This document shows, piece by piece, positions 1-64,000 of a stretch of DNA of 64,000 nucleotides (positions are counted from its first letter, which is position 1; each line of letters opens with the position of its first letter). Below the pieces are notes generated by a model. That model saw only the letters and a list, made by a program, of their open reading frames with translations, ran no database searches and was not told where the DNA came from. The stretch comes from Candidatus Moranbacteria bacterium GW2011_GWC2_40_12 (GTDB lineage: Bacteria > Patescibacteriota > Minisyncoccia > Moranbacterales > UBA11712). The position numbers were made by a program, and so were the translations under genes. The stretch is taken from assembly GCA_000995965.1 (NCBI GenBank), contig LBYD01000001.1, positions 207,265-271,264 of the forward strand, written 5' to 3'.

Positions 1-19
1 TCTGCTATTGGGCTCGTTG

Positions 20-92
20 AGCCAGCGGAGGGAGTCGAACCCACGACCCACTGTTTACAAAACAGTCGCTCTGGCCACTGAGCTACGCTGGC
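20..92 (-). tRNA. tRNA-Thr (anticodon UGU)
   Basis: Cloverleaf read on minus strand: acceptor GCCAGCG/CGCTGGC, D-arm GCTC-AGTGGCCA-GAGC, anticodon stem ACTGT/ACAGT with loop TTTGTAA, T-loop TTCGACT. CCA is not encoded. Confidence 0.8.
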
Positions 93-104
93 ATATTTTT
101 TATT

Positions 105-815
105 TTAGCTTCCCAGCCTCATTTTCATTTCAATTTCCCGCAAGCTGCTTTTGGCCTTGAGATCCCGCGGGCGAAGCTTCAAAACCATTTTGAAAGAATC
201 TTTCGCGTCTTTTATATTTCCGATGGAAAGATAATAATCTCCGAGCTCTCGGTAGGCTTCGTTGTCTTTTGGATTTTCAGCTATGCGATGGATAAGTGCT
301 TCTTCTCTTGCTTTATCTTCGGTTGCCAGTTCCGGCATAATCCTTTGCGGTGCCGGCTCTTCCTTTTTTTTCACAATTATTTCTTTATTGAAAAAACCCG
401 CTTTTTTTAATATGCTGCGATTCTCTTGTGTTTTTTTCTCTATCATCACATCGAAATTATGACCAACATTTTCGCTTTCAAAATACAACTTCTCATCGCT
501 TCTTTTATTGGATGAGTCCGATGATTTTTTCCCCAGTCTTTTTTCTTTCATTCTATTGAGAACGTTTGACACAGATCCCTCTGATTTTTTTATTCCGATT
601 TTAGCCAGAAACATCACTCTCTCAAGGAATCTCAAAATTGAAGTCCAGATTTTTTTCCATGTTTCCCCCTTTTTTTCATTTTCAGGCAATTTTTCAGTGC
701 GGGAAACGAAAATTTCTCCTCTTTTTTTCAAAAAAGCTGTTTTTTTTCCAAGCAGGACAACCAAAAAAATCAAAGCGGAAACAAAAATTATCGGTGGCAC
801 ATAAATCCAAAGCAT
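105..815 (-). CDS. membrane-anchored TPR-repeat protein (hypothetical)
   Basis: 236-aa ORF with an N-terminal hydrophobic segment, a Lys/Glu-rich middle and a C-terminal TPR-like helix pair (AYRELGDYYLSIGNIKDAKDSF). Confidence 0.45.
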   Translation of the reverse strand: MLWIYVPPIIFVSALIFLVVLLGKKTAFLKKRGEIFVSRTEKLPENEKKGETWKKIWTSILRFLERVMFLAKIGIKKSEGSVSNVLNRMKEKRLGKKSSDSSNKRSDEKLYFESENVGHNFDVMIEKKTQENRSILKKAGFFNKEIIVKKKEEPAPQRIMPELATEDKAREEALIHRIAENPKDNEAYRELGDYYLSIGNIKDAKDSFKMVLKLRPRDLKAKSSLREIEMKMRLGS

Positions 816-816
816 A

Positions 817-1611
817 TTATTCTAGTTCATTTTTATCGACAAAAATTAATGATTTGTCTTCCAGCTCAATCTCTATTTTTCCACTCATTAGGTTCACTTC
901 CTTGACAATAGCTTGTTTTCCTTTATATTTCACTTTTTCTCCGAATTTAGGCAATTGCTCTGCCATCTTTCGGTATTGCTCCTCTTCAAAGGCCAGGCAG
1001 CACATCAGCCTTCCGCAAACACCTGATATTCTTTCTGAACCGCGATGGGCAATTTGCTGTACTTTCGCCATTTCCGAGGTTATGCTGGGCAGGTTGCTCT
1101 TAAATCTAACACAGCAAAGCTCGCGACCGCAAATTCCGAATCCCCCGCTCTGACGGCTTTCATCCCGAGCTCCAATCTGATGCAGTCTGATCGACCTCTG
1201 CATTTTTTTCGATAATTTTTTGACAAGATCACGGAAATCAACCCGTCCGTCAGATGTAAAAGCAAAAGTGATTCCACCCCCGTCAAAAGAATAATTCGCA
1301 TCTACGATTTTCATCGGGAGTCCCGATTTCTTCACTTCGCTCTGGCATATTTTGAGGGCTTCTTTTCCTTTTTTCCGAAAATCACGAATATTTTTTAAGT
1401 CAATCAACGTTGCCTTTCTAACATACTTGGCGGCTTCTTCGATCTTGTCCGATTTTTCACTTTCGGAATCCGGAGCCCTCCCCTCAACAATTGCCTGTGA
1501 TATTCCGCTTTCAACCTCGATCACTATTACATCTCCTCTTTCGAGAGACTGATCTGTTTGGACCACAAAAGGGTTGCTCCAGCGGTTCGTTTTAACGAAA
1601 AACTTTTTCAT
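817..1611 (-). CDS. PSP1 C-terminal domain protein (RicT/YaaT-like)
   Basis: Contains the conserved Cys-rich PSP1 core (GICGRELCC ... VCGRLMCCL). Start moved to the internal Met (MKKFFV), which removes the overlap with tsf. Confidence 0.7.
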   Translation of the reverse strand: MKKFFVKTNRWSNPFVVQTDQSLERGDVIVIEVESGISQAIVEGRAPDSESEKSDKIEEAAKYVRKATLIDLKNIRDFRKKGKEALKICQSEVKKSGLPMKIVDANYSFDGGGITFAFTSDGRVDFRDLVKKLSKKMQRSIRLHQIGARDESRQSGGFGICGRELCCVRFKSNLPSITSEMAKVQQIAHRGSERISGVCGRLMCCLAFEEEQYRKMAEQLPKFGEKVKYKGKQAIVKEVNLMSGKIEIELEDKSLIFVDKNELE

Positions 1612-1624
1612 TATACTAAACTGA

Positions 1625-2239
1625 TCAGATTTCAAACCGGACAATTCTTTCGATTTTAATATTTTCTCCTATTTTTGAAATCTTTTCTTTGATTAAATCT
1701 TCCACAACGATGTCGGGGTTTTTTATAAACTTCTGGGAAAGCAGGCACTGCTCCGAAAAATGTTTTGCTGTTTTTCCCGAAATGATTTTTTCAATGACAG
1801 CAGCCGGCTTTTTTTCACCTGCAAGCTCATTTTTCGCCAATATTTCATATTCCTTTTTTTCTTGCGGAGAAACATCGTCAAGTGAAACGTATTTCGGATC
1901 CATTGCCGCCACATGCATGGCCAGATCATGAGCAAGTTCCTGAATTTCAGAATTTTTTGCCGCAAAATCTGTTTCGCAGCGAATTTCGATCAATGAGCCG
2001 ATCTTTTTGTTGCTATGGATATAGGCGGAGACAAGGCCCTCCTTTGTTTCCCGCCCCGACTTTTTCTGGGCTTTTTCTTTACCTATTTTTCTGAGATATT
2101 CCCGTGCCATTTCTATGTCTCCTTTCGAATTTTCAAGCGCATTCCGGCACTCCATAACACTCGCGCCTGTCAGTTCTCTGAGATTTTTCACTTTATCCGC
2201 TGAAATTTTGGGTGTCCCGTTTGAAATTTCTTTTTTCAT
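1625..2239 (-). CDS. tsf: translation elongation factor Ts
   Basis: N-terminal UBA-like EF-Ts motif (LRELTGASVMECRNALENSKGDIEMA) and a dimerisation core. Adjacent to rpsB as in the classical rpsB-tsf operon. Confidence 0.85.
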   Translation of the reverse strand: MKKEISNGTPKISADKVKNLRELTGASVMECRNALENSKGDIEMAREYLRKIGKEKAQKKSGRETKEGLVSAYIHSNKKIGSLIEIRCETDFAAKNSEIQELAHDLAMHVAAMDPKYVSLDDVSPQEKKEYEILAKNELAGEKKPAAVIEKIISGKTAKHFSEQCLLSQKFIKNPDIVVEDLIKEKISKIGENIKIERIVRFEI

Positions 2240-2250
2240 ACAATTTTTTC

Positions 2251-3138
2251 TTATTTAGGGCTATTTTCCCCCATGCCTGCCATTTCATCCGATTTCTTCA
2301 GGGGGTCATTTTTTCGATTGTTCTTATTTTTCAAAACTGATTTTTCAGTTTTTGGAACGGTCTTGATTTCGTTTTTTGATTCCTTTATGGTCTTCGCGAT
2401 TAAGCCGACAACAAACCTGAGCGAAGAAAGAGCATCATCATTGGCTGGAATCAAATAGTCTATGGGATCGGGATCAGTATTGGTGTCTACGATGCCAATT
2501 ACCGGTATTCTCATTTTTTTCGCCTCTTTCACTGCCAAGTCATTTTCTTTCGAGTCAGCGACAAAAATTGCCTGGGGGAGAGAATCCATTTTCTTTATTC
2601 CTCCCATCTTTTCGTTCATCCGGTCTATCTCTTTTTTGAATCGGAGACGCTCATATTTTGTATATTTTTGGAGGTCCCCTTTTTCCATCTTATCTTCCTG
2701 ATCATTGAGATATTTGATTCTTTTTTTCACCTCCCGATAATTCGTAAAAGTTCCTCCAAGCCACCGGTTGTTCACGAAAGGCATTCCCGCATATTGGGCG
2801 CATTCCTCAATGACATGCCTCGCTTGCGGTTTTGTTCCCACAAAGATAATCTTTCCTCCATTGGTCGCGACATGCCGCACGAACTCAAGAGCTTTTTCAA
2901 AAAGAACCAGCGTTTTTTCGAGGTCGATTATGTAGATTTGGCCTTTTTCCGAAAAAATGTACGGTTTCATTTTCGGATTCCAGCGGGATTTTTTGTGTCC
3001 GAAATGGACACCGAATTTCAGCATCTGCTCGATAGAAAGCTTCAGCTCCTCATACTTAAAACCAGCCGCTATTGCCTGGCTGTTTTGAGGGGTAATCTCT
3101 TTTTGTGGCTCAGTTTGGGCCTGTTTGCTATTTTCCAT
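2251..3138 (-). CDS. rpsB: 30S ribosomal protein S2
   Basis: S2 signature KFGVHFGH and conserved core. Start set at the ATG preceded by AAAGGG, because the longer ORF begins with GTG. N- and C-terminal extensions are present. Confidence 0.85.
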   Translation of the reverse strand: MENSKQAQTEPQKEITPQNSQAIAAGFKYEELKLSIEQMLKFGVHFGHKKSRWNPKMKPYIFSEKGQIYIIDLEKTLVLFEKALEFVRHVATNGGKIIFVGTKPQARHVIEECAQYAGMPFVNNRWLGGTFTNYREVKKRIKYLNDQEDKMEKGDLQKYTKYERLRFKKEIDRMNEKMGGIKKMDSLPQAIFVADSKENDLAVKEAKKMRIPVIGIVDTNTDPDPIDYLIPANDDALSSLRFVVGLIAKTIKESKNEIKTVPKTEKSVLKNKNNRKNDPLKKSDEMAGMGENSPK

Positions 3139-3276
3139 TATTTCCCTTTTATTAGTTAGCACCTACTTCCTTCTTTGTGACTCTTTAACCTATATTATTG
3201 CCTTATATAGGACAAGGAAGAATCGCTCCGGAAGTATGAATTTTTACAGGTTTTAGTTTAGCATTTGACGAGAGAC

Positions 3277-3305
3277 TTGTCAATTTGAAAGAATAATGTT
3301 AGTAT
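3277..3305 (+). promoter_or_regulatory. sigma70-like promoter TTGTCA-17-TAGTAT upstream of rpmE
   Basis: Hexamers with 17-nt spacing read directly. The predicted leader (about 3312-3424) contains TTCGTAA repeat arrays. Confidence 0.35.
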
Positions 3306-3328
3306 TTCTAGGAGCTACGCAGCTTTTT

Positions 3329-3417
3329 CACGAATTACGAATCTCTTACGAATATACCTATGCTTTGAATTCGTAATTCGTATATTCGTTGAGCGAAGCG
3401 TATTCGTAATTCGTAAA
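3329..3417. promoter_or_regulatory. array of TTCGTAA / TTACGAA heptamers (inverted and direct copies)
   Basis: cgaattacgaat ... cttacgaatat ... gaattcgtaattcgtatattcg ... gtattcgtaattcgtaaaa, lying between the divergent rpsB and rpmE genes. Confidence 0.4.
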
Positions 3418-3424
3418 ACTAGTC

Positions 3425-3766
3425 ATGAAAAAAGATATTCATCCAAAATACTATCCAGAAGCCAAAATTATTTGCGCTTGCGGAAACGTTATTACCACCG
3501 GATCCACGAAGCCGGAAATGAAAGTTGAGGTATGCTCTGCCTGCCATCCCTTTTACACTGGCAAGAAACGCCTGGTTGACTCCGCCGGACGCCTAGACCG
3601 CTTCAAGAAACGCTTTGAAAAATCAGCGGAAATCAAGGCGGGCATCGCCAAAAAACTGGCCTCGAAGGAGAAAAAGAGAAAAACCAAGCTGGTGATAACA
3701 AAAAAAGTTTCCAAGAAAAAAACCGCTAAAAAAGTTGCCGAAACGAAAACTACCAAAAAGAAATAA
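3425..3766 (+). CDS. rpmE: 50S ribosomal protein L31 with Lys-rich C-terminal extension
   Basis: [10 protein letters not shown] ... CxCG ... [10 protein letters not shown] is a typical L31 Zn-ribbon. The tail is KKKTAKK-rich. Confidence 0.85.
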
Positions 3767-3786
3767 CCTTCAATTATATATTCGAC

Positions 3787-3809
3787 AAAACCCGCCCCAG
3801 GCGGGTTTT
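3787..3809. terminator. bidirectional intrinsic terminator hairpin
   Basis: aaaacccgcc-cca-ggcgggtttt: a perfect 10-bp stem flanked by A/T runs, between convergent rpmE and the SemiSWEET gene. Confidence 0.5.
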
Positions 3810-4062
3810 ACTTATAGACAAGTTTAGCCGTAACGAGCGATATGGCGAGAAGAAGTTCGAGGGTATTCATCACAATGACCGGCATTTGCCTGATGCCAAT
3901 TCCGTAAATAAGAAACAAAACTAGTCCGAAAGTATAAATCAGACTCCAAAGCAAAGAAACATCAGCTGTTGATTTTGTTTTCCAGGATTTCCGGACTTGC
4001 GGAATAAGCGCAATCGCCAGCAAAGACCCCGCCGCATAGCCTGTGAGTTGAATTGTGTCCAT
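3808..4062 (-). CDS. SemiSWEET / PQ-loop family small transporter
   Basis: 84 aa with three predicted TM helices and a PQ motif (LIPQVRKSW), typical of bacterial SemiSWEETs. Confidence 0.6.
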   Translation of the reverse strand: MDTIQLTGYAAGSLLAIALIPQVRKSWKTKSTADVSLLWSLIYTFGLVLFLIYGIGIRQMPVIVMNTLELLLAISLVTAKLVYK

Positions 4063-4146
4063 TTTTATTTGCTAAATATTGTAAAATATTCAAATATATG
4101 CTATTTTTAATCAGAAATTGGATTATTCAATGATAATATACATTTC

Positions 4147-5214
4147 ATGAAAAGCCAAATTGACGCCGTGAAAAAAGAATACGACGCGCTGAAAAGCGAG
4201 CTCGAAAAGCCCGGCGTTGTTTCTGATGGAAAAAAAATGAAAGAAATTGGCAAAAGAATGTCAGAGCTTGAGGAAATCAAGGCAAAAATCGACGAACTCG
4301 AGGGCATAGAAAAGAATATGCGCGAAAACGCCCAGATTGTAAACGCGGAAAAAGATCCGGAACTCAAAGATATGGCAATGGCGGAAAACGTGAGTCTTGC
4401 CAGGAATAAAGAAAAAACTGAAAAAGAACTGCAGTCTCTTTTTATCCCCAAAGATCCAAATGATGCTAAAAGTGTAATTATGGAAATCAGGGCTGGCGCC
4501 GGCGGGGACGAATCGGCTCTTTTCGCCGCCGAGCTTCTTCGGATGTATTCGCACTTTGCCGAAAAGAACGGATGGAAAATATCCATCCTTAGTTCAAATC
4601 GAACGCCGATTGGCGGATTCAAGGAGGTTATTTTCAGTATCGAGGGAAGTGGAGCTTTTGAAAAAATGAAATATGAATCCGGAGTTCACAGGGTGCAAAG
4701 GGTTCCTGAAACTGAAAAAACCGGCCGTATCCACACATCGACTGTAACCGTGGCTGTCCTTCCGGAAGCCGAAGAGGTTGATATTGAGATAAATCCCGCT
4801 GACCTCCGGATTGACACATATTGCTCCTCCGGACCCGGCGGACAAAGCGTCAACACAACATATAGCGCCGTCCGCATCACACATATACCAAGCGGCACCG
4901 TTGTCACCTGCCAAGATGAAAAATCCCAGCAAAAAAACAAGGAACGAGCCATGAAGGTCCTGCGATCCCGCATTCTCGCGTCCGAAGAGGAAAAAAGAGC
5001 CAAAGAACTCGGAGAAGCAAGGCGCGGCCAAATTGGAACCGGAGACCGCAGCGAGAAAATCAGAACTTATAATTTTCCCCAAGACCGCATAACTGACCAC
5101 AGAATCAAGGAAAATTGGAGCAACATTGGAAACATTTTGGGTGGAAATCTGGACGAAGTAATTGATAAATTGCGAGAAGAGGATTTGAGACGAAAAATTG
5201 CCTCAACAGCTTGA
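4147..5214 (+). CDS. prfA: peptide chain release factor 1
   Basis: Tripeptide anticodon PET (PxT, RF1-type) and GGQ motif ([11 protein letters not shown]). Followed by prmC. Confidence 0.85.
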
Positions 5215-5319
5215 AACTCAAATCCTATGCAAAAACACGTCGGAAAAGATACGAGTTATATAATTCAGCATTTTCGCTATATTTTTTCTCGAAGTTCCAT
5301 ATTTTGAGATCAAGTTATT

Positions 5320-6198
5320 GTGACTGTTCGACATATTTTGCGTGACAAAAAGATACTTAGCTGCATAGCTCCTCTAGACTTGGAGCTTATTTTGTCTTTG
5401 GCCACGAATAGACCCAGGGAATATCTCTTCGCTCATCCGGAGCAAAAATTGAGCCTCAAAGAGCTTGATAAATTCAACTCTTTTCTAATAAGGCGCAAAA
5501 AAGGCGAGCCAATTGCCTATATGACCGGCAAAAAGGAATTTTATGGCTTGGAATTCGAGGTGAACAGAAACGTTCTGATCCCCCGCCCCGAAACGGAATT
5601 GCTGGTAGAAAAAGCACTGGATCTCGTTCCCGAGGTTGAACCTTTGACTGTTATCGACGTTGGCACGGGCAGTGGAAATATTATTATTTCCGTTGTTGAA
5701 AACCTTCCGGCTAATATCCGAAAAAAAATTGATTTTTATGCCACTGATGTATCAAAAAAGGCCTTATTTAAAACAAAAAATAATGCTCAAAAACATAAAG
5801 TGGCCCAATATATAAAGTTTATCCGGTCTGATCTTTTGGAATATTTTCTCAAAAAAAAGACAAAGTTTGAAAATTTATTAATCGTTGCCAATCTTCCCTA
5901 TGTTTCTGCCAGTATATACAAGAAAAATATACGTAATCTCAGATATGAGCCAGAATTGGCATTAATAAGCGCCGAAAAGGGCCTGGGACATTATCGGCGG
6001 CTTTTGAGGCAAATTGCCGAGATTAAGTCGGATTACGCATTACGGATTATATGTTTCGCGGAAATAAGTCCCGAACAAAAAAATGGACTGGCTAAAATTA
6101 TGAAAGACGAACTGCCCGAAGCTAAAACAAATTTTGTTAAAGACTTGTCAGGAAGAAATAGAGTTGTGAAAATTAAAATAAATCGCGCTTCTAATTGA
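5320..6198 (+). CDS. prmC: release factor glutamine N5-methyltransferase
   Basis: SAM-binding motif VIDVGTGSGNI and an NPPY-like motif (NLPY). Position immediately downstream of prfA. Start codon is GTG. Confidence 0.75.
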   Translation: MTVRHILRDKKILSCIAPLDLELILSLATNRPREYLFAHPEQKLSLKELDKFNSFLIRRKKGEPIAYMTGKKEFYGLEFEVNRNVLIPRPETELLVEKALDLVPEVEPLTVIDVGTGSGNIIISVVENLPANIRKKIDFYATDVSKKALFKTKNNAQKHKVAQYIKFIRSDLLEYFLKKKTKFENLLIVANLPYVSASIYKKNIRNLRYEPELALISAEKGLGHYRRLLRQIAEIKSDYALRIICFAEISPEQKNGLAKIMKDELPEAKTNFVKDLSGRNRVVKIKINRASN

Positions 6199-6341
6199 CA
6201 AAAATATGCGAAAGCTGATATATTTCACTCAATAATAGATCATTAAAATTAACCATACTAGAAAGGCAGGTGTACAAAGTGGAAAAGAATCCCAAAAATT
6301 CCGAAGAAAATAAAGAAACTTCGGAAGAAGGAGGGGAGAAT

Positions 6342-6920
6342 ATGAAAATCTGGCTTCAGGAAAACATGAGAATGCTGGTGAGTATCGTAATCGTTGTCGC
6401 TATTGCTGGAGGTATTTATGCCTACTCGAAAAGAACCCAGCCGCAAATTGCGCAAGATGAAGCGATTGAATCGACCGAAGATGCTGAAGGCAAAATCAGC
6501 GTTATAGGCGATGATACGGACAGCGAAAAGCAGATTGCTGATGAAAAGGAGGAAGGTGAGACTGTGTCTCAGGCTCAGCCGGGTACGCAGCCGCAAGCGC
6601 CTCCAACCGAGGCAAGCCAGGAAACTGCGAACTCGTTCGTAGAAACTGCTCAGAAAGGTGACAGCACAACCAAGTTGGCCCGGAGAGCTCTGGCTAACTA
6701 CCTGGAAAAGACACCCGACACAAGCCTCACCGCCGAACACAAGATCTATATTGAGGATTATTTGCGTCGGCAAGTCGAAAACGGCAGGTTGAATGTCGGA
6801 GAATCCAGGGAATTCAGCAAAGATAACATTGCAAATGCTGTCGAAAAATCAAAGGCACTGACCGAGAACCAGCTCAAGAATCTGGAAAAATACTCAAGCA
6901 GAGTGCCTGAACTAATGTAA
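6342..6920 (+). CDS. hypothetical membrane-anchored acidic protein
   Basis: Start placed at the Met preceded by GGAGGGGAGAAT. One TM segment, then a Glu/Gln/Pro-rich region. Confidence 0.4.
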   Translation: MKIWLQENMRMLVSIVIVVAIAGGIYAYSKRTQPQIAQDEAIESTEDAEGKISVIGDDTDSEKQIADEKEEGETVSQAQPGTQPQAPPTEASQETANSFVETAQKGDSTTKLARRALANYLEKTPDTSLTAEHKIYIEDYLRRQVENGRLNVGESREFSKDNIANAVEKSKALTENQLKNLEKYSSRVPELM

Positions 6921-7042
6921 AAAATCTTTTCTAGGATAACTCAAATAAAAATTGTACATTTTCACCCCGCACTTTTCCTGAGACTGATTACAGAGCGCGA
7001 TGAAATATAACATGCAGTTATGGAATGGGGTTTATGGCAAAA

Positions 7043-7064
7043 AACCGGCAATGACCGGTTTTTT
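7043..7064. terminator. intrinsic terminator hairpin (aaccgg-caatga-ccggtt + T-run), bidirectional
   Basis: Hairpin flanked by A-run upstream and T-run downstream. Confidence 0.5.
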
Positions 7065-7065
7065 G

Positions 7066-7094
7066 TTTACAAAAAAGATATTTCGCGATAAGAT
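7066..7094 (+). promoter_or_regulatory. sigma70-like promoter TTTACA-17-TAAGAT, possibly leaderless transcript
   Basis: The -10 hexamer ends 6 nt before the ATG at 7101. Confidence 0.3.
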
Positions 7095-7100
7095 TCCCTT

Positions 7101-8555
7101 ATGAGAAAAACCTTTCGTCGAATTCTTTTTTGGCTGCTAGTCCTTCTTTTTTTGGTCACCGCGCCAGTTGCCATCCTTTTTTCCCAAGGCTATCGTTTTG
7201 ACCAGAACAAAATGATATTCGTTCACAGCGGGGCCATCACTTTGAAATCTTTGCCTGCCAGCGTAAACATTTTTCTGGACGGGAAGCTTCAATCGGGAAA
7301 AAATCTCGATATCATCAATAGTTCAATGACTGTTGGTGGCTTGAGACCCGGAAATTATCACGTCGAGGCAAGTTTGGATGGGTACAGCCGTTGGGCGAAA
7401 AATGTCGAGGTTCACAGCGGGCTCTCGACGGAATTCTGGAACGTCGTTCTCGCACCGCAAAAAATGGCCGTCAGCGAACTCGAAAGCCGCAACGTTAACC
7501 GATTTTTCCCTTCCCCGTTTGGCAAAAAAACAGCTTACCTTGAAAATATTGATGAAAATATTTCCCTTTGGATGACTAATTTCAAAGAGAACAATACTCG
7601 CCCGATCTTCACCGGAAACGACGCTTTTTTTTCAAAAGACAAACATGAAAATCTGGAATGGAACTTTAAAGAGGATCTGATCCTTGCCCCTGTAGTCCGC
7701 AACGGCCAGAGAGATTATCTCGTTGCCAGTTCTGAAGGAAATATCGAGCCTTCCTATCTTTCGGATTTAGCAAAAATGAAAGGCATGCTGAAAGCGCGGT
7801 GGAGCCCGAAAGAAAAAAATGTTGTTTATTTTATAGCCCAAGACAGCGAAAAGGTAAGCAATCTTTATTCTTTCAGCCTTGACGACAGCACTCTTGAACT
7901 TCTCATTCCGGAAATATCAGTGTATGATCTTTCTCGAAGTTCGATATTTTTTCTGCAAAAAAACAATATTCCCTTTAAAAGCGATTTGGATGGCGGCAAT
8001 TTGATCCAGATAAACGACCGTCCTTTCACGAATTCGGAAATTGGAGAAAATGGCCGGCTGATTGTCTATGACGAAGATCGGCAGGTACTTATTTCTGAGA
8101 ACGGCGAACTTTATGTCCGAAACAACGGAGGCGAGGATCTCCTCAAAAAAATCGGAGACGGCATTTTGGGCGCCCAATTTTCTGACGATGGAAAAAAACT
8201 CTTATTTTGGAGTGAAAACGAAATATCAGTGATTTTTCTTCGCAAGTGGGAAGTCCAGCCTTATCGCGCTGAGAATGAAATTCAGACCATCATGCGGCTA
8301 TCCACGCCTGTCGACAATGTTTTTTGGTTCCGTGACTATGAGCATATTTTCTTTTCCGTGAAAAATAAAATCAAGCTTGTTGAGCTTGATTCCCGCGACC
8401 ACCGGACCATCCTTGACATTTTTGAAAACAACCTTGCGGAATTTCCAGCCGTCTACGACAGCGGAAACGGATACTACTATTTTGTGAAAGATTCGAACGG
8501 AGAAAAGAAAATCTCCTACTTCGCTCTTCCGGAAAAGACAGGGTTTTTCGAATAG
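7101..8555 (+). CDS. PEGA-domain / beta-propeller membrane-anchored protein
   Basis: N-terminal TM, a PEGA-like segment (PGNYHVEASLDGYSRWAKNVEV), and a C-terminal region with WD40/TolB-like strands. Confidence 0.5.
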   Translation: MRKTFRRILFWLLVLLFLVTAPVAILFSQGYRFDQNKMIFVHSGAITLKSLPASVNIFLDGKLQSGKNLDIINSSMTVGGLRPGNYHVEASLDGYSRWAKNVEVHSGLSTEFWNVVLAPQKMAVSELESRNVNRFFPSPFGKKTAYLENIDENISLWMTNFKENNTRPIFTGNDAFFSKDKHENLEWNFKEDLILAPVVRNGQRDYLVASSEGNIEPSYLSDLAKMKGMLKARWSPKEKNVVYFIAQDSEKVSNLYSFSLDDSTLELLIPEISVYDLSRSSIFFLQKNNIPFKSDLDGGNLIQINDRPFTNSEIGENGRLIVYDEDRQVLISENGELYVRNNGGEDLLKKIGDGILGAQFSDDGKKLLFWSENEISVIFLRKWEVQPYRAENEIQTIMRLSTPVDNVFWFRDYEHIFFSVKNKIKLVELDSRDHRTILDIFENNLAEFPAVYDSGNGYYYFVKDSNGEKKISYFALPEKTGFFE

Positions 8556-8614
8556 ATATTTTTTCGGAAAAAGACGCCTCTGTGAAGTGTTTTTTTGCTA
8601 AAATTATCAGAAAA

Positions 8615-9097
8615 TTAGCGCTTCGAAAATTGCGGGGCGCGCCTTGCCTTTCTCAACCCGGCTTTTTTGCGCTCCACTTTTCGCGCGTCGCGGGTGAGAT
8701 ATCCGAGATCCCGCAACGTTTTTTTGTTAGCCTCGTTATAATTCACGAGCGCTTTAGAGATAGCGAGGCGCATCGCTTCGGCCTGGCCGCGAGGGCCACC
8801 ACCTTTCGCAACGGCGTTCACTTCAAAATCGCCTTCAAAGCCAACCGCTAAAAACGGCGAAGCAATGGATCTTTGAAGTTCGGGAAAGGGAAAATAGTTC
8901 AGAAACGTCCTGTTATTTATCTTGATGCTATCGGGAATTTTGAATTTTTCCTTGGAAACAATAATCTTCACGCTGGTTATGGCCGATTTCCGCCGTCCCA
9001 AACCGTGAAAATACCGCCGCTTGGCGGCCTTTTCAACTTTTTTCTCTTCCTGGACCTTCTTTTTTTTCACCGGTTCTTTTTTGGCCATAGAATTCAA
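8615..9097 (-). CDS. rpsI: 30S ribosomal protein S9 with Lys-rich N-terminal extension
   Basis: Conserved C-terminus GGGPRGQAEA ... RDARKVERKKAGLRKARRAPQFSKR. Confidence 0.85.
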   Translation of the reverse strand: MNSMAKKEPVKKKKVQEEKKVEKAAKRRYFHGLGRRKSAITSVKIIVSKEKFKIPDSIKINNRTFLNYFPFPELQRSIASPFLAVGFEGDFEVNAVAKGGGPRGQAEAMRLAISKALVNYNEANKKTLRDLGYLTRDARKVERKKAGLRKARRAPQFSKR

Positions 9098-9498
9098 TTT
9101 ACAAAATCAACAGTCAAATTGTGGTTAGCGTCCGAAAAAACCAGCAGTCTTTTCATTCTTTTTGCCCGCAGCTTGTTTTTGGGCAGCATGCCATAAATCG
9201 CTCCCTGGACTATTTTTTCGGGGCTGACTTTCAGGATGTCGGCCGCTGTCCTTGATCTTATGCCTCCGGGATAACCAGAAAATGTATGGTATATTTTATT
9301 TTCCATTTTTTTTCCAGATAGCCGAAGCTTGGCTGCATTCACGAATACCGCAAAATCTCCGTTGTCGATATGCGAAACAAAATCGGCCTTCTGTTTTCCT
9401 TGGAGCACATACGCGGCTCGGGTGGCAAGTCTCCCGAGATTTTCTTTCTCGCAATCAAACAGATGATATTCTCTTTTTGCTGAATTATCCATTTTCAT
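9094..9498 (-). CDS. rplM: 50S ribosomal protein L13
   Basis: L13 core (RLATRAAYVLQGK ... FSGYPGG). Overlaps rpsI by 4 nt. Confidence 0.85.
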   Translation of the reverse strand: MKMDNSAKREYHLFDCEKENLGRLATRAAYVLQGKQKADFVSHIDNGDFAVFVNAAKLRLSGKKMENKIYHTFSGYPGGIRSRTAADILKVSPEKIVQGAIYGMLPKNKLRAKRMKRLLVFSDANHNLTVDFVN

Positions 9499-9896
9499 TA
9501 TTTTTTGACCTCTTCTTTCTTGATTATTTCAATGAGGGCCATTTTCGCGCTGTCGGAACGGCGGTTTCCGGTTTTGATAACCCTCACGAACCCGCTCTTC
9601 CTCGGAGGTAAACTGCCAGTGAGCTCAAAAAGGAACTTCGACCCGATGTTCTTGGGAAAAACAGTTTTCATTTGCCTCAAAGCGGACAAAGCATCTGTCT
9701 TATTCTTTTTTCCGCCAGACAAGGAATCCTTCATTTTTCCGCAAGCTTTTTCAGCGAGAATTTTGAGTTCCTTGGCTTTCGCTTCAGTTGTCTTTATTTT
9801 ACCTCTCAAAAACAGCTCTCCCATCAATATCTTGAACAGGGCTTCCCTTTGCTTTTTCTCCCGCCCAAATTTTCGTCCTTTTTTGAGATGTTTCAT
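9498..9896 (-). CDS. rplQ: 50S ribosomal protein L17
   Basis: MKHLKKGRKFGREKKQREALFKILMGELFLRGKIKTTEAKAKELK is a typical L17. Confidence 0.85.
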   Translation of the reverse strand: MKHLKKGRKFGREKKQREALFKILMGELFLRGKIKTTEAKAKELKILAEKACGKMKDSLSGGKKNKTDALSALRQMKTVFPKNIGSKFLFELTGSLPPRKSGFVRVIKTGNRRSDSAKMALIEIIKKEEVKK

Positions 9897-9902
9897 AAAT
9901 TT

Positions 9903-10874
9903 CTATGCTCTCAGCGTCAGCCCCAGATTACCAATGGCTTTTCTTATTTCCTTGATCCCTTTTTCTCCCATCCCTTCGAGATTCATCAGTTCGTTTTCCT
10001 TCAGAGACACTAAATCGGCGATAGTTTTGATATTGCTTTTTTCCAAAACATTCTGGGTTCTGGTTGAAAAAGGAATCGATGCTACTTCGAGATCCATACT
10101 ATCCCCTTTCTTCACTTCGGAAATTTCTTGTTCTTTTTTTTCATCCAAGACAGCGTCCACATTCTCTGTTTCATCCGCCTTCTCTCCCGTATCCATCTCT
10201 TTTGTCGCCCCAAACTGATCAATGGCAATTTTCACTGCTTCCTGAAAGGCCTCTTCCGGCGTGATTGAGCCGTCCGTCTCGATTTCAAAAGTGATCTTAT
10301 CAAAATCCGTTCTTTTTCCGACGCGCATATTTTCAATGACATAATTCACCCTTTTTACGGGAGTGAAAATCGCATCAATTGCGATAAGTCCGATTTCTTT
10401 TTTTTCTCTTTCCTGCTGTTCAACTGGAACATAGCCCAGCCCCTTCTGGACTTCTATTTCCATTTCCATTTGCGCTTTTTTGTCAGTAATCTCGGCAATG
10501 GGCATATCCTTGTTCACAACCTCGACATCGGCTGGGCACTGAATTTGCGCAGCCGATATTTTTTTCGCCCCTTTTTCTTTAAGTGTAAGTTTCACGGGCT
10601 CATCTTTGTGGACCTTGAACCGCACTTTTTTCAAGTTGAGAATAATCTGGATTAAGTCTTCCTTGACGCCGGGCATTGTTGAAAATTCGTGGGAAATTCC
10701 TTTGATTTTTATGGAAGTGGCCGCTGCACCAGTAAGAGAAGACAAAAGTATTCTTCGAAGCGTGTTGCCGATTGTTGTTCCAAAACCAGGATGGCAAGCT
10801 TCGATTTCAATTTTTCCCAAATTTTCGCCCAATATAGAATACTTTGGTTTTTTTGGCAAACTTACTTTTAGCAT
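9903..10874 (-). CDS. rpoA: DNA-directed RNA polymerase alpha subunit
   Basis: N-terminal domain GFGTTIGNTLRRILLSS and a C-terminal domain. Confidence 0.85.
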   Translation of the reverse strand: MLKVSLPKKPKYSILGENLGKIEIEACHPGFGTTIGNTLRRILLSSLTGAAATSIKIKGISHEFSTMPGVKEDLIQIILNLKKVRFKVHKDEPVKLTLKEKGAKKISAAQIQCPADVEVVNKDMPIAEITDKKAQMEMEIEVQKGLGYVPVEQQEREKKEIGLIAIDAIFTPVKRVNYVIENMRVGKRTDFDKITFEIETDGSITPEEAFQEAVKIAIDQFGATKEMDTGEKADETENVDAVLDEKKEQEISEVKKGDSMDLEVASIPFSTRTQNVLEKSNIKTIADLVSLKENELMNLEGMGEKGIKEIRKAIGNLGLTLRA

Positions 10875-10933
10875 TTTTTTGTGCCTTCTTGCGCCATTGA
10901 ACCGGCGAATGAAGACTGATTAATATTAAAAAT

Positions 10934-11575
10934 CTATCTAGAATAAAATTCAACAATCACTTGCGCATCCACATGAAGATCAAGATCATTCCTGGTCGGT
11001 TTTGATTTTATTTTCACGACGATCTCATTGGGAACCGTCTCAAGCCATCCAGAAGGAGGAGTCCCCCCTTTTTTTTCTTTCAGTCTCGCCGCAAGTTGCT
11101 TGAAATATTCCCCTTTTGTTTTATTTGGCTTTGCAGAAATAACATCCCCAATTTTCACTTCGCGCGAAGGAATGTTTATTTTTTTACCGTTGATCAAGAA
11201 CTGCGAATGTCCCACAAGCTGCCTGGCTGACTGCCGGCTGGGAGCAAAACCAGCCCTGAAAATCACGTTATCGAGGCGCATCTCAAGCTTTTGCATCAGA
11301 AGGTCTCCGGTAACACCGGGCTTATCCTTTACATCATGGAAATACTTCTTGAATTGCCTTTCCATCACGCCATAAATTCTTTTTACCCGCTGTTTCATTG
11401 CCATTTGCTGGCCAAATTCTCCCTGCGGCCTTCTTCCTTTTTTTCCGTGAACACCCGGCACGTATGGTTTTCTGACCATTGCGCACTTCGGCGTCCCGCA
11501 GCGGTCGCCTTTCAAAAAGAGCTTTTCTGTCGCTCTTCGGCATAATTTGCATTTGTTTGATAAATCTCGTCCCAT
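10934..11575 (-). CDS. rpsD: 30S ribosomal protein S4
   Basis: Zn-finger N-terminus (CKLCRR ... CGTPKC) and S4 domain. Confidence 0.85.
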   Translation of the reverse strand: MGRDLSNKCKLCRRATEKLFLKGDRCGTPKCAMVRKPYVPGVHGKKGRRPQGEFGQQMAMKQRVKRIYGVMERQFKKYFHDVKDKPGVTGDLLMQKLEMRLDNVIFRAGFAPSRQSARQLVGHSQFLINGKKINIPSREVKIGDVISAKPNKTKGEYFKQLAARLKEKKGGTPPSGWLETVPNEIVVKIKSKPTRNDLDLHVDAQVIVEFYSR

Positions 11576-11579
11576 AAAT

Positions 11580-12116
11580 TTATACTCTTCGAGGTTTTCG
11601 CGGACGGCATCCGTTGTGAGGTATCGGCGTTATGTCTTTGATTAGGATTATCTCAAAATCGTTGTTAGCGAGAGCCCGGATCGAGGCTTCTCTCCCTGAT
11701 CCGACGCCTTTGACGTAAACTTCGATTTCCCTGAGACCGTATTTTGAAACTTTTTCAGTTGCGGCATTCACGATTTGCGTCGCCGCGTAAGGAGTCGCTT
11801 TTTTCGCTCCTTTGAAGCCGAGAGATCCGGCGCTCGACCAGGCCAGAATCTTTCCGCCCAAATCTGAAAAAGCAACCAGTGTATTGTTATAGGTGCATTG
11901 AACATGAGCCTGCCCCCGCAAAACCTGACGGCGAATCTTTTTCTTCTTTTTCTTGACAACCGGCTTTTCCTCGCTCTTTTCTGCTTTTTTATCGTCTTTT
12001 TTCACATCTGCTACCTTAGTTTCGAGTTTTTCCGCTTTTTTTTCATCAACAAAAACTTCTGATTTTTGATCAGGCTTTTCCTTCTTTTCTTCGGTTTTCT
12101 TCGTTTCCTCTGTCAT
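11580..12116 (-). CDS. rpsK: 30S ribosomal protein S11 with about 55-aa Lys/Glu-rich N-terminal extension
   Basis: Conserved S11 core (AHVQCTYNNTLVAFSD ... PHNGCRPRKPRRV). Confidence 0.85.
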   Translation of the reverse strand: MTEETKKTEEKKEKPDQKSEVFVDEKKAEKLETKVADVKKDDKKAEKSEEKPVVKKKKKKIRRQVLRGQAHVQCTYNNTLVAFSDLGGKILAWSSAGSLGFKGAKKATPYAATQIVNAATEKVSKYGLREIEVYVKGVGSGREASIRALANNDFEIILIKDITPIPHNGCRPRKPRRV

Positions 12117-12193
12117 TATGGAAAATTAATTCGTATATTTTTACCCGCCGTAGTTTTAGCAAAGGCGGGCGTGCTCCGATTAATTCGTAGAGA

Positions 12194-12583
12194 TTACGTT
12201 TTTTCCGCTGATGGTTTTCGGCCGCTACCCATTGTTTTTCGGACATTTCCTCGAACGGTACGAGTATTTGTCTTCGTCTTTTGGCCGCGAACCGGAAGTC
12301 CCTTGGCATGTCGGCTTCCTCTATAGCAGCCAATATCCTTAAGCCGCCTTATGTTCATCTGCCTTTGGTGTTTGAGTTCTCCTTCAATCGTGAAATTTTT
12401 CTCAATATAATCTTTCAATTTGCTTATCCCATTTTCACCAAGCGTTTTTGTCCTCGCGTCCGGATTCATTCCCAAATCCGCAAGTATCTTCTTGCTTCTT
12501 GGGTGCCCGATTCCATGGATATAAGTGAGAGCGATTTCTATTCTTTTTTCGTCGGGGATATTCACCCCAGCAATTCTTGCCAT
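12194..12583 (-). CDS. rpsM: 30S ribosomal protein S13
   Basis: [10 protein letters not shown] ... IHGIG ... RGxRH motifs. Confidence 0.85.
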   Translation of the reverse strand: MARIAGVNIPDEKRIEIALTYIHGIGHPRSKKILADLGMNPDARTKTLGENGISKLKDYIEKNFTIEGELKHQRQMNIRRLKDIGCYRGSRHAKGLPVRGQKTKTNTRTVRGNVRKTMGSGRKPSAEKT

Positions 12584-12696
12584 TAGCCTTGGCGCTGCTT
12601 ATGCTTCGGATTAGAACAAATAACAAAAACTTTCCCTTTTCGCCTCACAATTTTGCATTTTTGGCAGATTTTTTTGACTGATGCTCGAACTTTCAT
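12583..12696 (-). CDS. rpmJ: 50S ribosomal protein L36 (37 aa; not in ORF track)
   Basis: Manual translation of the minus strand gives [37 protein letters not shown]. Its TAA stop overlaps the rpsM ATG (TAATG). Confidence 0.8.
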
Positions 12697-12792
12697 AATA
12701 ACCACTCACTAATTATGAGCGAACAAATAGCGAATGAGAACGAAGAATTTTCGCTCTTATTCGTTTTAAATTCGCTCCCGATTCGCGAGTTC

Positions 12793-13011
12793 TTACATTC
12801 TCTGAACTATCCTTCCCTTTGTGAGATCATACGGGCTCATTTCAACCAGTACCCGGTCGCCCGGCAAAAGCCGGATATAGTGCACCCGCATTCTTCCCGA
12901 AATATGGGCCAATATTTCATGCCCGTTTTCAAGCTCGACTTTGAATGTCGTGCTGGGAAGCGTCTCCTTCACTACGCCATTTAACTTTATAATTTCTTTA
13001 TCTTTAGACAT
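12793..13011 (-). CDS. infA: translation initiation factor IF-1
   Basis: S1-like IF-1 sequence (GVVKETLP ... [20 protein letters not shown]). Start placed at the ATG rather than the upstream TTG. Confidence 0.8.
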
Positions 13012-13035
13012 TCCTTGCAAAATACCAAATAAATT

Positions 13036-13069
13036 ATTCGTATATTCGTAAAGATTCGTAATTCGTAAA
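13036..13069. promoter_or_regulatory. TTCGTAA heptamer array upstream of infA
   Basis: attcgtatattcgtaaagattcgtaattcgtaaag. Confidence 0.35.
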
Positions 13070-13240
13070 GATAAAAAAACAAGGGCAATGCCCCAGAGCC
13101 TTTCAGCCTTTATACAAGGGGCAATTCAATCCAAATGCTTGAATATCTGAAATGTATATTTATCTAAGTTCATTTTAGTTTATCGCAGTTTTTTTGTCAA
13201 GATCGCATATACCGCTAGTCAAGGACCGACCTCGACTGGA

Positions 13241-15172
13241 TTATTGCACTTCAATTTTCACCCTACTCTCGCTCATGGGCACGCGGCTGGCGAAAAAGGG
13301 CCAGAAGTTCACGTCGGCGCTTTTGACAGCAGGGTAGTTTTTGATGAAACTTTCAAGCTCAGCGCTGTTTTTCCCCAGCGCCCCTTTTTTGAAATTAGAA
13401 ATATCCAGGGCAGCCGCGGAACCAAAATCAGTTTTTGCTTCAAACTTCAAGATTCCTTTTTCAGTGTCCGCTTCGGAAAGAACATAGCTTATGCCTTTTC
13501 CAAAATCAATCCGGGCCAAATCGCCGCCGTTCGCATTTTCATTTCTTTTTATCAGCTCTTTGACATCCTCTTCCTGAAATGAAAGAATTCGCCCCTTGAT
13601 GCTGACGGTATAAATAAATTTTTGAGCTTGGGAACCTGCGCTTTCTGATGATGACGAGCTCGCGATATCAAAGAGCGCGGTATTTTCAAAAAAATACCGC
13701 CCCCCTCCAATTTTGCTTTTGAGATCTTGAAGTGCCTCTTTTTTGGCCTCAGCGACTAGTTTTTCTTTTGCCAGGGCCAAATCCTGGGAAGTGACAGTCA
13801 TGGCTTCCCCCTCTGATCCGCCTTCCATGGCCTTCGCGGATTCGGCATGAAATTTCTCGTATTTCGGACCGCCCTTGAATCCCGGAATTTTGAAGGTGGT
13901 CGGCCCGATGTTATATGACTCGCCTGGTTTGTCAGCTGCCACTTCGACTTCAACCGCTCCGGGTTTTGTTTCTCCGCCAACTTGAGCAAAACCGGGAACT
14001 ACGACGCCTTTTGTGATCCGGAAAATCTTGCCATCATCCGTTTCGAGCCGAGTGGTTGCCACTAAGGGCTGATTGTCAGAACTGAATTCGTTGTATATTG
14101 TAACCTTTCCAGCGGCCTTGCCCGCGCCGGAATGGCTCCCCGTCGCTTCGAACTCGCCGCTTCTCTCCTTTGTGATCTGCTCAAGCGCGGCGGGAATGCT
14201 TTTGTTTTCTTCATCCGCTCCATTCGTTTGGGTGCTCGCTTCAATGGCCAATGACACGCTTTTTTCCTCCGTTTTCAAGTTCAGGACGATTGCCGCCCGG
14301 GGAAGAAAAAAGTACGCACTGGCTGCTGCTCCGAAAATGAGGAAAACAACAAAAAAGATGACAAAATATTTCCCCGATCGCCCCTTCACTCGAGCTGTCT
14401 TAAGCGCTTTTTCCTTCTTGCGGGAGGATGAAAATGTGGGAGGAGAAAAATTTGATGCTCTAAAAAATTTCTCAGGCTCCAGTCCCTTCTGTCTTTCTGC
14501 TTCTCTTTTTTGAAAAAAATCACGCGGCGCCGGAGTCTCTTTTCTTTTCGTTGCATCTGATTCTTCAATTTTCGTCTTTCTCCCGCTGTCATTTATCGGA
14601 CCGGCGATGATGTCCGAGAGCTTCACCCTGTTTTCTTTTTTTTCCTTTCGGCTCTTCGGCTTTATTTCTTTCTTCGTTTTTTTGATGACTTCCGGGCCGG
14701 ATTTCGGACCATGCTTTTCCTCTTTTTTTCCATAAATAATATTCCCGATGTTTTCATTCTTCTGCATTTCCAAAGAAGAAACTGGCGCGGGAAGCGGCTC
14801 ATCGAAATAGTCGTTTGATCCCACGGCACTTTTCTCTTCCACAAAAATTTCAGTGGGAATTTCTGAATGAATTTTTCGGGAACTATCTTCAAAAATTTCA
14901 TCATCAGCTAAAGAATCATCCATTTTCCCTTGCACTTGGATTCCGGCTTTTTCAATAAGTTTTTTTCCGATTCGGTCCTGGGTCACAATCATCAGCCGTT
15001 TTCTGCGACGATTGGTTTCCTTTTTGAGCAGCTTTAAATTTACCAGGCTTTGGATTAGCAGGGCCCTTTTCGGTACGACAATAATCACTTCGTTAGCGGT
15101 TGCCTTGCGTACCCGGTCGACGATCGAAGTAATTTCTTCATCTATGTCTATGTATATTGTTTTGTGTGACAT
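13241..15172 (-). CDS. hypothetical single-pass membrane protein (643 aa)
   Basis: About 265-aa cytoplasmic N-terminal region with a Lys/Glu-rich linker, one TM (YFVIFFVVFLIFGAAASAYFFL), and a large extracytoplasmic domain. Overlaps the actin-like ATPase gene by 1 nt. Confidence 0.45.
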   Translation of the reverse strand: MSHKTIYIDIDEEITSIVDRVRKATANEVIIVVPKRALLIQSLVNLKLLKKETNRRRKRLMIVTQDRIGKKLIEKAGIQVQGKMDDSLADDEIFEDSSRKIHSEIPTEIFVEEKSAVGSNDYFDEPLPAPVSSLEMQKNENIGNIIYGKKEEKHGPKSGPEVIKKTKKEIKPKSRKEKKENRVKLSDIIAGPINDSGRKTKIEESDATKRKETPAPRDFFQKREAERQKGLEPEKFFRASNFSPPTFSSSRKKEKALKTARVKGRSGKYFVIFFVVFLIFGAAASAYFFLPRAAIVLNLKTEEKSVSLAIEASTQTNGADEENKSIPAALEQITKERSGEFEATGSHSGAGKAAGKVTIYNEFSSDNQPLVATTRLETDDGKIFRITKGVVVPGFAQVGGETKPGAVEVEVAADKPGESYNIGPTTFKIPGFKGGPKYEKFHAESAKAMEGGSEGEAMTVTSQDLALAKEKLVAEAKKEALQDLKSKIGGGRYFFENTALFDIASSSSSESAGSQAQKFIYTVSIKGRILSFQEEDVKELIKRNENANGGDLARIDFGKGISYVLSEADTEKGILKFEAKTDFGSAAALDISNFKKGALGKNSAELESFIKNYPAVKSADVNFWPFFASRVPMSESRVKIEVQ

Positions 15173-15173
15173 A

Positions 15174-16457
15174 TTAGTTTTGCATCATTTTGACAGCTCT
15201 TCGGAGCATACTCGAAAGAACTTTTTCTTCACCCACCAAGTCGAGGGCTAAATTAGCCAGCCCCATAGGCGTCACGTCCTGAGGATCGCGAAGGAGACCC
15301 GTCTTGTCAATGACATTCACGACATCTTTCGGCTGGAGGAAATTCACCGAAGGATTTTTCGAGAATGGCAAATTTTTATTCCAATTGGAACCGGAAAGAC
15401 TCTTCTTTATTCCAGGAAGGGCCGAACCGCCTCCGCAAAGAAGAATTTTTGTCGGCAGAAGATCGGCTTCGGAAAATTCTTGGAGCGACAGCTCAATACC
15501 GTCCAGCCAAACCTGACAGTCCTCGTCAAGCAATTTTTCAATTCTTTTTGCCGCGTCGTTGCCCAACTCTCCCCGGCCGTATCTGATTTTCAAATTTTCC
15601 GCCTCAACGAAATTTATGTTCATCTCCTGCGCTAATCTTTTGGTAAAAGCGCGCCCGCCCAAAGCAAACATTTTCGTTCCTTCCAAGCCGCCGTTGCGTA
15701 CTACGGCAATGTCGGTCGTTCCCCCGCCAATGTCGATAAAAATAGCGCTAAAATCAATTGTATTTTCAAGTCCCATAGATCGGGCAACGGCATACGGCTC
15801 CGCCGCTATGCTCAGAAGATCCAGATCAAGTTCCTCGGCGATTTTCTGCAAAGCACCCAAATGGACCATCGGTGCGTAAGCATTGAAGATTCCAATCGAA
15901 ACATCCCGTCCCTGAAAACCAAGGGGGTTGGTAACCCGATAGCCGTCAATCCGGACGTCGACAATTGCCGCGTTGATGAGTTTCACGTCAATTTCGCTGT
16001 GGCCCGTTTCCCATGCCAGCTGCTGGCGGATCTTGTCGAACGCTTTCCACTGCACTTTTTGGACAATATTTTTGAGCTCCGGAAGGTCAATTCTAAGTTC
16101 CGGCTTAAGCCGCTCGTAGTGAACCGTGGTCGTCGATCCTTTGACAAGCTCGCCTGCAATTCCGACAATGGACTGCTCAACCCGCCGCACATTGGCCATC
16201 TCCTCTGCCCGGCCAATCGCTTCCTCGCATGATCGGATCACTCCGGAAATATCACTCACTGCCCCGGATTGCATATCTCCCAGCCGCTGTCGGGCACGCC
16301 CCACTCCGGTTACGATTCCCTTTTCTGTTTCTTCGTCAATTTGAAAAACAAGGGCTTTCACGACTTCCGTCCCAATATCCAAAGCCAGCGCATATCCTGC
16401 TCCCCGGCGCCTCAATATTTTGGAAAATATTCCCATAAACCAATGTTTTTTCTTCAA
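15174..16457 (-). CDS. actin-like ATPase, FtsA/PilM family
   Basis: Phosphate-binding motifs ALDIGTEVVK and DIGGGTTDIAV. Adenosine motif LLCGGGSALPG. Confidence 0.65.
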   Translation of the reverse strand: MKKKHWFMGIFSKILRRRGAGYALALDIGTEVVKALVFQIDEETEKGIVTGVGRARQRLGDMQSGAVSDISGVIRSCEEAIGRAEEMANVRRVEQSIVGIAGELVKGSTTTVHYERLKPELRIDLPELKNIVQKVQWKAFDKIRQQLAWETGHSEIDVKLINAAIVDVRIDGYRVTNPLGFQGRDVSIGIFNAYAPMVHLGALQKIAEELDLDLLSIAAEPYAVARSMGLENTIDFSAIFIDIGGGTTDIAVVRNGGLEGTKMFALGGRAFTKRLAQEMNINFVEAENLKIRYGRGELGNDAAKRIEKLLDEDCQVWLDGIELSLQEFSEADLLPTKILLCGGGSALPGIKKSLSGSNWNKNLPFSKNPSVNFLQPKDVVNVIDKTGLLRDPQDVTPMGLANLALDLVGEEKVLSSMLRRAVKMMQN

Positions 16458-16534
16458 CCTTATTATACTAAAAAATACCGATTATTGCAAAGGCTTTTTT
16501 GACAGTCGGCCTGCGTATCAGCTAAGATTAGCAT

Positions 16535-17530
16535 ATGCAGCCGTCTTCTATTAAAAAAATATACAAATGGACCAGGATTGTCATCTTTGCGGTTCCTGTT
16601 TTCACCATATTGACAGGAATGTATCTTATTTTATTTCCTATCGAAAGTTTTGGCTACTCTTCCGGCCAGCCGGAAAATTCCAAATTCGAAATTTCAAAAA
16701 ATGATGCCAAACATGAAATTTCTTTCGGAGTTTTTCCAACTCTCAACCATCAGTATATTGATTTATCGGTTAATTTTGAAAAAATTGGGACCAGTTGCGC
16801 GGAAAAACCTTTCGAGATTACAATTGAAAAAACCTATCAGGCTTTCCTCTTTCCGGACGGAGAGCCGATAGGAGACAAACAATCGCTGCGAGAATATCTT
16901 TTCCGCGATAACAAATCCAAATATCCCAACGGCTCGCTTCTCCACCTCAAGCCGACGGATGAAGTATATCTTCTCTCTGGCGGCAAAAAAATTATTTTTC
17001 CCGGCCCGGAAATATTCCGCGCTTTCGGATATAATTTTGACAATCTGGCGGAGGTTGAAAAATCAGCGCTGGACCAGTTTCCCGACGCGGACAACCGCGT
17101 TTTTCTATGGACCCGCCCCCATCCCGACGGCACTTTGTTCCAAGCCTATCCTTCGCATAGGATCTTCATCGTCGCGGACGGAAAGAAGCACGAAGTCAAA
17201 GATACAGGCGACCTAAGCGAACTCTGGCATGAATATTTCACTGTACCCGTGAACGACGCAACGGAAGGCAACCAGCTCACTTGTTCTCCTGATTTTGAAG
17301 AGTTGGGAGATGGAAAAATTGCCTGCCGCTTTGACCGCCAGCTGATGCCATCAAGCTTGGGGGGATATTATCACTTTACTGTGAAATATCCGGATGAATG
17401 CCGCCAAACCGATGTCAATATTGAGAAGGCCGGAGTTCGGCTAGTTTCAGGAAAATCATTTGCAACAGTCAAAGATTCTTTCCGAAAGATTTTCGCATCA
17501 ATTGTAAACCGTTATTTCCTAAAACAATGA
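16535..17530 (+). CDS. hypothetical membrane-anchored protein
   Basis: 331-aa ORF with an N-terminal TM helix. No recognisable domain. Confidence 0.4.
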   Translation: MQPSSIKKIYKWTRIVIFAVPVFTILTGMYLILFPIESFGYSSGQPENSKFEISKNDAKHEISFGVFPTLNHQYIDLSVNFEKIGTSCAEKPFEITIEKTYQAFLFPDGEPIGDKQSLREYLFRDNKSKYPNGSLLHLKPTDEVYLLSGGKKIIFPGPEIFRAFGYNFDNLAEVEKSALDQFPDADNRVFLWTRPHPDGTLFQAYPSHRIFIVADGKKHEVKDTGDLSELWHEYFTVPVNDATEGNQLTCSPDFEELGDGKIACRFDRQLMPSSLGGYYHFTVKYPDECRQTDVNIEKAGVRLVSGKSFATVKDSFRKIFASIVNRYFLKQ

Positions 17531-17907
17531 TCTGGAACAGCTTTTTCCAAAAAATAACCAAAGATCTTCTCGTTTCGCTCCTCGTCACATATTTTTTTCT
17601 GCTTATTCCTGAAATTGTCCTGCCGGGTATTGTCAGTTCCCACTTCAGCCCGAAATATTTTCTGGTGCTTCTCCTGGCCGTTGCCTGGCTCCATGTCTGG
17701 CTGGGAAAGAAAAACCCGGCTCCTCCGGAAAATGTCCGCTTCCAGGCAATCTCGAGAAATCTTTTGAATGCCATTCTTTTTGTCATTGCGGCTATGCTTA
17801 TTTTGAGCCTTTACAAGATGGGAATTTGGGAAATAGCCGTAACCGCGGTTTTCTCTCTGGGACTGATGATCGCGACAGAAAATATGCTTATCAGGGAAGA
17901 AACATGA
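17527..17907 (+). CDS. hypothetical integral membrane protein
   Basis: 126 aa with three or four hydrophobic helices. 4-nt overlap with the upstream gene. Confidence 0.4.
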   Translation: MIWNSFFQKITKDLLVSLLVTYFFLLIPEIVLPGIVSSHFSPKYFLVLLLAVAWLHVWLGKKNPAPPENVRFQAISRNLLNAILFVIAAMLILSLYKMGIWEIAVTAVFSLGLMIATENMLIREET

Positions 17908-17951
17908 AATTCTTCGAAAGTAAAAAACCGGGGCGAAAGTCCCGGTCTTTC

Positions 17952-17978
17952 AAAAAAGGCAGGATGCGGTTCCCTGCC
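17952..17978 (-). terminator. intrinsic terminator for minus-strand gene 18099-18680
   Basis: ggcagg-atgcggttc-cctgcc hairpin. On the minus strand it is followed by a U6 run. Confidence 0.45.
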
Positions 17979-18098
17979 TTATGCAAAATGCGCTTTGGCG
18001 CTATGCGTCTTATTTGATAATTCCACCGGGAGTTGAGCTAATTTCTCCAGATAAATTTTTTCGTCGTGGCAGATATACAGTGCCTCATCTATTCCTCC

Positions 18099-18680
18099 CT
18101 ATGTTTGGTTTAGGCTAGAGATTGTTATGCCATTTTTTCTGCGTTCGAAAATTTCACGAAGCTCTTCTCCAAGACATGCTTCGACATCCTGGAGGCCGAT
18201 TTTGACGGGATTTCGATCGCTAGTCGCAAAAATTAGCAACCGAATGATGTCGACTTGCATTTTACCCAATTCGTGAAGATAATGGATAAAGCTCTTTTTT
18301 ACTTCGTATTTATCTCCATCTATACTGACAAGAGCGCTGCCAGGAGAAGGAAAATCCGCGCCAGTCTGGATCATCAGAAAGCAGGCTTTGGCCAGCACGC
18401 ATTTGATGATCCAGTTCAAAAGATTCATGCCATCATGGCCGAATTCAAGTGATATCACGTTTACCGCCAGATACCATTCGGTGTCCTGACGAGCATCGGC
18501 TGATATGTCTAGCTCTATATAATTATGAATGAACTGAGCCATAATATCGGCCATGTGGTGTTTCACATCTTCGATCTGGCTAAGGACTAGTTTTACGGCC
18601 TTGAATTGCAGCCACCAGTTGTTATTATATCCGAAAATAGAGCCGTAATCCTTCCCGTATGAATATTTCGTCGGGGACAT
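18099..18680 (-). CDS. hypothetical protein
   Basis: 193-aa ORF with no motif I can recognise. It has its own terminator. Confidence 0.35.
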   Translation of the reverse strand: MSPTKYSYGKDYGSIFGYNNNWWLQFKAVKLVLSQIEDVKHHMADIMAQFIHNYIELDISADARQDTEWYLAVNVISLEFGHDGMNLLNWIIKCVLAKACFLMIQTGADFPSPGSALVSIDGDKYEVKKSFIHYLHELGKMQVDIIRLLIFATSDRNPVKIGLQDVEACLGEELREIFERRKNGITISSLNQT

Positions 18681-18742
18681 TGCCCTTTCCTCCTTCTCGT
18701 TTGAATTTGCAACATCCTAACACTAAACAGCCTATTTTTCAA

Positions 18743-18771
18743 ATAAAAAAAATCCCGAGGTTCGCCCCGGG
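18743..18771 (-). terminator. intrinsic terminator for amidase gene
   Basis: Minus-strand hairpin CCCGGGG-CGAA-CCUCGGG (6 WC + 1 GU) followed by U8. The same hairpin has an A·C mismatch on the plus strand, which supports a minus orientation. Confidence 0.55.
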
Positions 18772-18794
18772 GTTTTTCGATTTATTTCAAAAAT

Positions 18795-20372
18795 TTATTC
18801 AACCTTTGCCCCTTTTCCGATTCCGGCCATTTCTTTCCTCTTAGCTTTCGTTATGTTTTCATATCCGATTGAAACGGCAAAGTTTTTGGATGAGAGCTGG
18901 CGGCGCAAACCGTTCTCTATGAAATAGTATTTCTTTCCATAATTCACGGCCGCCCCGTCCCGGAAGGAAAGATTCCCTTTCGTTTTGTATTTTTTGAGGA
19001 GCTTTATGGAAACATTCACGGCCATTTCCCTCGAAAATGTTGCCCGGAATACATTTTTTGTGATTTTTTTCTTTTTGCCTCCGGCTAACACATAAAAATA
19101 AGTTTTGAAGTTTTTCGTGATAATCGTCCCTTCCGGGAAAACACCCGCGCTGTCAATTGTCTCGCCTTCCGCATAGTGCGCACTTTCGCTTTCAGAAATT
19201 TCGTGCGCCGATCCAAGATCAACCGACTCCAGCTCCGCGCTCGAAAGATTCAATTTTCTTTTTTGATCGCCGGAAATAATATAATAGTTCCCGCCGGAAT
19301 CTTTCACAAAAGCGCCGCTCCGAAATCCAGCTTCTGCTCCCGCGGCATAGCTCGCCCACTTTTCCGCGCTGATTTCGACGATATTCGCCCCGTTATAATT
19401 TGCCGCCAAAACCGCCCCGATGGAAATTGGCCGGAGAATTCCGTTTTCTAAAATCCCTTTTTGATCGCTGCCAGACACCCCGAAGATCGTCCCCGAAGGA
19501 TAATTTCCAGAAAAACTGCCGGCTCGTGTCCCTCCTTCAAGGGCATACGCGGCCAACTGGGTGGCCGAAATTTCAATCACGGGCTGCTTAGCGCTGCCGG
19601 AGATTTTTTTTCCGTCCCTTATTTCATATGTTGCGCCGTCTCCCGAAATTTGATAAGCATAATTGCCATAGGTTGAGGCTAAACTGTCCGAAGAGTTCCG
19701 AATGTCAGCCATCAGTTTGTATATATTCTTGCCCGGACAGGCCGTGCTGGCAACGTTGCGGTGTCCAATGACAGCATTATCGAGCGATTTGCTGAAAAAT
19801 TTTAGGCTTGATTTCACGGATATATTATTGTTCGAAGACAGCCAGCCGATCAATTTCTGCAGCGAGTCTTTCGCCTCAGAAGACAGATGTTCATTTTCAT
19901 AATTTCCGAGAACCGCGATACCGATCGAACCTTTGTTATAATTTGTCCCTTTATAATACGAGTGTCCGCCAATGACTCCGTTCCCTCCGTATCGACCCTC
20001 AAAAATGGCGCCATCCTTTCCGATGATATAGTTATATCCGATATCACCCCATTTTCGGGTATAGGAATGGTACCTGTATATTTTTTTAATCTGCTTTGAG
20101 GTCGAGCTTTTATAATTCGTCGCCGTATGATGGATTATGATCACTTCCGGATCCTCGTATTCCGCCGGCCAGACTTTTTTCGTGCGTTTTTCATAAGTCG
20201 CGCTTGACCACGAGGAACGCGGGTAGATTGTCGGAACAGAAGATGCAACCTGCTTTTTTTCAACTCCCGTTTTCGCGAAAATCATCCCCGCGCCCGGAAA
20301 GGAAAAACAAAAAATCAGCAGCAAAAAAAGAGTAGATGTAAATTTTATTTTTTGTTGTTTCATATATTTCAC
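18795..20372 (-). CDS. secreted N-acetylmuramoyl-L-alanine amidase (PGRP/Amidase_2 domain)
   Basis: Signal peptide, IIIHHTAT ... WGDIGYNYIIGKDG ... GGHSYYKGTNYNKGSIGIAVLGNY amidase_2 motifs, and C-terminal repeats. Confidence 0.7.
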   Translation of the reverse strand: MKYMKQQKIKFTSTLFLLLIFCFSFPGAGMIFAKTGVEKKQVASSVPTIYPRSSWSSATYEKRTKKVWPAEYEDPEVIIIHHTATNYKSSTSKQIKKIYRYHSYTRKWGDIGYNYIIGKDGAIFEGRYGGNGVIGGHSYYKGTNYNKGSIGIAVLGNYENEHLSSEAKDSLQKLIGWLSSNNNISVKSSLKFFSKSLDNAVIGHRNVASTACPGKNIYKLMADIRNSSDSLASTYGNYAYQISGDGATYEIRDGKKISGSAKQPVIEISATQLAAYALEGGTRAGSFSGNYPSGTIFGVSGSDQKGILENGILRPISIGAVLAANYNGANIVEISAEKWASYAAGAEAGFRSGAFVKDSGGNYYIISGDQKRKLNLSSAELESVDLGSAHEISESESAHYAEGETIDSAGVFPEGTIITKNFKTYFYVLAGGKKKKITKNVFRATFSREMAVNVSIKLLKKYKTKGNLSFRDGAAVNYGKKYYFIENGLRRQLSSKNFAVSIGYENITKAKRKEMAGIGKGAKVE

Positions 20373-20401
20373 TTACTTGATCTTGCTGCAAAGAAAATAA
20401 T

Positions 20402-21373
20402 TCAATCCACTTTCCCCAATTTCGTGTGCTCGTCCACATATTGAAATGTGCAGGTTTCGTTGTTTTTTGCGTCAATTGCGTCGAAAGCCTCCGGTGAAAG
20501 CCCTCCGACGCGGTTGGTCCAGATGGCCGGACCGGCTTCCAAAATTGAAGCGACGACTTTTTTGCCATTTTTTTCATTGGTAACCAATACTTTTTTCTTC
20601 TTGAACCAGTTTTTCTTGTCGGAATCAAGATGCAGAGCGCGCGTTATTCTTTCCCAGTTTCCGCCTTTATACCTGTATTCTTGTTTCACGCTGTCGTTTT
20701 TTTCGTGCGATAATTTGGAGCTTTTGTAGCCTCTCTTCAGTCCTTTTAATTTATCTCCGCTTTTTGAAGAGTAGCGGATATACTCGTTTCCTATTTTTAC
20801 GTAGCCAGACTTAGCAAAATTATCGCCGGATTTCAACGTTATGGATTTCTCGTCTTTCGAAACATTTTCATTCAGTTCTGATTCCGGCTCGATCCAATCG
20901 GCATACCCCCAGCGCATGTTCACGTAATACACTTCCTCTTCCTTGTCGCTCTTGCCAAGCGGGCCAAAGGCGCCGTATCCGCCAGCCATTCCGTTTCGGC
21001 AGGAAGAAGGCGTGTCTGTCATTGAATAGTGGTTTGAAGCGGACTGGCTTTTTTTGAGCCAAAGATGCTGTTCCCGGGCGATTTTTCCGGATTCCGCGGG
21101 CAGAGGATATTTTCCTTCAATTATTTTCACGCCTTCGCCCGAAACGCCGCTATACGCATCGTTTTGCGCGCCTTGGTATTTTTTCACCGCTTTCCGGTAT
21201 TCGCTCCGGCTGACTTTGGGAAGATATTTCTGCCAATAACTTTCTGGAACGCTGTTTTTTTCAAGGAGTTTCTGCCATTTTGATTTTTTAGCCGCATGCG
21301 AAAAAGAAGCTATTCCAAAAATAGCAATCAAAACCAAAAATATTTTCCATTTATTTGGCATTTTTCGAAACAC
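20402..21373 (-). CDS. secreted protein with C-terminal RlpA-like (DPBB) region
   Basis: Signal peptide. C-terminal VLVTNEKNGKKVVASILEAGPAIWTNRVGGLSPEAFDAI resembles the RlpA double-psi beta-barrel. The match is weak. Confidence 0.4.
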   Translation of the reverse strand: MFRKMPNKWKIFLVLIAIFGIASFSHAAKKSKWQKLLEKNSVPESYWQKYLPKVSRSEYRKAVKKYQGAQNDAYSGVSGEGVKIIEGKYPLPAESGKIAREQHLWLKKSQSASNHYSMTDTPSSCRNGMAGGYGAFGPLGKSDKEEEVYYVNMRWGYADWIEPESELNENVSKDEKSITLKSGDNFAKSGYVKIGNEYIRYSSKSGDKLKGLKRGYKSSKLSHEKNDSVKQEYRYKGGNWERITRALHLDSDKKNWFKKKKVLVTNEKNGKKVVASILEAGPAIWTNRVGGLSPEAFDAIDAKNNETCTFQYVDEHTKLGKVD

Positions 21374-21459
21374 CTTTTTTTCTTATTATTTAAATCCCAG
21401 TGTTTCTGTTTGCATTATATCACAATGACCGAAAAGATGCACAATTCTTTCAAAATACG

Positions 21460-22692
21460 TTATTCATAACGAAGAGCTTCTATCGGATTCAAGTTTGCCG
21501 CTCTTCGCGCCGGGTAAAATCCAAAAACAATTCCGACAACCGCCGAAACGCCAAAAGCATAGAAGACTGAAGAAAGAGAAATTCTGGTGTTGAGGCTGAC
21601 AAAATTATTCACCAAAAGTGACGCCCCCCAGCCAAGCACAATGCCGATCGCCCCGCCTAAAAATGTCAGCACGACCGCCTCGGCCAGAAATTGAAGATTG
21701 ATATACTTTTTCCTTAGCCCCACCGCTTTGCGCAGTCCAATTTCACGCGTTCTTTCGGTGACATTAGTCAGCATCATATTCATGATCCCGATCCCTCCCA
21801 CAAGAAGTGATATTCCCGCAATGGACGAGAGAAGGATGGTAAACGTACTGGTTATGCTCGTTGCCGTGGCGATGATGTCATTTTGATTCATGATGCGAAA
21901 GTCGGCCTGCGTCGGATCGGATATTTTGTGGCGGTCCAGAAGAAGAGCTGAAATTTGTTCCTGAACTGAAGTCATGGATGCCTGATCCGCGGCGGCGACA
22001 CCAATGTCGGACAGATAATCGTTCCCGGACAAAAAGTGTTGGGCGGAGGACAGAGGAACAAAAATATTGCTGTCGGGGTTATTGAAACCGGATCCGCCCT
22101 TGGATTCTGTGACTCCGACCACCTGAAAATCAACGTTTCTTATTTTGACTGATTGGCCGACCGGATTGGCATTCACGCCGAACAAATCATTCCTCGTTGT
22201 TGGACCAAGAATGGCCACTTTGGCTGAGGTTTTTTGCTGCTGGTCGCTAAAAAAAGAGCCGATATTCATTTTCACGTTCCGGACAACAAGATAGTCCTTC
22301 ACTGTTCCAACTACTTCGGCGTTGGTATTTGTGCCTTTGGCGGTTATTTGGTAGCGCTTTGAGGCTTCGGGAGCAACCGCCTTCACATTTTGCACCTGGC
22401 TTTTTATCGCGTCGGCGTCTTCAATAACCAAAGTTTGAGAACTGCCGGCTCCCTGGCTGATTCCGCCTACTCGCTGTGCCCCCGGCATCACCACAATCAA
22501 GTTTGAACCGATTGATTCGATATCGCTTTCGATGGTGCTTTTCGCTCCCTGTCCGATAGCCACCATCGTGATCACTGAAGCTATCCCGATGACAATACCC
22601 AAAATCGTCAGGCCCGAACGGGCCTTATTTCCGGAAAGTGAACGTATTGTTTCTCGAAACAGGTCCTGGATCATGTGGCACAAAGATATCAA
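21460..22692 (-). CDS. ABC transporter permease, MacB/FtsX family
   Basis: MacB periplasmic core domain plus a C-terminal FtsX four-helix region. Confidence 0.75.
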   Translation of the reverse strand: MISLCHMIQDLFRETIRSLSGNKARSGLTILGIVIGIASVITMVAIGQGAKSTIESDIESIGSNLIVVMPGAQRVGGISQGAGSSQTLVIEDADAIKSQVQNVKAVAPEASKRYQITAKGTNTNAEVVGTVKDYLVVRNVKMNIGSFFSDQQQKTSAKVAILGPTTRNDLFGVNANPVGQSVKIRNVDFQVVGVTESKGGSGFNNPDSNIFVPLSSAQHFLSGNDYLSDIGVAAADQASMTSVQEQISALLLDRHKISDPTQADFRIMNQNDIIATATSITSTFTILLSSIAGISLLVGGIGIMNMMLTNVTERTREIGLRKAVGLRKKYINLQFLAEAVVLTFLGGAIGIVLGWGASLLVNNFVSLNTRISLSSVFYAFGVSAVVGIVFGFYPARRAANLNPIEALRYE

Positions 22693-23366
22693 TTTTTTTC
22701 GTCTTTCTCGATCAATCCGTCGCGAACGGAAATGACACGCCGCGCGAACTGGGCGATTTCCATTTCGTGAGTGATTATTATAATAGTATGTCCTTTGCTG
22801 TTGAGCTCCTGAAAAGTTTTCATCACCACACGGCTTGTTCTTGTGTCGAGATTTCCAGTCGGCTCATCCGCAAGAATGATAGAAGGGTCGTTGATGAGAG
22901 CCCGGGCCACAGCCACGCGCTGCATCTGTCCGCCGGACAGCTGGTTGGATAAATTGAAAAATTTGCTTTCCTCAAGGCCGACATACTTCAGGGTTTCACG
23001 AGCCTTAGCTTTTCTTTTCTTCATCGGCATATCCGAAAAAACAAGCGGGAGCATGACATTCTGAAGAACGGTTGTCCGGGGAAGAAGATTGAAAGACTGA
23101 AAAACAAAGCCTATTTTCCCCCGCCGGAGATCCGAAAGTTCGTTGTCAGTCAGACGCGAAACTTCTTTTCCTTCTAAAAAATATTGGCCGCCGGTCGGAG
23201 TATCAAGCGCCCCAAGAATATGCATAAGCGTTGATTTTCCAGATCCCGAAGGCCCGACAATGGCAACAAACTCCCCCTTTTCGATCCTAAAAGAAATGCC
23301 GCAGACCGCCTGGGTTTCAACATCGCCGTTTATATACGTTTTGCATAAATTATTGCAAACAATCAT
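22689..23366 (-). CDS. ABC transporter ATP-binding protein (MacB/LolD-type)
   Basis: Walker [10 protein letters not shown], signature [15 protein letters not shown], Walker [12 protein letters not shown]. Confidence 0.85.
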
Positions 23367-23509
23367 ATCAAATTAAAAAATCAAATATCAAAGTGAAAAA
23401 TGACAATGTAAAATGAAAAATGTTTTTATTTCAAAGACTTTTTGACCTTTGATCATTTTTGAATTTTGAACTGTAATTTTGATTTTTGATTTTTACATTT
23501 TTAACTTTC
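23367..23509. repeat. AT-rich imperfect-palindromic repeat, copy A
   Basis: Shares aatgacaat ... tcattttgaattttga ... ttttacat blocks with 51055-51198. Internal inverted symmetry. Confidence 0.4.
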
Positions 23510-24688
23510 TTAGTCCTGTCTTCCGCCGCCGCCCAAGCCCGGAAGTCGGATTCCGCTGCTGCCGGTTCTATTTGAACTTGAAGCGCTGGCACTTGCGGCC
23601 GCGGTGGAGTTTATTGTTTGTATCACAACTTTGTCTCCCGCCTTGATGCCGCTAATAATCTCTGTTTCCGTGCTGTTTGAAATTCCGGCCTGCACGCTTT
23701 TCTTTTCGGGAGCATTTCTTGCCAACACTTCAACATAATCGCCATCCCCGTCATTTTTGACCGCGCTTGAAGGAACAATCAAGACATTTTGTTTCACATC
23801 GGTGATGATTGACGCCGAAACACTCATCTCGGGCTTCACGCGGCTGTCAAGAGAATCAAAACAAATGGTAACGTCATAGGTAACCACTCCTTGATCCTGC
23901 GTTCCCAGCGAATCAATTTTTTCGACTATTCCTGAAGTTTTCAGTCCTTCAACTGCGTCAAATTTGATCATCGCCTTTTGGCCGATCGAAACATTGGCAA
24001 TATCCACTTCGTTCACTTGCACCTGATTTTTCATCGTCCCGAGATCTCCGATGATAATCGGAACTTGCCGCGTGCTTCCCGAAGAAACCTTGCTTAGGTC
24101 ATCCCCGTTTTTTATGTTCACCGCGTTGACCGTTCCATCAATCGGAGAAACGACCCGCCTCTCGGCTGCGTTTGATTTTTGATTGGCAAGATCGGCCCCT
24201 GAAGAAACAAGCGCTTGCTCGGCAGATGCGACTGAAGCTTCGGCTGCTTCAAATTTTTGCTTGAGAGCCGCTTTGTTTTTTGAAGTTGTCGCGTCAAGAT
24301 CGGCTCTGGCCTGTTTTTTTGAGGCTTTCGCTGATTCGAGCGAACTCAAAGCTTGCGCATAGGAAGTTTGAGATTTAGAAACGCTGACAGAAAGATCATC
24401 ATTGTCAATGCTGAAAAGAAACTGCCCTCTTGTCACTTTGTCTCCAATATTCACTGCGAGATTCGCGACTGTTCCGGTGATTGTTGGATCAATATTCGAG
24501 CTTTGGTCGACAATCACGTTTCCGCTCGCCGAAATCGAGGAAGTCAGTGTCCCCGTTTGGGCTGTCGCCGTGACATATTTGACCTGGCTTGCGGTTGATT
24601 TGGAATTGCTATACCACCAATAGCTTCCCCCGGCTATCACGATGATTGCAATCCCGATATACGCTTTCCTGGACTTTAGGTAGTTCAT
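23510..24688 (-). CDS. efflux periplasmic adaptor (HlyD/MacA family)
   Basis: N-terminal TM, coiled-coil hairpin, beta-barrel and MP domains. Gene order adaptor-ATPase-permease. Confidence 0.7.
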   Translation of the reverse strand: MNYLKSRKAYIGIAIIVIAGGSYWWYSNSKSTASQVKYVTATAQTGTLTSSISASGNVIVDQSSNIDPTITGTVANLAVNIGDKVTRGQFLFSIDNDDLSVSVSKSQTSYAQALSSLESAKASKKQARADLDATTSKNKAALKQKFEAAEASVASAEQALVSSGADLANQKSNAAERRVVSPIDGTVNAVNIKNGDDLSKVSSGSTRQVPIIIGDLGTMKNQVQVNEVDIANVSIGQKAMIKFDAVEGLKTSGIVEKIDSLGTQDQGVVTYDVTICFDSLDSRVKPEMSVSASIITDVKQNVLIVPSSAVKNDGDGDYVEVLARNAPEKKSVQAGISNSTETEIISGIKAGDKVVIQTINSTAAASASASSSNRTGSSGIRLPGLGGGGRQD

Positions 24689-24728
24689 ATTATGAATATT
24701 CGGTCATAAGAAACATTGGTCTTTATTT

Positions 24729-25220
24729 TCAATTATTGCTCGCAAACACTCGAATAAGGTCGGCGCTCACAGTCCCGTCGTCTCCCGGTTTTCCCATCAC
24801 AACAATCCGGTCGTCATTTTTGAGTTCATTCACGCTGATAGTGTCTCGGCCCCGCTTGATGAGAGTTTTGTCATCCACTGCGATTGAGTTCTCCTGCCCG
24901 TCGCGGTCTTTCAAAACGATTTTATTGTCGGTAATAGATATAATCTCCCCCGCGATTCCGTGGGCGTTCCGGAACCCGCGGCCTTCGAAATCGCGCATCA
25001 TTTCGCCCGGATCTCTTCCCGGCCCCCTCATCCCCGCCGGTCCGCGAAACGGCCCGCCGAAATTGCGTTCATAATTTTCCCCGAATTTATAGGAGAATCG
25101 CGCCTTTTTGAGTCCAACCGCCACCCCTCCGGCAAAACTCACCAGAGCAACGAAAATAACGCCGACAAAAAGCACGGCAATCTGGAAACCTTTTGATTTT
25201 ATTTTTTCCTGGATGTTCAT
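24729..25220 (-). CDS. hypothetical membrane-anchored protein
   Basis: 163 aa, N-terminal TM, Gly/Arg-rich linker, and a C-terminal beta-rich domain. Confidence 0.4.
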   Translation of the reverse strand: MNIQEKIKSKGFQIAVLFVGVIFVALVSFAGGVAVGLKKARFSYKFGENYERNFGGPFRGPAGMRGPGRDPGEMMRDFEGRGFRNAHGIAGEIISITDNKIVLKDRDGQENSIAVDDKTLIKRGRDTISVNELKNDDRIVVMGKPGDDGTVSADLIRVFASNN

Positions 25221-25298
25221 TGAATATTAATTCTTCGCTAATTACGAATATTTTTCATTCGTATATTCGCAAGAGATTTGTAATTCGTAAAGAATGAG

Positions 25299-25742
25299 CT
25301 AACTTATATGTTTATAATATTTAATCTCGTTTGATCTAAAATATATTTTCATCGCCACCAACAGCAAAAACACCGGCGCGAGAATGGCAGCCAAGTGCGC
25401 CGCCGGAAAAGTTTCAAGAAGCGAAAAAGCAAAATCCTTCCAGAAGGAAGCGACGGCTGATGTATCAGAGAATATTAGCTTCAATAAGCTCCAGAATTCC
25501 GATTCGGCAATCCCATTCCAGAAATTCACGATAACGAAAACAAAAGCCCCCAGCGATCCCAGTGTCAGCGTATCCGCGAAAATCAGCCCTTTCTTCGCCT
25601 GCCAGCTTTTTTCCAAAGCTATCGACTTTAATATATTCCCTTCGAGCTCCCGCGAAGGTTCGATATTTTCGAGTTTTTTGAACAGTTTTTCGATATTTTG
25701 GGTCATGGCTTTAATACGACTTAGATAATATATCGGGCGCAA
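25299..25742 (-). CDS. putative anti-sigma factor (small membrane protein downstream of ECF sigma)
   Basis: Cytoplasmic N-terminus followed by TM helices. Position immediately downstream of the sigma gene. The true start may be the internal MTQNIEK. Confidence 0.35.
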   Translation of the reverse strand: MRPIYYLSRIKAMTQNIEKLFKKLENIEPSRELEGNILKSIALEKSWQAKKGLIFADTLTLGSLGAFVFVIVNFWNGIAESEFWSLLKLIFSDTSAVASFWKDFAFSLLETFPAAHLAAILAPVFLLLVAMKIYFRSNEIKYYKHIS

Positions 25743-25891
25743 AACACCAATAGAATCTTATTATTATTTCTTGTATAAGCATCTATTTGAATTGTGTCGC
25801 AAAACATGCCATTCTCCTGGATGCCAAGAAATCGGGCATAATCAATAAGTGCCCTTCCAAAGAATACCCAAGAAGCTCTCATAGCTATCAG

Positions 25892-26548
25892 CTATTTGAG
25901 GGTTTCTTTTAGCTTCCCCAACCCCCTTTGATGCCGGCTCTTAACTGTGTTGTAGGGTTCGCCCAGAATTTCGGCGATTTCGTGGAGGGAAAAGTCTTCT
26001 TTATAGTGCAAAAGTAAAATCGCGCGGTAACGCGGCGGAATTTTTGATAATATTTTTTCCAGATCTTCTGTGATATTTTTTCGCTCCAGAATTTCGTCCG
26101 GCAGGATTTCATCGCCGGATATATTTTCAAGAGCATTATTTCCTTCATCATCCTCGAATTTTGAAAACAAAATCTCTTTTTTCTTTTTGAGCCAGTCAAA
26201 AGTCGTATTTTTGGCGATGGTGAAAAGCCACGTTCTGAATTTTTTATCCGGATCATATTTCTTAAAATTTTTCCATACTTTCACAAAAGTCTCTTGAGTC
26301 AAGTCTTCGGCCGTGTCGCGATTATTGACCAGTCTGAAAATAAAATTATAGGCCGGCTTCAGATGTTTTTTCACCAGCTCCGAAAAAGCGGCTTCATTGC
26401 CGCTTAAGTATTCTTCAATTATTTTTTCATCGCTTTTTTCCATGTTCTGCCGAAAATTCTCAAGGTAGTCAAATTTATCCACGTGGAGGAAAATGACCAC
26501 TTTTTCTCTTCCCAACATCCGATGTTGGGAAATTAGCTTTTTAGCCAA
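25892..26548 (-). CDS. RNA polymerase sigma factor, ECF (sigma-70 regions 2 and 4)
   Basis: Region 2 DLTQETFVKVW ... WLFTIAKN and region 4 HTH LHEIAEILGEPYNTVKSRHQRGL. The start is probably an internal Met near 26443. Confidence 0.75.
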   Translation of the reverse strand: MAKKLISQHRMLGREKVVIFLHVDKFDYLENFRQNMEKSDEKIIEEYLSGNEAAFSELVKKHLKPAYNFIFRLVNNRDTAEDLTQETFVKVWKNFKKYDPDKKFRTWLFTIAKNTTFDWLKKKKEILFSKFEDDEGNNALENISGDEILPDEILERKNITEDLEKILSKIPPRYRAILLLHYKEDFSLHEIAEILGEPYNTVKSRHQRGLGKLKETLK

Positions 26549-27642
26549 TCGAGCGTTTCACGGGCGCATTTATCCCAGGAAAAGTCTTTCACTCGTTCAA
26601 GTCCCCTTTCTTTCAGCTGGTTTTTGAGTGTAGCGTTTTCCAGAACTTCCCGCAATGATTTTGCCAGCTCAATCGGATTATTTGGCTTATATAGAAGGCC
26701 GCTTTCCCGCAAGATTTCGCCCAAACTTGAATTATTCGCCGCAATGACTGGTACTCCGCAGGCCATGGCTTCAACAGCGGGAAGGCCGAATCCTTCGTAG
26801 AGCGAAGGCAAAACAAACGCTTCCGCGCCCCGGAGGAGGGCCGGAAGATCTTTCGTCCTGAACTTACCCAGATATATTACGCCTTCGGTGGATTTTATTT
26901 TCTCGAGAATTGGCCCGTATTGCCAGCCAAGATCGCCCGCGATTGCCAGTTTCAAATCCGAAAAATTTTTTTTTATAATTTCATAGGCTTCAATCAGCGT
27001 TTCAATATTTTTCCGCGGCTGGATGGCGCCGACATAGATTATGAATTTTGAATTTTGAATTTTGAATTTTGAAAGCGTATTTCTTATTCGCTCTGTGGAT
27101 ATATTTTCGTTAAACAATTCCTTGTCGTAGCCATGGTAGATCACTTTTATTTTTTCTTCGCGGAGATGCGGATAAAATTCCAGCAAGTCTTTTTTGGTCG
27201 AACGCGAAATCGCGATCAGTTTGTCAGCGTGGCGCGCGGCATAATCAGTGAACCAGTTCAGCCGCCGCAAATCTTTTTTTGGAAAAAATTGCGGAAAAAA
27301 CTTGAAAGCCAGATCATGGATCGTCACAACGGTTTTTGTTTTTTTTGAGCGAAGATACGGAAGCGAATGCATCGGCATCCAGAGAACATCCGGTTTCTCT
27401 CGAAATATTTCCCAGCCGAACCGCGTCTGCGTCCACCATAAAGGAAAAGATAATTTTTTGATTTTATAATTCCTAAACACGGGGAAGGCCAATTCGGGAT
27501 TGAATTCCGATTTGTGATAAATCAAAAATTGATCCCGATCGTCAGCATCGGGACCAAAATTTTTGAGCATATTCTGGATATATATCCGCGTACCGTCGAT
27601 CCGGGAATGATCAAGGTCGGACGCGTTGACAGCGATCCGCAT
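26533..27642 (-). CDS. glycosyltransferase family 4 (GT-B)
   Basis: EGFGLPAVEAMACGVPVIA motif. An in-frame (gaatttt)x4 DNA repeat sits at 27038-27068. Confidence 0.75.
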   Translation of the reverse strand: MRIAVNASDLDHSRIDGTRIYIQNMLKNFGPDADDRDQFLIYHKSEFNPELAFPVFRNYKIKKLSFPLWWTQTRFGWEIFREKPDVLWMPMHSLPYLRSKKTKTVVTIHDLAFKFFPQFFPKKDLRRLNWFTDYAARHADKLIAISRSTKKDLLEFYPHLREEKIKVIYHGYDKELFNENISTERIRNTLSKFKIQNSKFIIYVGAIQPRKNIETLIEAYEIIKKNFSDLKLAIAGDLGWQYGPILEKIKSTEGVIYLGKFRTKDLPALLRGAEAFVLPSLYEGFGLPAVEAMACGVPVIAANNSSLGEILRESGLLYKPNNPIELAKSLREVLENATLKNQLKERGLERVKDFSWDKCARETLDWLKS

Positions 27643-27801
27643 ATCTTTGCGAATTACGAAAAAAGAAACTTGCTGATGGAGGTTGGAAAGTAGTAATAGT
27701 GAACAGAAACTGGAAATTTGTCTGCGCTATTTTCAATTTTAAAATTTCAATTGCTAATTTCCATTTTCAAAAAACTATTCTCAAATTTCGCATTTGGTAA
27801 T

Positions 27802-29292
27802 TCAATAGTTTCTATATTTTCCTTTCTTGATATCCCTTATAAACTCCCTGAACCCCTCCTGCGCCTCTTGCTCGAACATCGCCCTCACCGCGAGCGGAGT
27901 GGTAGCCGGAGACTTCCAATTGTAGATCGGCTTCAAGTTTTTTCGCATAATATAAGCGGTTTTCACCAAAAAATTGGTGTCGCCCTGCACCGGACAGGCA
28001 TAAAGGTAATCCTCCGGATCTCCGCTTTGGTTGAAGCCGCCCTTCACCTCGAAAGAAATTGGCAGTCCGTGTTTTTTTATCGCCCGATAGGCTTCGACTG
28101 GATTAGGATAATGATTAAAATTCTTGTTGAGATGTTTTATATCCGCGTTTTTTATGTTTTTCAGATGATTCGTTTCAACCATAACAAGGCGCTTGAGCTT
28201 CCGGTCAAAAAAGCAGGCACCGCCTTTTTGGGGTTTCAAGGAATTTTGGGCAACAATTTCCATCACCATATTGTATCTTTTTTTTCCAAGATTGAGCGCG
28301 AGAGCAAGACTCGGAAGATCCACGGCGCACGTGAGATATCCCAAATCCTCGACGTTATAGGACAGCAAATCGTCATGTTCGGACAATATTTTTTCAAATT
28401 CTTCGCTTCGAAGATATGTTTTTTGGCCGATATTTTTCGGGTCAATTCGAAAAATAACGTTGTCGTGAGCTTTCTGCATGACCATTTGTCCGTGATTGTG
28501 AAGACGCTTATTTTTTTCCGTCGTCTGATCATAAAAAAGGCAACCTTGCTTGATATACATTCCATGAAAACTGCGCTGAACCATGAAAAATACTTTTCTG
28601 GGATTGAGCCCAAAAAAATTGAAATTCCGGAATTCGTCAAGGATCTCTTCGGCTGTCTGCTCATTGAGAATGATAAGCGCGCTTTGTTTTGCAAGAACTG
28701 CTTTGGGATTTTTTTTGTTTTCCTTGGCGATGCGGCAAACATCATACGCCATCTGGAGCATATGGCGGTTCCCGAGAGAAATAGTCAAGAGTTTTTTTGG
28801 ATCATCGCCGGATATATCAAGTATTTTCTTTCTGGTTATTTCTTTCTTTATTTTCTTTTTTTCTTTCGCCAGTTCTTTGCCTTTTACGCCATTTTTTTCA
28901 AGCTCTTGAAAGGCTTCTTCGCGAATATGAACAGCGATTTCCTCGAGAGAATATTTTCCAAGCTCCAGCAGATATTTCGTGCCCAGCCCCAGCCGAGTCG
29001 CTTCACCGGCCGCAGCGTGTTCCCAAAAAAACTTTCCCTCCAGAATGGATTTTTCAGCTTTTGATGTTCCGATTTTGTCGTCATCAAGGACAACAATCTG
29101 TTTCTCCCTGGCAGGATCAAGATAAGCGAAGTTTTCGTATGCATTCAACTCGAGCTGCGCTTTTTTTATATCCCGCATCGCGATTTTTTTCGCGTCCCTA
29201 AAATGGCGATGCAGCATCCACTCGATTCGCCTCAGGACGGAAATCCGGTATTCCTCAAAACAATCGATGTGAATTTTTGGTTTCGTGCCCAT
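27802..29292 (-). CDS. UDPGP-family nucleotide-sugar pyrophosphorylase-like protein
   Basis: GEATRLG motif resembling the GG(Q)GTRLG signature of UTP-sugar pyrophosphorylases. Located in the sugar-nucleotide cluster. Moderate confidence. Confidence 0.4.
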   Translation of the reverse strand: MGTKPKIHIDCFEEYRISVLRRIEWMLHRHFRDAKKIAMRDIKKAQLELNAYENFAYLDPAREKQIVVLDDDKIGTSKAEKSILEGKFFWEHAAAGEATRLGLGTKYLLELGKYSLEEIAVHIREEAFQELEKNGVKGKELAKEKKKIKKEITRKKILDISGDDPKKLLTISLGNRHMLQMAYDVCRIAKENKKNPKAVLAKQSALIILNEQTAEEILDEFRNFNFFGLNPRKVFFMVQRSFHGMYIKQGCLFYDQTTEKNKRLHNHGQMVMQKAHDNVIFRIDPKNIGQKTYLRSEEFEKILSEHDDLLSYNVEDLGYLTCAVDLPSLALALNLGKKRYNMVMEIVAQNSLKPQKGGACFFDRKLKRLVMVETNHLKNIKNADIKHLNKNFNHYPNPVEAYRAIKKHGLPISFEVKGGFNQSGDPEDYLYACPVQGDTNFLVKTAYIMRKNLKPIYNWKSPATTPLAVRAMFEQEAQEGFREFIRDIKKGKYRNY

Positions 29293-29332
29293 ATTTTCAT
29301 AATACCCTAGAGCTGAGCTCTAGGGTGAAATA

Positions 29333-30145
29333 TTATTGGAGCTGTTTCTTTGCCAGTGCTTTTTGCTCTTCATTGAATTCCAAAATCGCTTCCTGAACCT
29401 GCGGATCGAAATTTTTGGAAATATTTTTTTCTTTCACGATTTGACTGGCTTCGAGAAGTGTATCAAACGTTCCCGCATCAAGCCAATCGCCTTTCACCTG
29501 GCTCACTTGAAGCTCGCCTTTTTCCAGATAAAAATTCATCAGATCAGTGATTTCAATTTCCCCGCGATCAGAGGGTCTTGACTCCTTAGCGGCAGAAATG
29601 ACTCGATTGTCAAAAACGTAAAGGCCGGGAATGGCAAAATCACTGATCCAATCCTTCGGCTTTTCAACAATTTGGACAGCTTTTCCCGATTCGTCAAATT
29701 TCACTACCCCGTATCTTTCCGGATCGGGAACTTTTTTGGCAAAAACATATCCTCCAGACTTGAAATTTTTTATGACATCTGAGAAATCGTCTTCAAAAAT
29801 ATTGTCCCCGAGAATCATCGTCACGTTGTCACTGTCAATGAAGTTTTCCCCCAAAATGAATGCTTCGGCAAGCCCTCTTGGCGCGCTTTGCACTTTGAAT
29901 TCAAGACGGACTTCGTGGCGGTCAAAAATAGGCCCCAAAAGATTCAAAAACTGGCCGGCATCCCGAGGCGCGATGATAATGAGAATTTCCTTGATACCGG
30001 CTTTAACAAGCGTATTCAGCGGATAAAAAATCATCTGCTTGTCATATACCGGAAGCAGCTGCTTTGAAGTGGTGTGCGTCAATGGAAACAGCCTTGTGGC
30101 CGTCCCTCCGGCGAGGATAATTCCTTTCATCTTCGCTTTTCGCAT
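29333..30145 (-). CDS. rfbA: glucose-1-phosphate thymidylyltransferase
   Basis: MKGIILAGGTATRLFPLT motif and conserved core. Confidence 0.85.
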   Translation of the reverse strand: MRKAKMKGIILAGGTATRLFPLTHTTSKQLLPVYDKQMIFYPLNTLVKAGIKEILIIIAPRDAGQFLNLLGPIFDRHEVRLEFKVQSAPRGLAEAFILGENFIDSDNVTMILGDNIFEDDFSDVIKNFKSGGYVFAKKVPDPERYGVVKFDESGKAVQIVEKPKDWISDFAIPGLYVFDNRVISAAKESRPSDRGEIEITDLMNFYLEKGELQVSQVKGDWLDAGTFDTLLEASQIVKEKNISKNFDPQVQEAILEFNEEQKALAKKQLQ

Positions 30146-30149
30146 ATAT

Positions 30150-31019
30150 TTAGAAATTATAATTATTATCCAGATACTCCTTGAGAGCTTTGGTATAATG
30201 CCGGAGCGGCTTCAGCTTCGTGTTTACTAGCACGGATGATTTCGGCCTCTTTGCGGGTCGGGGAAATTCGGAAGAAGCCACTGGAAAAACTTCCACATCC
30301 ATTTTAGCGATTTTGAAAAGTTCCACGGCCGCTTCAAACCAAGTACACGGGCCCTCGTTCACGACATGATATATTCCGAAAGGAATTTTTTCTTCGATAA
30401 TTTTCTTCGTTTCGAGAGCAAGGTCGGGAGTGTATGTGAAACAGCTTTTTTCCTCGTCCACCACTTTGAGAATTTGGTTGTCTTTCGCGAGAAGGATCAT
30501 AGTGTCAAAAAAACTTTTTTTGGACATGGCGGATTTTCCCGGCTGTCCGAAAAGTTTTGATGTCCGGATAAGCCAGAACTTTTCCGCGTGCTTTTGGATT
30601 TCTTCTTCGCCAAGAAATTTCGAACGGCCGTAATTCGAGATCGGGGCAGGTTTTGTGTTTTCGTCGTATTCTTCTTTTTCGCCGTCAAAGACATAATCAG
30701 TTGAATAGTGGACAATGGGAATTCCTTTTTCTTTTCCGATTTTGGCGAGGATTCCAGGCCCATATCCGTTGATTTTTTTTGCCAGTTCGTATTCGATTTC
30801 ATCCGACTCGCACTTGTCAACCGCGTTGTACCCGGTCGCGTTCACCACCGCTTGCGGATCAACTTCTTCGATCTTTTTTCGCAAACTTTCTTCAGAGCCG
30901 ATATCAATCTGATCCCGGTCAAAGGCAAAAACGTGCCAATCCTGGTCGGCTTCAAAAACCTTGACCAGATCCTGGCCGAGCATTCCGTGAGATCCAATGA
31001 TGAGGATGCGTTTAGCCAT
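30150..31019 (-). CDS. rfbD: dTDP-4-dehydrorhamnose reductase
   Basis: Rossmann motif ILIIGSHGMLG with conserved YxxxK. Overlaps rfbB by 8 nt. Confidence 0.85.
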   Translation of the reverse strand: MAKRILIIGSHGMLGQDLVKVFEADQDWHVFAFDRDQIDIGSEESLRKKIEEVDPQAVVNATGYNAVDKCESDEIEYELAKKINGYGPGILAKIGKEKGIPIVHYSTDYVFDGEKEEYDENTKPAPISNYGRSKFLGEEEIQKHAEKFWLIRTSKLFGQPGKSAMSKKSFFDTMILLAKDNQILKVVDEEKSCFTYTPDLALETKKIIEEKIPFGIYHVVNEGPCTWFEAAVELFKIAKMDVEVFPVASSEFPRPAKRPKSSVLVNTKLKPLRHYTKALKEYLDNNYNF

Positions 31020-32043
31020 ATTGTTTTTCGTAATATTTCAAATATTCGCCGCTCTTTATCTCCTTCCACCAGTTCTGGTTATTTTGGTACCACTCAACCG
31101 TTTTTTTCATCCCTTCGTCGAAATTTGTTTTCGGTTCCCAGCCGAGTTCCGATTTTATTTTCGAAAAATCGATGGCGTATCTTCGGTCATGGCCGGGCCG
31201 GTCCTTCACGTATTCTATCATCTCTTCGCCTTTTCCGAGAAGTTCCAGAATTTTTTTGGTGATTTCGATGTTCGGTTTTTCGGTGTTTCCCCCGACGCAA
31301 TAAGTCTGCCCGATTTTTCCCTTGTGAATTATGGCGTCAATCGCCTCGCAGTGGTCTTCGACAAAAAGCCAATCCCGCACTTGCATCCCGTCTCCATAGA
31401 CAGGGACTTTTTTTTCTTCGATCAGATTCGTGATGAACAGCCCGTGCAGTTTTTCGGGAAACTGGAACGGACCGTAGTTGTTGGAGCAGTTGGAAATGGT
31501 CACCGGAAGATCGTGGGTATGAAAATAGGCCATCACCAGATGGTCGGCTGCCGCTTTCGAAGCGGAATACGGGCTTCTCGGCGCGAATGGAGTCTTTTCG
31601 TTGAACGCCGGATCTTGCGGGCCCAAATGGCCGAAAACTTCATCGGTCGAGACGTGGTGGAATCTTTTCCCGCCTTTATTTTTTGCCGCTTCGAGAAGAT
31701 TATGCGTTCCGACGATATTGGTGTGGATGAACGCCGCGCTGTCGAGAATGGAACGGTCCACATGTGATTCGGCCGCAAAGTTGACAATAATATCTGTATC
31801 TTTAACAAGATCACTCACTAAATCTTTGTCGGCGATATCCCCTTTCACGAAGCGGTAGTTCGGATTTTCTTGAACGTCTTTCAGATTTTCCAGATTTCCG
31901 GCGTAAGTCAAAAGGTCAAGGTTTACGACTTGATAGTCGGGCATGTCCGCTGAAGCCTTGGCGGAGGAGGAATATTTTTTGAGGATATAGCGGATGAAAT
32001 TGCTTCCAATGAACCCCGCTCCTCCAGTGACTAATAGTTTCAT
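31012..32043 (-). CDS. rfbB: dTDP-glucose 4,6-dehydratase
   Basis: MKLLVTGGAGFIGSNF and YSASKAA catalytic motif. Confidence 0.9.
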   Translation of the reverse strand: MKLLVTGGAGFIGSNFIRYILKKYSSSAKASADMPDYQVVNLDLLTYAGNLENLKDVQENPNYRFVKGDIADKDLVSDLVKDTDIIVNFAAESHVDRSILDSAAFIHTNIVGTHNLLEAAKNKGGKRFHHVSTDEVFGHLGPQDPAFNEKTPFAPRSPYSASKAAADHLVMAYFHTHDLPVTISNCSNNYGPFQFPEKLHGLFITNLIEEKKVPVYGDGMQVRDWLFVEDHCEAIDAIIHKGKIGQTYCVGGNTEKPNIEITKKILELLGKGEEMIEYVKDRPGHDRRYAIDFSKIKSELGWEPKTNFDEGMKKTVEWYQNNQNWWKEIKSGEYLKYYEKQYG

Positions 32044-32053
32044 AGAAAATATT

Positions 32054-32071
32054 ACTACAACTAGTTGTAGT
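32054..32071. promoter_or_regulatory. 18-bp perfect palindrome actacaactagttgtagt between rfbC and rfbB
   Basis: Read directly. Lies in the 31-nt spacer inside the rfb operon. Confidence 0.3.
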
Positions 32072-32074
32072 GGA

Positions 32075-32620
32075 CTAAAAAGGAGAATTAAAATCCTTGA
32101 AATATTGGAGCTTGCTGTCTTTTTCGGAGAGTGTCGGTTCTTTAATTGGCCAATTGATATTCAATGTTGGGTCGTTCCAGATGATCCCGGAATCGGATTC
32201 GGGCGCGTAGAATCCATCCACTTTATACATAAATTCCGTGTTGTCTTCCAGCGTGCAATAAGCGTGGGCAAATCCGCGAGGGATGAAAAGCATCTGGAAA
32301 TTTTCCCCGGAGAGCTCAAAACCTTCCCATTTTCCAAAAGTCGGCGAATGTTTGCGAAGATCCACAATCACATCATATACTTTCCCCCGCGTGACCCGCA
32401 CCAGCTTTGCCTGCGCGTTCGGAGGCTTTTGAAAATGAAGCCCGCGCAGGACTCCCTTTTTCACTGAAAGCGAATGGTTGTCCTGCACAAATTTCGCGTC
32501 AATCCCGTTTTCAGCGAAAACTTTTTCATTCCAGGATTCGACAAAAAAACCTCTCTCGTCCCGAAAAACTTTGGGCTTGATAAGATATGCGCCTGGAAGT
32601 GTTGTTTCTATAAATTCCAT
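32075..32620 (-). CDS. rfbC: dTDP-4-dehydrorhamnose 3,5-epimerase
   Basis: RGFFVESW ... LRGLHFQ ... conserved cupin core. Confidence 0.9.
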   Translation of the reverse strand: MEFIETTLPGAYLIKPKVFRDERGFFVESWNEKVFAENGIDAKFVQDNHSLSVKKGVLRGLHFQKPPNAQAKLVRVTRGKVYDVIVDLRKHSPTFGKWEGFELSGENFQMLFIPRGFAHAYCTLEDNTEFMYKVDGFYAPESDSGIIWNDPTLNINWPIKEPTLSEKDSKLQYFKDFNSPF

Positions 32621-32725
32621 GATAATATCTTACTCCAAACCGCCAAAAAAATCAAAATCAGGCGAAGAAAAAAGGGCCCGGCCATCCCGCGCCCTTTGAC
32701 CATTCGAGATGAGACCTCGAATGAG

Positions 32726-32968
32726 TTATTCCAAGTCCTGGCCTACTTTCGCCATTCCCTGATAGCAGGAAATCACGTGATTGACGCTGCTGGCGGCGCT
32801 TTCCAGATTCGAAGAGCACTGCTCAAGCGCAAAGCGCAATTTGGGATTCTTGTAGGCGTGCTCTTCCATATAGGCCCTGACCGCCTTCAGGTCGGCAAGA
32901 ATCTCCGCCAGCGACTTTCTCACCGGCGCCCACTTGAAATTTTCCTCTTTCGGAATTTGAAAAAGCAT
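32726..32968 (-). CDS. small hypothetical protein (80 aa)
   Basis: ORF with balanced composition, sitting between rfbC and the Wzz-like gene. No recognisable domain. Confidence 0.3.
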   Translation of the reverse strand: MLFQIPKEENFKWAPVRKSLAEILADLKAVRAYMEEHAYKNPKLRFALEQCSSNLESAASSVNHVISCYQGMAKVGQDLE

Positions 32969-33032
32969 AATCGCCCATCCTCCTTTTTTTTGAAAAAATA
33001 TTTTGAAAATCGCAAAACGACACGAAAACTTT

Positions 33033-33881
33033 CTATAACTCCCCTCTCATCAACTTGTTCAGCCGGTCTTTCACTTCCTCGTCGCTCGGCTCCCCTGTTT
33101 CATCGGCAGGTGATTTGTCCTTCTCCCAGGTGTCCTCCGCTATTGGCAAGTTCGACGGAGCGATGTTTTGCATGTCGCGCGGCGTGATGATTGCAGTCGG
33201 CTCTTCCTTTCTTTCGGGCGCAGAAAAAATTTCCTTGGCCGGAATCTTTTCTGTTTTCCGTTCCATATCCATATTCGGAGAAACCATCGGCCGCAAATCC
33301 GGCATGATAAACTTTTCTTCCTGAAATATTTCTTCCGTTTCCATCGGTTTCTTCCGGGTTGAATCGAAAAAATTCCAAAAAAGAAGATATATGATGATCC
33401 CGGCAAGAAAACCCCAAAGGGAGTTTTTCGTCAGGTCGGGCCGGACGTTTTTCGCCGATACTTCCGGATCGCTAAGCAGTTCATATTTGAAAGGCGTTCC
33501 GCCATACAGATCCCGCGAATATTCCGAAATTTCATTCGGGATCAGAACAGCTATATCCTCAATGGCCGTCACGTCATCTTTGGCCGCCAAGAAATCGACT
33601 GCAATAGTTGAGGAGTTTTCGATTTGCCTTATATCCAAAAGATTATTTCTGAAATTTTGCAAATTTTCTTCCTGAAAGCGGGCGCTGCGAAGTATTTCCG
33701 CCGTGTTTCCCACTTCTTGAGCAAGGTTTTTCTGAACAGTCGGAAGCCCCGCCGGAAAAACCACAATCCTGGCAGAAACCAGCCATTGCGGAGTCATAAG
33801 AAAAGACAACGCGAAAAATAATGCCGCCCCCAAAGCGCCTGTGAAAAAAATATTGTTGATGAATTTCTTTACTGGATGCAT
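33033..33881 (-). CDS. Wzz/polysaccharide co-polymerase-like protein
   Basis: N-terminal TM, a periplasmic region, and a second TM (LWGFLAGIIIYLLFW) followed by a cytoplasmic tail. Topology typical of chain-length determinants. Confidence 0.45.
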   Translation of the reverse strand: MHPVKKFINNIFFTGALGAALFFALSFLMTPQWLVSARIVVFPAGLPTVQKNLAQEVGNTAEILRSARFQEENLQNFRNNLLDIRQIENSSTIAVDFLAAKDDVTAIEDIAVLIPNEISEYSRDLYGGTPFKYELLSDPEVSAKNVRPDLTKNSLWGFLAGIIIYLLFWNFFDSTRKKPMETEEIFQEEKFIMPDLRPMVSPNMDMERKTEKIPAKEIFSAPERKEEPTAIITPRDMQNIAPSNLPIAEDTWEKDKSPADETGEPSDEEVKDRLNKLMRGEL

Positions 33882-34034
33882 TTATTTCTCTTATCGGTTA
33901 ATGATGCCTGCCTGATTACTCGGCAATGCTTTCCAATCTTGTTATGGACAAAAAAGCAATCATTGCATAATAGGCGGCCAATCTTTTTTTGTCAAGCAAT
34001 GCGCTGCAAATAATTGTTTTTCAGGATCGGATGA

Positions 34035-35603
34035 TTATTTTTCAATATTCTCCACCCTTACGTCTTTTACCGCCAAGTAGCTGTTGTTTTCCTTCTCGTC
34101 CCAGGTTTTGAAGCCGATACCCCCGTGATTCAACTCCTGGTCTATCTTTCCAGTGAGGACCGCTTTTCCTTCAATCAAGCAGGCGGCTTCGTCGCCGGAC
34201 ACGCTGATTCCGATGTCAACTTCTCTTCCATTGGCTAAACTTTCGTTCGTATCGGACTTTCTGATTTCGCTTTCCTGTCCGTTCAATTTCTGAACAAGAA
34301 TCGCTTCATCTTCCAAAAAATCGCAGGAGACATATTTATTTCCATCCTGGTATCGGGCAACAATGGCAAAGTGTCGGCCTCGAAGTACGCTGACTTTCGC
34401 CTTAAATTCATAATCCTGCCATTGAAATGTTCCGTCCAAAAAAACCAAACTGCCATTTTCCGAAGGGGAGGAAAGCGTGACTAAGCGCCCGTCCTTGAGC
34501 AAAAGATCCCCCCAGGCTTTTTTCCAACCCTGATTTTTGAAAAAATTATCATAATAGGGAATTGATTTTCCCATCGTGCCGGATAAGAGTGAAACCAGCT
34601 GACTGGGCGAAACAGCGGAATTGATGTCGGCCCTTTTCAGCAAGGTGAAATCCCTTCCCGGAAAATTGCCGATGAATTCGCTCTCACCGGCCTGGCGGAA
34701 GGAAAAAGCAAAATTTTTTCGCGCAATATCAGCGAGTATTTTCCGGCTCTCGGGAAAATTTTTCGAATTGTGGCCATAGTCGCCGAACGGATAGGCAAAA
34801 CCCGACACCTCTATATCCAGCTCTTTTTCCAAATCATTTCTTGATTCCTCCAGGTCCTTGCTGACCCTCGCTTTGTATTCTTCCGCGTTCTCCAGCCTAT
34901 TTTCAGAGTCAAGCCAAATCCTATCGCTCAAGAAATGCCCCTTGGCTCCTTCGGCGGAAATTTTTTGCAAGTCATGCCCGTATTTCGTGTGCGATCCTAT
35001 TTCCCAGCGGCCGGTCGCCATCATCTTTTCAAGCTCCTTTTTTGTCAGATGAAAATTTTCCGTTCCTTCATCGGCTTCAAGCGATCTCCCCGCTATGACA
35101 AACATCACCGCGTTATAATCCAAAACATTCAAAATGGGATCGACCGGATAATAGCTGTCTTTGCGCGCGTCGTCAAAAGTGAGCAGGAATGATTTCTTCG
35201 GCAATTTTTTTTCACCGCGCATAAACGCGGAAAGATCGTCCAGCGTAACTGTTTGAAATCCCGCTTTTTTGACTGCGAACATCTGATCCCGGAAATCCGT
35301 CATTTTCACGTTTACCTCATCCGGCTTCCATTCCGAATCATCAATCACGCCGTGGTATAGCAAAATTGGAACAGATACGGCGCTTTCCCTGGATATTCTG
35401 GTCATTGTCTGGCCTTCATTGGAAATTTTTTCGGAAGAAAGCGCCAAATTGCCCTGCAAATTATAAATTTGCATCAAAAGATAATTCTGGCGGAAATAAT
35501 AATTGTTTTTCAGCACAAAAATTCCGATTACCATCAAGAAAACGACAAGTCCAACGACTGACAAAAATAGAATTTTAATTTTTCTCAAGCGAAAATTCAG
35601 CAT
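34035..35603 (-). CDS. polysaccharide deacetylase (NodB domain) with C-terminal beta-sandwich domain
   Basis: N-terminal TM, then PILLYHGV ... LLTFDDA NodB motifs. Confidence 0.7.
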   Translation of the reverse strand: MLNFRLRKIKILFLSVVGLVVFLMVIGIFVLKNNYYFRQNYLLMQIYNLQGNLALSSEKISNEGQTMTRISRESAVSVPILLYHGVIDDSEWKPDEVNVKMTDFRDQMFAVKKAGFQTVTLDDLSAFMRGEKKLPKKSFLLTFDDARKDSYYPVDPILNVLDYNAVMFVIAGRSLEADEGTENFHLTKKELEKMMATGRWEIGSHTKYGHDLQKISAEGAKGHFLSDRIWLDSENRLENAEEYKARVSKDLEESRNDLEKELDIEVSGFAYPFGDYGHNSKNFPESRKILADIARKNFAFSFRQAGESEFIGNFPGRDFTLLKRADINSAVSPSQLVSLLSGTMGKSIPYYDNFFKNQGWKKAWGDLLLKDGRLVTLSSPSENGSLVFLDGTFQWQDYEFKAKVSVLRGRHFAIVARYQDGNKYVSCDFLEDEAILVQKLNGQESEIRKSDTNESLANGREVDIGISVSGDEAACLIEGKAVLTGKIDQELNHGGIGFKTWDEKENNSYLAVKDVRVENIEK

Positions 35604-35618
35604 ATCGGTGGTTCAATG

Positions 35619-36989
35619 CTACCGGGTTCCCCAGCCGCGGTCTTGAATTCTTATCGCCGCGTAAATAAGAAGGGGCGCCAGCACAAAAAAATTGAGCAGC
35701 GACCAAAGAAAAAGATATGGCCAATAAGTTTTCCTTTTTTCCAAAATAAGGCAATATAGGGCGAAGAGGGAGGTCACCAGCAGAACGCCCAGAATATAAA
35801 AATATGGCATTTCTGACTGAAAAACAGGCAGATAGATGAGGGCCCGCAAAGCCATAAAGGGGGTGACGAGAGATATAATTATCAAAGGGAGAAAATAAAA
35901 GAGGGCCACAAAAGGCTGTTTTTTGAATATAAACCGGCTTGTGATGATCGCGTTCACTATCCAGGATTTTTTCCAGCGCAGCTGCTGTTTCATCAGTTGC
36001 TTCACCTTCTCCGGAACAATCGTGTAGGCCTGAACCTCATCCGTATAGATGGTTTTCGAACCGCTTTTCAGGATCCAGCTTGTCAGCGACCGGTCATCGC
36101 CCCAAGTGGCCGGCAAACCCAGAAATTTTTCGTTGGTCCATCTGTCAAGGATGGGAAGCACCAAATCCTTCCGATATGCCGAGGAACAGCCGCTGCAGCA
36201 AAAAACGGAGAGAAAGGTGGACTCGGCCGCTTTCAGAATCCGAAAAGACATGAAGTAGTAGGCCGCCTGCATTTTCGTAAGAATATTTTTTTCGGAGTTC
36301 TGCGGATCGGCGTGAGCGCAAACCGCTCCTATCTCCGGCTCCGCGAAAGGAACCAGAAGGTGATAAAATGACCCGGGATCGATGAAACTGTCGCTGTCGA
36401 GCTGAACGACAATTTCTCCTTTCGCCTGACGGAAACCCTCAGCCATTGCGTGCCGCTTTCCGCGATTGATTTTCCAGTCAATTATTTTCATGCTCGGAAT
36501 GCTTGCCTCAAGGCCCCGCAGCACGTCTATGGTCTTGTCTGTGCTGCCGTCGTTTATGACAATGATTTCCGTTTTTTCGCGGGGATAATCAGCCTCGAAG
36601 CATTTTCGAACGGTATTGGCGATATCCTTTTCCTCATTCTTGCAAGGAATGACAAAGGTGACAAAGGGCTGATAAATGCCTTTCAGGACGGCGTCGATAT
36701 TTTCCCGGCTTGCAACGCGGGAAAACGAAGCTTCATAAAATATCGCTCCGACGAGCCGCGACAGGGCGAAAGAACTGACAAAAATTGTATAGATGAAGAG
36801 CGTTGGCTCGATACGAAAATCTGGAGAGGTTTTGGATTTTACCAGTGTCAGGAGAAAGAGAAAAACAATTCCAGCGGCAACAATGAGTATCTGGCCAAAT
36901 TTTTCCCTGAATTTCAGAATGCCAAAAGCAAACCATTGGGAGGTCTTTCCGAAGTTGTTCAGAGCCGTGCCTCTAAGAATTCTGTTCAT
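35619..36989 (-). CDS. processive family-2 glycosyltransferase (PgaC/IcaA/cellulose-synthase-like)
   Basis: Multi-TM, D,D,D motifs (IVINDGSTD ... DSD) and QxxRW (QQLRWKKSW). Confidence 0.75.
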   Translation of the reverse strand: MNRILRGTALNNFGKTSQWFAFGILKFREKFGQILIVAAGIVFLFLLTLVKSKTSPDFRIEPTLFIYTIFVSSFALSRLVGAIFYEASFSRVASRENIDAVLKGIYQPFVTFVIPCKNEEKDIANTVRKCFEADYPREKTEIIVINDGSTDKTIDVLRGLEASIPSMKIIDWKINRGKRHAMAEGFRQAKGEIVVQLDSDSFIDPGSFYHLLVPFAEPEIGAVCAHADPQNSEKNILTKMQAAYYFMSFRILKAAESTFLSVFCCSGCSSAYRKDLVLPILDRWTNEKFLGLPATWGDDRSLTSWILKSGSKTIYTDEVQAYTIVPEKVKQLMKQQLRWKKSWIVNAIITSRFIFKKQPFVALFYFLPLIIISLVTPFMALRALIYLPVFQSEMPYFYILGVLLVTSLFALYCLILEKRKTYWPYLFLWSLLNFFVLAPLLIYAAIRIQDRGWGTR

Positions 36990-37027
36990 TGCGATTGTTT
37001 AATTTTTGGATTTAGCTCAAGCAGAAA

Positions 37028-37870
37028 TTATCTCGCGCTGTTCATGGCCGACACCCCTTCACCTACCGTAACAACCTCGAGATCCCCTTTCCGCACATAT
37101 TCGTCCACGTACTCCAAAATTTCATTGAGTTGCGCCGAGTTGAACTGCCCTTTCTTCGGCTTGCCGTTCACGACCCGGTGCGTGAGGAACACCAGCCATT
37201 TGTTTTCTTCCGCCGCGCGATCAATGTGGCTCTTGACATCCTCCAGCTTGATCGGCCTTTTGAGGTTTATTGCTTCAATGCCAAAAGTATCGAAATCTTC
37301 CCTGCTGTTCAGATGATCTTTTTTCGGCCAGGCCCATCTGACGGATGTGAAGCCGAATTCTTTCACGACAGCCAATAATTTTTTGTTCATTTTCCCGTAG
37401 GGAGGCGCGAAAGACTTGATCTTTTCCGTGTTTATTCCATTTTTGGCAAAAGCCGCCATCGAACGCCTGAAATCCTTTCGAATCTTCTTCTTGCTGAATT
37501 TCTTCAGGGTCAGATAGTCATGATTCGCCGTGTGATTTCCAATTTCCCACCCTTCGCGTTCAAGTGTCCGCAACTCCGACCAAGTCAGATGATTTCTGAT
37601 GTTCATCCAGTCGGTCGTGATATAGAGCGTCGCCCGATATCGAAAGCGGTCTATAATCGGATAAACAATGTCATATGTTGTGTCCTCTCCGTCGTCAATG
37701 GTGAAGCTGACCATTCCTTTCTGGGAGGCGACAGCCCTTTCCGGGTTTCCGAAAAAAACCGATCCCAAAATCAGCATGATTCCTACAAATAATACGTTTC
37801 TTGTCGCGTTCATTATTCTTAAATTAATTTTTAGAATATATACGAAACTTATAATTTGACTTCTTCCCAA
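37028..37870 (-). CDS. secreted polysaccharide deacetylase (NodB domain)
   Basis: Signal peptide (probable start at MNATRNVLF), then FTIDDG ... HTANH NodB motifs. Confidence 0.7.
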   Translation of the reverse strand: MGRSQIISFVYILKINLRIMNATRNVLFVGIMLILGSVFFGNPERAVASQKGMVSFTIDDGEDTTYDIVYPIIDRFRYRATLYITTDWMNIRNHLTWSELRTLEREGWEIGNHTANHDYLTLKKFSKKKIRKDFRRSMAAFAKNGINTEKIKSFAPPYGKMNKKLLAVVKEFGFTSVRWAWPKKDHLNSREDFDTFGIEAINLKRPIKLEDVKSHIDRAAEENKWLVFLTHRVVNGKPKKGQFNSAQLNEILEYVDEYVRKGDLEVVTVGEGVSAMNSAR

Positions 37871-38169
37871 ACTTCATCCGCTTTTTCAGCTTACTGATGA
37901 AATAAACGAACATAACAGCATAGCAAAACTTGAGTTTTTTGTCAAGACAAATGCTTTTTTTGCATAATCAGGCCCTTTTTTGTTTTATTGCTTTATATAA
38001 AGCAAATATATTCAAAGCCACGATTCCTCATTTTGCGGGACTATTTTTCTGATATTTCGTATTTCGAAAAAGTTTGGCAAAAAAAAGAGACCCCTGAGTC
38101 TCTTATCTATCCCCTTCCTCCTTTTTGGATAGAATTTATTTAGACTGGGGTCTCAAGGGCCGCAGGTGG

Positions 38170-38913
38170 CTAGTACCTGTCTCTGCCTTTTCCGCCGGGG
38201 GAGCATCCTCCGCCGCCGCCATGGCCACCATGGTCTTTGTGCCCTTTTTCGGGCCCTTTGTTGAATGTGACCCCGAAGTCCTTAACCACGGGGTTTGCCG
38301 AATTGTTGATTTCGGCATTGGATCTGGAATCACCTCCATACCCAGTTCCAGTTCCGGTGGCACTAACTGGGCCGCTGCCGGCGCCAGAAGCTGTGACCTG
38401 CGTAGTTTCGTTGAAGACATCAGGCCTCAACGCTCCGAAGGCCTTGAACCAGGAGAAGCCGTAGATAGCCGCTGACCCCCAATCCCGAACCAGTCGGATC
38501 ACCTCGGCCATAATCTTCGGCCCAGGCGCCGAAGTCTTGTGATCGAACTTGTGAAAAATTTCTACTACGTACTCGAACCTCACCTTGCCCGGAGCCCAAA
38601 TCAGGAACTGCTCCCAGCCCTGCTTTACTTGCTCAACTTGCTCGGGCAGGGGACATTTTCCTGTCTGATTATACCACTCGAGCTTGATGATTTTTTCCAC
38701 CTGTTCGGTGGAGGGCTTCAGCTGGATCAACGCCTGGAAGCCCTGGACAGCCCCATCATGCCAAGTAGGGCTATAGATGTGAATAGCCGACTTAACATAC
38801 ACTCCGGGAGCCAGGTCGATGGTCTCAATGGAAATGCCTTTTTCCTCCCCATAGGAAAACAAGGGGGTAAATAGGATCATAATCGCGCAAAGCAGAGAAA
38901 TCAAACTTTTCAT
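38170..38913 (-). CDS. secreted hypothetical protein, Gly-rich C-terminus
   Basis: Signal peptide. Noticeably higher GC than the surrounding genes. Gly/His-rich tail. Confidence 0.4.
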   Translation of the reverse strand: MKSLISLLCAIMILFTPLFSYGEEKGISIETIDLAPGVYVKSAIHIYSPTWHDGAVQGFQALIQLKPSTEQVEKIIKLEWYNQTGKCPLPEQVEQVKQGWEQFLIWAPGKVRFEYVVEIFHKFDHKTSAPGPKIMAEVIRLVRDWGSAAIYGFSWFKAFGALRPDVFNETTQVTASGAGSGPVSATGTGTGYGGDSRSNAEINNSANPVVKDFGVTFNKGPEKGHKDHGGHGGGGGCSPGGKGRDRY

Positions 38914-39995
38914 GATACACCTCTCTTTTCCACCTTAGTGGGGATAAATTCTTTCATGCCCTCGGGACAGGATCCCAAAGAGCCAAACACAGGGTGAACG
39001 AACATCCGCCCTGATTTGCTCCGGCCAAAAAACAAGATCTCTTGAACAGGTTTCTCCGCATACTCGATATTACCAGTGTGCGGGTCAACCCTGGTTAATT
39101 GCGTCCCCGTATCGACCCATTGGCCGCACGGAGATTTCTGCGGATATTGGTAGTATCCTCTTTCCACCTGATAGGCGGATTTAAACTCTCTGTCTGAGGC
39201 GTTTGCCGCCGGAGGCGCTGGAGTTGTCAAAGCTCTTGGCATAGCCCTAGGTTCAGGAAGCTTAGGCAGTTGTGGTAACGCCCGAGGCTCTGGCGGCATG
39301 GGTGGAGCCGGCGGGAAAGGAATGACCCTTGCCATATCTGGAGCCGGTGGCTTCGATGCCGCCGGCGGGATTTTGGGGAAAGTCGGGGTCTGCATAGACT
39401 TGTCAAACAGCTCATAATCATTTTGGAGTGAGACGCGTTTTTTGAAGCGTTTTTTGACTCGTTTTTTTAACTTTGTCGGTTTGGCCGGCTGGGTCGCTTG
39501 CGCGGGTGCCGGAGGCGGCGAAATTGCCGCGAGATTGGGTATGACCACGGGTTTGGTGTAATTCCACTCACCCGTAAAGATCCACCTGGCGCCTTGACCT
39601 AGTCTCGTCCAAAAAGATGGAGACTGAACCGGCTTGAAGGCCGTACCCGTCATGGGCGCTTTGGCCGCAGCTGAAATAATAATTTTGGTGGCTTTTTTGC
39701 TTTTGCTTGGCTGCTTTTTTGAAAGCTTTTTTTCCTTCGCCGAAGCGCTCGCTTTCGGCAAACGGACTTTTTTTGCCACAACGGCCTTTTTTGCCGGGGT
39801 GGCCCAGGTCAGGGAAACACCTTCTCCCTTTTTAACCCAACCGACGGAGTCAATTACCTGTCCGTCAGTACCGGTAGTCAGATAGGGTATACCCCCTATC
39901 ATGTGCTTCCGGACCTTGGCATCCGCGCTGTTCGCAAAAATGGAAATTATCGCGACAACTGCCAAAGCCAGCAAGAAAAATGACTTTCTGGCCAT
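38910..39995 (-). CDS. secreted Pro/Ala-rich hypothetical protein
   Basis: Signal peptide and Pro-rich repeats (PPAPPMPPEPRALPQLPKLPEPRAMP). High GC. Confidence 0.4.
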   Translation of the reverse strand: MARKSFFLLALAVVAIISIFANSADAKVRKHMIGGIPYLTTGTDGQVIDSVGWVKKGEGVSLTWATPAKKAVVAKKVRLPKASASAKEKKLSKKQPSKSKKATKIIISAAAKAPMTGTAFKPVQSPSFWTRLGQGARWIFTGEWNYTKPVVIPNLAAISPPPAPAQATQPAKPTKLKKRVKKRFKKRVSLQNDYELFDKSMQTPTFPKIPPAASKPPAPDMARVIPFPPAPPMPPEPRALPQLPKLPEPRAMPRALTTPAPPAANASDREFKSAYQVERGYYQYPQKSPCGQWVDTGTQLTRVDPHTGNIEYAEKPVQEILFFGRSKSGRMFVHPVFGSLGSCPEGMKEFIPTKVEKRGVS

Positions 39996-40423
39996 TTTTT
40001 TCCTCCGTATTTTTTATCTTTCCTTAGCAAAGCGAAGCATTTTTTTTCCAGTTCTGCCGGGGATAGACTTCATCAACACTGGCGCCTCTGCCGATGCTTT
40101 TGCTTTGCTCTATAGATTATTTGAGGCGAACACCTTGCGGCGCGCCATGTTTTCTCTTGACTCAATTGTCAAGGAGCTTTCCCCTGTTTCCAAGGGTTGG
40201 TTTTTCCAAAGCAGTTTTGAAAAAATCAACTTTCGGCAACAAATTCGATAGGGGAAATCAATATTTCAGGTTGTTTCCCGTGAGATATCGTCAAGATTAT
40301 TTGCTTTATAAATGCAATAATTTTGGCTATCTTCTTCTATATTTTTGAATTAAAATATTAACAGGTTAGTATACACCTATAATAATACTTTGTCAAGTGC
40401 AGTTGAGGTAGGGCCTTTCGAGG

Positions 40424-41794
40424 CTAAAAAATCATATCGCTTGTCAATTTTCCGCCTGTTTCGCCGCTCGTTCCATCTGCTCTGCGGACTTTGGCAGAAA
40501 AATCAACTTCGCCCGATCCGGATTGCTTCTGGACAAGCAGTTTGTAGTCTTCACGTGAGATATCTTCAGGAAGATTATATTTCAAAGTAATCGTTTTCGT
40601 CCCGCCCACCGGAACGAACACCTTCATTCCGAAAACCTTTTTCCCGAATTCCTGGGAAAAAACAACATCACCCTCCGGCCCGGATGATTCCTCAAGAAAA
40701 GAATTTTTGGGGACATAGACGCGGAGCCAGTCGCGATAGTCAGCCGTCATCCAATCTTTGGACCGGCATGTATGTTCATAGGTTATATTGAGTACCGCCT
40801 GGGGATTTTCACCTCCCATATCAGCGCTATAATCAATTTTTCGCCGCATGCAAATATCGCTTTTGAGCGCATTCATGTTCGCGTCAACGACCATAAGATA
40901 ATCTCCGTCAAATTCCTTCACTCTTCCGCCCCAGTTCATTTCATCAATTTCTTTCTGCAGCTGTTCGTCTTTGAAAAAAAACTGGATATCTTTTCTTTTG
41001 AGATGGCTTTCCATTCTTTTTCCAAGTTCCAGATTCTCGGAAATCGAAAATTTGTGGACTTTTTCAATGAGAACATCAGCCAGCTCGCCAAGTATGTTTT
41101 TTCGCTCTCCTTTGGCAATTCCCTGTTCCAAGAATCCCTTTTCCACCTGATATTCAAGCTGAAGAATAGCCGTCTGGTCGCTATATTGCCCCGGATAATC
41201 GTTGATTTTCACCGGCCCGGTGATCGCCAGAATGGAATTCAAAATATCAGTATTCACCGCGATAACGCCGTCAAAATTTTCCCCTCCCTCGCCGAACTTA
41301 TAGAAATACTCCGCTTTTTCGGCGTTCACTTTGAAATCCGGCGACCAGTTCGAATCGCGCATTTTCCAGGCTTTGATGCCGAGTATATCAGAAAAAGGAA
41401 CCGGCGGAGTTTCTGTCAACGGAATGCGCTGGTCAAAAATTCCTGTATCGTGAACGTCAAGGCCGGAAATTTTGCCATTTTTTGTTTTCACGATTCCGAA
41501 AGAGCCTATGAAACCGCCTCCCGGGCGAAGTTCCATGTCATTTTGAAAAAGGACGAGAAAAGTTTTCTCGCCGGAAAATCCTCCCATTTTATCGTATATA
41601 TTCGCCAAAACCGCAAGTTCATTTTTCCGTTCGGGTCCAACAGGCAAAATATTCGTGAGGGGTTTCAGGTTTTCGATGTTCCGGTTTTGGATTTGGAGAA
41701 AAATATACCAGCCAAAAAGCGCCAGCGCGGCCACGAGCCAGAAAATAATCCAGAATTTCCAGGTATATTTTCGACGAATTTTCGGATGATTCAT
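40424..41794 (-). CDS. DUF4012-like membrane-anchored protein
   Basis: N-terminal TM and ELRPGGGFIGSFG motif, as recalled for DUF4012. Adjacent to the polysaccharide cluster. Confidence 0.5.
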   Translation of the reverse strand: MNHPKIRRKYTWKFWIIFWLVAALALFGWYIFLQIQNRNIENLKPLTNILPVGPERKNELAVLANIYDKMGGFSGEKTFLVLFQNDMELRPGGGFIGSFGIVKTKNGKISGLDVHDTGIFDQRIPLTETPPVPFSDILGIKAWKMRDSNWSPDFKVNAEKAEYFYKFGEGGENFDGVIAVNTDILNSILAITGPVKINDYPGQYSDQTAILQLEYQVEKGFLEQGIAKGERKNILGELADVLIEKVHKFSISENLELGKRMESHLKRKDIQFFFKDEQLQKEIDEMNWGGRVKEFDGDYLMVVDANMNALKSDICMRRKIDYSADMGGENPQAVLNITYEHTCRSKDWMTADYRDWLRVYVPKNSFLEESSGPEGDVVFSQEFGKKVFGMKVFVPVGGTKTITLKYNLPEDISREDYKLLVQKQSGSGEVDFSAKVRRADGTSGETGGKLTSDMIF

Positions 41795-41853
41795 AACAGC
41801 TTAATTTAGCAGATTCAAGGCGCTTGTCAACTTTTTGGGGATAGATTATAATT

Positions 41854-42279
41854 ATGTCACGCTCAAATAATTTTAAGCTTATGGACACTCAAAAGCTTCT
41901 AGAAGCAATAAAAAAAGAAAATAGAAAAACGAAAGATGAAACAGTGAAAGAGCTGAAAGGATATGTCGGAGAAGAAATCGATAAACTGGCCACAATGACC
42001 CAAAAAGGATTTCTGGAAGTGGGTGGAAGAATGGATAAACTCGATGGCAGAATGGATGGGTTGGATGGCAGAATGGATGGGCTGGAGGGTGGCATGGGAG
42101 AATTGAAAGTCGGAATGAAAAACCTGCACAAACGAATGAATGTTTTGGAGGATAATCAGGAAGAAATCAAAACAAAGCTTGACGGCCTCGCTTATCGCTT
42201 TGAATTGGAAGAATTGAGAGTCCAGCACTCGAGGCGCTTGCGGGCTTTGGAGCTTAAAGTTGGCATCAAGCCGGCATAA
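41854..42279 (+). CDS. coiled-coil protein with tandem GRMDxL peptide repeats
   Basis: GRMDKLDGRMDGLDGRMDGLEGGMGEL is encoded by a 21-bp DNA tandem repeat (about 42026-42100). The true start is possibly the internal Met at 41881. Confidence 0.35.
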   Translation: MSRSNNFKLMDTQKLLEAIKKENRKTKDETVKELKGYVGEEIDKLATMTQKGFLEVGGRMDKLDGRMDGLDGRMDGLEGGMGELKVGMKNLHKRMNVLEDNQEEIKTKLDGLAYRFELEELRVQHSRRLRALELKVGIKPA

Positions 42280-42355
42280 AAGATAAACACAATACTCAAT
42301 ACTAAATATACTGTACTAAAAATGGCTTTCTTAAGCCTTTTTTGTTTATTTCGAC

Positions 42356-42384
42356 TTGACAAAGACGTACCAGCCTGCTATGCT
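42356..42384 (+). promoter_or_regulatory. near-consensus sigma70 promoter TTGACA-17-TATGCT
   Basis: Hexamers read directly, with an AT-rich UP-like segment upstream. Fires into the GC-rich island. Confidence 0.45.
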
Positions 42385-42439
42385 AGACACACAAAATCGC
42401 AATGTGCGATAGGAAAAGTATTATTACCAACCAAAAGAG

Positions 42440-43030
42440 AAGGAGATTCGCCATGCCCGACGTTTTTTTGAGTACCTGCGGCCAGTGCCACTTTTTCGAA
42501 TGCAACGCCAATATCGGCGCCCAGGGCCCCATCACCTGACCCAGGTGAGCCCCCGGCGCGGGCTGGCGGCCTTTCCGCCGGCCCTGCCATCGTGAAAGGA
42601 GAGTTTATTAACCCCGGCCATTGCGGCCGCCTGACCGGCCCGCCGCTAAAGCGGTGGTTTCGGAGGTGCCCCATGACCATCACCCGGTGCCACAGGACAG
42701 AGGTTCCTGGCTAGGCGCAGACAATCTTCGGCAGCGGCCCGCGTGAGGCGGCTGACGAGATTGCGTGTAGTGCCCCGCGGGGTGACTAAAAGACCGGCGG
42801 CTCAATCCCACTCTGGGAATAGGCCTGGCGGCAGCTGGTGTCGGTGCCGATCCACGGAGATCTGGCGCCCGCGGCCCAAAGAACGCCAGCAGAGCCCTCC
42901 CACATTCCGGCCCATCAGCCTGACCTTTCCGCGGAAGGCCGGGCCAACGTCCTCGCGGGTTGTGTAGCAAAAGCGGTGCGGCTGCTGGGAGACACTCCAA
43001 CCCCTCCCGGCGCCGCGCCGCCCTTTTTTA
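42440..43030 (+). other. about 600-bp GC-rich (about 65 % GC) non-coding island; candidate structured RNA or foreign-DNA remnant
   Basis: Strong compositional contrast with flanking DNA at about 35-40 % GC. Dense GC hairpins (cacctgacccaggtg, ggcggcctttccgcc, ccccgcgggg). All six frames translate to Arg/Pro/Ala-rich junk. Confidence 0.4.
42453..42539 (+). CDS. 28-codon Cys-rich sORF (MPDVFLSTCGQCHFFECNANIGAQGPIT)
   Basis: ATG preceded by AGAAGGAGA at -7. About 60 nt downstream of the predicted TSS. Not in the ORF track because it is under 60 aa. Confidence 0.3.
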   Translation: MPDVFLSTCGQCHFFECNANIGAQGPIT

Positions 43031-44198
43031 CGAAAAGTGATTTTGTTCTTTTTTTATCGCCTCTCCGGATAACGAGGCAAATTATCAATCATTTAGGAGC
43101 TTCCAGTATCACCCCAGCAGAACCGGATTTCTGCTGGTTTTTTTTGAAAATTAATCTTTTAAAATTTTTCTTGCTTCATTTTTCCACCTTCTTTGTTGAC
43201 AAGAGCCAAAAAACTGCTAAAATCAGAACTACCAGAGAACTCCCTTTCTTTGGTGGTGCTTGCGGAGCGCGGATATTGGAGCTGGAAGTCAACCTCCCCG
43301 TTAAGCGACAACTAGAATCTCTCTTGTCCGCGACTCCGCCTTATTTCAAAAGTTTCAGTTCTTTATTAGAACCGAGAAAATTCTCGGCAAAAAATTCTCA
43401 ATCGGATAATATTATCCAGGGCTGGCGTTCGTTCAGTTTCAATTTCTAGAATCAAATCTAGCAATTATAAAACGGCCGCCAGCCTCCCCTTCCTTACAAT
43501 CTGTAAGGTTTTTTATTTCTCGAAAATTTTCTTTTGCGGTTTTTTTGTTGCCGTGGTAGATTATGAACATCAGTGTTTGAGGGAGGTGATGATGAGGAAC
43601 GCTTTGGTAAGGAAAGGCTTCGTCTAACGACGAGCAACACGAAACTTCACCCAGCCGCCGCTGGAAGAATCGTGGATATCATTCAAGAATTCAACGACTT
43701 ACTCCGGCGGCGCAAACTTTTTCAGTTCTTGAGAAATATACGGGCTTTGCCGGGGAAAACAAGGTTGATACCCATACTCCTTTCAAGTTTTCGGTGCTTC
43801 TTCCTTTTTTCCGGCAGCCCGCCAGCTCTTCGTGAGGAGCCTCCAGGCGATCCGCGGCATACCCCTTCCGCGGAAAAACCCGGGCCTGATCCACACCCGC
43901 CAACGCTTCAAAGCTGGTTCCCCCCGGCAAAGGCGGTGAGAGGCTCTTCACGAACCCTTTCAAAAAGTTTGCAGATCCCTGGCGTTTTTTGCTCCCGGGG
44001 GAGAAAAATCGGTCGAGCGAAAAACGCCAAAACCACTAAAGGGCCCCGCAACTCGGGGAAGAGGTGACCAATGGACTTCCCGGCAATTTTTGCGGAAGAA
44101 CTAAGGAGGACGCCTATGAGGAAAAGCACAACTGAGATAACTGGCGCGTTAATCTTCAAAAAATATAACTGAAACAAAAGCACCCCGGGGCTCATGCC

Positions 44199-44226
44199 AC
44201 GGGGTAATTTTTATCCTAAGATCCGA
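44199..44226. repeat. 27-bp direct repeat with REP-like palindrome (left copy) ttttatcctaagatccgatcttgggat
   Basis: Identical to the copy at 44925-44951. Contains the palindrome cctaagatc-c-gatcttgg. Confidence 0.7.
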
Positions 44227-44242
44227 TCTTGGGATAGAGATC

Positions 44243-44917
44243 TTAGGATAGATTTTCAAGAATTAGCTTTTCGTCTTCCTTTTTTAACTTCGCCGCCTCA
44301 ACATTCTCTTTTGCAAAATTTTCATATTCTTTATTGTTTTTAAATTGGCTCCAAATCACTTCTCCGTTACATATATCGCTTTTACTCTTTCTTAAGAAGT
44401 TCGACAGACTGCTCCAGGGGTATTTTTTCGCGTCCGAAATATTGTGCACTTCGGCGTTGCAATTTACGTAGGCAGAAAGATAAAGAAGATGATGAGTCGA
44501 TTTGATGAGGCTAGACTTGCACTTCCCCTGAAACAAGACTCCACTGCGATTATATTTTTTGTTGAAATACATTGTGAATCCTATCCCTACTCTTTGCATA
44601 AATCTTTCAATACCATTTTTTGCAAGTTGTTCCAGGACAAAGTGATAATGATTCGGAAGCAGAGAAAAACAAACAATTTTAACCAGCGGATTTCTTTTCC
44701 TAAGATCCGATCTTAGGAAGGTTTCTACTGTCGCTTTTGGATAGGTTTTTTTGTGATCGCGCCAGCGTATCATGAGACCGTCTTGCTCGTCGTTCATAAG
44801 GCGCATTGAAAGCAAAAAGCGACGATAATCAAAATCATCTAGAAATATTTTTCTTTTATCGATTCCTCTATTGAAAATGTGGTAGTATTGATCTTTAATA
44901 AATTGCACTTTTCGCAT
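44243..44917 (-). mobile_element. REP-associated tyrosine transposase / IS200-like Y1 HUH transposase
   Basis: HUH motif LLPNHYHFVLE, downstream catalytic-Tyr region LLYLSAYVNCNAEVHN, and C-terminal YPWSS, characteristic of the TnpA_REP/IS200 family. Flanked by identical repeats. Confidence 0.75.
44698..44718. repeat. third copy of the palindrome (tcctaagatccgatcttagga) inside the transposase CDS
   Basis: Read directly. In-frame, encoding FLRSDLRK. Confidence 0.6.
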
Positions 44918-44924
44918 AGATTTA

Positions 44925-44951
44925 TTTTATCCTAAGATCCGATCTTGGGAT
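44925..44951. repeat. 27-bp direct repeat with REP-like palindrome (right copy)
   Basis: Identical 27-mer. Abuts the stop codon of the ABC permease gene. Confidence 0.7.
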
Positions 44952-44956
44952 GGCAA

Positions 44957-46342
44957 TTATTTACGCAGGGCTTCGATAGGCGAGAGTTTTGACGCTTTCC
45001 AGGCCGGATAAATTCCAAAAATGATGCCCGTGACAGCTGAAAAGCTGACCGCCACCAAAATTGTGCTCACTGGAACAGAGAACTGGAGAAAAAAACCAAG
45101 CCGGACCAAAAAACTGTTGAGAAGATACGTCGCCGCGATGCCTAAAATGATTCCCACGGCCCCCCCCAAAAGCGTGACAATGACGGCCTCAAAGAGAAAC
45201 TGGCGCAAAATCCCCGAACTTGAAGCGCCCACTGCCTTGCGAAGGCCGATTTCGCGCGTTCGTTCAGTGACCGCCACATACATGACGTTCATTATTCCCA
45301 CTCCGCCAACAATCAAGGAAATCGATGTGAGCGCGAGAAGAAGATAGTTTATCGTCCCGAAAACTTTGTCGATCATCGCTTTTCCCTCTGCCGCCGACAT
45401 GACGACAAAATCTTCCTTGTCCGGATCGGTGATATCATGCTCCTCGCGCATCACGTCGCGGATATCCACGGCCGTTTCTTCGATGCGCGAAGTGTCTTTC
45501 ACTTTGAAAGTGATAAACTGGACATAGTCAATGCCCATCAATTTCTTGTTGAGTGTTTTGAGAGGAATATAAATCGCGTCGTCAAAATTGAAAAATCCGG
45601 CCGCTCCCCGCTCGCGAACAACTCCGATGACGCGATAGCTTTGGCTTTTGATTTTGATATTTTTTCCGACCGCGTCCCCTTCCCCAAAAAAACTTTTTTT
45701 GACGCCCGCGCCGATAACCGCCACTTGAGCCGCGCCAGATTCGTCGCCCTCCGAAAAAAAAGCCCCATCCTCGAGCTGGATCTGGCGGTCAATTTCAGTG
45801 TAGCTGGGATTCACTCCGAAAAGAATCACCCGTTTATTCACGTTGGAATAGCTCACCAGCTCCTGGTCAATATTTCCAGCGCTCCAAAGCTTTATATTCG
45901 GGATTCTGGCCACTGCTTCCGCGTCTTTCTCTTTGAGCGTTGTGATTGCGAGGCCCGTCCCCCGCCCGGCAATATTTTCTGATGATGTTTCCGAGACTCC
46001 CGGCACTTTCACCTCAACTTGGACATAATCCGTTCCGAAAACCTCGATTTGCCCCAGGACATAGTTTTTGAGCCCCGCCCCGCCTGCCATCACAATGATG
46101 ACGGAAGTGATCCCGATCACGATTCCCAGCACCGTGAGCGCCGTGCGAAGCATGTTGGCGCGCAAGTTGCGAAACGCCAAACGAAACACCACTGTCCACT
46201 CGTGGGGAGAACGGATAGTGAGATGGAGAAGGGAGTGGAAAATATTTTTTATGCGAGATAAACTTTTCGCCATAAATATGTTCTCGTAATTTGCAATTGG
46301 CAATTTCGCTCGCTCTGCCTGCCGGCAGGCAAGTCGCTGCAA
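44957..46342 (-). CDS. ABC transporter permease, MacB/FtsX family
   Basis: FtsX C-terminal helices plus a periplasmic MacB-like domain. Confidence 0.75.
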   Translation of the reverse strand: MQRLACRQAERAKLPIANYENIFMAKSLSRIKNIFHSLLHLTIRSPHEWTVVFRLAFRNLRANMLRTALTVLGIVIGITSVIIVMAGGAGLKNYVLGQIEVFGTDYVQVEVKVPGVSETSSENIAGRGTGLAITTLKEKDAEAVARIPNIKLWSAGNIDQELVSYSNVNKRVILFGVNPSYTEIDRQIQLEDGAFFSEGDESGAAQVAVIGAGVKKSFFGEGDAVGKNIKIKSQSYRVIGVVRERGAAGFFNFDDAIYIPLKTLNKKLMGIDYVQFITFKVKDTSRIEETAVDIRDVMREEHDITDPDKEDFVVMSAAEGKAMIDKVFGTINYLLLALTSISLIVGGVGIMNVMYVAVTERTREIGLRKAVGASSSGILRQFLFEAVIVTLLGGAVGIILGIAATYLLNSFLVRLGFFLQFSVPVSTILVAVSFSAVTGIIFGIYPAWKASKLSPIEALRK

Positions 46343-46393
46343 TTCGGATAGGATTGCAGAAAATCCAAATTATGAATTACTGATTCCAAATCA

Positions 46394-47635
46394 CTATTCA
46401 TAACGCAGCGCTTCCGTGATATTCAGTTTTGCGGCTTTGCGGGCCGGGTATATCCCGAAAAAAATCCCAATACCCGCCGAAATGAAGACAGCCAAAAAAA
46501 TCGACGAAAAAGTGACGATAAACGGCCAATGATAGCCAAGTTTTTGGATAATCAGCGCCGCAAGAGCTGAAATCGCCACGCCCCCCAAAATTCCAACCGC
46601 CCCGCCAATCAGTGTGACCACCACAGATTCGATGAGAAACTGGAACAATATGGCTGAATTTTTCGCTCCTATGGCTTTGCGAAGCCCCACCTCGCGGATC
46701 CGCTGGTTGACCGAAATGAGCATCGTATTCATAATCCCCACTCCGCCGACCATGAGAGAAATCGCCGCGATGGCTACCAAAAAATATTTTATCGCTCCAG
46801 TCACATTCTCGATGGCATCAAGTCCCGCTTTTTGATCCCTGACGGAAAAGTCATCATCAGCCTCTTTTTTGATGCCATGCTGATCGCGGAGAGTGATGGT
46901 GACATCCGCTTTTGCCCGGTCAATATTGTCTTCACTGTCAACTTTGAGGCGAATGAAGTTGAGATAATCCACTCCGAGCATTATTTTCTGGGCCGTGAAA
47001 AGCGGCATAAAGACAGTCGTATCCTGATTGGAAAAAGCGGTTGAGCCTCTTTTTTTGAAAATTCCGATCACTTCAAAGCTCTGGTCGCTGATTTTTATTT
47101 TTTTTCCGACAGCATCGCCTTCTCCAAAAAGATCCGCGGCCACTTCAGATCCCAGAACCGCGAGGCGCGCGAGGCTGGTTTCCTCTTCCTTGGTGAAAAA
47201 ACGGCCGCTTTCTATTTCAGCGTTTTCGACATTTATATAACTGGCTGTTGTTCCTTGAAAAGTATAATTTTTATCTATTCCTTCGTATTGAACCGTATCG
47301 TTTCCGCTAATATACGCAGTTCCATCCACAACATTGGGTACATTGTTTTTTTGAAGAAGCGCTTTCATATCGTCGTATTTGAGGGTCGTGATGACTACTC
47401 CAAGAGCGCTTGCCGGCGGGCCTGATTCTTCCGAGGCTCCCGGCAAAACACCGATGAGGTTTGAGCCGACTCCGCGCACCTGGTCCAAAATAAGCTCCTG
47501 GGCGCTCGTTCCGATAGCCATTATGATTATCACAGAAGCAATCCCGATCACGATTCCGAGAATCGTCAAAAAAGAGCGGAATTTGGCAGCCATTAAATTC
47601 TTATATGCTATTTTTATCGGATCCGATAATCTCAC
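46394..47635 (-). CDS. ABC transporter permease, MacB/FtsX family (second paralog)
   Basis: Same architecture. Tandem with the previous permease. Confidence 0.75.
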   Translation of the reverse strand: MRLSDPIKIAYKNLMAAKFRSFLTILGIVIGIASVIIIMAIGTSAQELILDQVRGVGSNLIGVLPGASEESGPPASALGVVITTLKYDDMKALLQKNNVPNVVDGTAYISGNDTVQYEGIDKNYTFQGTTASYINVENAEIESGRFFTKEEETSLARLAVLGSEVAADLFGEGDAVGKKIKISDQSFEVIGIFKKRGSTAFSNQDTTVFMPLFTAQKIMLGVDYLNFIRLKVDSEDNIDRAKADVTITLRDQHGIKKEADDDFSVRDQKAGLDAIENVTGAIKYFLVAIAAISLMVGGVGIMNTMLISVNQRIREVGLRKAIGAKNSAILFQFLIESVVVTLIGGAVGILGGVAISALAALIIQKLGYHWPFIVTFSSIFLAVFISAGIGIFFGIYPARKAAKLNITEALRYE

Positions 47636-47753
47636 AACGATTCAATAAATATCAAAAAAGAATTGTGAATTTAGAACAAGAATACGGAATATAGAATTCT
47701 AGATTCGATATTCCGGATTCCCATTCACAATTCTAAATTCCCAATTCTCAATT

Positions 47754-48479
47754 CTATTTCAATAATTCTTCCTCCCCGTCGGCGATTCTTCTTTTTTTCA
47801 CCAGATAATCATTTTCCACCTTTCCGTCAAGCATCTGTATGATTCTTTTGGCGTGTTCGGAGGTATAGGTTTCATGGGTAACCATGACGATCGTATGGCC
47901 GTCGTTGTTGAGGCGCTGGAGAATCCGCATTATCTGGAGGCCGTTTTTTGAATCCAAATTTCCCGTCGGTTCGTCCGCGAGAATCAGCGCGGGGTCATTG
48001 ACCAGAGCCCGGGCAATCGCCACGCGCTGCTGCTCTCCGCCCGACAGCTGATTGGAAAAATTGCTGATCCTGTTTTCAAGATTCACCGACCGAAGCGCAT
48101 CGTGAACTTTTCTGTTCAGAAGGCCGCGGGATTCCTTCCTCTCGTCATAAAGAAGCGGCAATTCCACGTTCTCAAAAACTGTTGTCCGGGGAAGAAGATT
48201 GAAAGACTGGAAAACAAAGCCGATTTTCTGGTTTCGGAGAAAGGCCAAATCGTCGTCCGAAAAATTTTTTGTATCTTTTCCCTGAAAAAAATACTCACCG
48301 TCCGTCGGCCGGTCCAAAAATCCGAGAAGCTGCATCAGAGTCGATTTTCCGCTGCCGCTCGGACCCATGATTGATACGAATTCCCCGTCGGCTATGTCAA
48401 AAGTAACCCCGCAAAGGGCGCGGGTGACAATGCCTTCATTGTCGTATTCTTTGCAAAGATTTTTGACTGAAATTAACAA
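47754..48479 (-). CDS. ABC transporter ATP-binding protein (MacB/LolD-type)
   Basis: Walker [10 protein letters not shown], signature [15 protein letters not shown], Walker [12 protein letters not shown]. Confidence 0.85.
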
Positions 48480-48573
48480 AAGTAATTGGTAATTTGTAAC
48501 TAGTAATTGGGAAAAAATCGGAAAGCAAATATCCGAATTACGAATTGCTAATTACGAATTACATGCACAAACA

Positions 48574-49887
48574 TTATTTTGTCGAAGTAATCACCTGCTC
48601 TCCTTCCCTAAGCCCGCTCACTACTTCTATCATCCCCCCGTCCCCTTTCATTCCGGTTTTCACTTCCCGCTCGGACGCCTTTTTGTTTTCAAGAATCTGG
48701 ACGAACTTTTTTCCTTCAACGTCTTTCAACGCCCGCTCCGGAATTTGGAGGACACTCTTTTTTTCCGCCAATAAAATGTCTATATCAGCGCTCATCCCGT
48801 CCTTGAATCTTGAATCATCGCTGTCCATTGCGAATTTCACGATATAATCAACAACATCCTGGACCACGGTCGCCGAAGGATCAATGGAGACAACGGCCGC
48901 TTGGAATGTTTCATCCGCAGAAAATGCATCGAAAGAGACGCTCCCTTTTTGGCCGACTTTCACTTTTGCGATATCGGATTCGGGGACTTTCGCTTCCAGG
49001 ATGAAATCATAGGAAATCATTTTGGCGAACGAGTCAGTCGAAGTGGCGCCGATCACTTCACCGGTTTTGAAGTTCACTTCCTTTATCATTCCATTGGCTG
49101 GAGCGCGAAGAGCCGCTTTTCCAAGATTATTTACGGCGGTTTCATAGGCCGCTGCAAAACTTGCCACATTGGCGTCTTTTCCGGCTCTGACATAGTCGGA
49201 CTGATTGGCATCCAAGGCGGCTTCGGCCGTGTCCAATTTGTTTTCGGCCGAAGTTTCAGCCAAGTCGGCTGTCTGGTCGGCAACATCCAGCGCGTCCTTG
49301 GCCTGCTCGTAGTTTGCTTCGGCAGTGTCAAGGGTAAGCTTGGCCGATTTTGTAACCGAGCTGTCCGACCCGTTTTCATCTTTTACTTTGTTATAAAAAG
49401 TCTGGGCGTCATCGTAATAATTTTTCGTGTCGGAGACTTTTTGCTCGGCGGAAGCGATATTTTTCTTGTTGAGGCTTTTCGTGTCATCCAGGAACTTTTC
49501 GGCGTTCTCGACTTCAACTTTGGCGCTGTGGATGCTGTCAAAGTTCATTCCGGCATCGGCCCGGGCTTTTTCAAGATTAGCCCTGGCCTGGTCAACTGCC
49601 AGCTGCAGGCCCGTGTTGTCAATGGACCCGATGATGTCCCCTTTCCCAACTTTTTGCCCGACTCTGACGTCAACCGAGCTTACTCGCCCCGTTGTCTCAA
49701 AATTGAGCGCGATTGTGTCGTTGGCTTTGAGCGTCCCGGAAACTGAAACGGTTTCTTTGAGATCGCCAAATACTGCTTCAGAAGCGGCATACTCCACCGT
49801 CGGCTGGCGAAGGACGGAGAAATAAACAGCCCCGCCGAGAAAAGCAACTGCGAGCAAGGTCCAAATTATAGTTTTGCGCTGAAACAT
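48574..49887 (-). CDS. efflux periplasmic adaptor (HlyD/MacA family) with long coiled coil
   Basis: N-terminal TM, an extended alpha-helical hairpin, and a C-terminal beta-barrel. Confidence 0.65.
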   Translation of the reverse strand: MFQRKTIIWTLLAVAFLGGAVYFSVLRQPTVEYAASEAVFGDLKETVSVSGTLKANDTIALNFETTGRVSSVDVRVGQKVGKGDIIGSIDNTGLQLAVDQARANLEKARADAGMNFDSIHSAKVEVENAEKFLDDTKSLNKKNIASAEQKVSDTKNYYDDAQTFYNKVKDENGSDSSVTKSAKLTLDTAEANYEQAKDALDVADQTADLAETSAENKLDTAEAALDANQSDYVRAGKDANVASFAAAYETAVNNLGKAALRAPANGMIKEVNFKTGEVIGATSTDSFAKMISYDFILEAKVPESDIAKVKVGQKGSVSFDAFSADETFQAAVVSIDPSATVVQDVVDYIVKFAMDSDDSRFKDGMSADIDILLAEKKSVLQIPERALKDVEGKKFVQILENKKASEREVKTGMKGDGGMIEVVSGLREGEQVITSTK

Positions 49888-49908
49888 AATTTATAATAAT
49901 TCCAATTT

Positions 49909-50682
49909 TTATTTTATGCTGAATTTCACTCTGCTTAGTCTTTCTAAATCGCTGAATATCATGTTTTCGATGGTATCCAGGTTTTCCATTCCGAAGATGT
50001 ATTTTTTTTCGGCTGCAAAATATTGGCCCTCTTTTGCCGCAAAATCCTCATGCGCCGCATCCAGATCAGACATGTTTTCCGTTTTCATTGCCGCAACGTC
50101 TTCTATTTTTATGAGAAAAGAATTCATGGATTCTTTAAGGGCTTGGGCTTCCAGCTGGAGGCTCTGCGGCAAGACATCAACGTTCACTTTGCTACCCGTT
50201 TCTCTGGCTTGTGCGATAATATTTTTCATTTCGTCAAGCGAAACATTCTCCTCTACCTCCCCAAAAACCGCCGAAACTTCAAAAATTTGATTCTTATAAT
50301 CGATAATTCCTTTGAGATCAGTTGCTTCCCATGCCAGTTTTGAATAGTAATTTTCCGCCAGCTCCTTCGTGTCCTCTGCCATTCTTGGGGCGTTGAGACT
50401 CGCGACTTCTTTCTTTGCCGCTTCGGCTTCATTGATTATGGCCTCGAGTTCAGCAGAAAATTGTTTTGATTCATCGCGGATCTGGGATATCTCTTTTTTG
50501 CTGTTGTTCCGGAAGCTCGCTTCGATTTTTTCAATTTGCAAAGCGAGGTTGTGCTTTGCCTGGATCTGGGAGACTTGCCCGGCAAAACTCCGGATTTTTT
50601 CCCCGTTTAAAAAGCCGTAGGAAAAAGTCGCCACAGCGGCAAAAAGAAACACCAAAAGAAAATAAAGAATGAATTTTCTCAT
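49909..50682 (-). CDS. hypothetical membrane-anchored coiled-coil protein
   Basis: N-terminal TM followed by a helical domain. First gene of the efflux operon. Confidence 0.4.
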   Translation of the reverse strand: MRKFILYFLLVFLFAAVATFSYGFLNGEKIRSFAGQVSQIQAKHNLALQIEKIEASFRNNSKKEISQIRDESKQFSAELEAIINEAEAAKKEVASLNAPRMAEDTKELAENYYSKLAWEATDLKGIIDYKNQIFEVSAVFGEVEENVSLDEMKNIIAQARETGSKVNVDVLPQSLQLEAQALKESMNSFLIKIEDVAAMKTENMSDLDAAHEDFAAKEGQYFAAEKKYIFGMENLDTIENMIFSDLERLSRVKFSIK

Positions 50683-50741
50683 TGATATAATTATGCTTCA
50701 GGAAAAAAGAAAAAGCAAGAAGGGCTTGATGATGAAAATTG

Positions 50742-50813
50742 CACGGGCGCCAGGATTCGAACCTGAAATAACAGTTTTGGAGACTGTTGTGATAGCCATT
50801 TCACTACGCCCGC
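50742..50813 (-). tRNA. tRNA-Trp (anticodon CCA)
   Basis: Acceptor GCGGGCG/CGCCCGU, D-arm GUGA-AAUGGCUA-UCAC, anticodon stem ACAGU/ACUGU with loop CUCCAAA, T-arm UCAGG-UUCGAAU-CCUGG. Confidence 0.8.
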
Positions 50814-50895
50814 GTTTTATGAATATGGGTTATGAACGCCAAAAACAATTTGGAACAAATTTATTCCTAATTTATAAATCCTAAATCTAAAAAAC

Positions 50896-51054
50896 CTACA
50901 CCTTCCCCTCTTTGTGCGGGGTGTGCTTCCGGCATTTTTTGCAAAACTTTTTGAGACCAAGCTTTTCTTTGATTTTTTTCTTGTTGCGAAAAGTGTGATA
51001 GTTCACTTTCTTGCAAACTTCGCACCTGAGTGTCACGAGATTGTCTTGAGACAT
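50896..51054 (-). CDS. rpmG: 50S ribosomal protein L33 (52 aa; not in ORF track)
   Basis: Manual translation: MSQDNLVTLRCEVCKKVNYHTFRNKKKIKEKLGLKKFCKKCRKHTPHKEGKV (CxxC ... CxxC Zn ribbon). The classical rpmG-tRNA-Trp linkage is present. Confidence 0.8.
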   Translation of the reverse strand: MSQDNLVTLRCEVCKKVNYHTFRNKKKIKEKLGLKKFCKKCRKHTPHKEGKV

Positions 51055-51198
51055 AAAAAATTCAAAATTAAAAAATCAAAATGGAGAATGACAATTGAAA
51101 ATCCAAAATGGGAAAATGATAAAGTGATTTTGATATTCGAGAATTTAACACTTTACATTGTCATTTTGAATTTTGATATTTGCATTTTACATAAACTG
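51055..51198. repeat. AT-rich imperfect-palindromic repeat, copy B
   Basis: aatgacaat ... attgtcatt inverted pair, and tcattttgaattttga ... ttttacat shared with 23367-23509. Confidence 0.4.
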
Positions 51199-52083
51199 TC
51201 AGTCTATTCTTTCCCACGTATTTAGCTCCGGATCATATTCGAATGAAGCTATGAAATCATCCACGTTTTCGTATTTGTCTGTCCCTGTTTTGAGTTCAAA
51301 ATCGTCTTCTCCCATTTCCCAGTATGCCAATGACTTGATGTCATATCCGCCTCCGGATTTCGCGGCAGTTTCGAGCAGAACTTTTTTGGCAGTATCTTCT
51401 TCTATCTCAGAATTCTCGTCATCTTCGATAGAATCATAGTATTCCACATAAACATTGCGCTCGTCAACAAAATCCACTGTGAGGACAACCCACTTTTCAT
51501 ATTTCGCTTTTTGGGGCACGACGGAATTGATATTGGTCGCCAGCCAGTTCATAAGCGTTTTTCTGCTCTCAATAAGGTCTTTATCCGTTTCCGCTCCCGC
51601 GCATTTCACCTGAGATACGGCAATTTCATTTTTGGCCGCGTTTTTGAGGCCCTGCACCTCCACCTCGCGATCCTCGAAATAATCTAGCTTGAAAAGGTCG
51701 CTTCCGGTCAGTCCGGAACTTTCTGTCCCTTCGATATAATACCGGTAGCTTTTGAATTGGGAAGGCGTGTCGTCCGGATAAACTTTCCGAAGTTTTCCGG
51801 AAACATTTGACGTATCGCCCGACTGATCCGCAATTTTGAGCCATTCTCCTTTTTCGCAAATGGCGTTGTAGTCAGTTTCGTCCTCTTCGCTGAAGATTTC
51901 ATCGTCTGCCCCATCGCCCGAAAGAATGCTTTCGAGGCTGTCAGCGGCATTTTCTCCGTCTTTAGCTTGAGGTCCATTCGGGAGATTTTTCCCCCGGTTG
52001 CCGAAGCTTTGGTACCAAAGAAATCCGGCAAAGATGAGAGCGACTGCGACAATCCCTCCCCAGATGAGTTTTGATTTGTTCAT
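51199..52083 (-). CDS. secreted acidic hypothetical protein
   Basis: N-terminal signal anchor. No recognisable domain. Confidence 0.4.
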   Translation of the reverse strand: MNKSKLIWGGIVAVALIFAGFLWYQSFGNRGKNLPNGPQAKDGENAADSLESILSGDGADDEIFSEEDETDYNAICEKGEWLKIADQSGDTSNVSGKLRKVYPDDTPSQFKSYRYYIEGTESSGLTGSDLFKLDYFEDREVEVQGLKNAAKNEIAVSQVKCAGAETDKDLIESRKTLMNWLATNINSVVPQKAKYEKWVVLTVDFVDERNVYVEYYDSIEDDENSEIEEDTAKKVLLETAAKSGGGYDIKSLAYWEMGEDDFELKTGTDKYENVDDFIASFEYDPELNTWERID

Positions 52084-52155
52084 GTGTTTTAGTTTTACAT
52101 ATTATATATGAAGTATAAAGCATATTTGTTTTTTTTCAAATGCCTCCAGCATTTG

Positions 52156-52338
52156 AGCCCACGAGCAGATTCGAACTGCTTACCTGCTCCCTGCCATGCC
52201 TGCCCGCAAAGCCTGAGCCGATGACCGGATTTGAACCGGTGACCTACTCCTTACCATGGAGTTGCTCTACCAGCTGAGCTACATCGGCATTATGCGAAGG
52301 CAGGCGGGGAGCTGCTCTGCCAAGTGAGCAGCACGGGC
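52156..52338 (-). other. interrupted tRNA-like gene: 5' half 52338-52308, 3' half 52190-52156, 117-nt insert containing tRNA-Thr
   Basis: 5' half GCCCGUG-CU-GCUC-ACUUGGCA-GAGC-A-GCUCC. 3' half GGAGC-AGGUA-AGCAG-UUCGAAU-CUGCU-CGUGGGC-U. Acceptor and anticodon stems are complementary. A flanking GCCUGCC/GGCAGGC helix is present. Confidence 0.45.
52216..52288 (-). tRNA. tRNA-Thr (anticodon GGU)
   Basis: GCCGAUG-UA-GCUC-AGCUGGUA-GAGC-A-ACUCC-AUGGUAA-GGAGU-AGGUC-ACCGG-UUCAAAU-CCGGU-CAUCGGC-U. Confidence 0.85.
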
Positions 52339-52486
52339 ATGCTGTTTTTTTAGCCAAGTGCCGTGCCTAGCCGCAGTTTCAGTGGAGACGGGAACCGCAC
52401 AGGCGCTTCAACGCAAAAATATATTAGCACGGGAAAAAAAATTCAACAATATGGCGCGTTAGGCAATTTATTGCTATAATTTTGTC

Positions 52487-52966
52487 ATGGTCATCAAATT
52501 TGTGTATACAATTTTTCTCGCTCTGCTCATCGCTCTTTTTGTGGGGCTTGGGATCAGCGCTTTTTATTCCGGTCCGAAGGAACCCTTGTATCCTGTGGAA
52601 CTCGAAGGCGAAAAGCCGGGCTGTGAAGAAACTGTGGAGCTCAGAAGCATGCGGGAAGAATTCAACCGTTCCCAGCGCGATTTCACGGAAAAATTCAAAT
52701 TATACAGCCGGAATGTATCGATAATTTCCATCAGCGCCGCCATTTTGATTCTTATCGTCAGCCTCACACTTCTTTCCAAGATAAGGATGATCGCCGATGG
52801 GATCCTGCTCGGCGGAGTTTTCACGACCGTTTATAGCATCATCCGCGGAGTCATGAGCGAAGACACGAAATTTCGCTTTTTGATCGTGACAATCGGGCTT
52901 CTCATCGCTCTCGTTTTAGGTTATATAAAATTCATCAAGCCGAAAGAAGAAGCCGAAAAAAAATAA
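52487..52966 (+). CDS. hypothetical integral membrane protein
   Basis: 159 aa with four predicted TM helices. Confidence 0.4.
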   Translation: MVIKFVYTIFLALLIALFVGLGISAFYSGPKEPLYPVELEGEKPGCEETVELRSMREEFNRSQRDFTEKFKLYSRNVSIISISAAILILIVSLTLLSKIRMIADGILLGGVFTTVYSIIRGVMSEDTKFRFLIVTIGLLIALVLGYIKFIKPKEEAEKK

Positions 52967-53058
52967 TCTTTTTTTGTATTTAAACAACCCCGATGTTTCT
53001 TCGAGGCTGTTTTTTTATGCATATCTTCATTTCTGGCAAAAGGTCAGCCAATGCCAAG

Positions 53059-54012
53059 CTAGAGAATTGCGACATCGCAACTTTCATTGCATGCGCACAT
53101 AAATGCCCCATTATCCCCGTTATAAGTTGTATCGGCATTGCATCTGAATTCCGAACCCGGTGTCCGGAATTTGCAGGAATTTTCCTTGGTGCAGGTTGAA
53201 CCTGAGCTTTGCTGCGCGGCCACTACGCTAAACCCGCTGTTCACCGTCATCGTTCCCCTTTCCCACATATTTCGATATCTCACTTTATTTCTGTTGGTCA
53301 CGCTGTATTTCAGCCGATTCTTGTAGGTCAGGCTGATATTGTAGCTGCCAGCCGCCAATTTTCCATATTTGAATTTGGCCCTTATGATCGTATCTTCCCC
53401 GGATCTGGCAACCCGGGTGATCACGGCCTTTTTATTCCCCACTTTGAGCTTCAGCCATTTTTTGTTTTTGAAGGATTTTCCCAAGACAGTCAGGCTGAAA
53501 GTGGTTTTCGAGCTGCTTCGAGTTGATTGAAAAACTTCCACAATTCCGTCATTATCGCCGTCTGCGTCGTTCACCTGGAACGAAGGATGGATTGTTATCG
53601 CATCTTTGAGAGTATAATGCGCGTTCGGCGTGACGCCGCTGTCGAAAACAGTCAGATCCTGGCTGTCCTGGGCGTGCGTTCCGGCGGGAATGGTCGCCAG
53701 GATCGTCGAATCATCGGGAACCGAGATATTGCTTAGCAAGACAGAATCGTCAGTTGTGTCTTTTGAATCGTCCTCCCACGAACCGAGCTTCACGCCAATT
53801 GTTGTAATATTTGAAAAACCGGATCCGGTGATCGTCAGCCCGGTTGCCACATCATTATTCATTTCTGTCGGAGTGACGGAAGAAACCGTGAAAGATGAAT
53901 TGTTTTCGTTGTTCGCGTTGTTTGAGCTCTTCTTTTTATTGTTTTTCGCGCCTGCGAATGAGGGCAGCGCTATTGCCAGCGCGAGAACAAAGACCAGAAT
54001 TTTTTTCTTCAT
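53059..54012 (-). CDS. secreted hypothetical protein with Cys-rich C-terminus
   Basis: Signal peptide MKKKILVFVLALAIALPSFAGA, Asn/Ser-rich region, and six C-terminal Cys. Confidence 0.4.
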   Translation of the reverse strand: MKKKILVFVLALAIALPSFAGAKNNKKKSSNNANNENNSSFTVSSVTPTEMNNDVATGLTITGSGFSNITTIGVKLGSWEDDSKDTTDDSVLLSNISVPDDSTILATIPAGTHAQDSQDLTVFDSGVTPNAHYTLKDAITIHPSFQVNDADGDNDGIVEVFQSTRSSSKTTFSLTVLGKSFKNKKWLKLKVGNKKAVITRVARSGEDTIIRAKFKYGKLAAGSYNISLTYKNRLKYSVTNRNKVRYRNMWERGTMTVNSGFSVVAAQQSSGSTCTKENSCKFRTPGSEFRCNADTTYNGDNGAFMCACNESCDVAIL

Positions 54013-54287
54013 TTTTTTGTTGAATTATTATTTAGCGTCATTTATATCATTATACACCCGACAAAAAAACGAAACAACCTTTCGAAAAGCGGTTTTTTTC
54101 GCAAGCCAGTTTGGGAGCGGACCGGCTAGACCAATTTCGAAAAAAAATACACCGCCGCCGCCACTGAATAGGCCACCTGAGCGGCAATCACCGCGATGCT
54201 CCCCAGAATCACGCCCAATCCCGCCTTGAGAGCCGCGCTACCTTTTTTCCCGCATCAATGCGATCATTCCTGCTTCAAATCTGCCGG

Positions 54288-55016
54288 TCAAATTCCCGGC
54301 GTCGGATTCCCGGCGAAAAAATCAACGGAACAATCATTTGTATCCTCATCCTTTGGAATTCTTAGCAGGGAGTTTCCAGGACCAGAGGGATTTGTATGCG
54401 AAATAACTCCGCTGTAGCTTCCACTCCCATATGTGACGACGTCAATAGTTTTGTTTTCTTTATCCAAGAGCAAGACTTCGTCACCTGAATTTGCAAGATC
54501 CATATATCCCCCCGCCCATGAAGTATATTTTTTCATATTCGGAACGGCTGTGTCAGATTCCACCCACTCGAAATCAGGCGAAATTTCGAAAGCATCCTTG
54601 AATGCGGCCGCTTTTCTCGCGATTATCAAATAATTGGTTGCCTTTATTATCGCGCCTGAGGGAAACTCATACATTCCCTCGCCATCTCCTTCTTTCTCCT
54701 CATCTCCCAGCTTATATGCTTCCTTGAATAAATCGATATCATCTGAAGTTGGATTATACAGCTTAATAAATTCGAAATTGTCTCCGTCGCTAGGATTATA
54801 ATAAACTTCACTGATCATAAGATAGAATTTATCGTCTGCCTCTTCCTCCCCCCACTCCCCCGCCTGAAATTCATTACCCTCGCTTTTTTCCGAGTCTGAG
54901 GAAATCGCCACCGTGCCGCTGACTTCCCCGAAGCGGAAAGCGAAAGACAGCGTCAAAATCGCGAAGCTCAAAAGATATAGCGGTCGGACAAATTTTTTTC
55001 GGATGCGTCCCGGCAT
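54288..55016 (-). CDS. secreted lamin-tail-domain (LTD) protein
   Basis: ISEVYYNPSDGDNFEFIKLYNPTSDDIDL ... WAGGYMDLANSGDEVLLLDKENKTIDVVTYG matches the LTD consensus (EV..NP ... E(L/F)IEL.N ... GW.L ... GD.V.L.D). Confidence 0.5.
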   Translation of the reverse strand: MPGRIRKKFVRPLYLLSFAILTLSFAFRFGEVSGTVAISSDSEKSEGNEFQAGEWGEEEADDKFYLMISEVYYNPSDGDNFEFIKLYNPTSDDIDLFKEAYKLGDEEKEGDGEGMYEFPSGAIIKATNYLIIARKAAAFKDAFEISPDFEWVESDTAVPNMKKYTSWAGGYMDLANSGDEVLLLDKENKTIDVVTYGSGSYSGVISHTNPSGPGNSLLRIPKDEDTNDCSVDFFAGNPTPGI

Positions 55017-55111
55017 TTTGATTTTTCTTAAACTATTTTTTTACCCTGTTAAATAATTTCACGAAGTATGATTGCTGCTTTGCAGTTTAAAAGGGGCGAA
55101 TTTCTTTATCC

Positions 55112-55813
55112 CTAAATTATTTTTCTGCGTTTTATTTGATTTTGGTCATCTCTCCCCGGACTTCTCCTGACAAATTGTTCTGAAGGCGCTTGAGGATGAT
55201 CTTTTGTCCCGGGAGCTTCCGCGTGCAATCCAGCGCCCAGAGATTCCTCTTCGATAATGCGGATCCGGTCCTCGACATTTTCCGGCGCGGCTTGTTTTTC
55301 TTTCTTTTCCCGCCGGCTCCGCCACTTTTTCGTTATTTCCTCTTTTATCTTATACAGCTCTTCATAGATGATGATGGTCGCCGGAATGATCACGAGCAGA
55401 ATGAATCCGGTTTTCGTGCGAGCGTATCCAATCGGGTAGCCGACATAGGGCAAATTGAAAATAGTTTTTCCGACCACATTTTGCCCGCTGGTTTCCTCCG
55501 GATCCGCTTCCTCGTTCGCATCTCCCTTTGTGCGATAGGTTGCTTCCCCGCCGCTGCCTTTTTTTTCCACCACCCGGTGAGTCACGGTATTTCTCCCGGC
55601 TTTTATCGTGATCACATCCCCCACGCCGTATTCCGGAGCGGATTTCACGAAAATCAAACTTCCCATTGGCACTTTCGGCTCCATCGAACCCGATTGCACG
55701 GTGAAAATCTTATAATTCCCAGGAATCGGCAAAAAAGTCCCCGCGACCACCAGGAGAAACAGGAACAAAACCGCCAGTATCAGATTGTAGCCTATTTTGA
55801 AAACTTTTTTCAT
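55112..55813 (-). CDS. SipW-type (ER/archaeal-type, S26B) signal peptidase I
   Basis: N-terminal TM, catalytic Ser box SGSMEP, His box VTHRVV, and GDAN box. Has a His rather than the Lys of LepB-type enzymes, plus a C-terminal TM and a basic tail. Confidence 0.65.
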   Translation of the reverse strand: MKKVFKIGYNLILAVLFLFLLVVAGTFLPIPGNYKIFTVQSGSMEPKVPMGSLIFVKSAPEYGVGDVITIKAGRNTVTHRVVEKKGSGGEATYRTKGDANEEADPEETSGQNVVGKTIFNLPYVGYPIGYARTKTGFILLVIIPATIIIYEELYKIKEEITKKWRSRREKKEKQAAPENVEDRIRIIEEESLGAGLHAEAPGTKDHPQAPSEQFVRRSPGRDDQNQIKRRKII

Positions 55814-55880
55814 TTTTAAGGCCGAACCTTAAAAAAAATTATAACCAATTTTTAAAACCTTTTAAAACATCCTTGCCTAT

Positions 55881-57935
55881 CTAATCAATATCAAAACTAA
55901 TCTCGTTTCCCATAACCGCAGTCCATGTTCCGGGACCCTGATGGAATGATTCTTCGTTCAAAATCATTCCCAAGTTATAAGTTCCCGAAGCAAGTATCAT
56001 GCCGCCGCAAGAGCCTCTTTCGATTTGGCCATTAACATTTCCAGCAGCACAAAGATTCAATGCTGGATGAAGCGGATCAAGAAACGCCAACAGGTTGTTA
56101 TTGCTCTGGCCGCACGTACCGCCACTGCACCACAGCACGTGATAACTGGAATCAGTTGTCACTGACTTTGTAGCATTGCCGCTGGCATCGGCCGTAATAT
56201 AGCCCCAGACCAGATAACCGCTGATGCAATGGGTTCCGCCTTTGTAAATTGAATTGCTGGCATAACCCGCATCATTAGTATTAGCGTTTGTTGTATTATC
56301 CCACCATCGTCCTTTATTGCCGATGTATTCATTGGCCAGATCATCTCCGCTGGCTCCATATTTGCAAGTTGGTTTGCCATCGAATTTCAACTGATAAGTC
56401 GCATATGGTTTCAGTCCTGTTGCCGTGACTGTGCCGGACAATTTGTCATTCGCGGGTGTGTCATAAGCAAAGCTCACATTTGCGGTGCTGTAATTATGGA
56501 TATAGCCATATTGAGAAGCCGCGCCTAAGTCATTTAGAGTGATAGTTTCGGTACTGACCACATCCGTGTCATCGTAAAAGATGACCGAGGTCTCCCAGAG
56601 ATATGGTGAAGGATTCCATGTATTTAAAATGTGGTTCGTAGCATCATAATCAGCCGAAAGAACCATAATAATTTTTGCACCAATTTCGGTACCCCCATTT
56701 CCCGGATAATTCTTATCGTCAGAATTGGGCAAGTCAGTGTCTAGGTCAGGACTTCCCGATAATGTTAGATCACCGCTTCCGTTGGTAGATCCACTTCCAA
56801 TTAATTTACCGGTGAGGTGATTCATGCCGTTTCCGGCCCAAGGATCAGCATAATAAATCAAACTGTATGCTGTGCCTGATATTAGTCCGTGACCGCTAAA
56901 ACTATAATCAAAAGTCGGACCAGATTCATTAAAAGTTAAATCACCATATGTTCCGTCATCTATAACATGCCAATCGTCGGTAACAAATTTGTTTTCCAGC
57001 CTCACTGTTTCATGTCCATTGCCCGCCGCTTGGCAGGCGGTGTCCGCATTGCAATCACTATCTCCGCAATCAGCAAAACCGTCACAATCATTATCTATCG
57101 CATCACCACAAATCTCCGCAACCGGCGTGCAAGCCGGTTCTTCATTACCACCGTTTATTTCTGAACATTTGAAATTTTCGTTATGCCTTGACTGCTCGAC
57201 ATAAAATTTCACATCGGCGGATATGGAATCAGTTTGAGTGTCATTATGCTCGCCCAATTTGTCGCAGGAAATTGTGTGGCTTGTTTCATCAACTACCATT
57301 GTTCCGAAGCACCATTTGAGGCCGATATTTTTCGTCTGTCCACCCATGATCGGATTGCCACCAGTGGTCGAATCAGCCAAAGCGTAGGTTTTCCCATTGA
57401 GGATATCGCTCGCCGGACCGAATTTATTTGAGAATAACAATGGCTCGCCACTTTCCCAAACTTTGTCTCCGTTATCGGCCCAGGCGGTAAAAAACAAATT
57501 TTGCGCCAGCTCTCCCTGATCCGCAGCTGTTCCGCAAGTTTCGTCATTTGCTTTTTCTTCTGGATCATTGCAATCATTCTCATCATTTTTCAAATTGTCG
57601 ATCGTGAGACATGCCCACGCATCATTGTCGTCAATATGCAAACTTATGGTATTTTCGCCAAAATCACCCGGCTTAATGTCCGAAAAATTGAAAAACTTGT
57701 CCGAAGTCGGGATCAAATCCTTCAACTCCCACTCTCCGCATTGGCTTGAGGATTGGCCGTTGTAGGAGCAATGACTGTCTATTTTCAAATCAATCTCTCC
57801 CGCTCTAAATATGTTTCCCGCCGCGGTTTCCGTATCCGAAAAAAACGAATACGTTGAGTATCCCGCAATAGCGGCAACTCCGATCACCACCGCGAAACTT
57901 TTGATTATTTTTCTCATACATTTGTATTTCTGCAA
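55881..57935 (-). CDS. TasA/camelysin-like secreted protein with SipW-cognate-type signal peptide (684 aa)
   Basis: N-terminus IAGYSTYSFFSDTETAAGNIFRAGEIDL matches the SipW-cognate signal class. Also has a Cys-rich CGDAIDNDCDGFADCGDSDC module. Confidence 0.5.
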   Translation of the reverse strand: MQKYKCMRKIIKSFAVVIGVAAIAGYSTYSFFSDTETAAGNIFRAGEIDLKIDSHCSYNGQSSSQCGEWELKDLIPTSDKFFNFSDIKPGDFGENTISLHIDDNDAWACLTIDNLKNDENDCNDPEEKANDETCGTAADQGELAQNLFFTAWADNGDKVWESGEPLLFSNKFGPASDILNGKTYALADSTTGGNPIMGGQTKNIGLKWCFGTMVVDETSHTISCDKLGEHNDTQTDSISADVKFYVEQSRHNENFKCSEINGGNEEPACTPVAEICGDAIDNDCDGFADCGDSDCNADTACQAAGNGHETVRLENKFVTDDWHVIDDGTYGDLTFNESGPTFDYSFSGHGLISGTAYSLIYYADPWAGNGMNHLTGKLIGSGSTNGSGDLTLSGSPDLDTDLPNSDDKNYPGNGGTEIGAKIIMVLSADYDATNHILNTWNPSPYLWETSVIFYDDTDVVSTETITLNDLGAASQYGYIHNYSTANVSFAYDTPANDKLSGTVTATGLKPYATYQLKFDGKPTCKYGASGDDLANEYIGNKGRWWDNTTNANTNDAGYASNSIYKGGTHCISGYLVWGYITADASGNATKSVTTDSSYHVLWCSGGTCGQSNNNLLAFLDPLHPALNLCAAGNVNGQIERGSCGGMILASGTYNLGMILNEESFHQGPGTWTAVMGNEISFDID

Positions 57936-58046
57936 ATTTCTCTTCCCGCCTCAAACGAAATCAACAGATCAGATATTAATTCACACTTAAAACCTCAATC
58001 CTCCCGCCCAAAGCCTATTGAGCGAGAGAGAAAGGCTTCATCCTGT

Positions 58047-59237
58047 TTAGTTATCCGTGTCGTTGTAGTGGATGTAAACATTACCTTCGAACAGCCAATT
58101 GTCATCTGGTGCCCAGGGACTAACGCTGGTGCCGGTATAGTTGGCACTTGGTATCAGCCAGATTTTGGCGCCGGTTCCGAAATTAGCGTCCGCAGGAGCT
58201 GGCAAATCCATTCCGAGATCTATTACTTGAGCTCCCGAATTAATCCCCCCGCTTCCATCGGTAGTATATGTCCCGATAAGCTTTCCGGGATTATTTCCTG
58301 GAAAAGGATCGGCATAATATATCAAGCTATAGGGAGTATTGATTGGGAGACTTTGTGCAGTTAGGGTGTAATTGAATGTCGGACCATCTCCCTGCCAAGT
58401 CAATGTTGCGGATTTCGCATCATTGGTGATGGGTGTCCAAGGACCTGTCGCATTTTGCGTTTCGTTTTCCAGAGTGAGTGTCTGTGTTCCTTGCAGGGGT
58501 GCGAAATGTGTTGCGCATGAGAAGTCAGAATTATTCCTTTCTTGCTCGACATAGAAAACCAAATCGCCACCCAGTTTGTCTGTTTGCACTTCATTGCCTG
58601 TGGTTGTAGGAACAGACCACGCAATCCCGAGACATTGCTCCCCAACAGGGAGGGCATGGTTTTTCCCAAGCATTGATTGATCTGTTGTATCCGCGACTGG
58701 AAGCACGAACGATGTTTGATTGCCCACTTGCGTCATAAATGTGCTTAACGGAACATTATTTGCGAGCACTTGCTCGGTTCCGCTTTGGTCATTATCGCAA
58801 CTTTCTCCAGCTCCAGCTCCGTCATCTATCCAGATTGTAAGATTTAAGTGTTGGTCCAACTCACCATTTCCGTTTTGTGTGCAAACTGATTCGGCAGCCA
58901 ATTCAGGATCGTTGCACTCATTATCACTGTCGACAACGTTATTCACTTGCACGCATGCCCAAGCAGGATTGCTGGTGAGATTAAACTTCAAAGTGCTTTC
59001 ACCACTGTCCCCGGGCTTAACATCGGTACAATTGAAGATCGGACCACCGACTGTATTACTAAATTGGCAAGCTCCATTTGTCGCTTTATCGGTATGAGTG
59101 ACAGTCAAATCAATCGCTCCCGCGGTGAATGTGTTCCCCGTCGAAGTCTCCGTGTCAGAGAAGAACGAATACGTCGCGTATCCGGCGATGGCCGCCACCA
59201 CGAGAACCAGCGCCGAACTTCGAAATATTTTTTTCAT
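58047..59237 (-). CDS. TasA/camelysin-like secreted protein, paralog 2 (396 aa)
   Basis: IAGYATYSFFSDTETSTGNTFTAGAIDL N-terminus. Core is paralogous to the upstream gene. Confidence 0.5.
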   Translation of the reverse strand: MKKIFRSSALVLVVAAIAGYATYSFFSDTETSTGNTFTAGAIDLTVTHTDKATNGACQFSNTVGGPIFNCTDVKPGDSGESTLKFNLTSNPAWACVQVNNVVDSDNECNDPELAAESVCTQNGNGELDQHLNLTIWIDDGAGAGESCDNDQSGTEQVLANNVPLSTFMTQVGNQTSFVLPVADTTDQSMLGKNHALPVGEQCLGIAWSVPTTTGNEVQTDKLGGDLVFYVEQERNNSDFSCATHFAPLQGTQTLTLENETQNATGPWTPITNDAKSATLTWQGDGPTFNYTLTAQSLPINTPYSLIYYADPFPGNNPGKLIGTYTTDGSGGINSGAQVIDLGMDLPAPADANFGTGAKIWLIPSANYTGTSVSPWAPDDNWLFEGNVYIHYNDTDN

Positions 59238-59420
59238 TTTATTTTCTCTTATAATTTAATTTTGCGATAATTCTTTGTCTCCCTAAAGTATAAATTGAGA
59301 GTTTTCACCCTCCCCCTATGAGGGAGAGTCTTGAATCATCACGATTTTTTTGGCATTTTCGCAGTACCCGCGTCGACTTTTTTTCTATTATTTAAATTTT
59401 GTTATTTTTGAAATTGGCAA

Positions 59421-60317
59421 TCAATCCCTACACCGATCTTCACAATGATGACAGGTATTCTGGCACGGTTGGCAGGATTCGCTGCCTTTGGCGGTGAAGC
59501 GGAGATCAAATTTCAGGCTGTCAGTCTGGGCTTCGTTGCCGACTGTTTCCGGCAATCTCCAGGCAAAACCGATATAGTATGTCACTCCCTCGATGAGCCG
59601 CCCGTCGCGCGCCACTCCGTGGCAGACATTTTTTTTGCATTTTTTTCCATCGCCGTCGCCATCCGCGTTTTGGCAATCGTTCCAATATTTTTGCCGGTTG
59701 GTTCGCAGAAATTTGCGCAGTTCAAAAGTTTTGGGACATTTCCGAAGACTTGTCCAGTCCATCATCAGCGCATCTTTTTCGTTGTATATATTATCTCCTT
59801 CTCCCGGATCAGTTTTTCCCTGAAAACCAAGGATTCTTCCCTGATCAAGCCAAATCTGAAATTCAATGGATTCGCGCATTTCTCCGTTTTTTTCTTTGCT
59901 CCCAGGGTTTTTCCCCCGGCAGTCGCGGTCAATTCTCGTTTTTGTCTCCGGTTCCACGCACTTGTTGCCTCGATCAAGAATGTCTTTGATGGTCATTTCC
60001 CCGCAGGCATCGCCGCCCGTCACCGTGAGATCAATCGTGACTTCGCCATAGTCTCCGGGCTTCAAGTCCGGAAAATTGAAGAATTTGTGCCGGCAGTTGA
60101 GATCCGCCTCCTCCCAATTGCCAAAGCCTTGGCAAAGCGCGCCGTTGAACTGGCAGACGCTCGAAACCTTGAGATCCAATTTGCGGTGTTGCGGCTCAGG
60201 TTTGGACTTCGGAAGAAAAAAATTCCCCGGCTTGGCGAAGGAATAGTAGGCAGCTCCGCAAGTCAAAGCGGCTGAGACGAAAACGAGAGTTGCTTTTGAG
60301 AAAAAATATTTCAGCAT
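59421..60317 (-). CDS. TasA/camelysin-like secreted protein, divergent paralog 3 (298 aa)
   Basis: Shares the KFFNF(S/P)D(I/L)KPGD(F/Y)GE block with the two upstream paralogs. Different signal peptide. Confidence 0.4.
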   Translation of the reverse strand: MLKYFFSKATLVFVSAALTCGAAYYSFAKPGNFFLPKSKPEPQHRKLDLKVSSVCQFNGALCQGFGNWEEADLNCRHKFFNFPDLKPGDYGEVTIDLTVTGGDACGEMTIKDILDRGNKCVEPETKTRIDRDCRGKNPGSKEKNGEMRESIEFQIWLDQGRILGFQGKTDPGEGDNIYNEKDALMMDWTSLRKCPKTFELRKFLRTNRQKYWNDCQNADGDGDGKKCKKNVCHGVARDGRLIEGVTYYIGFAWRLPETVGNEAQTDSLKFDLRFTAKGSESCQPCQNTCHHCEDRCRD

Positions 60318-60359
60318 TTTTGGATGAAAGTTTATTTTCCCTAATTCGTAAATAAAAAA

Positions 60360-60404
60360 GCCAGCACAAAGCCGCTATCCCCACGATAACGAACTAGTGC
60401 TGGC
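60360..60404 (-). terminator. intrinsic terminator after the 946-aa gene
   Basis: gccagcac ... gtgctggc 8-bp stem. Followed on the minus strand by UUUUUUAUUU. Confidence 0.5.
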
Positions 60405-60933
60405 TTTTGGTTTGTTTTGGCTATTTCTTGGCACTGTTTGGAAAACAAAAAAACACCGACCTAAAAACGCCAGACCATGACGATTTCGGATCGGTTTTTT
60501 TCCATATGATCACCCTTCATATGTTTTTCCTTTTCTCACAAAAAAAAAGAAGCGTTGTTTTTTTGACTTCTTTAGTTTTGTTTTTTATTTTTTATTGTTA
60601 ATTTATTTTACATTCTTTCGCGAAAGCTAGCAAAGGCAAAAAGTGGATAACTCAGCAAGAATTCTTTTTTTGTGTCGTAATTAATAATTTTACTATTTCG
60701 CATTTCACGAAACATGCTCTTTTGGAATCGGAAATCCTATATTTTTTCTTTTTCGGTTCGGAAATAGAAATAATAATGGATCAGGAGTATCCCGCCGACA
60801 AGCGCCAGCCACCACCAGACCTGCTGGCACTCGTATTGCTGCCACCAAAGAAAAGCCAAAGCACTGGCTCCGAGGGGAATGACATAAGTCCGCAAAAATT
60901 TTTCCAGCCGGGTTTTCATAAGTTGATGCCTTT

Positions 60934-63774
60934 CTATCGCCTTATTATTTCTTTCTGGCGCAGAAGAGCCCAGTGAACCGCCGCGAAATAGAGGAATGCC
61001 GCCGCCGCCCAGCCCCACCAGGGAAGAGTGCGGCAAATGCCGTTGGTCCACGCGCCCAGAACCTTTCCGTCCCCAGCAAGCGCTTCAGCAGCCTCCGCGG
61101 TTTCGACAAAGGCTGTTTCTCCGGCGCCGACGAGGCTGACCGGAGGATTGTCGGCAGATGTATAATAATAGTAATAATAGTTTTCCTCCTGATTTTTTCT
61201 GCCGTTCACGTCAACCAATATTTTCGCCTCATTGCCCCAAACTTCGCTTCCTGTTTCGTCAAATCCGCTCGCGACAGCGGTATTCCTGTAGTCTCCGGTC
61301 GGCGCCCCTAAATTCACCATCAATTTATAGGTCACAATGGCTTTTTTCCCGGCTTCCAGCTTTTCCACCTTCCAGGAATAATCTCCGGCGCCGCCATTTT
61401 TATTCATGATTTTGTCGCTGACAACAATATCGCTTATGGTTGAGTTTCCCGTGTTCGTCACAATGATCGTGTGCTTGGCAATCTGGCCCACTTCCATTTT
61501 TTTCTTCGAAGAACTGCGGGTTATAAAAAGGGCCGAATTTATCCGGGACGTTTCGCTTTCGCCAAATTCGGAACCGGTTTGTCCGCTTTCTCCGTTTTGG
61601 CTGTTTTCCTGGTTCGCGCCGCTTTTCGCCAGGCTCCAGACTTCGGTCTGATCCGCCGCGACATTGTTCGCGAGCTCGACTTCTTTGGTCCCGGTCGCGA
61701 CCGCCGCCTCGCTTTCAAGAAATGCTGTACTTTCAGGCAAATCATCGCTCACAACCACATTCACGAAAAAAGATCCTTCTTCCCCGGCTTTGAGTCCCTC
61801 AAGAGTCCAGGAAAGATCATTTCCTTCGCGCCACGGACCGGTGCCGCTCGAATCAGACTGGAAATCCACCCCGTCCGGAAGATGCAAACCCGCGTTCAAA
61901 TTTTCGCAATCAGCCCGCCCGTCGTTTTTGTAGGTAATCTTATAAGCATAGGAATCGCCTTTTTTCACTTTAGAGACATTGTCGGCCAGTGATACGGAAA
62001 GGTCCGGATAGGCAAATTCGACATCGCCTTGCCAGCTGCCGAAAATATTCACGACCGCAAACATCCAGTTCGAGCCGATGAAATTGTTGTTGACAAGATT
62101 GTATATTTTTGAAAAAGCATAGGCGTTTCCGGTGGTGATATTCGCGCCGCCGCCTTCGCTTTCGATTTCATTTCCGCCGGTGTTCGCGGTCGTCGTCACG
62201 TTGTTTTCAACATCCGCTTCGTTGCGGATGAATATTTTTGTCAGCCAGCTGGCGAGTCCGCCGTCCTCTGAATTTTCATCTTCTTCGAAATCAAAACTGA
62301 AAACCGTTTCATAGCCGTTTTTTTCACTGTTCCAGTTGAGAACATTTCCCACCCAGTTACCCATATTGTTGATAGCAAGAAAAAACCAGTTGCTCCCGAC
62401 AACCGTTGATCCGACTTGGTTTATGACGCCGTTCTCGGAATAGGCGCTTCCGGTGTCGATTGCAGAGCTCCCGCCCTCAGTTTCGATTTCATTTAGGCCG
62501 GTTGTTGCGGAAGTTTGGACGTTGTTCTCAATGTCCGTATCGTTTTCGACATCGACGATGAAATTGTCGGGCTGGCCACTCGCCGGGACCGAAAGCAGTC
62601 CTTCGCCCGGCACAATGAGATCCCCGATCCAGTTTCCGAAAATATTGATTACGGCAAAAAGAAAATTATTCCCAACAATGTTATTGTTGACGATATTCGC
62701 GACATTTGCGACCGCGATCGCGTCGCCGGTTGTGATGAGAGAATCGCCATTCTCTGTTTCGTTCGAAATTTCATTTTGGCCGGAACTGGCTTCGGTGACC
62801 ACGTCGTTATCGATATCCGCTTCGTTTTCGATCGAAATTTCTACCGCGTCGAAAGCGGAAAGATTGCTGTTATTCGTGTTTTCGGCATTTTCCAGAAGCG
62901 AATTGAATGTTTCGAGAAGATTTATGTCTCCCTCGACGTTGCCATAAATATTCTCGACAGTTTCAATTCCGTTGTCACCGACAACGTTTGTATTCACTTC
63001 ATTGACGACATTCGTCGCGGCCACCGCGTCACCAGTGGAGATTTCGGCCAAAGCATCCTCCGACAGCGCTTCTTCTTCAATATTTTCATCCTTTTCCCGC
63101 CTGCTTGAATTGTCTTCTCGATCATCTCTGTCATTTTCCGGTGTCGCAGCCTCATCGGGAGTCAATTGCTCCTCCGGAGCGGCTTCCGGCAGGACAGTTG
63201 AAGCGGCGTCCGAACCTGCTTCTTCCTGAACAAGAGAAAGATCGCTTGCATCAAACAATGGCACATCACGAACCGGCCCCGGTTCTTTGAGATCTGTTTC
63301 ATTTTGGCCGGTATTCGCGGCTGTTTCAATATCGTTATTAATATCAGCGTCATTCTCGATTTCAATTTTCTCGGTAAGACAAATTTCAATTTCCCCGCAG
63401 GTCGTCATTTTTTTGCATTCTCCGCATTCACTTTCGTCCTGAAAATCATCAAAAAGGTCGTCCAGCTGGCACGTTTTCCAAAATTCTTCCGGACTTTCCT
63501 CCGCCTCGGCCGCAGTTTCTTCTTCAGCGGCGCCTTTTTTTTCATCCGGAACGCTTGTATCGGCCAATTTCTCGGTTTCAATGGCTTCTTCTTCGATGGA
63601 CTCCTCCACGGCAGGCTCTTCCTCTTGCTCCGGCGAGGCTTGTTCCACCTGTTCATTCGGGACGGTTTCAGCTTTTGCAACCAAGACTGGCAAGCCGCAC
63701 TGAAAAAAAGCCAGTTGGGCTGCCAGCGCGAAATGGAATATTATTTTGAAAAATTTTTTCTGCCTGATTTTCAT
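60934..63774 (-). CDS. giant secreted acidic repeat protein with DUF11-like domains and C-terminal hydrophobic anchor (946 aa)
   Basis: Signal peptide. Four copies of an about 45-aa motif (TGDA ... N(I/V)VNNN(I/F)(I/V)G(S/N)N(W/F)(F/M)FA(V/I)(I/V)N(I/N)(F/M)G(N/S)W(I/Q)G). Two DUF11-like beta domains. C-terminal WWGWAAAAFLYFAAVHWALLRQKEIIRR. Confidence 0.5.
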   Translation of the reverse strand: MKIRQKKFFKIIFHFALAAQLAFFQCGLPVLVAKAETVPNEQVEQASPEQEEEPAVEESIEEEAIETEKLADTSVPDEKKGAAEEETAAEAEESPEEFWKTCQLDDLFDDFQDESECGECKKMTTCGEIEICLTEKIEIENDADINNDIETAANTGQNETDLKEPGPVRDVPLFDASDLSLVQEEAGSDAASTVLPEAAPEEQLTPDEAATPENDRDDREDNSSRREKDENIEEEALSEDALAEISTGDAVAATNVVNEVNTNVVGDNGIETVENIYGNVEGDINLLETFNSLLENAENTNNSNLSAFDAVEISIENEADIDNDVVTEASSGQNEISNETENGDSLITTGDAIAVANVANIVNNNIVGNNFLFAVINIFGNWIGDLIVPGEGLLSVPASGQPDNFIVDVENDTDIENNVQTSATTGLNEIETEGGSSAIDTGSAYSENGVINQVGSTVVGSNWFFLAINNMGNWVGNVLNWNSEKNGYETVFSFDFEEDENSEDGGLASWLTKIFIRNEADVENNVTTTANTGGNEIESEGGGANITTGNAYAFSKIYNLVNNNFIGSNWMFAVVNIFGSWQGDVEFAYPDLSVSLADNVSKVKKGDSYAYKITYKNDGRADCENLNAGLHLPDGVDFQSDSSGTGPWREGNDLSWTLEGLKAGEEGSFFVNVVVSDDLPESTAFLESEAAVATGTKEVELANNVAADQTEVWSLAKSGANQENSQNGESGQTGSEFGESETSRINSALFITRSSSKKKMEVGQIAKHTIIVTNTGNSTISDIVVSDKIMNKNGGAGDYSWKVEKLEAGKKAIVTYKLMVNLGAPTGDYRNTAVASGFDETGSEVWGNEAKILVDVNGRKNQEENYYYYYYTSADNPPVSLVGAGETAFVETAEAAEALAGDGKVLGAWTNGICRTLPWWGWAAAAFLYFAAVHWALLRQKEIIRR

Positions 63775-63818
63775 TTGCTTCCCACTCGCCCTCCTCCGCG
63801 TTGCTTATTTTGGATTTT

Positions 63819-64000
63819 TTAGCTGAAAAGTGAAACTACTCTCTCGAAAATGCTCCGGGCGGTTTCTGAAATGCTTTCGGCTGTCCGGGCAAATATATTT
63901 TTCTCATCAGCCACTGGCTCGCCCATCTCGGGGCTGTTCACTTCTTCTTGGTCTTCTTTCTCGGCGATGGCCGGATCGCTTTCGACCGGCGTGACGTCGA
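63819..64000 (-). CDS. C-terminal fragment of an acidic protein (gene continues beyond window)
   Basis: Open frame from the window edge to TAA at 63819-63821 (...DVTPVESDPAIAEKEDQEEVNSPEMGEPVADEK...). Confidence 0.3.
   Translation of the reverse strand, partial: DVTPVESDPAIAEKEDQEEVNSPEMGEPVADEKNIFARTAESISETARSIFERVVSLFS

Follow-up and report, generated by a model that had tools for sequence, protein, structure and literature searches.

TTCGTAA clusters in a Candidatus Moranbacteria genome are pieces of a composite palindromic repeat at gene junctions

In a contiguous stretch of 64,000 nucleotides from Candidatus Moranbacteria bacterium GW2011_GWC2_40_12 (the window), our analyses showed that clusters of the heptamer TTCGTAA are real, but that they are pieces of one palindromic repeat of ~95 bases. 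Judging from its predicted folding, this repeat most likely forms RNA hairpins at gene junctions and probably is neither a docking site for a regulator nor a promoter. With a probability of roughly 0.55 we regard it as a REP/MITE-like family of heptamer-built repeats, which would be co-transcribed with its neighbours, would most likely act as intercistronic RNA hairpins wherever a hairpin is retained at a junction, and would have spread by transposition or gene conversion.

The composite element and its copies in the window

The heptamer occurs more often than expected by chance. TTCGTAA was found 18 times in the window compared with 9.3 ± 3.2 times in dinucleotide-preserving shuffles. In its better-registered form, ATTCGTA/TACGAAT, it is the top non-homopolymer k-mer among those enriched in intergenic DNA, which makes up 6,173 bases or 9.6% of the window. 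Here, 18 of 20 copies are intergenic (odds ratio 84, Fisher P 8e-17), and a first-order Markov simulation of intergenic DNA (2000 runs) gave an expectation of only 0.9 ± 0.9 copies with a maximum of 6. An earlier, sequence-only reading had listed six TTCGTAA clusters as more than AT-rich chance and had proposed the comparison of intergenic with coding DNA. All six clusters are present (Table 1), and the shuffles together with the intergenic/coding contrast rule out chance or AT-richness as their source. The motif also lies near gene starts as claimed; however, it is almost exclusively and not strictly intergenic, with two of the 20 copies elsewhere. One further site, absent from the earlier list, is found in the rpsM-rpsK spacer (12126-12135 and 12180-12189). 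In general, period 7 dominates the tandem arrays of the window (19 of 54 TRF rows), with two to four copies per run at 3368-3389, 3402-3416, 13054-13068, 48482-48510 and 48534-48562.

The heptamers are not free-standing half-sites but parts of a single composite palindrome with fixed internal order, cTT-TACGAAT-TACGAAT-CTn-TACGAAT-A-TACGAAT / loop / ATTCGTA-ATTCGTAT-ATTCGTA-GAGCGAAGCG-T-ATTCGTA-ATTCGTA-AAg. Heptad spacings are 7, 10-12 and 8, the element ends read cTTTACG and CGTAAAg, and full elements terminate in ...AUUCGUAAAGAAnnnAUG. Thirteen loci on different contigs align over ~95 nt with conserved arms and internal loop and variable terminal loops. The two stems of ~16 and ~15 bp correspond, in the predicted RNA structure, to a lower stem P1 of 16-17 bp, whose arms form terminal inverted repeats conserved in 13/13 aligned loci, and an upper stem P2 of 15 bp. 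Both are separated by a conserved asymmetric internal loop of 4 x 10 nt, in which CTnT lies opposite GAGCGAAGCG. This predicted structure fits the geometry of RNase III-type hairpins, i.e., at least 20 bp of double-stranded RNA with an asymmetric internal loop. For the complete copy in the rpmE leader, a nested hairpin of -31 kcal/mol with z -2.98 was predicted. Within the element only the outermost pair varies (C-G, U-A, G-C), in sequences that are highly conserved and were collected with a search pattern fixing 17 nt. Among one-sided stem changes, G.U was not in excess over A.C, with both about equal, and folding energies were split 4:4 between sense and antisense strands, i.e., there was no sense-strand advantage; neither comparison was informative about selection on the RNA. 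The perfect palindrome TTACGAATTCGTAA, to which the sequence-only reading had likened the arrays, has zero occurrences in the window, as loops separate the inverted arrays. Neither is the complete element independent of orientation, as had been proposed, because GAGCGAAGCG is always gene-proximal.

Searching the window with a profile of the thirteen loci (nhmmer) returned three copies, and a fuzzy composite search likewise found exactly three copies that have a block of at least 30 nt in common. The element is complete in the rpmE leader, reduced to a 5' half before infA and before a DUF5666 gene, and fragmentary elsewhere. The infA half lies 24 nt before the infA ATG (13011), directly after a terminator-like hairpin with a T7 run, and the same arrangement of terminator and half precedes infA in a related species (L533). 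The DUF5666 copy lies 36 nt before the ATG of that gene (25220), and the stop codon of a putative anti-sigma gene precedes it by 9 nt. It had been placed upstream of a sigma-operon gene, but it is actually located downstream of the ECF sigma and putative anti-sigma genes. In the degenerate palindrome at 48482..48562, the arm GTAATTCGTAATTAGCAATTCGTAATTCGG pairs with the arm CCCAATTACTAGTTACAAATTACCAATTAC at 24/30 positions; it fills the spacer between the HlyD-family and ABC ATPase genes, and its TTTT end lies at the TTG start codon. The single heptamer at 60341..60353 is found directly behind a strong terminator hairpin. The window's own organism carries a further copy in its rpsJ-rplC spacer. 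Scanning the window with Rfam 15 at the gathering threshold returned three tRNAs only; at permissive thresholds the rpmE leader had no match with E <=1 and the infA leader one chance miRNA match. In our literature search, no paper was found with the doubled heptamer or on Patescibacteria promoter motifs.

Table 1. Element copies, related palindromes and promoters in the window
Feature	Position	Strand	Exact TTCGTAA copies (range)	Support and context
Divergent rpsB promoter TTGACA-17-TAAACT	3283-3255	-		Promoter scan
Sigma-70-type rpmE promoter TTGTCA-17-TAGTAT	3277..3305	+		Promoter scan; 20 nt upstream of element
Complete TACGAAT-heptad palindrome, rpmE leader	3325..3418	+	5 (3329-3417)	nhmmer E 5e-25; rpmE ATG at 3425
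rpmE copy, P1 5' arm	3325-3342	+
rpmE copy, internal loop CTCT	3343-3346	+
rpmE copy, P2 5' arm	3347-3358	+
rpmE copy, terminal loop	3359-3368	+
rpmE copy, P2 3' arm and extra heptad	3369-3389	+
rpmE copy, conserved internal loop (T)GAGCGAAGCG	3390-3400	+
rpmE copy, P1 3' arm	3401-3418	+
Fragmentary, rpsM-rpsK spacer	12126..12189	-		Two 11-nt direct repeats TACGAATTAAT (gene strand) around GC-rich hairpin
Solo 5' half CTTTACGAATTACGAATCTTTACGAATATACGAAT, before infA	13036..13072	-	3 (13036-13069)	nhmmer E 8e-7
Second palindromic family (AAAATGA/TCATTTT words)	23367..23509	-		Paralogous HlyD-to-ABC spacer
5' half with 3 substitutions, then short inverted piece ATTCGTAATT and AGCGAAG	25237..25293	-	2 (25241-25290)	nhmmer E 3e-10
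Terminal fragment TTCGTAATTCGCAAAG (gene strand)	27649..27665	-	1, plus variant TTCGCAA (27651-27660)	Directly upstream of glycosyltransferase family 4 (GT4) ATG at 27642
Third heptamer-built palindrome (GAATTGT / ATTCTCA words)	47636..47753	-		ABC ATPase-MacB permease spacer
Degenerate palindrome, HlyD-family to ABC ATPase spacer	48482..48562	-	2 (48533-48562); degenerate complementary arm at 48482-48511	Period-7 arrays; fold z -2.9
Second-family (AAAATGA) member	51056-51198			Abuts rpmG ATG
Single heptamer copy TTTACGAATTAG (gene strand)	60341..60353	-	1 (60341-60352)	27 nt before ATG at 60317

Position, orientation and turnover at gene junctions

The complete rpmE copy lies between a conserved sigma-70-type promoter and the ATG. 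The block cTTGTCAattt...TAnTnT of this promoter is kept in four sister species, i.e., in five species including that of the window, and canonical, phylogenetically conserved sigma-70 promoters are located away from the element. What follows the promoter varies. In one sister species (L418) the element is absent, and the promoter directly abuts the ATG with 8 nt between promoter and gene. The leader measures ~55 nt with three ATTCGTA in L419, ~95 nt with a diverged palindrome and an A-U to G-C change in both arms in L417, ~110 nt in the window and ~150 nt with a decayed copy in L420.

Outside the window, the element recurs on dozens of metagenome contigs, other Moranbacteria among them; the contig placed taxonomically (L529) belongs to Moranbacteria and encodes an EF-G 95% identical to that of the window organism. 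The motif hence is not unique to this genome, as had been supposed, but it is lineage-restricted: in four sister genomes with synteny to the window, 20 kb contain 0-2 copies, as compared with 20 copies in the 64 kb of the window. Since our pattern for searching metagenomes targeted the 5' half and allowed no mismatch at 17 bases, apparent conservation is inflated and solo 3' halves are hidden. Of 50 metagenome copies counted without redundancy, 23 follow a co-directional ORF that ends 1-11 nt (mode 4) ahead of the element, and a long ATG ORF begins 2-17 nt past ...CGTAAAG in 11-12 of the 13 full copies. Canonical promoters in the 90 nt upstream were not more frequent than in control sequences, with 3/11 for full copies, 3/38 for solo halves and 2/45 for the controls. 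On other contigs the element fills stop-to-start spacers within operons, e.g., in rpsL-rpsG-fusA. The genes downstream are L31, IF-1 and DUF5666 in the window and unrelated housekeeping genes in the metagenomes (S7, EF-G, L25, DnaK, UvrA, ThyA, FTHFS, CorA and others). By strict ORF criteria, solo 5' halves face the downstream gene in 22 cases and face away in 9, at distances to the ATG of 6, 6, 8, 20, 24, 36, 38, 44 nt and longer. The tight distances to stop and start codons could simply reflect insertion into very short spacers, and to account for the fixed orientation of full copies one has to assume in addition that selection acts or that insertion is strand-specific.

Orthologous junctions of sister species are empty, or they contain a copy that has diverged or a long palindrome made of other 7-nt words. 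In the rpsL-rpsG spacer, L529 has the ATTCGTA element, and palindromes of the AAAATGA and AAATCCT families are found in the window's organism (L537) and in L538, respectively. In the rpsG-fusA spacer there is a solo half in L529, an empty stretch of 8 nt in L537 and an AAATCCT palindrome in L538, and the rpmG spacer is empty in L414 and L416. Filled and empty orthologous sites, a feature of MITEs, thus were observed at the rpmE leader, the rpsG-fusA spacer and the rpmG spacer. Across five to six Moranbacteria, the word families ATTCGTA, AAAATGA, AAATCCT, CAAAGCT, TTTCTAA and AATTTCA occupy orthologous spacers, and close relatives differ in their families, as is typical of REP/REPIN sequences. 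The window organism itself has at least a second palindrome family, and at least three heptamer-built families were counted in its genome. AAAATGA-type palindromes occupy three of its loci, the third being the rpsL-rpsG spacer, with 87-90% identity over 26-46 nt in pairwise blastn; the copy in the rpmG spacer is common to L413 (87% identity over 135 nt). The third family, at 47636..47753, reads on the gene strand as a hairpin followed by TTTTTT, with a predicted fold of -36.8 kcal/mol and z -3.7. The HlyD-to-ABC spacer consists of one long predicted hairpin ending in a T4-T8 run in 5/5 species and in the paralogous operon, with z between -2.9 and -8.1 in the five species and -1.95 in the paralogue. 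At this junction, the predicted structure is conserved but the word is not.

The hairpin reading and its rivals

From position and predicted folding, we propose the following course of events. Elements reside in short stop-to-start spacers and in 5' leaders behind ordinary promoters and would therefore be transcribed with the flanking genes. The inverted arms could then fold into a long A/U-rich hairpin, the base of which would bring the upstream stop and the downstream start within ~10 nt. Families may spread and replace one another like REP, REPIN or MITE elements by transposition or gene conversion. A hairpin that all relatives keep at a given junction most likely serves as an intercistronic RNA structure, with candidate roles as a leaky terminator, as a 3'-end stabiliser or RNase III-type processing site, or in preserving translational coupling. 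An element of mobile origin would be in line with the filled and empty sites; however, a consistent direct repeat, i.e., a target-site duplication, was not found in the flanks of 10 full copies, with CTAGG...CTAGT at rpmE versus the empty site in L418 as the single candidate, and no transposase or RAYT (Y1 HUH) gene was found among the window ORFs scanned with Pfam. A more far-reaching version, which seems rather unlikely to us, views the palindromes as fast-turnover hairpin cassettes (stop, ~4 nt, hairpin, ~6 nt, start) that would insert exactly between the stop codon and the following start and act as functional modules in Patescibacteria operons. By looping out they would keep termination and re-initiation coupled and at the same time set subunit stoichiometry through a site for processing, stabilisation or attenuation, while the word of each genome would co-evolve with a trans-acting factor such as a nuclease, HUH enzyme or binding protein. 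In addition, the ATTCGTA family may carry an outward-reading SigX-box-like promoter and thus represent a mobile expression signal in regulator-poor genomes.

The sequence-only reading rightly saw a non-random, intergenic, lineage-restricted motif near gene starts, but its proposal of an operator for a dimeric regulator or of a promoter element is not borne out by the composite palindrome, its position, its orientation and its turnover between sister species. An operator array for a sequence-specific DNA-binding protein is quite improbable. Heptads do occur direct and inverted at period 7, the word is conserved across many contigs, and stem changes lack the strand asymmetry expected of RNA. Candidate proteins would be a ribbon-helix-helix repressor on 7-bp heptads like omega of plasmid pSM19035, for which such heptad operators exist, or a Fur/Zur-type dimer. 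The Zur half-site of Bacillus subtilis is TCGTAAT, and in other phyla rpmE and rpmG belong to the classical targets of Zur. However, the 7-1-7 Zur box TCGTAATnATTACGA had no match in the window at up to two mismatches, TCGTAATTACGA and TTACGAATTCGTAA are also absent there, and the encoded L31 is of the zinc-ribbon form (CxC...CxxC); we hence rejected a Zur box. An omega-type operator is at odds with the irregular heptad spacings and with an element that is not found at or upstream of a promoter: it lies downstream of promoters or between cistrons and does not cover -35/-10 boxes. Downstream genes have no common theme, and with the exception of the ECF sigma factor, the window ORFs scanned with Pfam included no ribbon-helix-helix, Fur-family or other DNA-binding regulator. 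Moreover, sister species carry unrelated palindromes or nothing at the same junctions, so that a sequence-specific regulator cannot explain the pattern.

We also give little credence to a portable promoter. In this reading, an alternative sigma factor would recognise TACGAAT(A) repeats after TT(T) as boxes of the -10 type, resembling the streptococcal SigX/ComX box TTT-TACGAATA, and transcription of the downstream gene would be driven by the 5' half, in many cases giving a leaderless or short-leader mRNA. SigX boxes have the consensus TACGAATA next to a T-tract and mostly lie 7-30 nt from the ATG (PMC6001120). The element indeed holds TTTACGAAT and two TACGAATA octamers, and all five TACGAATA of the window are intergenic. 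Solo 5' halves cannot form the hairpin alone, yet they are mostly oriented toward the downstream gene, and some of them directly follow a terminator (as at infA in two species) or come within 6-8 nt of an ATG; all this is fitted better by a promoter than by a hairpin. Of these halves, 35/38 have no canonical promoter within 90 nt upstream. In the window genome, few genes have a Shine-Dalgarno sequence, and many have a -10 box 5-8 nt from the ATG. On the other hand, nearly half of the copies begin just past a co-directional stop codon and hence inside operons such as rpsG-fusA, and the rpmE element lies downstream of a conserved sigma-70 promoter. The 3' half of the predominant TACGAAT...ATTCGTA palindrome would be a convergent promoter opposing the first, and promoters are not built from four -10 boxes in tandem. 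The genes served would be ribosomal, chaperone, repair and metabolic rather than competence genes, and the same junctions in sister species have unrelated palindromes. No SigX/SigH-type sigma factor was found in the window, the sole non-housekeeping sigma factor of which is an ECF type with SigW-like best matches and not SigH or ComX. This factor, encoded next to the 25.2-kb site, was rejected as the cognate one, being an ordinary SigW-like ECF with the element downstream of its operon.

Translation offers another reading, of which we are very doubtful: single-stranded A/U-rich heptamer RNA near the start codon would replace the Shine-Dalgarno sequence by recruiting S1, a cold-shock-domain or another RNA-binding protein. 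Such a role was suggested by MacGregor for TAACTGA repeats, which lie at least 1 nt upstream of Shine-Dalgarno-less genes, ribosomal-protein genes included (PMC4679880). In agreement with this precedent, arrays abut the Shine-Dalgarno-less starts of rpmE, GT4, rpsK and the ABC ATPase gene, full elements share the terminus given above, and direct-only arrays in viral-type contigs mostly have UUACGAA in sense (~17 to 4 by hand tally). On viral contigs we scored position by start-codon distance, as 'coding' labels from crude ORF calling are unreliable because the TTACGAA strand has no stop codons. Yet both strands of the word adjoin start codons, and the association is unspecific, with no Shine-Dalgarno sequence in 45 of 59 motif-less genes either. 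In full copies, folding predictions place the start-proximal array in a stem, and relatives have other words at the same positions. Finally, the arrays could be neutral products of replication slippage without element or function, surviving only outside genes because a 7-nt unit breaks frames and carries TAA. Among the long simple-sequence repeats of many prokaryotes, those with a 7-nt unit are the most frequent (Mrazek 2007, as cited in PMC4679880), arbitrary words of equal composition likewise form triple arrays in IMG/VR (7-21 stretches), and one array lies in frame within the GT4 gene. This explanation is largely refuted by the conservation of the composite and has, in our view, hardly any probability left: the 95 nt of the element, with an internal loop that is conserved but not repetitive, return in the same fixed order at many loci in many genomes, hairpins persist at orthologous junctions despite complete sequence turnover, and (ATTCGTA)3 forms 63 stretches in IMG/VR compared with 21, 14 and 7 for composition-matched controls (3-9x). 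Copy number is constant across other assemblies of the population (6 assemblies for the rpmE site, 10 for the infA site). We thus also rejected a phase-variable simple-sequence repeat, although the identity of these arrays with those of the window is a weak test in assemblies at least 99.97% identical overall.

Palindrome families of this kind explain a conspicuous motif without a new regulator. Bacteria of the candidate phyla radiation have ~1-Mb genomes with little intergenic DNA and few known regulators, and hardly any of their non-coding DNA has been annotated. In essential operons (str, S10, the rpmE/rpmG/infA regions, efflux), a large part of the spacer DNA that is left consists of a few heptamer-palindrome families turning over between sister species, and a 95-nt profile is ready for annotation pipelines. 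These families may provide a tractable system for the long-standing question of the role and spread of intergenic heptanucleotide repeats and REP-like elements. If the hairpins are processing or coupling devices, they would constitute a major layer of expression control in organisms not yet grown alone.

Comparison with known systems

Among known systems, the REP, BIME and REPIN extragenic palindromes of Proteobacteria, such as the malE-malF REP, are close to the element. These are short (30-150 nt) imperfect palindromes present in many copies as species-specific families, intergenic only, often co-transcribed within operons, and present or absent at orthologous sites. REP-type hairpins stabilise upstream mRNA or attenuate read-through. 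As a multi-copy, intergenic, imperfect palindrome with hairpin capacity (fold z about -3), the Moranbacteria element has the same general character. In contrast to REP/REPIN sequences, its arms are built of tandem 7-nt units, its ends lack the conserved GTAG head that is their hallmark, no RAYT was seen in the 64 kb, the host has a ~1-Mb Patescibacteria genome, and several families are exchanged for one another at a given junction among sister species.

MITEs and palindrome-associated elements derived from IS200/IS605 are likewise non-coding and ~100 nt long, with terminal inverted repeats that the P1 arms resemble, insertion polymorphism between relatives and near-identical copies at unrelated loci; an orientation bias would fit the single-strand (HUH) transposition of IS200/IS605. 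Different from MITEs, the element shows no consistent target-site duplication and no autonomous partner was found, and copies persist and diverge in place, as in the rpmE leader.

Another parallel is found in intergenic tandem heptanucleotide repeats, to which the STRR of cyanobacteria also belong. The likeness extends to a 7-nt unit with strongly intergenic, head-to-tail copies directly upstream of Shine-Dalgarno-less starts, ribosomal-protein genes included, and to a word common to distant lineages. TAACTGA repeats were described in Beggiatoaceae, Cyanobacteria and Bacteroidetes (PMC4679880), and GGACCGG x4 as well as paired MTYCTGA x5 in Geobacter metallireducens (PMC2700814). Whereas TAACTGA sets are nearly all direct and in one orientation, the heptamers analysed here are locked in a composite palindrome, the internal loop of which is conserved and non-repetitive and the spacings of which are irregular. 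With the SigX/ComX box (cin-box) of streptococci, the element has the identical TACGAATA octamer after a T-tract in common, and the ATG distances of solo halves are similar; it differs by four tandem copies plus an inverted set, by housekeeping genes downstream and by its location inside operons.

In purely structural terms, the intercistronic RNase III processing hairpins of phage T7, of the R1.1 type, also come to mind, in which a lower and an upper stem flank an asymmetric internal loop directly ahead of the next start. The sequences are unrelated, and for the element this likeness is a prediction from its sequence alone.

Anatomy of a palindromic element built from heptamers

All six TTCGTAA clusters listed by a sequence-only reading are present in the window at the positions it gave, and a further one lies in the rpsM-rpsK spacer. 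That the motif is nonrandom and intergenic was borne out. The window has 18 copies of TTCGTAA compared with 9.3 ± 3.2 in shuffles, and the contrast between intergenic DNA and the remainder is much stronger than this window-wide excess. In the best register, 18 of 20 copies of ATTCGTA/TACGAAT fall within the 6,173 intergenic bases that make up 9.6% of the window (odds ratio 84, P 8e-17), where a Markov simulation of intergenic DNA yields 0.9 ± 0.9. Genome DNA covered comprised the 64-kb window and fetched loci, with mechanical ORF calls. The window belongs to a Candidatus Moranbacteria genome of the Patescibacteria; its rpmE locus was found on GCA_001784895.1, and its ABC ATPase has the same sequence as a protein attributed to GW2011_GWC1_45_18.

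Read toward the downstream gene, the rpmE, infA and DUF5666 sites share a block of at least 30 nt, TTTACGAATTACGAATCT(n)TACGAATATAC. Exact matches to 17 nt of this block were found in more than 116 metagenome stretches. The whole 5′ half is present in 50 nonredundant metagenome copies and the complete element of ~95 nt, alignable with window positions 3325-3418, in at least 13; because the query consisted of 17 exact bases from the 5′ half only, apparent conservation is inflated and solo 3′ halves are missed. The 5′ side reads cTT-TACGAAT-TACGAAT-CTn-TACGAAT-A-TACGAAT, followed by a variable loop of 8-17 nt and by ATTCGTA-ATTCGTAT-ATTCGTA-GAGCGAAGCG-T-ATTCGTA-ATTCGTA-AAg. In the predicted structure, 16-17 bp form the outer stem, which leads through an asymmetric internal loop, with CTnT facing the conserved GAGCGAAGCG, into an inner stem of ~15 bp and a terminal loop. 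Window copies were scored with a profile built from the element alignment. No Rfam family matched the element, and the doubled heptamer word occurred in no paper of the searched literature.

Heptamer elements, related palindromes and neighboring features (window positions unless a locus is named; (-), minus strand)
Position or locus	Feature	Size or score	Remarks
rpmE leader	full element	profile E 5e-25
DUF5666 (24729-25220) site	5′ half and stub	profile E 3e-10
infA site	5′ half	profile E 8e-7
27.6-kb, 60.3-kb and 12.1-kb (12126-12189) sites	fragments of element
48.5-kb site	degenerate palindrome
Window, rpmE	promoter to ATG	about 110 nt	full element
L418, sister rpmE	promoter to ATG	8 nt	no element; leaderless-like
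L419, sister rpmE	promoter to ATG	about 55 nt	three ATTCGTA; profile E 1e-4
L417, sister rpmE	promoter to ATG	about 95 nt	diverged palindrome; TACGAAT to TGCGAA, other arm changed to match
L420, sister rpmE	promoter to ATG	about 150 nt	decayed copy
23367-23509; 51056-51198	long palindromes, AAAATGA family		spacers
47636-47753	long palindrome, GAATTGT/ATTCTCA		spacer
50896-51055 (-)	rpmG (L33)	52 aa	below 80-aa ORF filter; ATG directly adjoins long AAAATGA-family hairpin with terminal T-run
12583-12699 (-)	rpmJ (L36)		below 80-aa ORF filter
27038-27073 (-)	heptamer array, TCAAAAT on gene strand	five copies	in frame within GT4 gene 26533-27642
21460-24688; 44957-49887	paralogous HlyD/ABC ATPase/MacB-permease operons		HlyD-ATPase palindromes in both, of different families
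13073-13200 (-)	promoter and terminator-like hairpin		upstream of infA
44213-44235; 44929-44951	identical hairpin ATCCTAAGATCCGATCTTGGGAT	23 nt	either side of gene 44243-44917
52130-52214 (-)	tRNA-like segment		directly 3′ of tRNA-Thr(GGU)
42378-43449	GC-rich region	about 51% GC (window 44%)	ORFs without Pfam matches; strongly self-complementary spacer at 42684-42837
L537 6690-6740; L538 6860-6905	hairpin CTAGTTAAAGTCCCGATTTATCGGGATACTnAnCTAG in rpsJ-rplC spacer		two Moranbacteria; 3′ of variable repeat
L080 2872-2960	(GGGCGTA)5, then inverted TACGCCC copies		upstream of rpmE
L030 700-772; L071 4406-4497	paired inverted heptamer arrays		Desulfobacteraceae; Botrimarina
L100 6394-6468; 7887-7930; 8739-8789	near-perfect (ATTCGTA)n/(TACGAAT)n palindromes		IMG/VR contig; each adjoins a start codon

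Placement between genes and turnover of the words

In 23 of 50 metagenome copies the first TACGAAT comes 1-11 nt (mode 4) after the end of a long co-directional ORF, and a long ATG ORF begins 2-17 nt past the final ...CGTAAAG in 11-12 of 13 full copies, which without exception carry the GAGCGAAGCG loop on the gene-proximal side. No enrichment over control DNA was seen for canonical sigma-70 promoters within 90 nt upstream (3/11 full copies and 3/38 solo 5′ halves; controls, 2/45). Genes downstream of metagenome copies are unrelated housekeeping genes, with S7, EF-G, L25, DnaK, UvrA, ThyA, formate-tetrahydrofolate ligase, CorA, an M16 peptidase and an RsmI-like methylase as products; L31, IF-1 and a DUF5666 protein are encoded downstream of window copies. 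From these distances, promoter counts and downstream genes it follows that the element typically fills the stop-to-start spacer within operons. In a sister Moranbacteria species (L529), whose EF-G is 95% identical to that of the window organism, the operon runs rpsL, full copy, rpsG, solo half, fusA.

The rpsB/rpmE divergent region contains a good sigma-70-type promoter for each gene (rpsB, TTGACA-17-TAAACT; rpmE, TTGTCA-17-TAGTAT), and the block cTTGTCAattt...TAnTnT is kept in four sister species. What differs between species at rpmE is the DNA from this conserved promoter to the ATG. The element is hence a leader insert, dispensable for rpmE and evolving in place.

ATTCGTA is the commonest, not the sole, heptamer word of the window palindromes, and 19 of 54 tandem arrays in the window have period 7. 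At least three palindromes of the window organism belong to the AAAATGA family, whose rpmG-spacer copy is shared with a sister genome (87% identity over 135 nt). The GT4 in-frame array, whose word family is that of the intergenic AAAATGA/TTTTGAA palindromes, encodes SKFKIQNSKF within the linker that joins the two Rossmann domains.

In four syntenic relatives, whose ABC ATPases are 83-90% identical to the window's, ATTCGTA is essentially absent (0-2 per 20 kb), in line with the earlier claim of lineage restriction. Most of their orthologous 257aa-HlyD, HlyD-ABC, ABC-MacB and MacB-MacB2 spacers fold as a single long hairpin (z down to -8.1), built, depending on the genome, from AAATCCT, CAAAGCT, TTTTCAA, TTTCTAA or AATTTCA. 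The HlyD-ABC hairpin occurs in five of five species and in the paralogous operon, with a T4-T8 run at its end, immediately 5′ of the ABC start codon. Three sister species differ in family at rpsL-rpsG (ATTCGTA, AAAATGA, AAATCCT); at rpsG-fusA the first has a solo half, the second just 8 nt with no insert, and the third an AAATCCT palindrome. Hairpin structure and position thus persist through replacements of the sequence family.

Nature of the repeats and rival readings

The heptamer clusters are best explained as a dispersed, REP/REPIN/MITE-like palindromic repeat family, which we prefer to the operator or promoter proposed in the sequence-only reading. The promoter is the strongest rival, as TTT-TACGAATA in the element is an exact streptococcal SigX box (PMC6001120), solo halves face the downstream gene 22 versus 9 times, and are at times found 6-8 nt away from an ATG or immediately past a terminator. 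We disfavor it nonetheless, because many copies are located within operons, the genes that follow are housekeeping ones, the rpmE copy sits 3′ of the conserved promoter, an inverted half would be a convergent promoter, and, of alternative sigma factors, the window encodes only one of ordinary ECF type. Heptads in both orientations are reminiscent of omega-type or Zur operators; however, the window has zero 7-1-7 sites, the element does not lie over promoters, and sister species use other words at the same junctions, so that an operator is disfavored as well. A single-stranded RNA enhancer after the MacGregor model seems quite improbable, given that either strand of the word adjoins start codons and that Shine-Dalgarno sequences are rare genome-wide, recognizable in just 14 of 68 window genes. 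Neutral slippage is contradicted by the conserved composite element and by array lengths that are invariant between the window and six (rpmE) or ten (infA) other assemblies.

As members of a palindromic repeat family, the copies would sit in transcribed spacers and fold into long RNA hairpins, whose base would place the upstream stop ~10 nt from the downstream start. Where every relative has a hairpin (e.g. HlyD-ABC, rpsL-rpsG), it is likely to play a structural part at the RNA level; candidate functions are attenuation, 3′-end protection, RNase III-type processing or upholding translational coupling. With an asymmetric loop between lower and upper stem, the predicted layout is similar to that of the T7 R1.1 site. 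Tight stop/start distances could also be the plain outcome of insertion into ~10-nt spacers. Element copies showed no consistent target-site duplication, and no transposase or RAYT gene was found within the 64-kb window.

Upstream of infA, some 70 nt separate a near-consensus promoter (TTGACA-17-TAAAAT, 11/12 matches) from a terminator-like hairpin, GGGGCATTGCCC, with a T7 run behind it; an upstream GCCCC might pair with GGGGC instead. Attenuation of transcription is one possible function of this segment, a small RNA another, and no Rfam family matches it. Next to tRNA-Thr, a GCAGTTCGAATCTGC reminiscent of a T-arm, a 3′ strand like that of an acceptor stem, and a terminator could belong to a partial tRNA or to an RNA gene that is unusual or split; neither ARAGORN nor Rfam called a tRNA or tmRNA there. 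The GC-rich region may be a structured RNA, for which Rfam returned just a chance miRNA match, and the conserved rpsJ-rplC hairpin may be a genuine leader or regulatory RNA. TAnnnT boxes 5-8 nt before the ATG of many genes (e.g. 40424-41794, 16535-17530, 52487-52966, 27802-29292) suggest frequent use of leaderless mRNAs by this organism.

Distribution and relation to known repeats

Pure (ATTCGTA)n arrays were found in many IMG/VR contigs of 26% to 66% GC, often as inverted pairs occupying stop-to-start spacers. Triple arrays of ATTCGTA occur in 63 stretches versus 21, 14 and 7 for three composition-matched control words; those of the published TAACTGA repeat occur in 107. A GCGATCGC (HIP1-like) motif in the IMG/VR contig L100 suggests that some pure arrays may be of cyanobacterial or cyanophage origin. 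Among other Patescibacteria, L080 has a related element between rpmE and prfA (profile E 6e-7), and L012 and L005 have short arrays. The (GGGCGTA)5 palindrome of L080 indicates that the same architecture exists with GC-rich words.

Intergenic heptanucleotide repeats whose function is not known were described in Beggiatoaceae, Cyanobacteria and Bacteroidetes (PMC4679880) and in Geobacter metallireducens (PMC2700814), and heptanucleotide repeats are cited as the commonest long simple-sequence repeats in prokaryotes generally (Mrazek 2007, as cited in PMC4679880). The element described here, apparently new for Patescibacteria, appears related both to these heptanucleotide repeats and to known REP-like elements.

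Follow-up and report, generated by a model that had tools for sequence, protein, structure and literature searches.

A candidate large modular RNA with a short 5' open reading frame in Moranbacteria

Results

The GC-rich island at roughly 42,391-43,030 of the window, i.e. the whole 64-kb stretch of Moranbacteria DNA analysed here, is best explained, with about even confidence, as a new large modular structured RNA whose short open reading frame (sORF) acts mainly in cis. It would be a stand-alone RNA gene of ~640 nt (~755 nt with read-through of its first terminator), with an obligatory ribosome-loaded short ORF at the RNA 5' end. At the level of sequence, our comparisons establish the expression signals and their conservation, a non-coding body, covariation in the helices P0/P1/P2, P4 and P6, and a modular organization (Table 1). 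Among the origins proposed in the initial annotation, a large structured ncRNA with a leader or regulatory peptide is the best supported, given the lack of any Rfam match, the non-coding body and the compensatory changes in helices. Because it matches no known RNA family, the element is credible as a new lineage-specific large RNA.

Table 1 Predicted features of the element (positions in the window).
Feature	Coordinates	Strand	Basis or remark
Sigma-70-type promoter, extended -10	42356..42384	+	Promoter scan; TTGACA (42356-61), 17-nt spacer, (TG)cTATGCT (TATGCT 42379-84)
5'-proximal hairpin AUCGCA-AUG-UGCGAU	42396..42410	+	Read from sequence; a few nt past the predicted transcription start
Shine-Dalgarno AGAAGGAGA	42438..42446	+	6 nt ahead of ATG 42453
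28-codon sORF, MPDVFLSTCGQCHFFECNANIGAQGPIT	42453..42539	+	Stop TGA 42537-39; 30-codon in-frame deletion derivative
Three-helix junction P0/P1/P2	42511..42586	+	Independent folds and compensatory changes
P0	CC 42523-24 and GG 42527-28 with CCGG 42552-55	+	Pairs as scored on alignment A9
P1, stop-codon hairpin	CACC 42533-36 with GGUG 42544-47	+	UGA 42537-39 at the 5' side of the loop
P2, 10-bp hairpin	GGGCUGGCGG 42560-69 with CCGCCGGCCC 42575-84	+	Covarying
Core module M2	42540..42790	+	251 nt, GC-rich, non-coding; nucleotide conservation, frame-breaking indels
M2 invariant joints	UUUAUUAAC 42604-12, CUGACCGG 42631-38, CGGAGGUG 42661-68, then AUG 42673	+	
Hairpin P4	42640-57	+	
Hairpin P6	CAGGA 42693-97 with UCCUG 42705-09	+	
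3' module M3	42791..43030	+	Homologous modules in L008, L078 and L079
M3 terminal hairpin, long, near-invariant	42973-43022	+	C-rich loop with CCUCC
U-tract behind M3 hairpin	43024-29	+	Intrinsic terminator in the window genome (terminator-like site found by scan)
Region B, possible 3' extension of the transcript	43040..43146	+	Second terminator, stem 43114-37 and U-run

A GC-rich, non-coding island occupies a variable locus

GC content in 200-nt windows is 0.58-0.675 across 42,400-43,100, against 0.38-0.45 in the flanks, and the body of the element reaches 65-67% GC. The GC-rich island of the initial annotation is thus real, but the background, put there at 35-40% GC, was too low: the mean of the window is 45%. 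The island lies where it had been placed, with ~600 bp as its approximate extent, but the element runs slightly past the proposed end, into its terminator hairpin. A second GC-rich stretch reported downstream does correspond to a conserved element (43,540-44,215), but a separate one, distributed differently among relatives. An assembly artefact or chimera, a concern raised from the start, is excluded by a 1,971-nt intergenic stretch that is 100% identical across six independent assemblies (including GCA_001784895.1 and GCA_003489455.1).

The neighbours of the island are DUF4012, a DUF7310-like coiled-coil protein, a RAYT-like transposase (a Y1_Tnp match below the Pfam threshold, encoded on the strand opposite to the element) and MacB_PCD/FtsX permeases, the latter being syntenic in all relatives together with an ABC ATPase and a YknX-like adaptor. 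The locus itself is variable: in relatives, the equivalent place is taken by protein genes of high GC or by GC-rich islands unrelated to this one. A GC-rich gene family encoding 197-231 aa occupies it in L010, L016, L017, L078 and L080; no Pfam or NCBIfam family was found for its product.

The body gives no sign of being a protein gene. All six frames translate to Arg/Pro/Ala-rich nonsense, as first described, tblastx finds equal similarity in each of the six, and +/-1 indels among homologs shift the frame within the core, which is therefore not coding. The suspicion that the island is a fragment of a high-GC protein gene can be set aside on these grounds, as can a coding gene or high-GC pseudogene (no frame-specific conservation, no protein similarity) and a decayed copy of the 197-231-aa gene family (no tblastx similarity). 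In L008 and L069, +/-1 indels interrupt a 40-aa ORF that would start at GTG 42592, and the codon periodicity of the body is noise. A 13-codon mini-ORF (MTITRCHRTEVPG) may exist, but the GGAGGUG ahead of it is predicted to be base-paired. Long spurious ORFs of the island had no Pfam match, and an exhaustive search with one of 101 aa found only a spurious ORF over homologous RNA. Public annotations nonetheless place spurious 70-200-aa 'hypothetical proteins' across the element, which a covariance model would clear.

The island was also considered as a mobile or repeated sequence. A REP/BIME mobilized by the RAYT was rejected: the island is not repetitive, nhmmer against the 64-kb window at E<=10 finding only itself, and its internal repeats are trivial. 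A different 27-nt repeat borders the RAYT gene, and L008 has the island but lacks this gene. An integron attC was likewise rejected, no attC core sites being seen by eye.

Promoter and Shine-Dalgarno are conserved in a very small family

Six related elements were found in other Moranbacteria, all adjoining the same DUF4012 gene. The family is very small, with seven junction-bearing members (the window, L008, L069, L078, L080, L084 and L014), three of which have the exact core. The near-consensus promoter noted originally was recovered by our scan (10/12 matches), with an additional TG that extends the -10 box, and is kept in the other six members as TTGACA-N17-TGCTA(C/G)G(C/A)T. The surrounding 2.7-kb region contains 6 promoter-like sites, where shuffled sequence gives 2.6 +/- 1.5. 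The Shine-Dalgarno (SD) had been described as strong, unusually so for this genome, and 7 nt from the ATG. The spacing is 6 nt, but the strength is confirmed: its duplex with the anti-SD (-9.3 kcal/mol) is among the five strongest for 54 long window ORFs (median -3.3), every compared gene being credited with its best start. An SD of -8.2 to -12.2 kcal/mol is present in 7/7 members, so that both promoter and SD pass the proposed check of conservation in relatives. At the 5' hairpin, a ...GCAAUGUGCGA... block is common to L008, L078 and L080, and its counterpart in L014 is ...ACGGAUGUGCGAU. From these signals, we infer transcription from the predicted promoter and translation of the sORF; the 5' hairpin may serve as a 5' stabilizer.

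The position of the stop codon, not the peptide, is conserved

The 28-codon, SD-led ORF was found as first reported. A strong SD followed by an sORF is present in all seven members, and the peptide sequence is not conserved. In the relatives, the sORF encodes 57 (L008), 54 (L078), 59 (L080), 38 (L069), 23 (L084) or 37 aa (L014). The window peptide derives from the 54-59-aa form by a 30-codon in-frame deletion, the L069 peptide has a different N-terminus, and those of L084 and L014 are unrelated in sequence. Among the three long forms, dN/dS is 0.88-1.36 over the whole length, and all 6 substitutions between the N-terminal 13 codons of the window and L008 are nonsynonymous. Frame +2 is also stop-free in 4/7 members, so that an open frame alone is weak evidence. 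Only 3 protein clusters were found for the peptide among 5.8 billion. Across these alignments, the peptide sequence is without evident constraint; the presence of the sORF, its SD and the position of its stop are conserved.

By contrast with the peptide, the RNA around the stop codon is kept. In 6/7 members, the stop codon lies inside the small hairpin P1, nested in P0 and followed by P2, and minimum free energy folds of the seven members, each folded independently, give the same layout. On alignment A9, 7/18 junction pairs are changed on both sides; for P2 scored alone, the count is 4/10. These double-change counts are a sounder measure than the fractions of paired cells (93% for the junction, 98% for P2 alone), which are inflated because the helices were drawn from the same sequences. 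None of 500 shuffles equalled the junction values, and slid registers give 32-52% paired cells. A covariance model of the junction, R1, scores 80.9 bits at the window and, over 562 kb, matched only its seven training members.

The most serious rival is that the product is a small peptide, fast-evolving and precursor-like or exported, with the GC-rich body as a merely stabilizing 3' UTR; we regard it as unlikely, at perhaps one chance in a handful. The peptide would comprise an N-terminal 'leader' up to PG[AT]G and a variable C-terminal 'core', would possibly be exported by the adjacent MacB/FtsX-type ABC system, which is syntenic throughout, and the 28-aa copy of the window would be a crippled allele. 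Consistent with this, the long peptides align end to end and share the motifs MP[DN]xF[FY]R..G[KQ]S...PG[AT]G and EFYSIGA[LQ]G; the three forms have the N-terminus and PG[AT]G in common, and their C-termini vary. All indels within the ORF are in frame, each member has a strong SD, and GC3 is 0.71-0.83 against 0.42-0.58 for GC1/GC2; this excess and the shared motifs indicate that the peptide may matter after all. Against it, dN/dS is ~1 even in the supposed leader, and the junction RNA persists although the L084 and L014 peptides are unrelated and the L069 N-terminus is replaced. The window deletion takes out the PG[AT]G region, yet the RNA core is still 90-93% identical, and L079 retains the 3' module without any sORF. 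Neither Pfam nor NCBIfam contains a family matching the sORF peptides, no maturase or peptidase gene was found among the neighbours, and inspection revealed no hydrophobic or signal segment. The Cys-rich toxin or RiPP-like precursor suggested at first is weakly supported for the same reasons, and the cysteines of the window peptide are not conserved in relatives; what survives of it is a precursor-like reading, left by the conserved N-terminus with PG[AT]G and the variable C-terminus.

The body is a mosaic of modules

The core module M2 is 90-93% identical at the nucleotide level to those of L008 and L069, against 78-81% for flanking genes, and the adjacent coiled-coil protein of L069 is only 36% identical to that of the window. 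This high identity among three genomes could in part reflect recent recombination instead of constraint; L069 comes from a different metagenome sample, and its core is still 90% identical. A collinear, diverged core is present in L084 and L020. There, the P4 stem sequences differ, P6 changes from CAGGA/UCCUG to CAAGG/CCUUG, and an invariant AGGUG pairs with an upstream CGCCU, UACCU or CAUCU. The best-conserved joints of the core are SD-like (GGAGGUG), not anti-SD-like. Several GGA motifs occur in the element, and a CsrA-sponge reading was considered.

In alignment A8 of the 3' module M3, 9/51 predicted pairs have double changes. A single CCUCC occurs, in the terminal loop region; the C-rich loop contains it in 3/4 members. 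L079 has M3 with its own promoter, without sORF or core. No U-tract follows the M3 hairpin in L078 and L079. In the window, two terminator-like sites, each with a U-run, follow the element (43008-20 and 43114-37), and a new promoter lies at 43196. Region B, which also comes after M3 in L008 and L079, may belong to the same RNA only with read-through of the first terminator. A cis-regulatory leader, attenuator or riboswitch was rejected in view of these two sites and the new promoter, and because no plus-strand coding gene precedes the RAYT. As far as the compared loci tell, the body is a mosaic of exchangeable modules.

The exchange of modules between loci, and M3 standing alone behind its own promoter, would also fit a transcript that is the precursor of several independent sRNAs, a 3'-UTR-derived array in which the large RNA itself is functionless. 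RNases would excise the modules, whose C-rich, anti-SD-like loops would act e.g. on mRNA ribosome-binding sites. The recurrent CCUCC loop agrees with this, and there is a precedent in the CcsR sRNAs, which have anti-SD loops and arise by processing of a small-protein mRNA in its 3' UTR (PMC8034643). On the other side, the Rfam CcsR1 model reaches only 16.8 bits where its threshold is 65.3, the modules (150-400 nt) are longer than typical base-pairing sRNAs, and the best-conserved joints are of the SD-like kind. We therefore hold this alternative to be slightly less probable than the peptide one.

Folding z-scores, computed for the window, L008, L069, L078 and L080, were not used as support. 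The window body gives z = +0.7 on both strands, L008 is equivocal, and the sense strand is favoured only in L069, L078 and L080 (-2.2 to -3.7 versus -1.0 to -1.5); thermodynamic support for the window copy is weak. A non-functional island of decaying, horizontally acquired GC-rich DNA, the last of the origins proposed initially, here taken to be alike in relatives through recent exchange between related populations, would suit a body no more stable than shuffled sequence, the variable locus and the tiny family, but is very improbable, since members whose flanking proteins are at 64-80% identity still share the promoter, the 5' hairpin, the SD, the position of the stop and the terminator, P0/P1/P2, P4 and P6 carry compensatory changes, the core is better conserved than neighbouring genes even in the L069 sample, and no translated similarity links the island to any protein or to the GC-rich genes of the locus.

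The element falls outside described RNA families

At gathering thresholds, Rfam 15 returns only three tRNAs over the whole window, and only tRNAs in eight related loci. At E<=10, the region 42200-44300 yields only noise from miRNA, snoRNA and lncRNA models, the best at 24.8 bits where the threshold is 100; this noise falls on the terminator hairpin. At E<=5, the homologs L084 and L078 gave noise, with no family common to both. RNase P, tmRNA, SRP, 6S, GOLLD, ROOL, OLE, HEARO and raiA, as well as group I/II introns and riboswitches, all stay below gathering thresholds, and motifs of RNase P, tmRNA and SRP sought by eye are absent, in agreement with Rfam. ARAGORN detects no tmRNA in the window, and the sORF is SD-led and at the 5' end, unlike a tag ORF. 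The Rfam and ARAGORN checks thus uphold the original statement that no known structured-RNA signature is present.

The pattern CTGACCGG..GGAGGTG..ATGACC has 34 viral matches, all of them ordinary SD+ATG gene junctions of high-GC phages, and is therefore too generic. The joint pattern TTATTAAC..CTGACCGG..GGAGGTG has no viral match; in the metagenome collection, it retrieves the L069 contig, an L008-type copy and six unrelated matches. The searchable literature yielded no description of a large structured RNA that is specific to CPR bacteria.

Discussion

In the reading that we favour, a large RNA with a cis-acting sORF, the extended -10 promoter would fire, giving a transcript whose first features are a small hairpin and a very strong SD. 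Ribosomes would translate the sORF, with little restriction on which amino acids it encodes, and would terminate at a fixed place, the stop codon in the P1 loop, within P0 and ~20 nt before P2. A translating or terminating ribosome should melt P0 and P1 yet halt before P2, and translation would hence act in cis, protecting the 5' end and/or gating the folding of the junction and downstream body. The functional part would be the GC-rich body of independently folding, exchangeable modules. In the core, the SD-like GGAGGUG would be sequestered by an upstream pyrimidine stretch; in the 3' module, a long hairpin at the end would expose a C-rich, anti-SD-like loop. The modules are most likely protein- or RNA-binding units, possibly after processing.

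More tentatively, and with a clearly smaller share of our confidence, the element may represent a class of large modular RNAs, specific to the CPR, whose mechanism includes translation. A sequence-unconstrained sORF would bring the ribosome to a fixed stop within the P0/P1/P2 junction, its arrival would gate how the GC-rich body folds, how stable it is or whether it associates with ribosomes, and the SD-like and anti-SD-like modules would have the translation machinery or other RNAs as their targets. CPR bacteria, with their small genomes, are believed to rely on other cells. A GC-rich RNA of 650-1,100 nt beside an envelope/export cluster is costly in such a genome, and is thus likely to be important. 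Selection appears to act on where the ribosome stops, not on what it makes. If confirmed, the element would be a clean example from nature of a large RNA on which an sORF acts in cis only, and would serve as a useful counter-example where pipelines annotate ORFs of this kind as small proteins.

Several known systems resemble parts of the element. Gram-positive 5' mRNA stabilizers combine a 5' hairpin with a 'STAB-SD' ribosome-binding element and guard against decay that depends on the 5' end. The element likewise has a hairpin at its extreme 5' end and a very strong SD close by, but this SD leads to a real start codon and to an ORF with a fixed stop, and the stabilizing role is putative.

OLE, GOLLD, ROOL, HEARO and raiA are, to our knowledge, not defined by a translated 5' sORF. 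The element is like them in its length of at least 600 nt, its intergenic position, its GC excess over the host and its predicted structure, but their covariance models give no match even at E<=10, and it is a mosaic confined to a few Moranbacteria. OLE is ~600 nt long (PMC9723947), and the GC-island logic for discovering large ncRNAs is that of the DIMPL approach (PMC8723152).

The CcaF1 (DUF1127)-CcsR 'cuckoo' RNAs of Rhodobacter and Sinorhizobium join a small-protein gene to co-transcribed, structured 3' UTR RNA units, with C-rich anti-SD loop motifs, two hairpin-loops per RNA, and duplicated and reorganized loci (PMC8034643). The element similarly has an sORF, then exchangeable modules and a C-rich terminal loop. 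Membership is rejected given the low CcsR1 score, a single CCUCC instead of CCUCCUCCC hairpin loops, and no ORF with a DUF1127 match in Pfam. Its modules are also much larger, its best-conserved motifs resemble the SD, and its host is a CPR bacterium, not an alphaproteobacterium.

The layout of a single transcript with its own promoter and terminator, predicted here, is that of Staphylococcus aureus RNAIII, SR1/SR1P, SgrS/SgrT and VcdRP. RNAIII is the nearest match in size and layout: an SD-led sORF (hld, 26 aa) in the 5' part, and a long multi-hairpin 3' part. It has 14 stem-loops in its 514 nt, and pairing within the molecule is believed to influence how hld is translated (PMC12612679). Both functions of SR1 are reported to be highly conserved (PMC3526287), in contrast to the peptide of the element. 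With RNAs of this type, the element has no sequence or Rfam similarity; its promoter, terminator, strong SD and ORF are read from sequence, and its body is known from conservation and covariation. What sets it apart from them is a modular body, far more GC-rich than its genome, and a stop codon built into a conserved three-helix junction.

Signals and limits of the GC-rich unit

A consensus scan recovered the promoter of the initial annotation, TTGACA-17-TATGCT with a TG-extended -10, and the 28-codon sORF was found as described. The Shine-Dalgarno (SD) sequence AGAAGGAGA is likewise present, but lies 6 nt from the ATG and not the claimed 7. Its pairing to the anti-SD, at -9.3 kcal/mol, places it among the five strongest of 54 long ORFs (median -3.3); for this genome it is indeed unusually strong. 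GC content is 0.58-0.675 between 42,400 and 43,100 versus ~0.40-0.45 on both flanks (200-nt windows), delimiting the island, and six-frame translation of the body gave Arg/Pro/Ala-rich nonsense throughout; the assumed background of 35-40% GC did not hold, the window mean being 0.45. An assembly chimera, raised as a possible refutation, is contradicted by the 1,971-nt intergenic stretch, which six contigs assembled independently of one another, two of them GenBank MAGs, carry with 100% identity. The observation is real, and the element is not ordinary.

As first reported, the element bears no known-RNA signature: Rfam 15 returned three tRNAs only over the whole window and no credible match at E<=10 over 42,200-44,300, and ARAGORN detected no tmRNA in the window. 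In the literature searched on CPR/Patescibacteria ncRNAs, we did not find a description of such an element. In public annotations both strands of the element carry "hypothetical proteins" (70-203 aa; L001, L003, L069; window 42378-43449), among them the 197-aa P0001 in L069; these gene calls are almost certainly spurious.

Coordinates of the features at the locus (window positions unless a related locus is named)
Feature	Position	Strand	Remarks
DUF4012 gene	40424-41794	-	one side of the element
DUF7310-like coiled-coil gene	41854-42279	+	between DUF4012 and the element; own 11/12-match promoter
Promoter	42356-84	+	
Called ORF, 100 aa	42378-42680	-	public annotation
SD	42438-46	+	
sORF	ATG 42453, TGA 42537-39	+	
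Core module	42540-42790	+	
Perfect-looking ribosome-binding site in the core, with 13-codon ORF	42661-42714	+	GGAGGUG (-10.8 kcal/mol), 4 nt, AUG; MTITRCHRTEVPG
Called ORF, 203 aa	42838-43449	+	public annotation
Terminator-like hairpin and U-run	43,008-43,030	+	closes the unit; terminator scan
Second terminator-like hairpin and U-run	43,114-43,146	+	terminator scan
Region C, non-coding unit	43196-43520	+	~300 nt; separate from the island, not GC-rich
Region D, conserved non-coding block	43540-44215	+	~650 nt
27-nt repeat pair	44209-44235, 44925-44951		brackets the RAYT-type gene
IS200-like/RAYT-type gene	44243-44917	-	224 aa; Pfam Y1_Tnp 18 bits, below 23-bit threshold
GC-rich (~60-65%) protein family, 197-231 aa	L080 3246-3932, L078 2249-2842, L010 8587-9282	-	also in L016, L017
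Other GC-rich non-coding promoter-driven islands	L020 3850-4620, L015 1000-1400	-	same position as the element

A very small family of related loci

Relatives of the flanking DUF4012 protein place the host in Candidatus Moranbacteria/Moraniibacteriota, within the Parcubacteria group of the CPR. Past the element come three further non-coding blocks (B, C and D), the minus-strand gene of a RAYT-like transposase and two MacB/FtsX permease genes, and then genes for an ABC ATPase and an adaptor. Within the same population all copies were identical, and thus uninformative for comparison. Syntenic loci of 27 species yielded a single clear homolog, L008 (Moranbacteria RIFOXYB1_FULL_43_19), and an exhaustive representative search, with a spurious 101-aa core ORF as proxy query, yielded a third, L069, from another metagenome sample. 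When metagenomes were scanned for the invariant joints TTATTAAC..CTGACCGG..GGAGGTG, only the L008 and L069 types came back, so that the exact core is rare. Loci L078, L079, L080/L081 and L084 were added through closer DUF4012 homologs, and L014 was recognised by its architecture. The family is very small (n = 7 junction-bearing members), and three members have this exact core.

The coiled-coil gene preceding the element encodes 141 aa with GRMDGLDG repeats, its likeness to DUF7310 being below threshold. It adjoins the element in L069 too (110 aa, 36% identical) and is absent from L008, L078 and L080.

A conserved junction at the sORF stop codon

The segment around the stop codon of each member was folded independently. 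All folds gave a common layout, in which a small hairpin, P1, is nested within an outer helix, P0; P1 holds or adjoins the last codons and the stop, and a 10-11-bp hairpin, P2, stands ~20 nt past the stop. P1 reads CACC-UGACCCA-GGUG in the window, GGCC-UGACCUG-GGCC in L078 and GGCC-UAAUCCA-GGCC in L084. When the seven natural segments were aligned with MAFFT and left unedited (A9), P0/P1/P2 were 93% paired, a percentage biased upward because the helices were drawn from the same sequences; counts of double changes deserve more trust. Two-sided changes occur in 7/18 pairs versus 3.2 +/- 1.1 in shuffles, a count equalled in 0/500 of them, and sliding the partners by 1-3 columns lowers pairing to 32-52%. 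P2 alone is 98% paired, with two-sided changes in four of its ten pairs (one bulged C of L078 removed from the alignment). The junction covariance model, R1, scored the seven members at 54-81 bits and detected nothing beyond them in 562 kb of related loci.

The sORF is retained while its peptide varies

A strong SD (-8.2 to -12.2 kcal/mol) occurs in each of the seven members, and their start codons lie 59-133 nt downstream of the -35 box. The long peptides of L008 (57 aa, MPNVFFRTCGKSRNLNEGTRITAASRVAQMMTVAPGTGTCHSLDLFYSIGALGSATT), L078 (54 aa, MPDVFYRASGQSQNLSYDTCIACAATRAKMMNTPGAGTCHSHIEDTDLCASTAA) and L080 (59 aa, MPDDFYRASGQSQKSIMASRNTCATRAVPRTKMKNIPGAGILNENDIEFYSIGALGPAI) can be aligned end to end, and the 28-aa window peptide (MPDVFLSTCGQCHFFECNANIGAQGPIT) derives from this long form by an in-frame 30-codon deletion. 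The L069 peptide (38 aa, MKKRKPGCVMRLKHPGLTGHGHVLKSEFYCIGAQGLDT) differs at its N-terminus, and those of L084 (23 aa, MRSSSRLKPFEKCKDLFGASAPA) and L014 (37 aa) are unrelated. The window peptide is Cys-rich, as had been proposed, but cysteine richness is not conserved in its relatives.

Sequence evidence on selection of the peptide is mixed. The sORF indels are all in frame, and GC3 is 0.71-0.83 versus 0.42-0.58 at positions 1 and 2, both of which were counted toward real translation. Frame +2 is likewise stop-free in four of the seven members, and the open frame alone therefore proves little. Among the three long forms dN/dS is 0.88-1.36, and the window and L008 differ by six substitutions in their first 13 codons, every one of them nonsynonymous. 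A peptide profile run against 5.8 billion proteins retrieved only the peptides' own three clusters, and Pfam and NCBIfam gave no family. The peptide sequence is under no visible selection. It is unlikely that the unit encodes an exported or precursor-like peptide that evolves fast, with the 3' UTR as its stabiliser.

The body is a mosaic of modules

Identities of the window to L008 and L069, respectively, are 72% and 50% in the promoter and leader, 74% and 64% in the sORF, 92.8% and 90.4% in the core, and 64% and 43% in the 3' module. Coding sequence around the core is less well conserved than the core itself: flanking protein genes share 78-81% nucleotide identity between the window and L008, and the adjacent coiled-coil protein is just 36% identical between L069 and the window. 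Recombination among related populations could account for part of the core's conservation. The core was rejected as coding sequence: several +/-1 indels separate the window, L008 and L069, and tblastx similarity is equal in six frames. Among 1.84 billion representative proteins, it matched only another spurious ORF over homologous RNA.

A diverged, collinear version of the core is found in L084 and L020. In every member, a hairpin, P4, lies between the invariant joints CUGA(C/U)CGG and (G)GAGGUG, with differing stem sequences (window, CCGCCGC/GCGGUGG; L084, GGCCGCC/GGCGGCU; L020, CUGC/GCAG). In hairpin P6, CAGGA/UCCUG changes to CAAGG/CCUUG around a conserved CAGAGG loop, giving two compensatory pairs. 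The invariant AGGUG is pairable with a variable upstream CGCCU, UACCU or CAUCU, and the internal SD-like motif therefore looks sequestered. The SD of the 13-codon mini-ORF is predicted to be base-paired; this ORF is kept in L008 and L069, reads MTPACRIFDPG in L020, and has a similar counterpart in the L078 middle module.

The 3' module M3 is common to the window, L008, L078 and L079, and RNAalifold on these four gave double changes in 9/51 pairs. Its long, near-invariant terminal hairpin, with a C-rich loop (CCUCC in 3/4), is more than a terminator, since the U-tract is missing after it in L078 and L079. A different middle module, M2b, occurs in L078 and L080; L079 has M3 alone, with its own promoter and without the sORF; the block GAGGCAACUC(C/U)CUGCC is common to L084, L020, L015 and L078; and a 3' module common to L078 and L069 was recognised by eye, though nhmmer does not link the two. 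The body is a mosaic of modules. Folding-energy z-scores (sense/antisense) were equivocal (window, +0.7/+0.65; L008, -1.2/-1.7; L069, -2.2/-1.0; L078, -3.1/-1.3; L080, -3.7/-1.5); they have little power in sequence this GC-rich and were not used as support.

Neighbouring blocks and other islands

The promoter of region C is near-consensus (TTGACA-16-TAAAAT with TG, 11/12 matches), and the unit has its own terminator with a U-run (43492-43508). More widely conserved than the island (L008, L009, L078, L079, L080; nhmmer E 1e-43 to 1e-61) and without a match in Rfam, it is probably another unannotated Moranbacteria ncRNA. Region D, the second GC-rich stretch of the initial annotation, is a distinct, conserved non-coding block whose distribution is unlike the island's: it is absent from L008 and present in L009, L010, L078 and L079 (E as low as 3e-79), and similar sequence is seen by eye in L085. 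Rfam returned nothing for it at E<=10, and in every frame its ORFs read as nonsense. Neither region D nor the RAYT-type gene, which a 27-nt repeat brackets, occurs in L008, although that locus is syntenic in other respects; a recent insertion is suggested. The L016 intergenic region carries a similar palindrome, cctaagatccgatcttagg.

Genes of the 197-231-aa family, absent from the window, sit just downstream of the element or occupy its place in several relatives, with their own promoter and terminator. Their products have no match in Pfam or NCBIfam; only weak, piecewise tblastx similarity links L010-L016 and L016-L017, and L078/L080 were grouped by inspection. The L020 and L015 islands, which differ from the element and belong to other Moranbacteria, are without the sORF/P0-P1-P2 junction and have sub-modules in common with the family, such as GAGGCAACUC(C/U)CUGCC; L020 weakly matches the L069 core (E=4e-4). 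This position looks like a hotspot of GC-rich RNA genes.

A candidate large RNA with a proposed cis-acting sORF

Selection acts on the promoter, the 5' hairpin and the SD with its start codon, on where the stop sits (within P1/P0, immediately ahead of P2), and on the body's nucleotide sequence as well as its pairing. The most economical reading, to which we give about even chances, is that of a structured RNA, large and modular, in which the sORF would act mainly in cis and the body modules would bind RNA or protein. A ribosome would load at the strong SD, run to the fixed stop and melt P0 and P1, not P2, its passage either protecting the 5' end or setting the fold of the junction and the sequence beyond. 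The body modules would then serve as RNA- or protein-binding units, possibly once processed. An sRNA array in the CcaF1-CcsR manner is quite unlikely, and non-functional foreign DNA is very improbable.

Returning to the structured RNA, we infer that the element represents a large RNA new to the catalogue and restricted to its lineage, its sORF being unusually coupled to a conserved junction. Membership in the RNAIII, CcsR or OLE/GOLLD/ROOL families was rejected, as all covariance models fail and the peptide is without family; for CcsR identity, the CcsR1 match reached 16.8 bits against a threshold of 65.3 bits. The element is like the large GC-rich ncRNAs OLE, GOLLD and ROOL in size and discovery logic (PMC8723152, PMC9723947), and its arrangement resembles that of CcaF1-CcsR, with structured RNAs within the 3' UTR of a small-protein gene (PMC8034643). 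Closest in layout are the dual-function RNAs, among them RNAIII, which has a 5' sORF and 14 stem-loops in 514 nt (PMC12612679).

What the first reader, a model, noticed from the sequence alone, without database searches (positions are those of the whole stretch)
44199..44951. RAYT/IS200-like HUH transposase flanked by identical 27-bp palindrome-bearing direct repeats (REPtron-like), with a third palindrome copy inside its own CDS
The 224-aa ORF carries the HUH motif (NHYHFV), a catalytic-Tyr region and the C-terminal YPWSS block typical of REP-associated tyrosine transposases.

It is bracketed by two identical 27-mers (ttttatcctaagatccgatcttgggat) at 44199-44226 and 44925-44951, each containing the near-perfect palindrome cctaagatc-c-gatcttgg. 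A perfect version (cctaagatccgatcttagg) also lies in-frame inside the gene at 44698-44718. The right repeat abuts the stop codon of the last gene of a MacAB-like efflux operon, so this is a recent insertion downstream of that operon.

RAYT/REP systems are well known in Proteobacteria but scarcely described in reduced CPR-like genomes. A REP copy embedded in the transposase ORF is unusual.
Basis: partly seen in the sequence, partly recalled or inferred. Interest (0 to 1): 0.65.

Follow-up and report, generated by a model that had tools for sequence, protein, structure and literature searches.

The report
RAYT-like gene carrying its own REP
A candidate-phyla-radiation bacterium (Moranbacteria) has a long-resident, divergent HUH/tyrosine "REP-associated transposase" gene bracketed by its cognate 23-base palindrome, and it also encodes a copy of that palindrome inside its own reading frame; this internal copy changes in step with the flanking copies across the close gene family.

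Summary
A perfect 23-nt palindrome sits in frame at 44697-44719, inside a 224-aa ORF on the minus strand.

The protein misses the curated cut-offs (Pfam Y1_Tnp 18/23 bits; NCBIfam RAYT 22/80 bits). However, it has invariant HUH and Tyr motifs, and its predicted fold best matches the E. coli RAYT-REP complex (4ER8).

It is not a recent insertion. The gene sits at the same site, downstream of the MacB permease, in two other species (85% and 78% protein identity).

The palindrome is dispersed as singlets and doublets in related Moranbacteria genomes, sometimes in frame inside ArgRS and RsmI. I could not count it in the window's own genome beyond these 64 kb.

In 12 lineages with DNA available, every homolog is flanked by its own palindrome type. 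Ten also carry an intact matching copy inside the ORF, nine of them at codons 66-67. Nine of 11 stem pairs show compensatory changes, and the encoded peptide shifts to follow the DNA.

In-ORF REPs are already known for RAYT subclass 2.4, but at a different site. Verdict: a real REP/RAYT system in the CPR, and a new variant of a known kind. The function of the internal copy is unresolved.

The parts
44243..44917 (-). RAYT-like Y1 HUH nuclease/transposase ORF, 224 aa. It is 100% identical to hypothetical protein A2374_01900 of Candidatus Moranbacteria bacterium RIFOXYB1_FULL_44_23.
   Evidence: ORF. Exact database match plus 776 homologs. Pfam Y1_Tnp 18 bits against a cut-off of 23. NCBIfam REP_Tyr_transpos 22 bits against 80. 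AF2 model with pLDDT 91.4. Foldseek top hit 4er8_A at E=5e-7, followed by IS608 and ISDra2 TnpA.
44642..44650 (-). Codons for the HUH motif, H90-Y91-H92 (within N89-HYH-F).
   Evidence: Read from the sequence. N89, H90 and H92 are invariant in 77 homologs.
44468..44470 (-). Codon for Y150, the predicted catalytic tyrosine (motif Y150-V-N-C-N154).
   Evidence: Y150 and N154 are invariant in 77 homologs. Y150 lies in predicted helix 141-152.
44925..44951 (.). Upstream (5') REP. The 27-mer contains the 23-nt palindrome 44929-44951 (ATCCTAAGATC-C-GATCTTGGGAT; one T.G pair on the plus strand, C.A on the coding strand). It fills most of the 39-nt spacer between the permease stop codon and the RAYT ATG.
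44697..44719 (.). Internal REP: the perfect palindrome TTCCTAAGATC-C-GATCTTAGGAA, in frame, covering codons 67-73 and the first two bases of codon 74 (FLRSDLRK).
   Evidence: It is the longest run of three-way nucleotide identity between the window, L019 and L015. It covaries with the flanking REPs across lineages.
44209..44252 (.). Downstream (3') three-armed REP. It consists of the 27-mer 44209-44235 (palindrome 44212-44236) plus an extra arm GATCTTAGGATA at 44239-44250. It contains the ORF's TAA stop codon (44243-44245).
   Evidence: (I11). A 14-nt half-arm duplication relative to L019 and L015, together with loss of the ancestral TAG stop, is visible.
44172..44205 (-). G+C-rich hairpin (ACCCCGTGGC-ATGA-GCCCCGGGGT) followed by a T-rich tail (GCTTTTGTTT). 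This is an intrinsic-terminator-like site that would close the MacAB-RAYT transcription unit.
   Evidence: The consensus scan did not flag it, so this is an inference from the sequence.
44957..46342 (-). Context: the last FtsX/MacB_PCD permease gene of a MacAB-like efflux operon (MFP, ABC ATPase, two permeases).
   Evidence: Pfam families of the called genes on the identical contigs L001-L005. ORFs.
26509..26531 (.). Another 11+1+11 palindrome of a related type (TTCCCAACATC-C-GATGTTGGGAA), intergenic, between two co-directional genes.
29304..29326 (.). Another 11+1+11 palindrome (ACCCTAGAGCT-G-AGCTCTAGGGT), 3 nt upstream of an ATG. It resembles the REP that flanks the P0105-type RAYT in L058.
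55813..55835 (.). Palindrome TTTTTAAGG-CCGAA-CCTTAAAAA that abuts an ATG. It is the reverse complement of the REP flanking the P0007-type RAYT in L020.

Best explanation
This is a resident, vertically inherited REP/RAYT system of a Moranbacteria (CPR) genome.

Shown:
- The 224-aa protein has the Y1 HUH fold, with the metal-binding H90-x-H92 pair and Tyr150.
- It is a single gene, kept at the same chromosomal site in three species.
- It is bracketed on both sides by its cognate 23-nt palindrome.
- That palindrome family also occurs away from the gene in related genomes. It appears as singlets and as doublets with a 3-nt spacer, in tight gene junctions and in frame inside housekeeping genes.

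Inferred from the biochemistry of E. coli TnpA-REP and IS608 TnpA: a dimer binds the palindrome when it folds as a hairpin in single-stranded DNA (for example on the lagging-strand template). It cuts beside the hairpin through a 5'-phosphotyrosine intermediate and rejoins, so copies are deposited, flipped or overwritten.

The three local copies are best explained by cis-biased action of this enzyme around its own gene. The internal copy sits in a linker that is length-variable in more distant relatives. It lies in the only stop-free frame of the palindrome, so it is tolerated and is translated as FLRSDLRK. It is kept identical to the active REP family by the same copying or conversion process that keeps the family uniform, possibly reinforced by selection for a cis-regulatory role.

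The gene is probably co-transcribed with the MacAB operon. The upstream spacer is almost entirely REP, and a terminator-like hairpin follows the 3' REP.
For: Fold and motifs:
- AF2 model with pLDDT 91.4. Foldseek best hit is 4er8_A, the E. coli RAYT-REP complex, at E=5e-7, followed by IS608 and ISDra2 TnpA.
- H90, H92, Y150 and N154 are invariant in 77 homologs. Pfam Y1_Tnp matches all 77 at E<=0.01.

Residency:
- Same position after the MacB permease in L019 (85% identity) and L015 (78%).
- One copy in the window. Paralogs within one genome are only about 57% identical to the query and carry different REPs.

Cognate flanks:
- All 12 lineages have upstream and downstream palindromes whose sequence differs between lineages.

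Dispersal:
- Genome scan: 9 stretches in two Moranbacteria genomes, 8 of them without a RAYT gene.
- Metagenome scan: 30 stretches, which I grouped by eye into at least 14 distinct locus types.
- In-frame doublets in ArgRS and RsmI.

Internal copy:
- Intact in 10 of 12 lineages: at codons 66-67 in nine, at codon 59 in L058. It is degenerate in L060 and absent in L061.
- 88.5% of cells paired; 9 of 11 pairs show changes on both sides; 0 of 500 shuffles reach this; slid controls give at most 56.5%.
- In 119 homologs, the octapeptide is fully palindrome-compatible in 66% and compatible at 5 of 6 positions or better in 89%. Control windows reach full compatibility in 1%.
- It is the longest three-way identical nucleotide run in the locus.

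Recent homogenisation:
- The two flanking 27-mers in the window are identical, including the T.G variant. The orthologous flanks in L019 and L015 differ from them.

Permissive site:
- In 50%-identity representatives, the segment before the HUH strand varies widely in length and sequence, and often contains repeated peptides.
Against: - No biochemical evidence exists for this protein. Binding, cleavage and mobility are all inferred.
- The ORF is below the curated cut-offs of Pfam (18/23 bits) and NCBIfam RAYT (22/80 bits). A profile of the family finds no Y1 transposase in the PDB by sequence.
- The palindromes lack the GT[AG]G tag of canonical REPs.
- Copy number is low: fewer than 10 exact copies per related genome.
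- In the window's own 64 kb, the family occurs only at this locus.
- Many REP sites are orthologous between species (thyA upstream, ArgRS, RsmI). This argues for stability rather than active transposition.
- AF2 places residues 64-71 in a confident helix, and F67 is invariant. The segment is therefore not simply a floppy linker in this subfamily.
- Wobble and mismatch patterns give no strand preference, so DNA-level and RNA-level roles cannot be separated.
Confidence: 0.6

Rival explanations
1. The internal palindrome is a selected cis-regulatory site. The RAYT protein, or a host factor, binds the hairpin in its own gene or mRNA, together with the 5' and 3' copies, to limit its own expression or to make the gene a self-limiting substrate. 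The flanking and dispersed copies then follow the enzyme's specificity.
For: - The internal copy is retained in 89% of the close subfamily at a fixed codon position, with compensatory changes.
- All 23 nt are identical across three species, while neighbouring synonymous sites vary.
- The peptide changes (FLRSDLRK, FPRLSLGK, FLRSNLKK, FLKLGFRN) to keep the DNA palindrome.
- The upstream copy lies 6-20 nt before the ATG in every lineage.
Against: - The same palindromes lie in frame in unrelated genes (ArgRS, RsmI), where autoregulation of the RAYT is not an explanation.
- L061 lacks the internal copy and L060 has a degenerate one, yet both ORFs are intact.
- In distant relatives the segment is hypervariable.
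- No expression data exist.
Confidence: 0.25
2. The palindromes are host RNA-level elements (mRNA processing or stability signals, or translational control at operon junctions). They evolve under structural selection independently of the Y1 protein, and the association with the gene is incidental or reflects shared regulation.
For: - Intergenic copies sit 5-21 nt after a stop codon and 3-12 nt before the next ATG.
- The 3' arm supplies an AGGA at Shine-Dalgarno distance from the ATG, for example upstream of thyA.
- They lie between co-directional genes. Di Nocera et al. 2013 (PMC3733652) argue from similar positions that many REPs act as RNA.
Against: - Each of 12 RAYT lineages is flanked by, and 10 of them also contain, their own palindrome type. 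Such lineage-specific matching is not expected for generic RNA elements.
- There is no T-run after the palindromes, so they are not intrinsic terminators.
- No Rfam family matches.
- No excess of G.U pairs over A.C pairs on the coding strand.
Confidence: 0.1
3. It is an autonomous IS200-like insertion sequence. The two palindromes would be its left-end and right-end subterminal hairpins, and it would have inserted recently downstream of the efflux operon.
For: - Hairpin-bearing direct repeats on the same strand at both ends resemble IS200/IS608 ends.
- The fold also matches IS608 and ISDra2 TnpA.
Against: - The same insertion site is seen in three species whose flanking genes have diverged by roughly 20%.
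- There is no second copy of the cassette in the window or in any fetched locus.
- The hairpins occur alone at many other loci.
- The Tyr motif is Y-x3-N rather than the Y-x3-Q of IS200 transposases (Quentin 2018, Table 1).
- There is no tnpB gene.
Confidence: 0.05

Closest known systems
E. coli RAYT / TnpA-REP (YafM) and its REPtron (PDB 4ER8; Nunvar 2010; Ton-Hoang 2012; Messing 2012)
   Same: - Best structural match.
- HUH plus a single catalytic Tyr.
- A single-copy, resident gene bracketed by the palindromes that are also dispersed in the genome, as singlets and inverted doublets.
   Different: - 13% sequence identity; below the NCBIfam RAYT cut-off.
- About 60 residues longer, with a WSS-containing C-terminal tail.
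- Motif Y-x3-N-A rather than Y-x3-NP.
- The REPs are near-perfect 23-nt palindromes without the GTAG tag.
- A few copies per genome rather than hundreds.
- A REP copy lies inside the ORF.
TnpA-Y1 subclass 2.4 (Bertels group 4; Cyanobacteria/Bacteroidetes) with REPs inserted in frame in tnpAREP (Quentin et al. 2018, PMC6006769)
   Same: The RAYT gene is flanked by REPs and also carries in-frame REP sequence within its own ORF.
   Different: [quoted passage not shown] Here the copy is upstream of the HUH strand (codons 67-74), has a fixed 8-codon length in the subfamily, and contains an invariant Phe.
- The motifs differ: FQ here rather than WQ, and YVNCN rather than YIxNNP.
- Covariation of internal and flanking copies was not mentioned in the sections of that paper I read.
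TnpA-Y1 subclass 2.1 / TIRYT (Bertels group 1)
   Same: By eye, the motifs fit best: NH[YF]H, FQ instead of WQ, length about 220-240 aa, and a proximal tail with conserved serines (against Table 1 of PMC6006769).
   Different: - Subclass 2.1 is reported to have no REPs. It has GGGG[AT][CG]A[CG] terminal inverted repeats and a C-terminal HTH/DnaA_C-like domain.
- Here no such Pfam domain is found, and palindromic REPs are present.
- Membership was not tested by phylogeny.
IS200/IS608 TnpA insertion sequences
   Same: Same fold, and hairpins next to both ends of the gene.
   Different: - Not multi-copy, and no tnpB.
- Y-x3-N rather than Y-x3-Q.
- The location is conserved across species, and the hairpins are dispersed without the gene.
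Intragenic REPs and Rickettsia palindromic elements (Ogata 2000; Di Nocera et al. 2013, PMC3733652)
   Same: Palindromic repeats, often as dimers, inserted in frame in housekeeping genes and translated. Here this is seen in ArgRS and RsmI.
   Different: - These are much shorter units (8 codons; doublets of about 15-16 codons).
- They carry no GTAG or CGTC tag.
- The same ArgRS site carries a different palindrome family in different lineages.

Membership tests
Y1 HUH transposase superfamily (Pfam PF01797 Y1_Tnp) | Match to the Pfam model at the gathering score | tested here: not met
   18.0 bits against a cut-off of 23, E=0.0032, covering residues 79-151. All 77 aligned homologs match at E<=0.01, with a best E-value of 2.6e-9.
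Y1 HUH transposase superfamily (Pfam PF01797 Y1_Tnp) | HUH metal-binding motif on a beta strand | tested here: met
   N89-H90-Y91-H92-F. H90 and H92 are invariant in 77 sequences. They lie at the start of predicted strand 90-97.
Y1 HUH transposase superfamily (Pfam PF01797 Y1_Tnp) | A single catalytic Tyr on a helix, followed four residues later by a polar residue (Y-x3-Q/N) | tested here: met
   Y150-V-N-C-N154. Y150 and N154 are invariant. Predicted helix 141-152.
Y1 HUH transposase superfamily (Pfam PF01797 Y1_Tnp) | Three-dimensional fold of TnpA (IS608/ISDra2) and RAYT | tested here: met
   Foldseek hits: 4er8_A at E=5e-7, 2vjv_A at 4e-5, 2xma/2xm3 at about 3e-4 (probability 1.00). The match covers only the core, with TM-score 0.49-0.64. 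A sequence profile against the PDB found none of these.
RAYT / TnpA-REP (class 2 of Quentin et al. 2018) | NCBIfam equivalog NF047646 at its cut-off | tested here: not met
   22.3 bits against a cut-off of 80.
RAYT / TnpA-REP (class 2 of Quentin et al. 2018) | Y-x3-NP signature | tested here: not met
   The motif is YVNCNA. The Asn is present, but the Pro is replaced by Ala.
RAYT / TnpA-REP (class 2 of Quentin et al. 2018) | Low copy number and vertical inheritance | tested here: met
   One copy in the window and in each fetched locus. Synteny in three species. Two paralogs in genome JAUXSN01 are each only 57-78% identical to the query and carry different REPs.
RAYT / TnpA-REP (class 2 of Quentin et al. 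2018) | Gene flanked by palindromes that are also dispersed in the same genome | tested here: inconclusive
   Flanks are present in 12 of 12 lineages. Dispersal in the same genome is shown for the 78% ortholog's genome JAUXSN01, with 3 further loci. For the window's own genome only 64 kb was available, with no further copy of this type. Contigs suspected to be from this genome turned out to belong to another organism.
RAYT / TnpA-REP (class 2 of Quentin et al. 2018) | Canonical REP: a 5' GT[AG]G tetranucleotide at the foot of the hairpin | tested here: not met
   The feet are TTCC/GGAA or ATCC/GGAT. I saw no GTAG or GTGG next to any copy when reading the sequences printed; no formal motif search was run.
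RAYT / TnpA-REP (class 2 of Quentin et al. 2018) | Sequence- and structure-specific cleavage of REP ssDNA | not testable with these tools
   This needs purified protein and oligonucleotides.
RAYT subclass 2.4 (REP inside tnpAREP) | [quoted passage not shown] | tested here: not met
   The internal copy is at codons 67-74, upstream of H90. It has a fixed length in the subfamily.
IS200/IS605 insertion sequences | Multiple near-identical copies, presence/absence polymorphism, Y-x3-Q motif, often a tnpB partner | tested here: not met
   Single syntenic copy, Y-x3-N motif, and no tnpB among the neighbouring genes.

The most novel reading that the evidence does not exclude
In these CPR genomes the palindromes would be positionally fixed elements that the Y1 enzyme overwrites in place.

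Evidence that fits this reading:
- The same sites carry whichever palindrome family is current in that lineage. These sites are inside the RAYT ORF, at its two flanks, and at orthologous in-frame sites such as the ArgRS linker.

What it would imply:
- A RAYT-driven 'REP conversion' mode of concerted evolution.
- Each RAYT gene would carry a readable copy of its own substrate, so enzyme-substrate pairs could be read directly from gene sequences in metagenomes.

A bolder version: the REP-encoded helix (residues 64-71) is part of the surface that recognises the hairpin, so that DNA and protein specificity change together.
Probability: 0.2. Interest if true: 0.8.

Novelty: new variant of a known kind. 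Interest (0 to 1): 0.62.

Why it matters
What RAYTs do, and how each stays matched to its own REP family, has been open since about 2010, and the work has centred on Proteobacteria.

This locus shows three things:
- A large, divergent RAYT-like clade exists in the CPR: 1,246 clusters at 50% identity with E<=1e-30. The curated models under-call it.
- In the close Moranbacteria subfamily, the gene carries a copy of its cognate palindrome inside its ORF. That copy co-varies with the flanking copies and matches the dispersed form of the palindrome (TTCC...GGAA feet), so it acts as a built-in label of substrate specificity.
- In genomes with almost no intergenic space, the palindromes live in gene junctions and in frame within essential genes.

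Together these give many natural enzyme-hairpin pairs for testing recognition rules. They also provide a system in which concerted evolution of REPs can be traced site by site.

It also matters for annotation. The short repeated peptides such as LRSDLR in CPR proteins are repeat-derived.

Tried and rejected
- A sequence profile of the family against PDB chains found no Y1 transposase. Only the fold comparison found them.
- Rfam found only three tRNAs in the window. Nothing credible turned up in 42200-44300 at relaxed thresholds.
- The IMG/VR scan for homologs returned none.
- I tried to show dispersal in the window's own genome. Contigs from the same metagenome that carry the palindrome (L031, L048, L052) belong to a GW2011_GWC2_40_12-like Moranbacteria organism, not to this one. 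The ArgRS homolog search and cluster look-ups did not identify this organism's ArgRS.
- I looked for strand bias in G.T versus A.C mismatches, to separate RNA, coding-strand and template-strand hairpins. There were too few imperfect copies and no bias.
- The consensus promoter/terminator scan was uninformative. It flags the palindromes themselves as weak 'terminators' on the non-coding strand, and a 9/12 promoter-like match overlaps the 5' REP.
- The 1.9-kb ORF-poor stretch downstream is not conserved in the syntenic loci. Its folding energy is only marginally unusual (z = -2.4 on the plus strand, -0.5 on the minus strand). I therefore did not treat it as part of the system.
- Chance expectation: a 19-mer with two twofold-degenerate positions is expected on the order of ten times by chance in 596 Gb. 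Isolated hits such as Gelidibacter L016, and probably L035, L042 and L043, are therefore not evidence. The clustering of 9 stretches in two genomes that I assume to be roughly 1 Mb each is evidence.
Full report
**What is in the sequence**

The minus-strand ORF 44243-44917 encodes 224 aa. The 27-mer TTTTATCCTAAGATCCGATCTTGGGAT occurs exactly twice, at 44209-44235 and 44925-44951, with none expected by chance.

Each 27-mer contains the palindrome ATCCTAAGATC-C-GATCTTGGGAT, which has one T.G pair on the plus strand. A perfect 11+1+11 palindrome, TTCCTAAGATC-C-GATCTTAGGAA, lies at 44697-44719. On the coding strand it reads TTC CTA AGA TCG GAT CTT AGG AA(A), which is F67-L-R-S-D-L-R-K74.

The 3' element has an extra half-arm, GATCTTAGGATA, at 44239-44250. 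This arm contains the TAA stop codon. The element can therefore fold in two ways.

The right repeat ends 5 nt from the stop codon of the last FtsX/MacB_PCD permease gene of a MacAB-like operon. A G+C-rich hairpin with a T-rich tail at 44172-44205 on the minus strand follows the 3' element.

**Identity of the protein**

The ORF is 100% identical to a hypothetical protein of Candidatus Moranbacteria bacterium RIFOXYB1_FULL_44_23. At least 776 homolog clusters exist, and the listed ones that carry a name are nearly all Moranbacteria, Parcubacteria or Patescibacteria. Several are labelled 'REP element-mobilizing transposase RayT' by JGI.

The ORF itself is below the curated cut-offs. Pfam Y1_Tnp scores 18 bits against 23. 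NCBIfam REP_Tyr_transpos scores 22 bits against 80. All 77 aligned homologs hit Y1_Tnp at E<=0.01.

H13, N16, R17, G18, N89, H90, H92, Y150 and N154 are invariant.

An AlphaFold model (pLDDT 91.4) matches best the E. coli RAYT bound to a REP hairpin (4er8_A, E=5e-7). IS608 and ISDra2 TnpA follow. A sequence profile against the PDB found none of these.

A profile search of 1.84 billion representatives gave 28,186 hits at E<=1e-3, 13,402 at E<=1e-10 and 1,246 at E<=1e-30. The wider family is large.

**Not a recent insertion**

The 85%-identical homolog (L019, GCA_040960625.1) lies directly downstream of the MacB permease gene and upstream of a DUF4012 gene, as in the window. The 78%-identical homolog (L015, genome JAUXSN01) lies directly after the conserved C-terminal end of the same permease gene. 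The flanking coding DNA has diverged by roughly 20%.

The gene is present once in the window. It behaves as a resident gene, as described for RAYTs (Bertels et al. 2017, PMC5581495).

Other lineages have the cassette in quite different neighbourhoods, always tightly packed after an upstream gene on the same strand.

**The palindrome is a dispersed family in related genomes**

An exact scan of one genome per species found 10 stretches. Five are in Moranbacteria RIFOXYB1_FULL_43_19, four are in JAUXSN01, and one is a lone hit in Gelidibacter that is compatible with chance. Only L015 among them encodes the RAYT.

A metagenome scan gave 30 further stretches. Read together, I grouped them by eye into at least 14 locus types. 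They include singlets, doublets of the form REP-GCG-REP (start-to-start spacing 24 nt), and three- or four-armed variants like the window's 3' element.

Several of these sites are orthologous between species.

Intergenic copies fill the junction between co-directional genes. They lie 5-21 nt after a stop codon and 3-12 nt before the next ATG. Their 3' arm provides an AGGA at Shine-Dalgarno distance.

I could not test dispersal in the window's own genome. The window holds no further copy of this type, and candidate contigs proved to be from another Moranbacteria species. The window does hold three other intergenic palindromes of the same build, at 26509, 29304 and 55813. Two of them match the REP types that flank other RAYT lineages.

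**Every homolog has its own palindrome, outside and inside**

For 12 lineages with DNA available, both flanks carry a palindrome, and its sequence differs between lineages:
- window, L019 and L015: CCTAAGATC
- L018 and L023: CCAAGACT
- L020: TTTTTAAGG
- L056: CCTAATC
- L057 and L059: CCTAAAGC
- L060: GACCAGAG
- L061: CCCTAACATT
- L058: CCTCCGAGAG

In nine lineages the same palindrome type is also encoded at codons 66-67 of the ORF. In L058 it lies 8 codons upstream and inverted. In L060 it is degenerate, and in L061 it is absent.

The peptide changes with the DNA. Examples are FLRSDLRK, FPRLSLGK, FLRSNLKK, FLINEIRK and FLKLGFRN.

On an alignment of the 12 internal segments:
- 88.5% of cells pair.
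- 9 of 11 pairs show changes on both sides.
- No shuffle out of 500 reaches the observed values.
- Slid registers give at most 56.5% pairing.

The relatedness of the sequences inflates such shuffle statistics. The slid-register control and the number of distinct pair types are not affected in that way.

At the peptide level, residue 3 pairs with residue 6 (R-L, K-F, T-V, I-I) and residue 2 pairs with residue 7 (L-R, L-K, P-G, R-R), exactly as complementary codons require. Of 119 homologs, 78 are fully compatible and 106 are compatible at 5 of 6 positions or better. Control windows reach full compatibility in 1% of cases.

Between the window, L019 and L015, the longest run of three-way nucleotide identity in the whole locus is the 23-nt internal palindrome.

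In the window lineage the two flanking copies are identical 27-mers that differ from the orthologous flanks. This points to a recent copying or conversion event between them.

**In-frame copies elsewhere**

The CCTAAGATC doublet is translated as LLRSDLRSVLRSDLRK inside arginyl-tRNA synthetase in several species. A doublet in RsmI is also translated.

Only one reading frame of the palindrome is free of stop codons, and it is the same frame on both strands.

Among 120 ArgRS homologs, the same linker carries doublets of other mirror peptides, such as LTFNVRSVLTLNVR, FLKSDFRNFLKSDFR, PRLSLGDAPRLSLGK and LKLSFRKFLKLSFR. More distant ArgRS sequences have a short plain linker. One of these cases was checked at the DNA level. 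It is a CCTAACATT doublet with the same GCG spacer.

This site, like the site in the RAYT ORF, therefore holds different palindrome families in different lineages.

**How this bears on the internal copy**

In 50%-identity representatives of the wider family, the segment before the HUH strand varies widely in length and sequence, and often contains repeated peptides. It is a permissive region.

In the Moranbacteria subfamily the segment has a fixed length. It is predicted as helix 64-71 plus a loop, with high confidence, and it contains the invariant F67.

The most economical reading is as follows. The internal copy is a cognate REP sitting in a tolerated, stop-free frame. It was deposited there because the enzyme acts preferentially near its own gene. 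It is kept uniform with the family by the same process that keeps the flanks and dispersed copies uniform. A selected autoregulatory role is not excluded.

I found no strand bias that would separate DNA-level from RNA-level action.

**Comparison with what is known**

REPtrons, REP doublets (REPINs/BIMEs) and single-copy RAYTs are established. The relevant papers are PMC2817692, PMC3116915 and PMC5581495, which appeared; I opened only PMC5581495.

Intragenic, translated REPs are known in Opitutus and Rickettsia (PMC3733652).

REPs inserted in frame inside tnpAREP genes are reported as a feature of subclass 2.4. [quoted passage not shown]

By eye, the motifs of the present protein (NHYH, FQ, a WSS tail, about 224 aa) look most like subclass 2.1. 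That subclass is reported to have no REPs. I did not test this by phylogeny.

I found no paper that deals with REP/RAYT systems in the CPR. The one paper holding both search terms mentions each once, and I did not open it.

The points that appear new are:
- the host clade
- the untagged 23-nt palindromes
- the position of the in-ORF copy
- its lineage-by-lineage covariation with the flanks
- the turnover of palindrome family at orthologous in-frame sites

**Verdict**

The RAYT/REPtron interpretation is supported, but the 'recent insertion' claim is not. The system is a new variant of a known kind. The role of the internal copy remains an inference.

Noticed in passing
L008, L013, L029, L040, L047, L052, L027 (ArgRS); L031, L034, L051 (RsmI); L062:2302-2345: REP doublets lie in frame inside arginyl-tRNA synthetase and RsmI and are translated (LLRSDLRSVLRSDLRK). 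Across 120 ArgRS homologs, the same linker carries doublets of different mirror peptides in different lineages. One case (L062) was confirmed at the DNA level as a CCTAACATT doublet with the same GCG spacer.
   Followed up: partly
window 26509-26531, 29304-29326, 55813-55835 (also 47685-47715): The window contains further 23-nt palindromes of the same build but different sequence. Each sits in a tight junction between co-directional genes. Two match REP types that flank other RAYT lineages (L058 and L020). This suggests that the genome hosts several REP families, and possibly further RAYT paralogs outside the window.
   Followed up: partly
L007/L038/L039/L030/L044 (thyA upstream), L014/L033, L042, L012, L049; window 29304-29326 and 55813-55835: Intergenic copies end 3-12 nt before the next ATG. 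In the CCTAAGATC family, the 3' arm supplies an AGGA at Shine-Dalgarno distance while the 5' arm carries the complementary TCCT. In mRNA the hairpin would therefore sequester the ribosome-binding site.
   Followed up: partly
window 42300-44200: About 1.9 kb with no convincing ORF and raised G+C (0.55 in 42001-43000, against about 0.44 elsewhere), immediately downstream of the RAYT cassette. It has no Rfam match. It is not conserved in the syntenic loci L019 and L015, which have much shorter spacers. Folding z-scores for 43780-44200 are -2.4 (plus strand) and -0.5 (minus strand). Its origin is unknown.
   Followed up: partly
window 44239-44252, compared with L019:5660-5695 and L015:3525-3556: The window's ORF lost the ancestral TAG stop codon and now reads three extra codons (NLS) into a duplicated half-arm of the 3' REP. 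In L018, the 3' REP has been absorbed into a longer C-terminal extension (235 aa).
   Followed up: yes
L023:3805-3851; L059:563-654: More REP copies cluster near other RAYT loci. A GCG-spaced doublet lies inside the giant DUF2341/Laminin_G_3 gene downstream of the RAYT in L023. Two extra copies lie about 1.9 kb upstream of the RAYT in L059, five copies within 3.3 kb in all.
   Followed up: no
proteins P0258, P0267, P0282, P0301, P0308: Distant family members have long, internally repetitive segments before the HUH strand, for example GRRPPSATPLGRRPPSATPLGRRPPSALP. This suggests several in-frame repeat units at the same site. No DNA was available to check.
   Followed up: no
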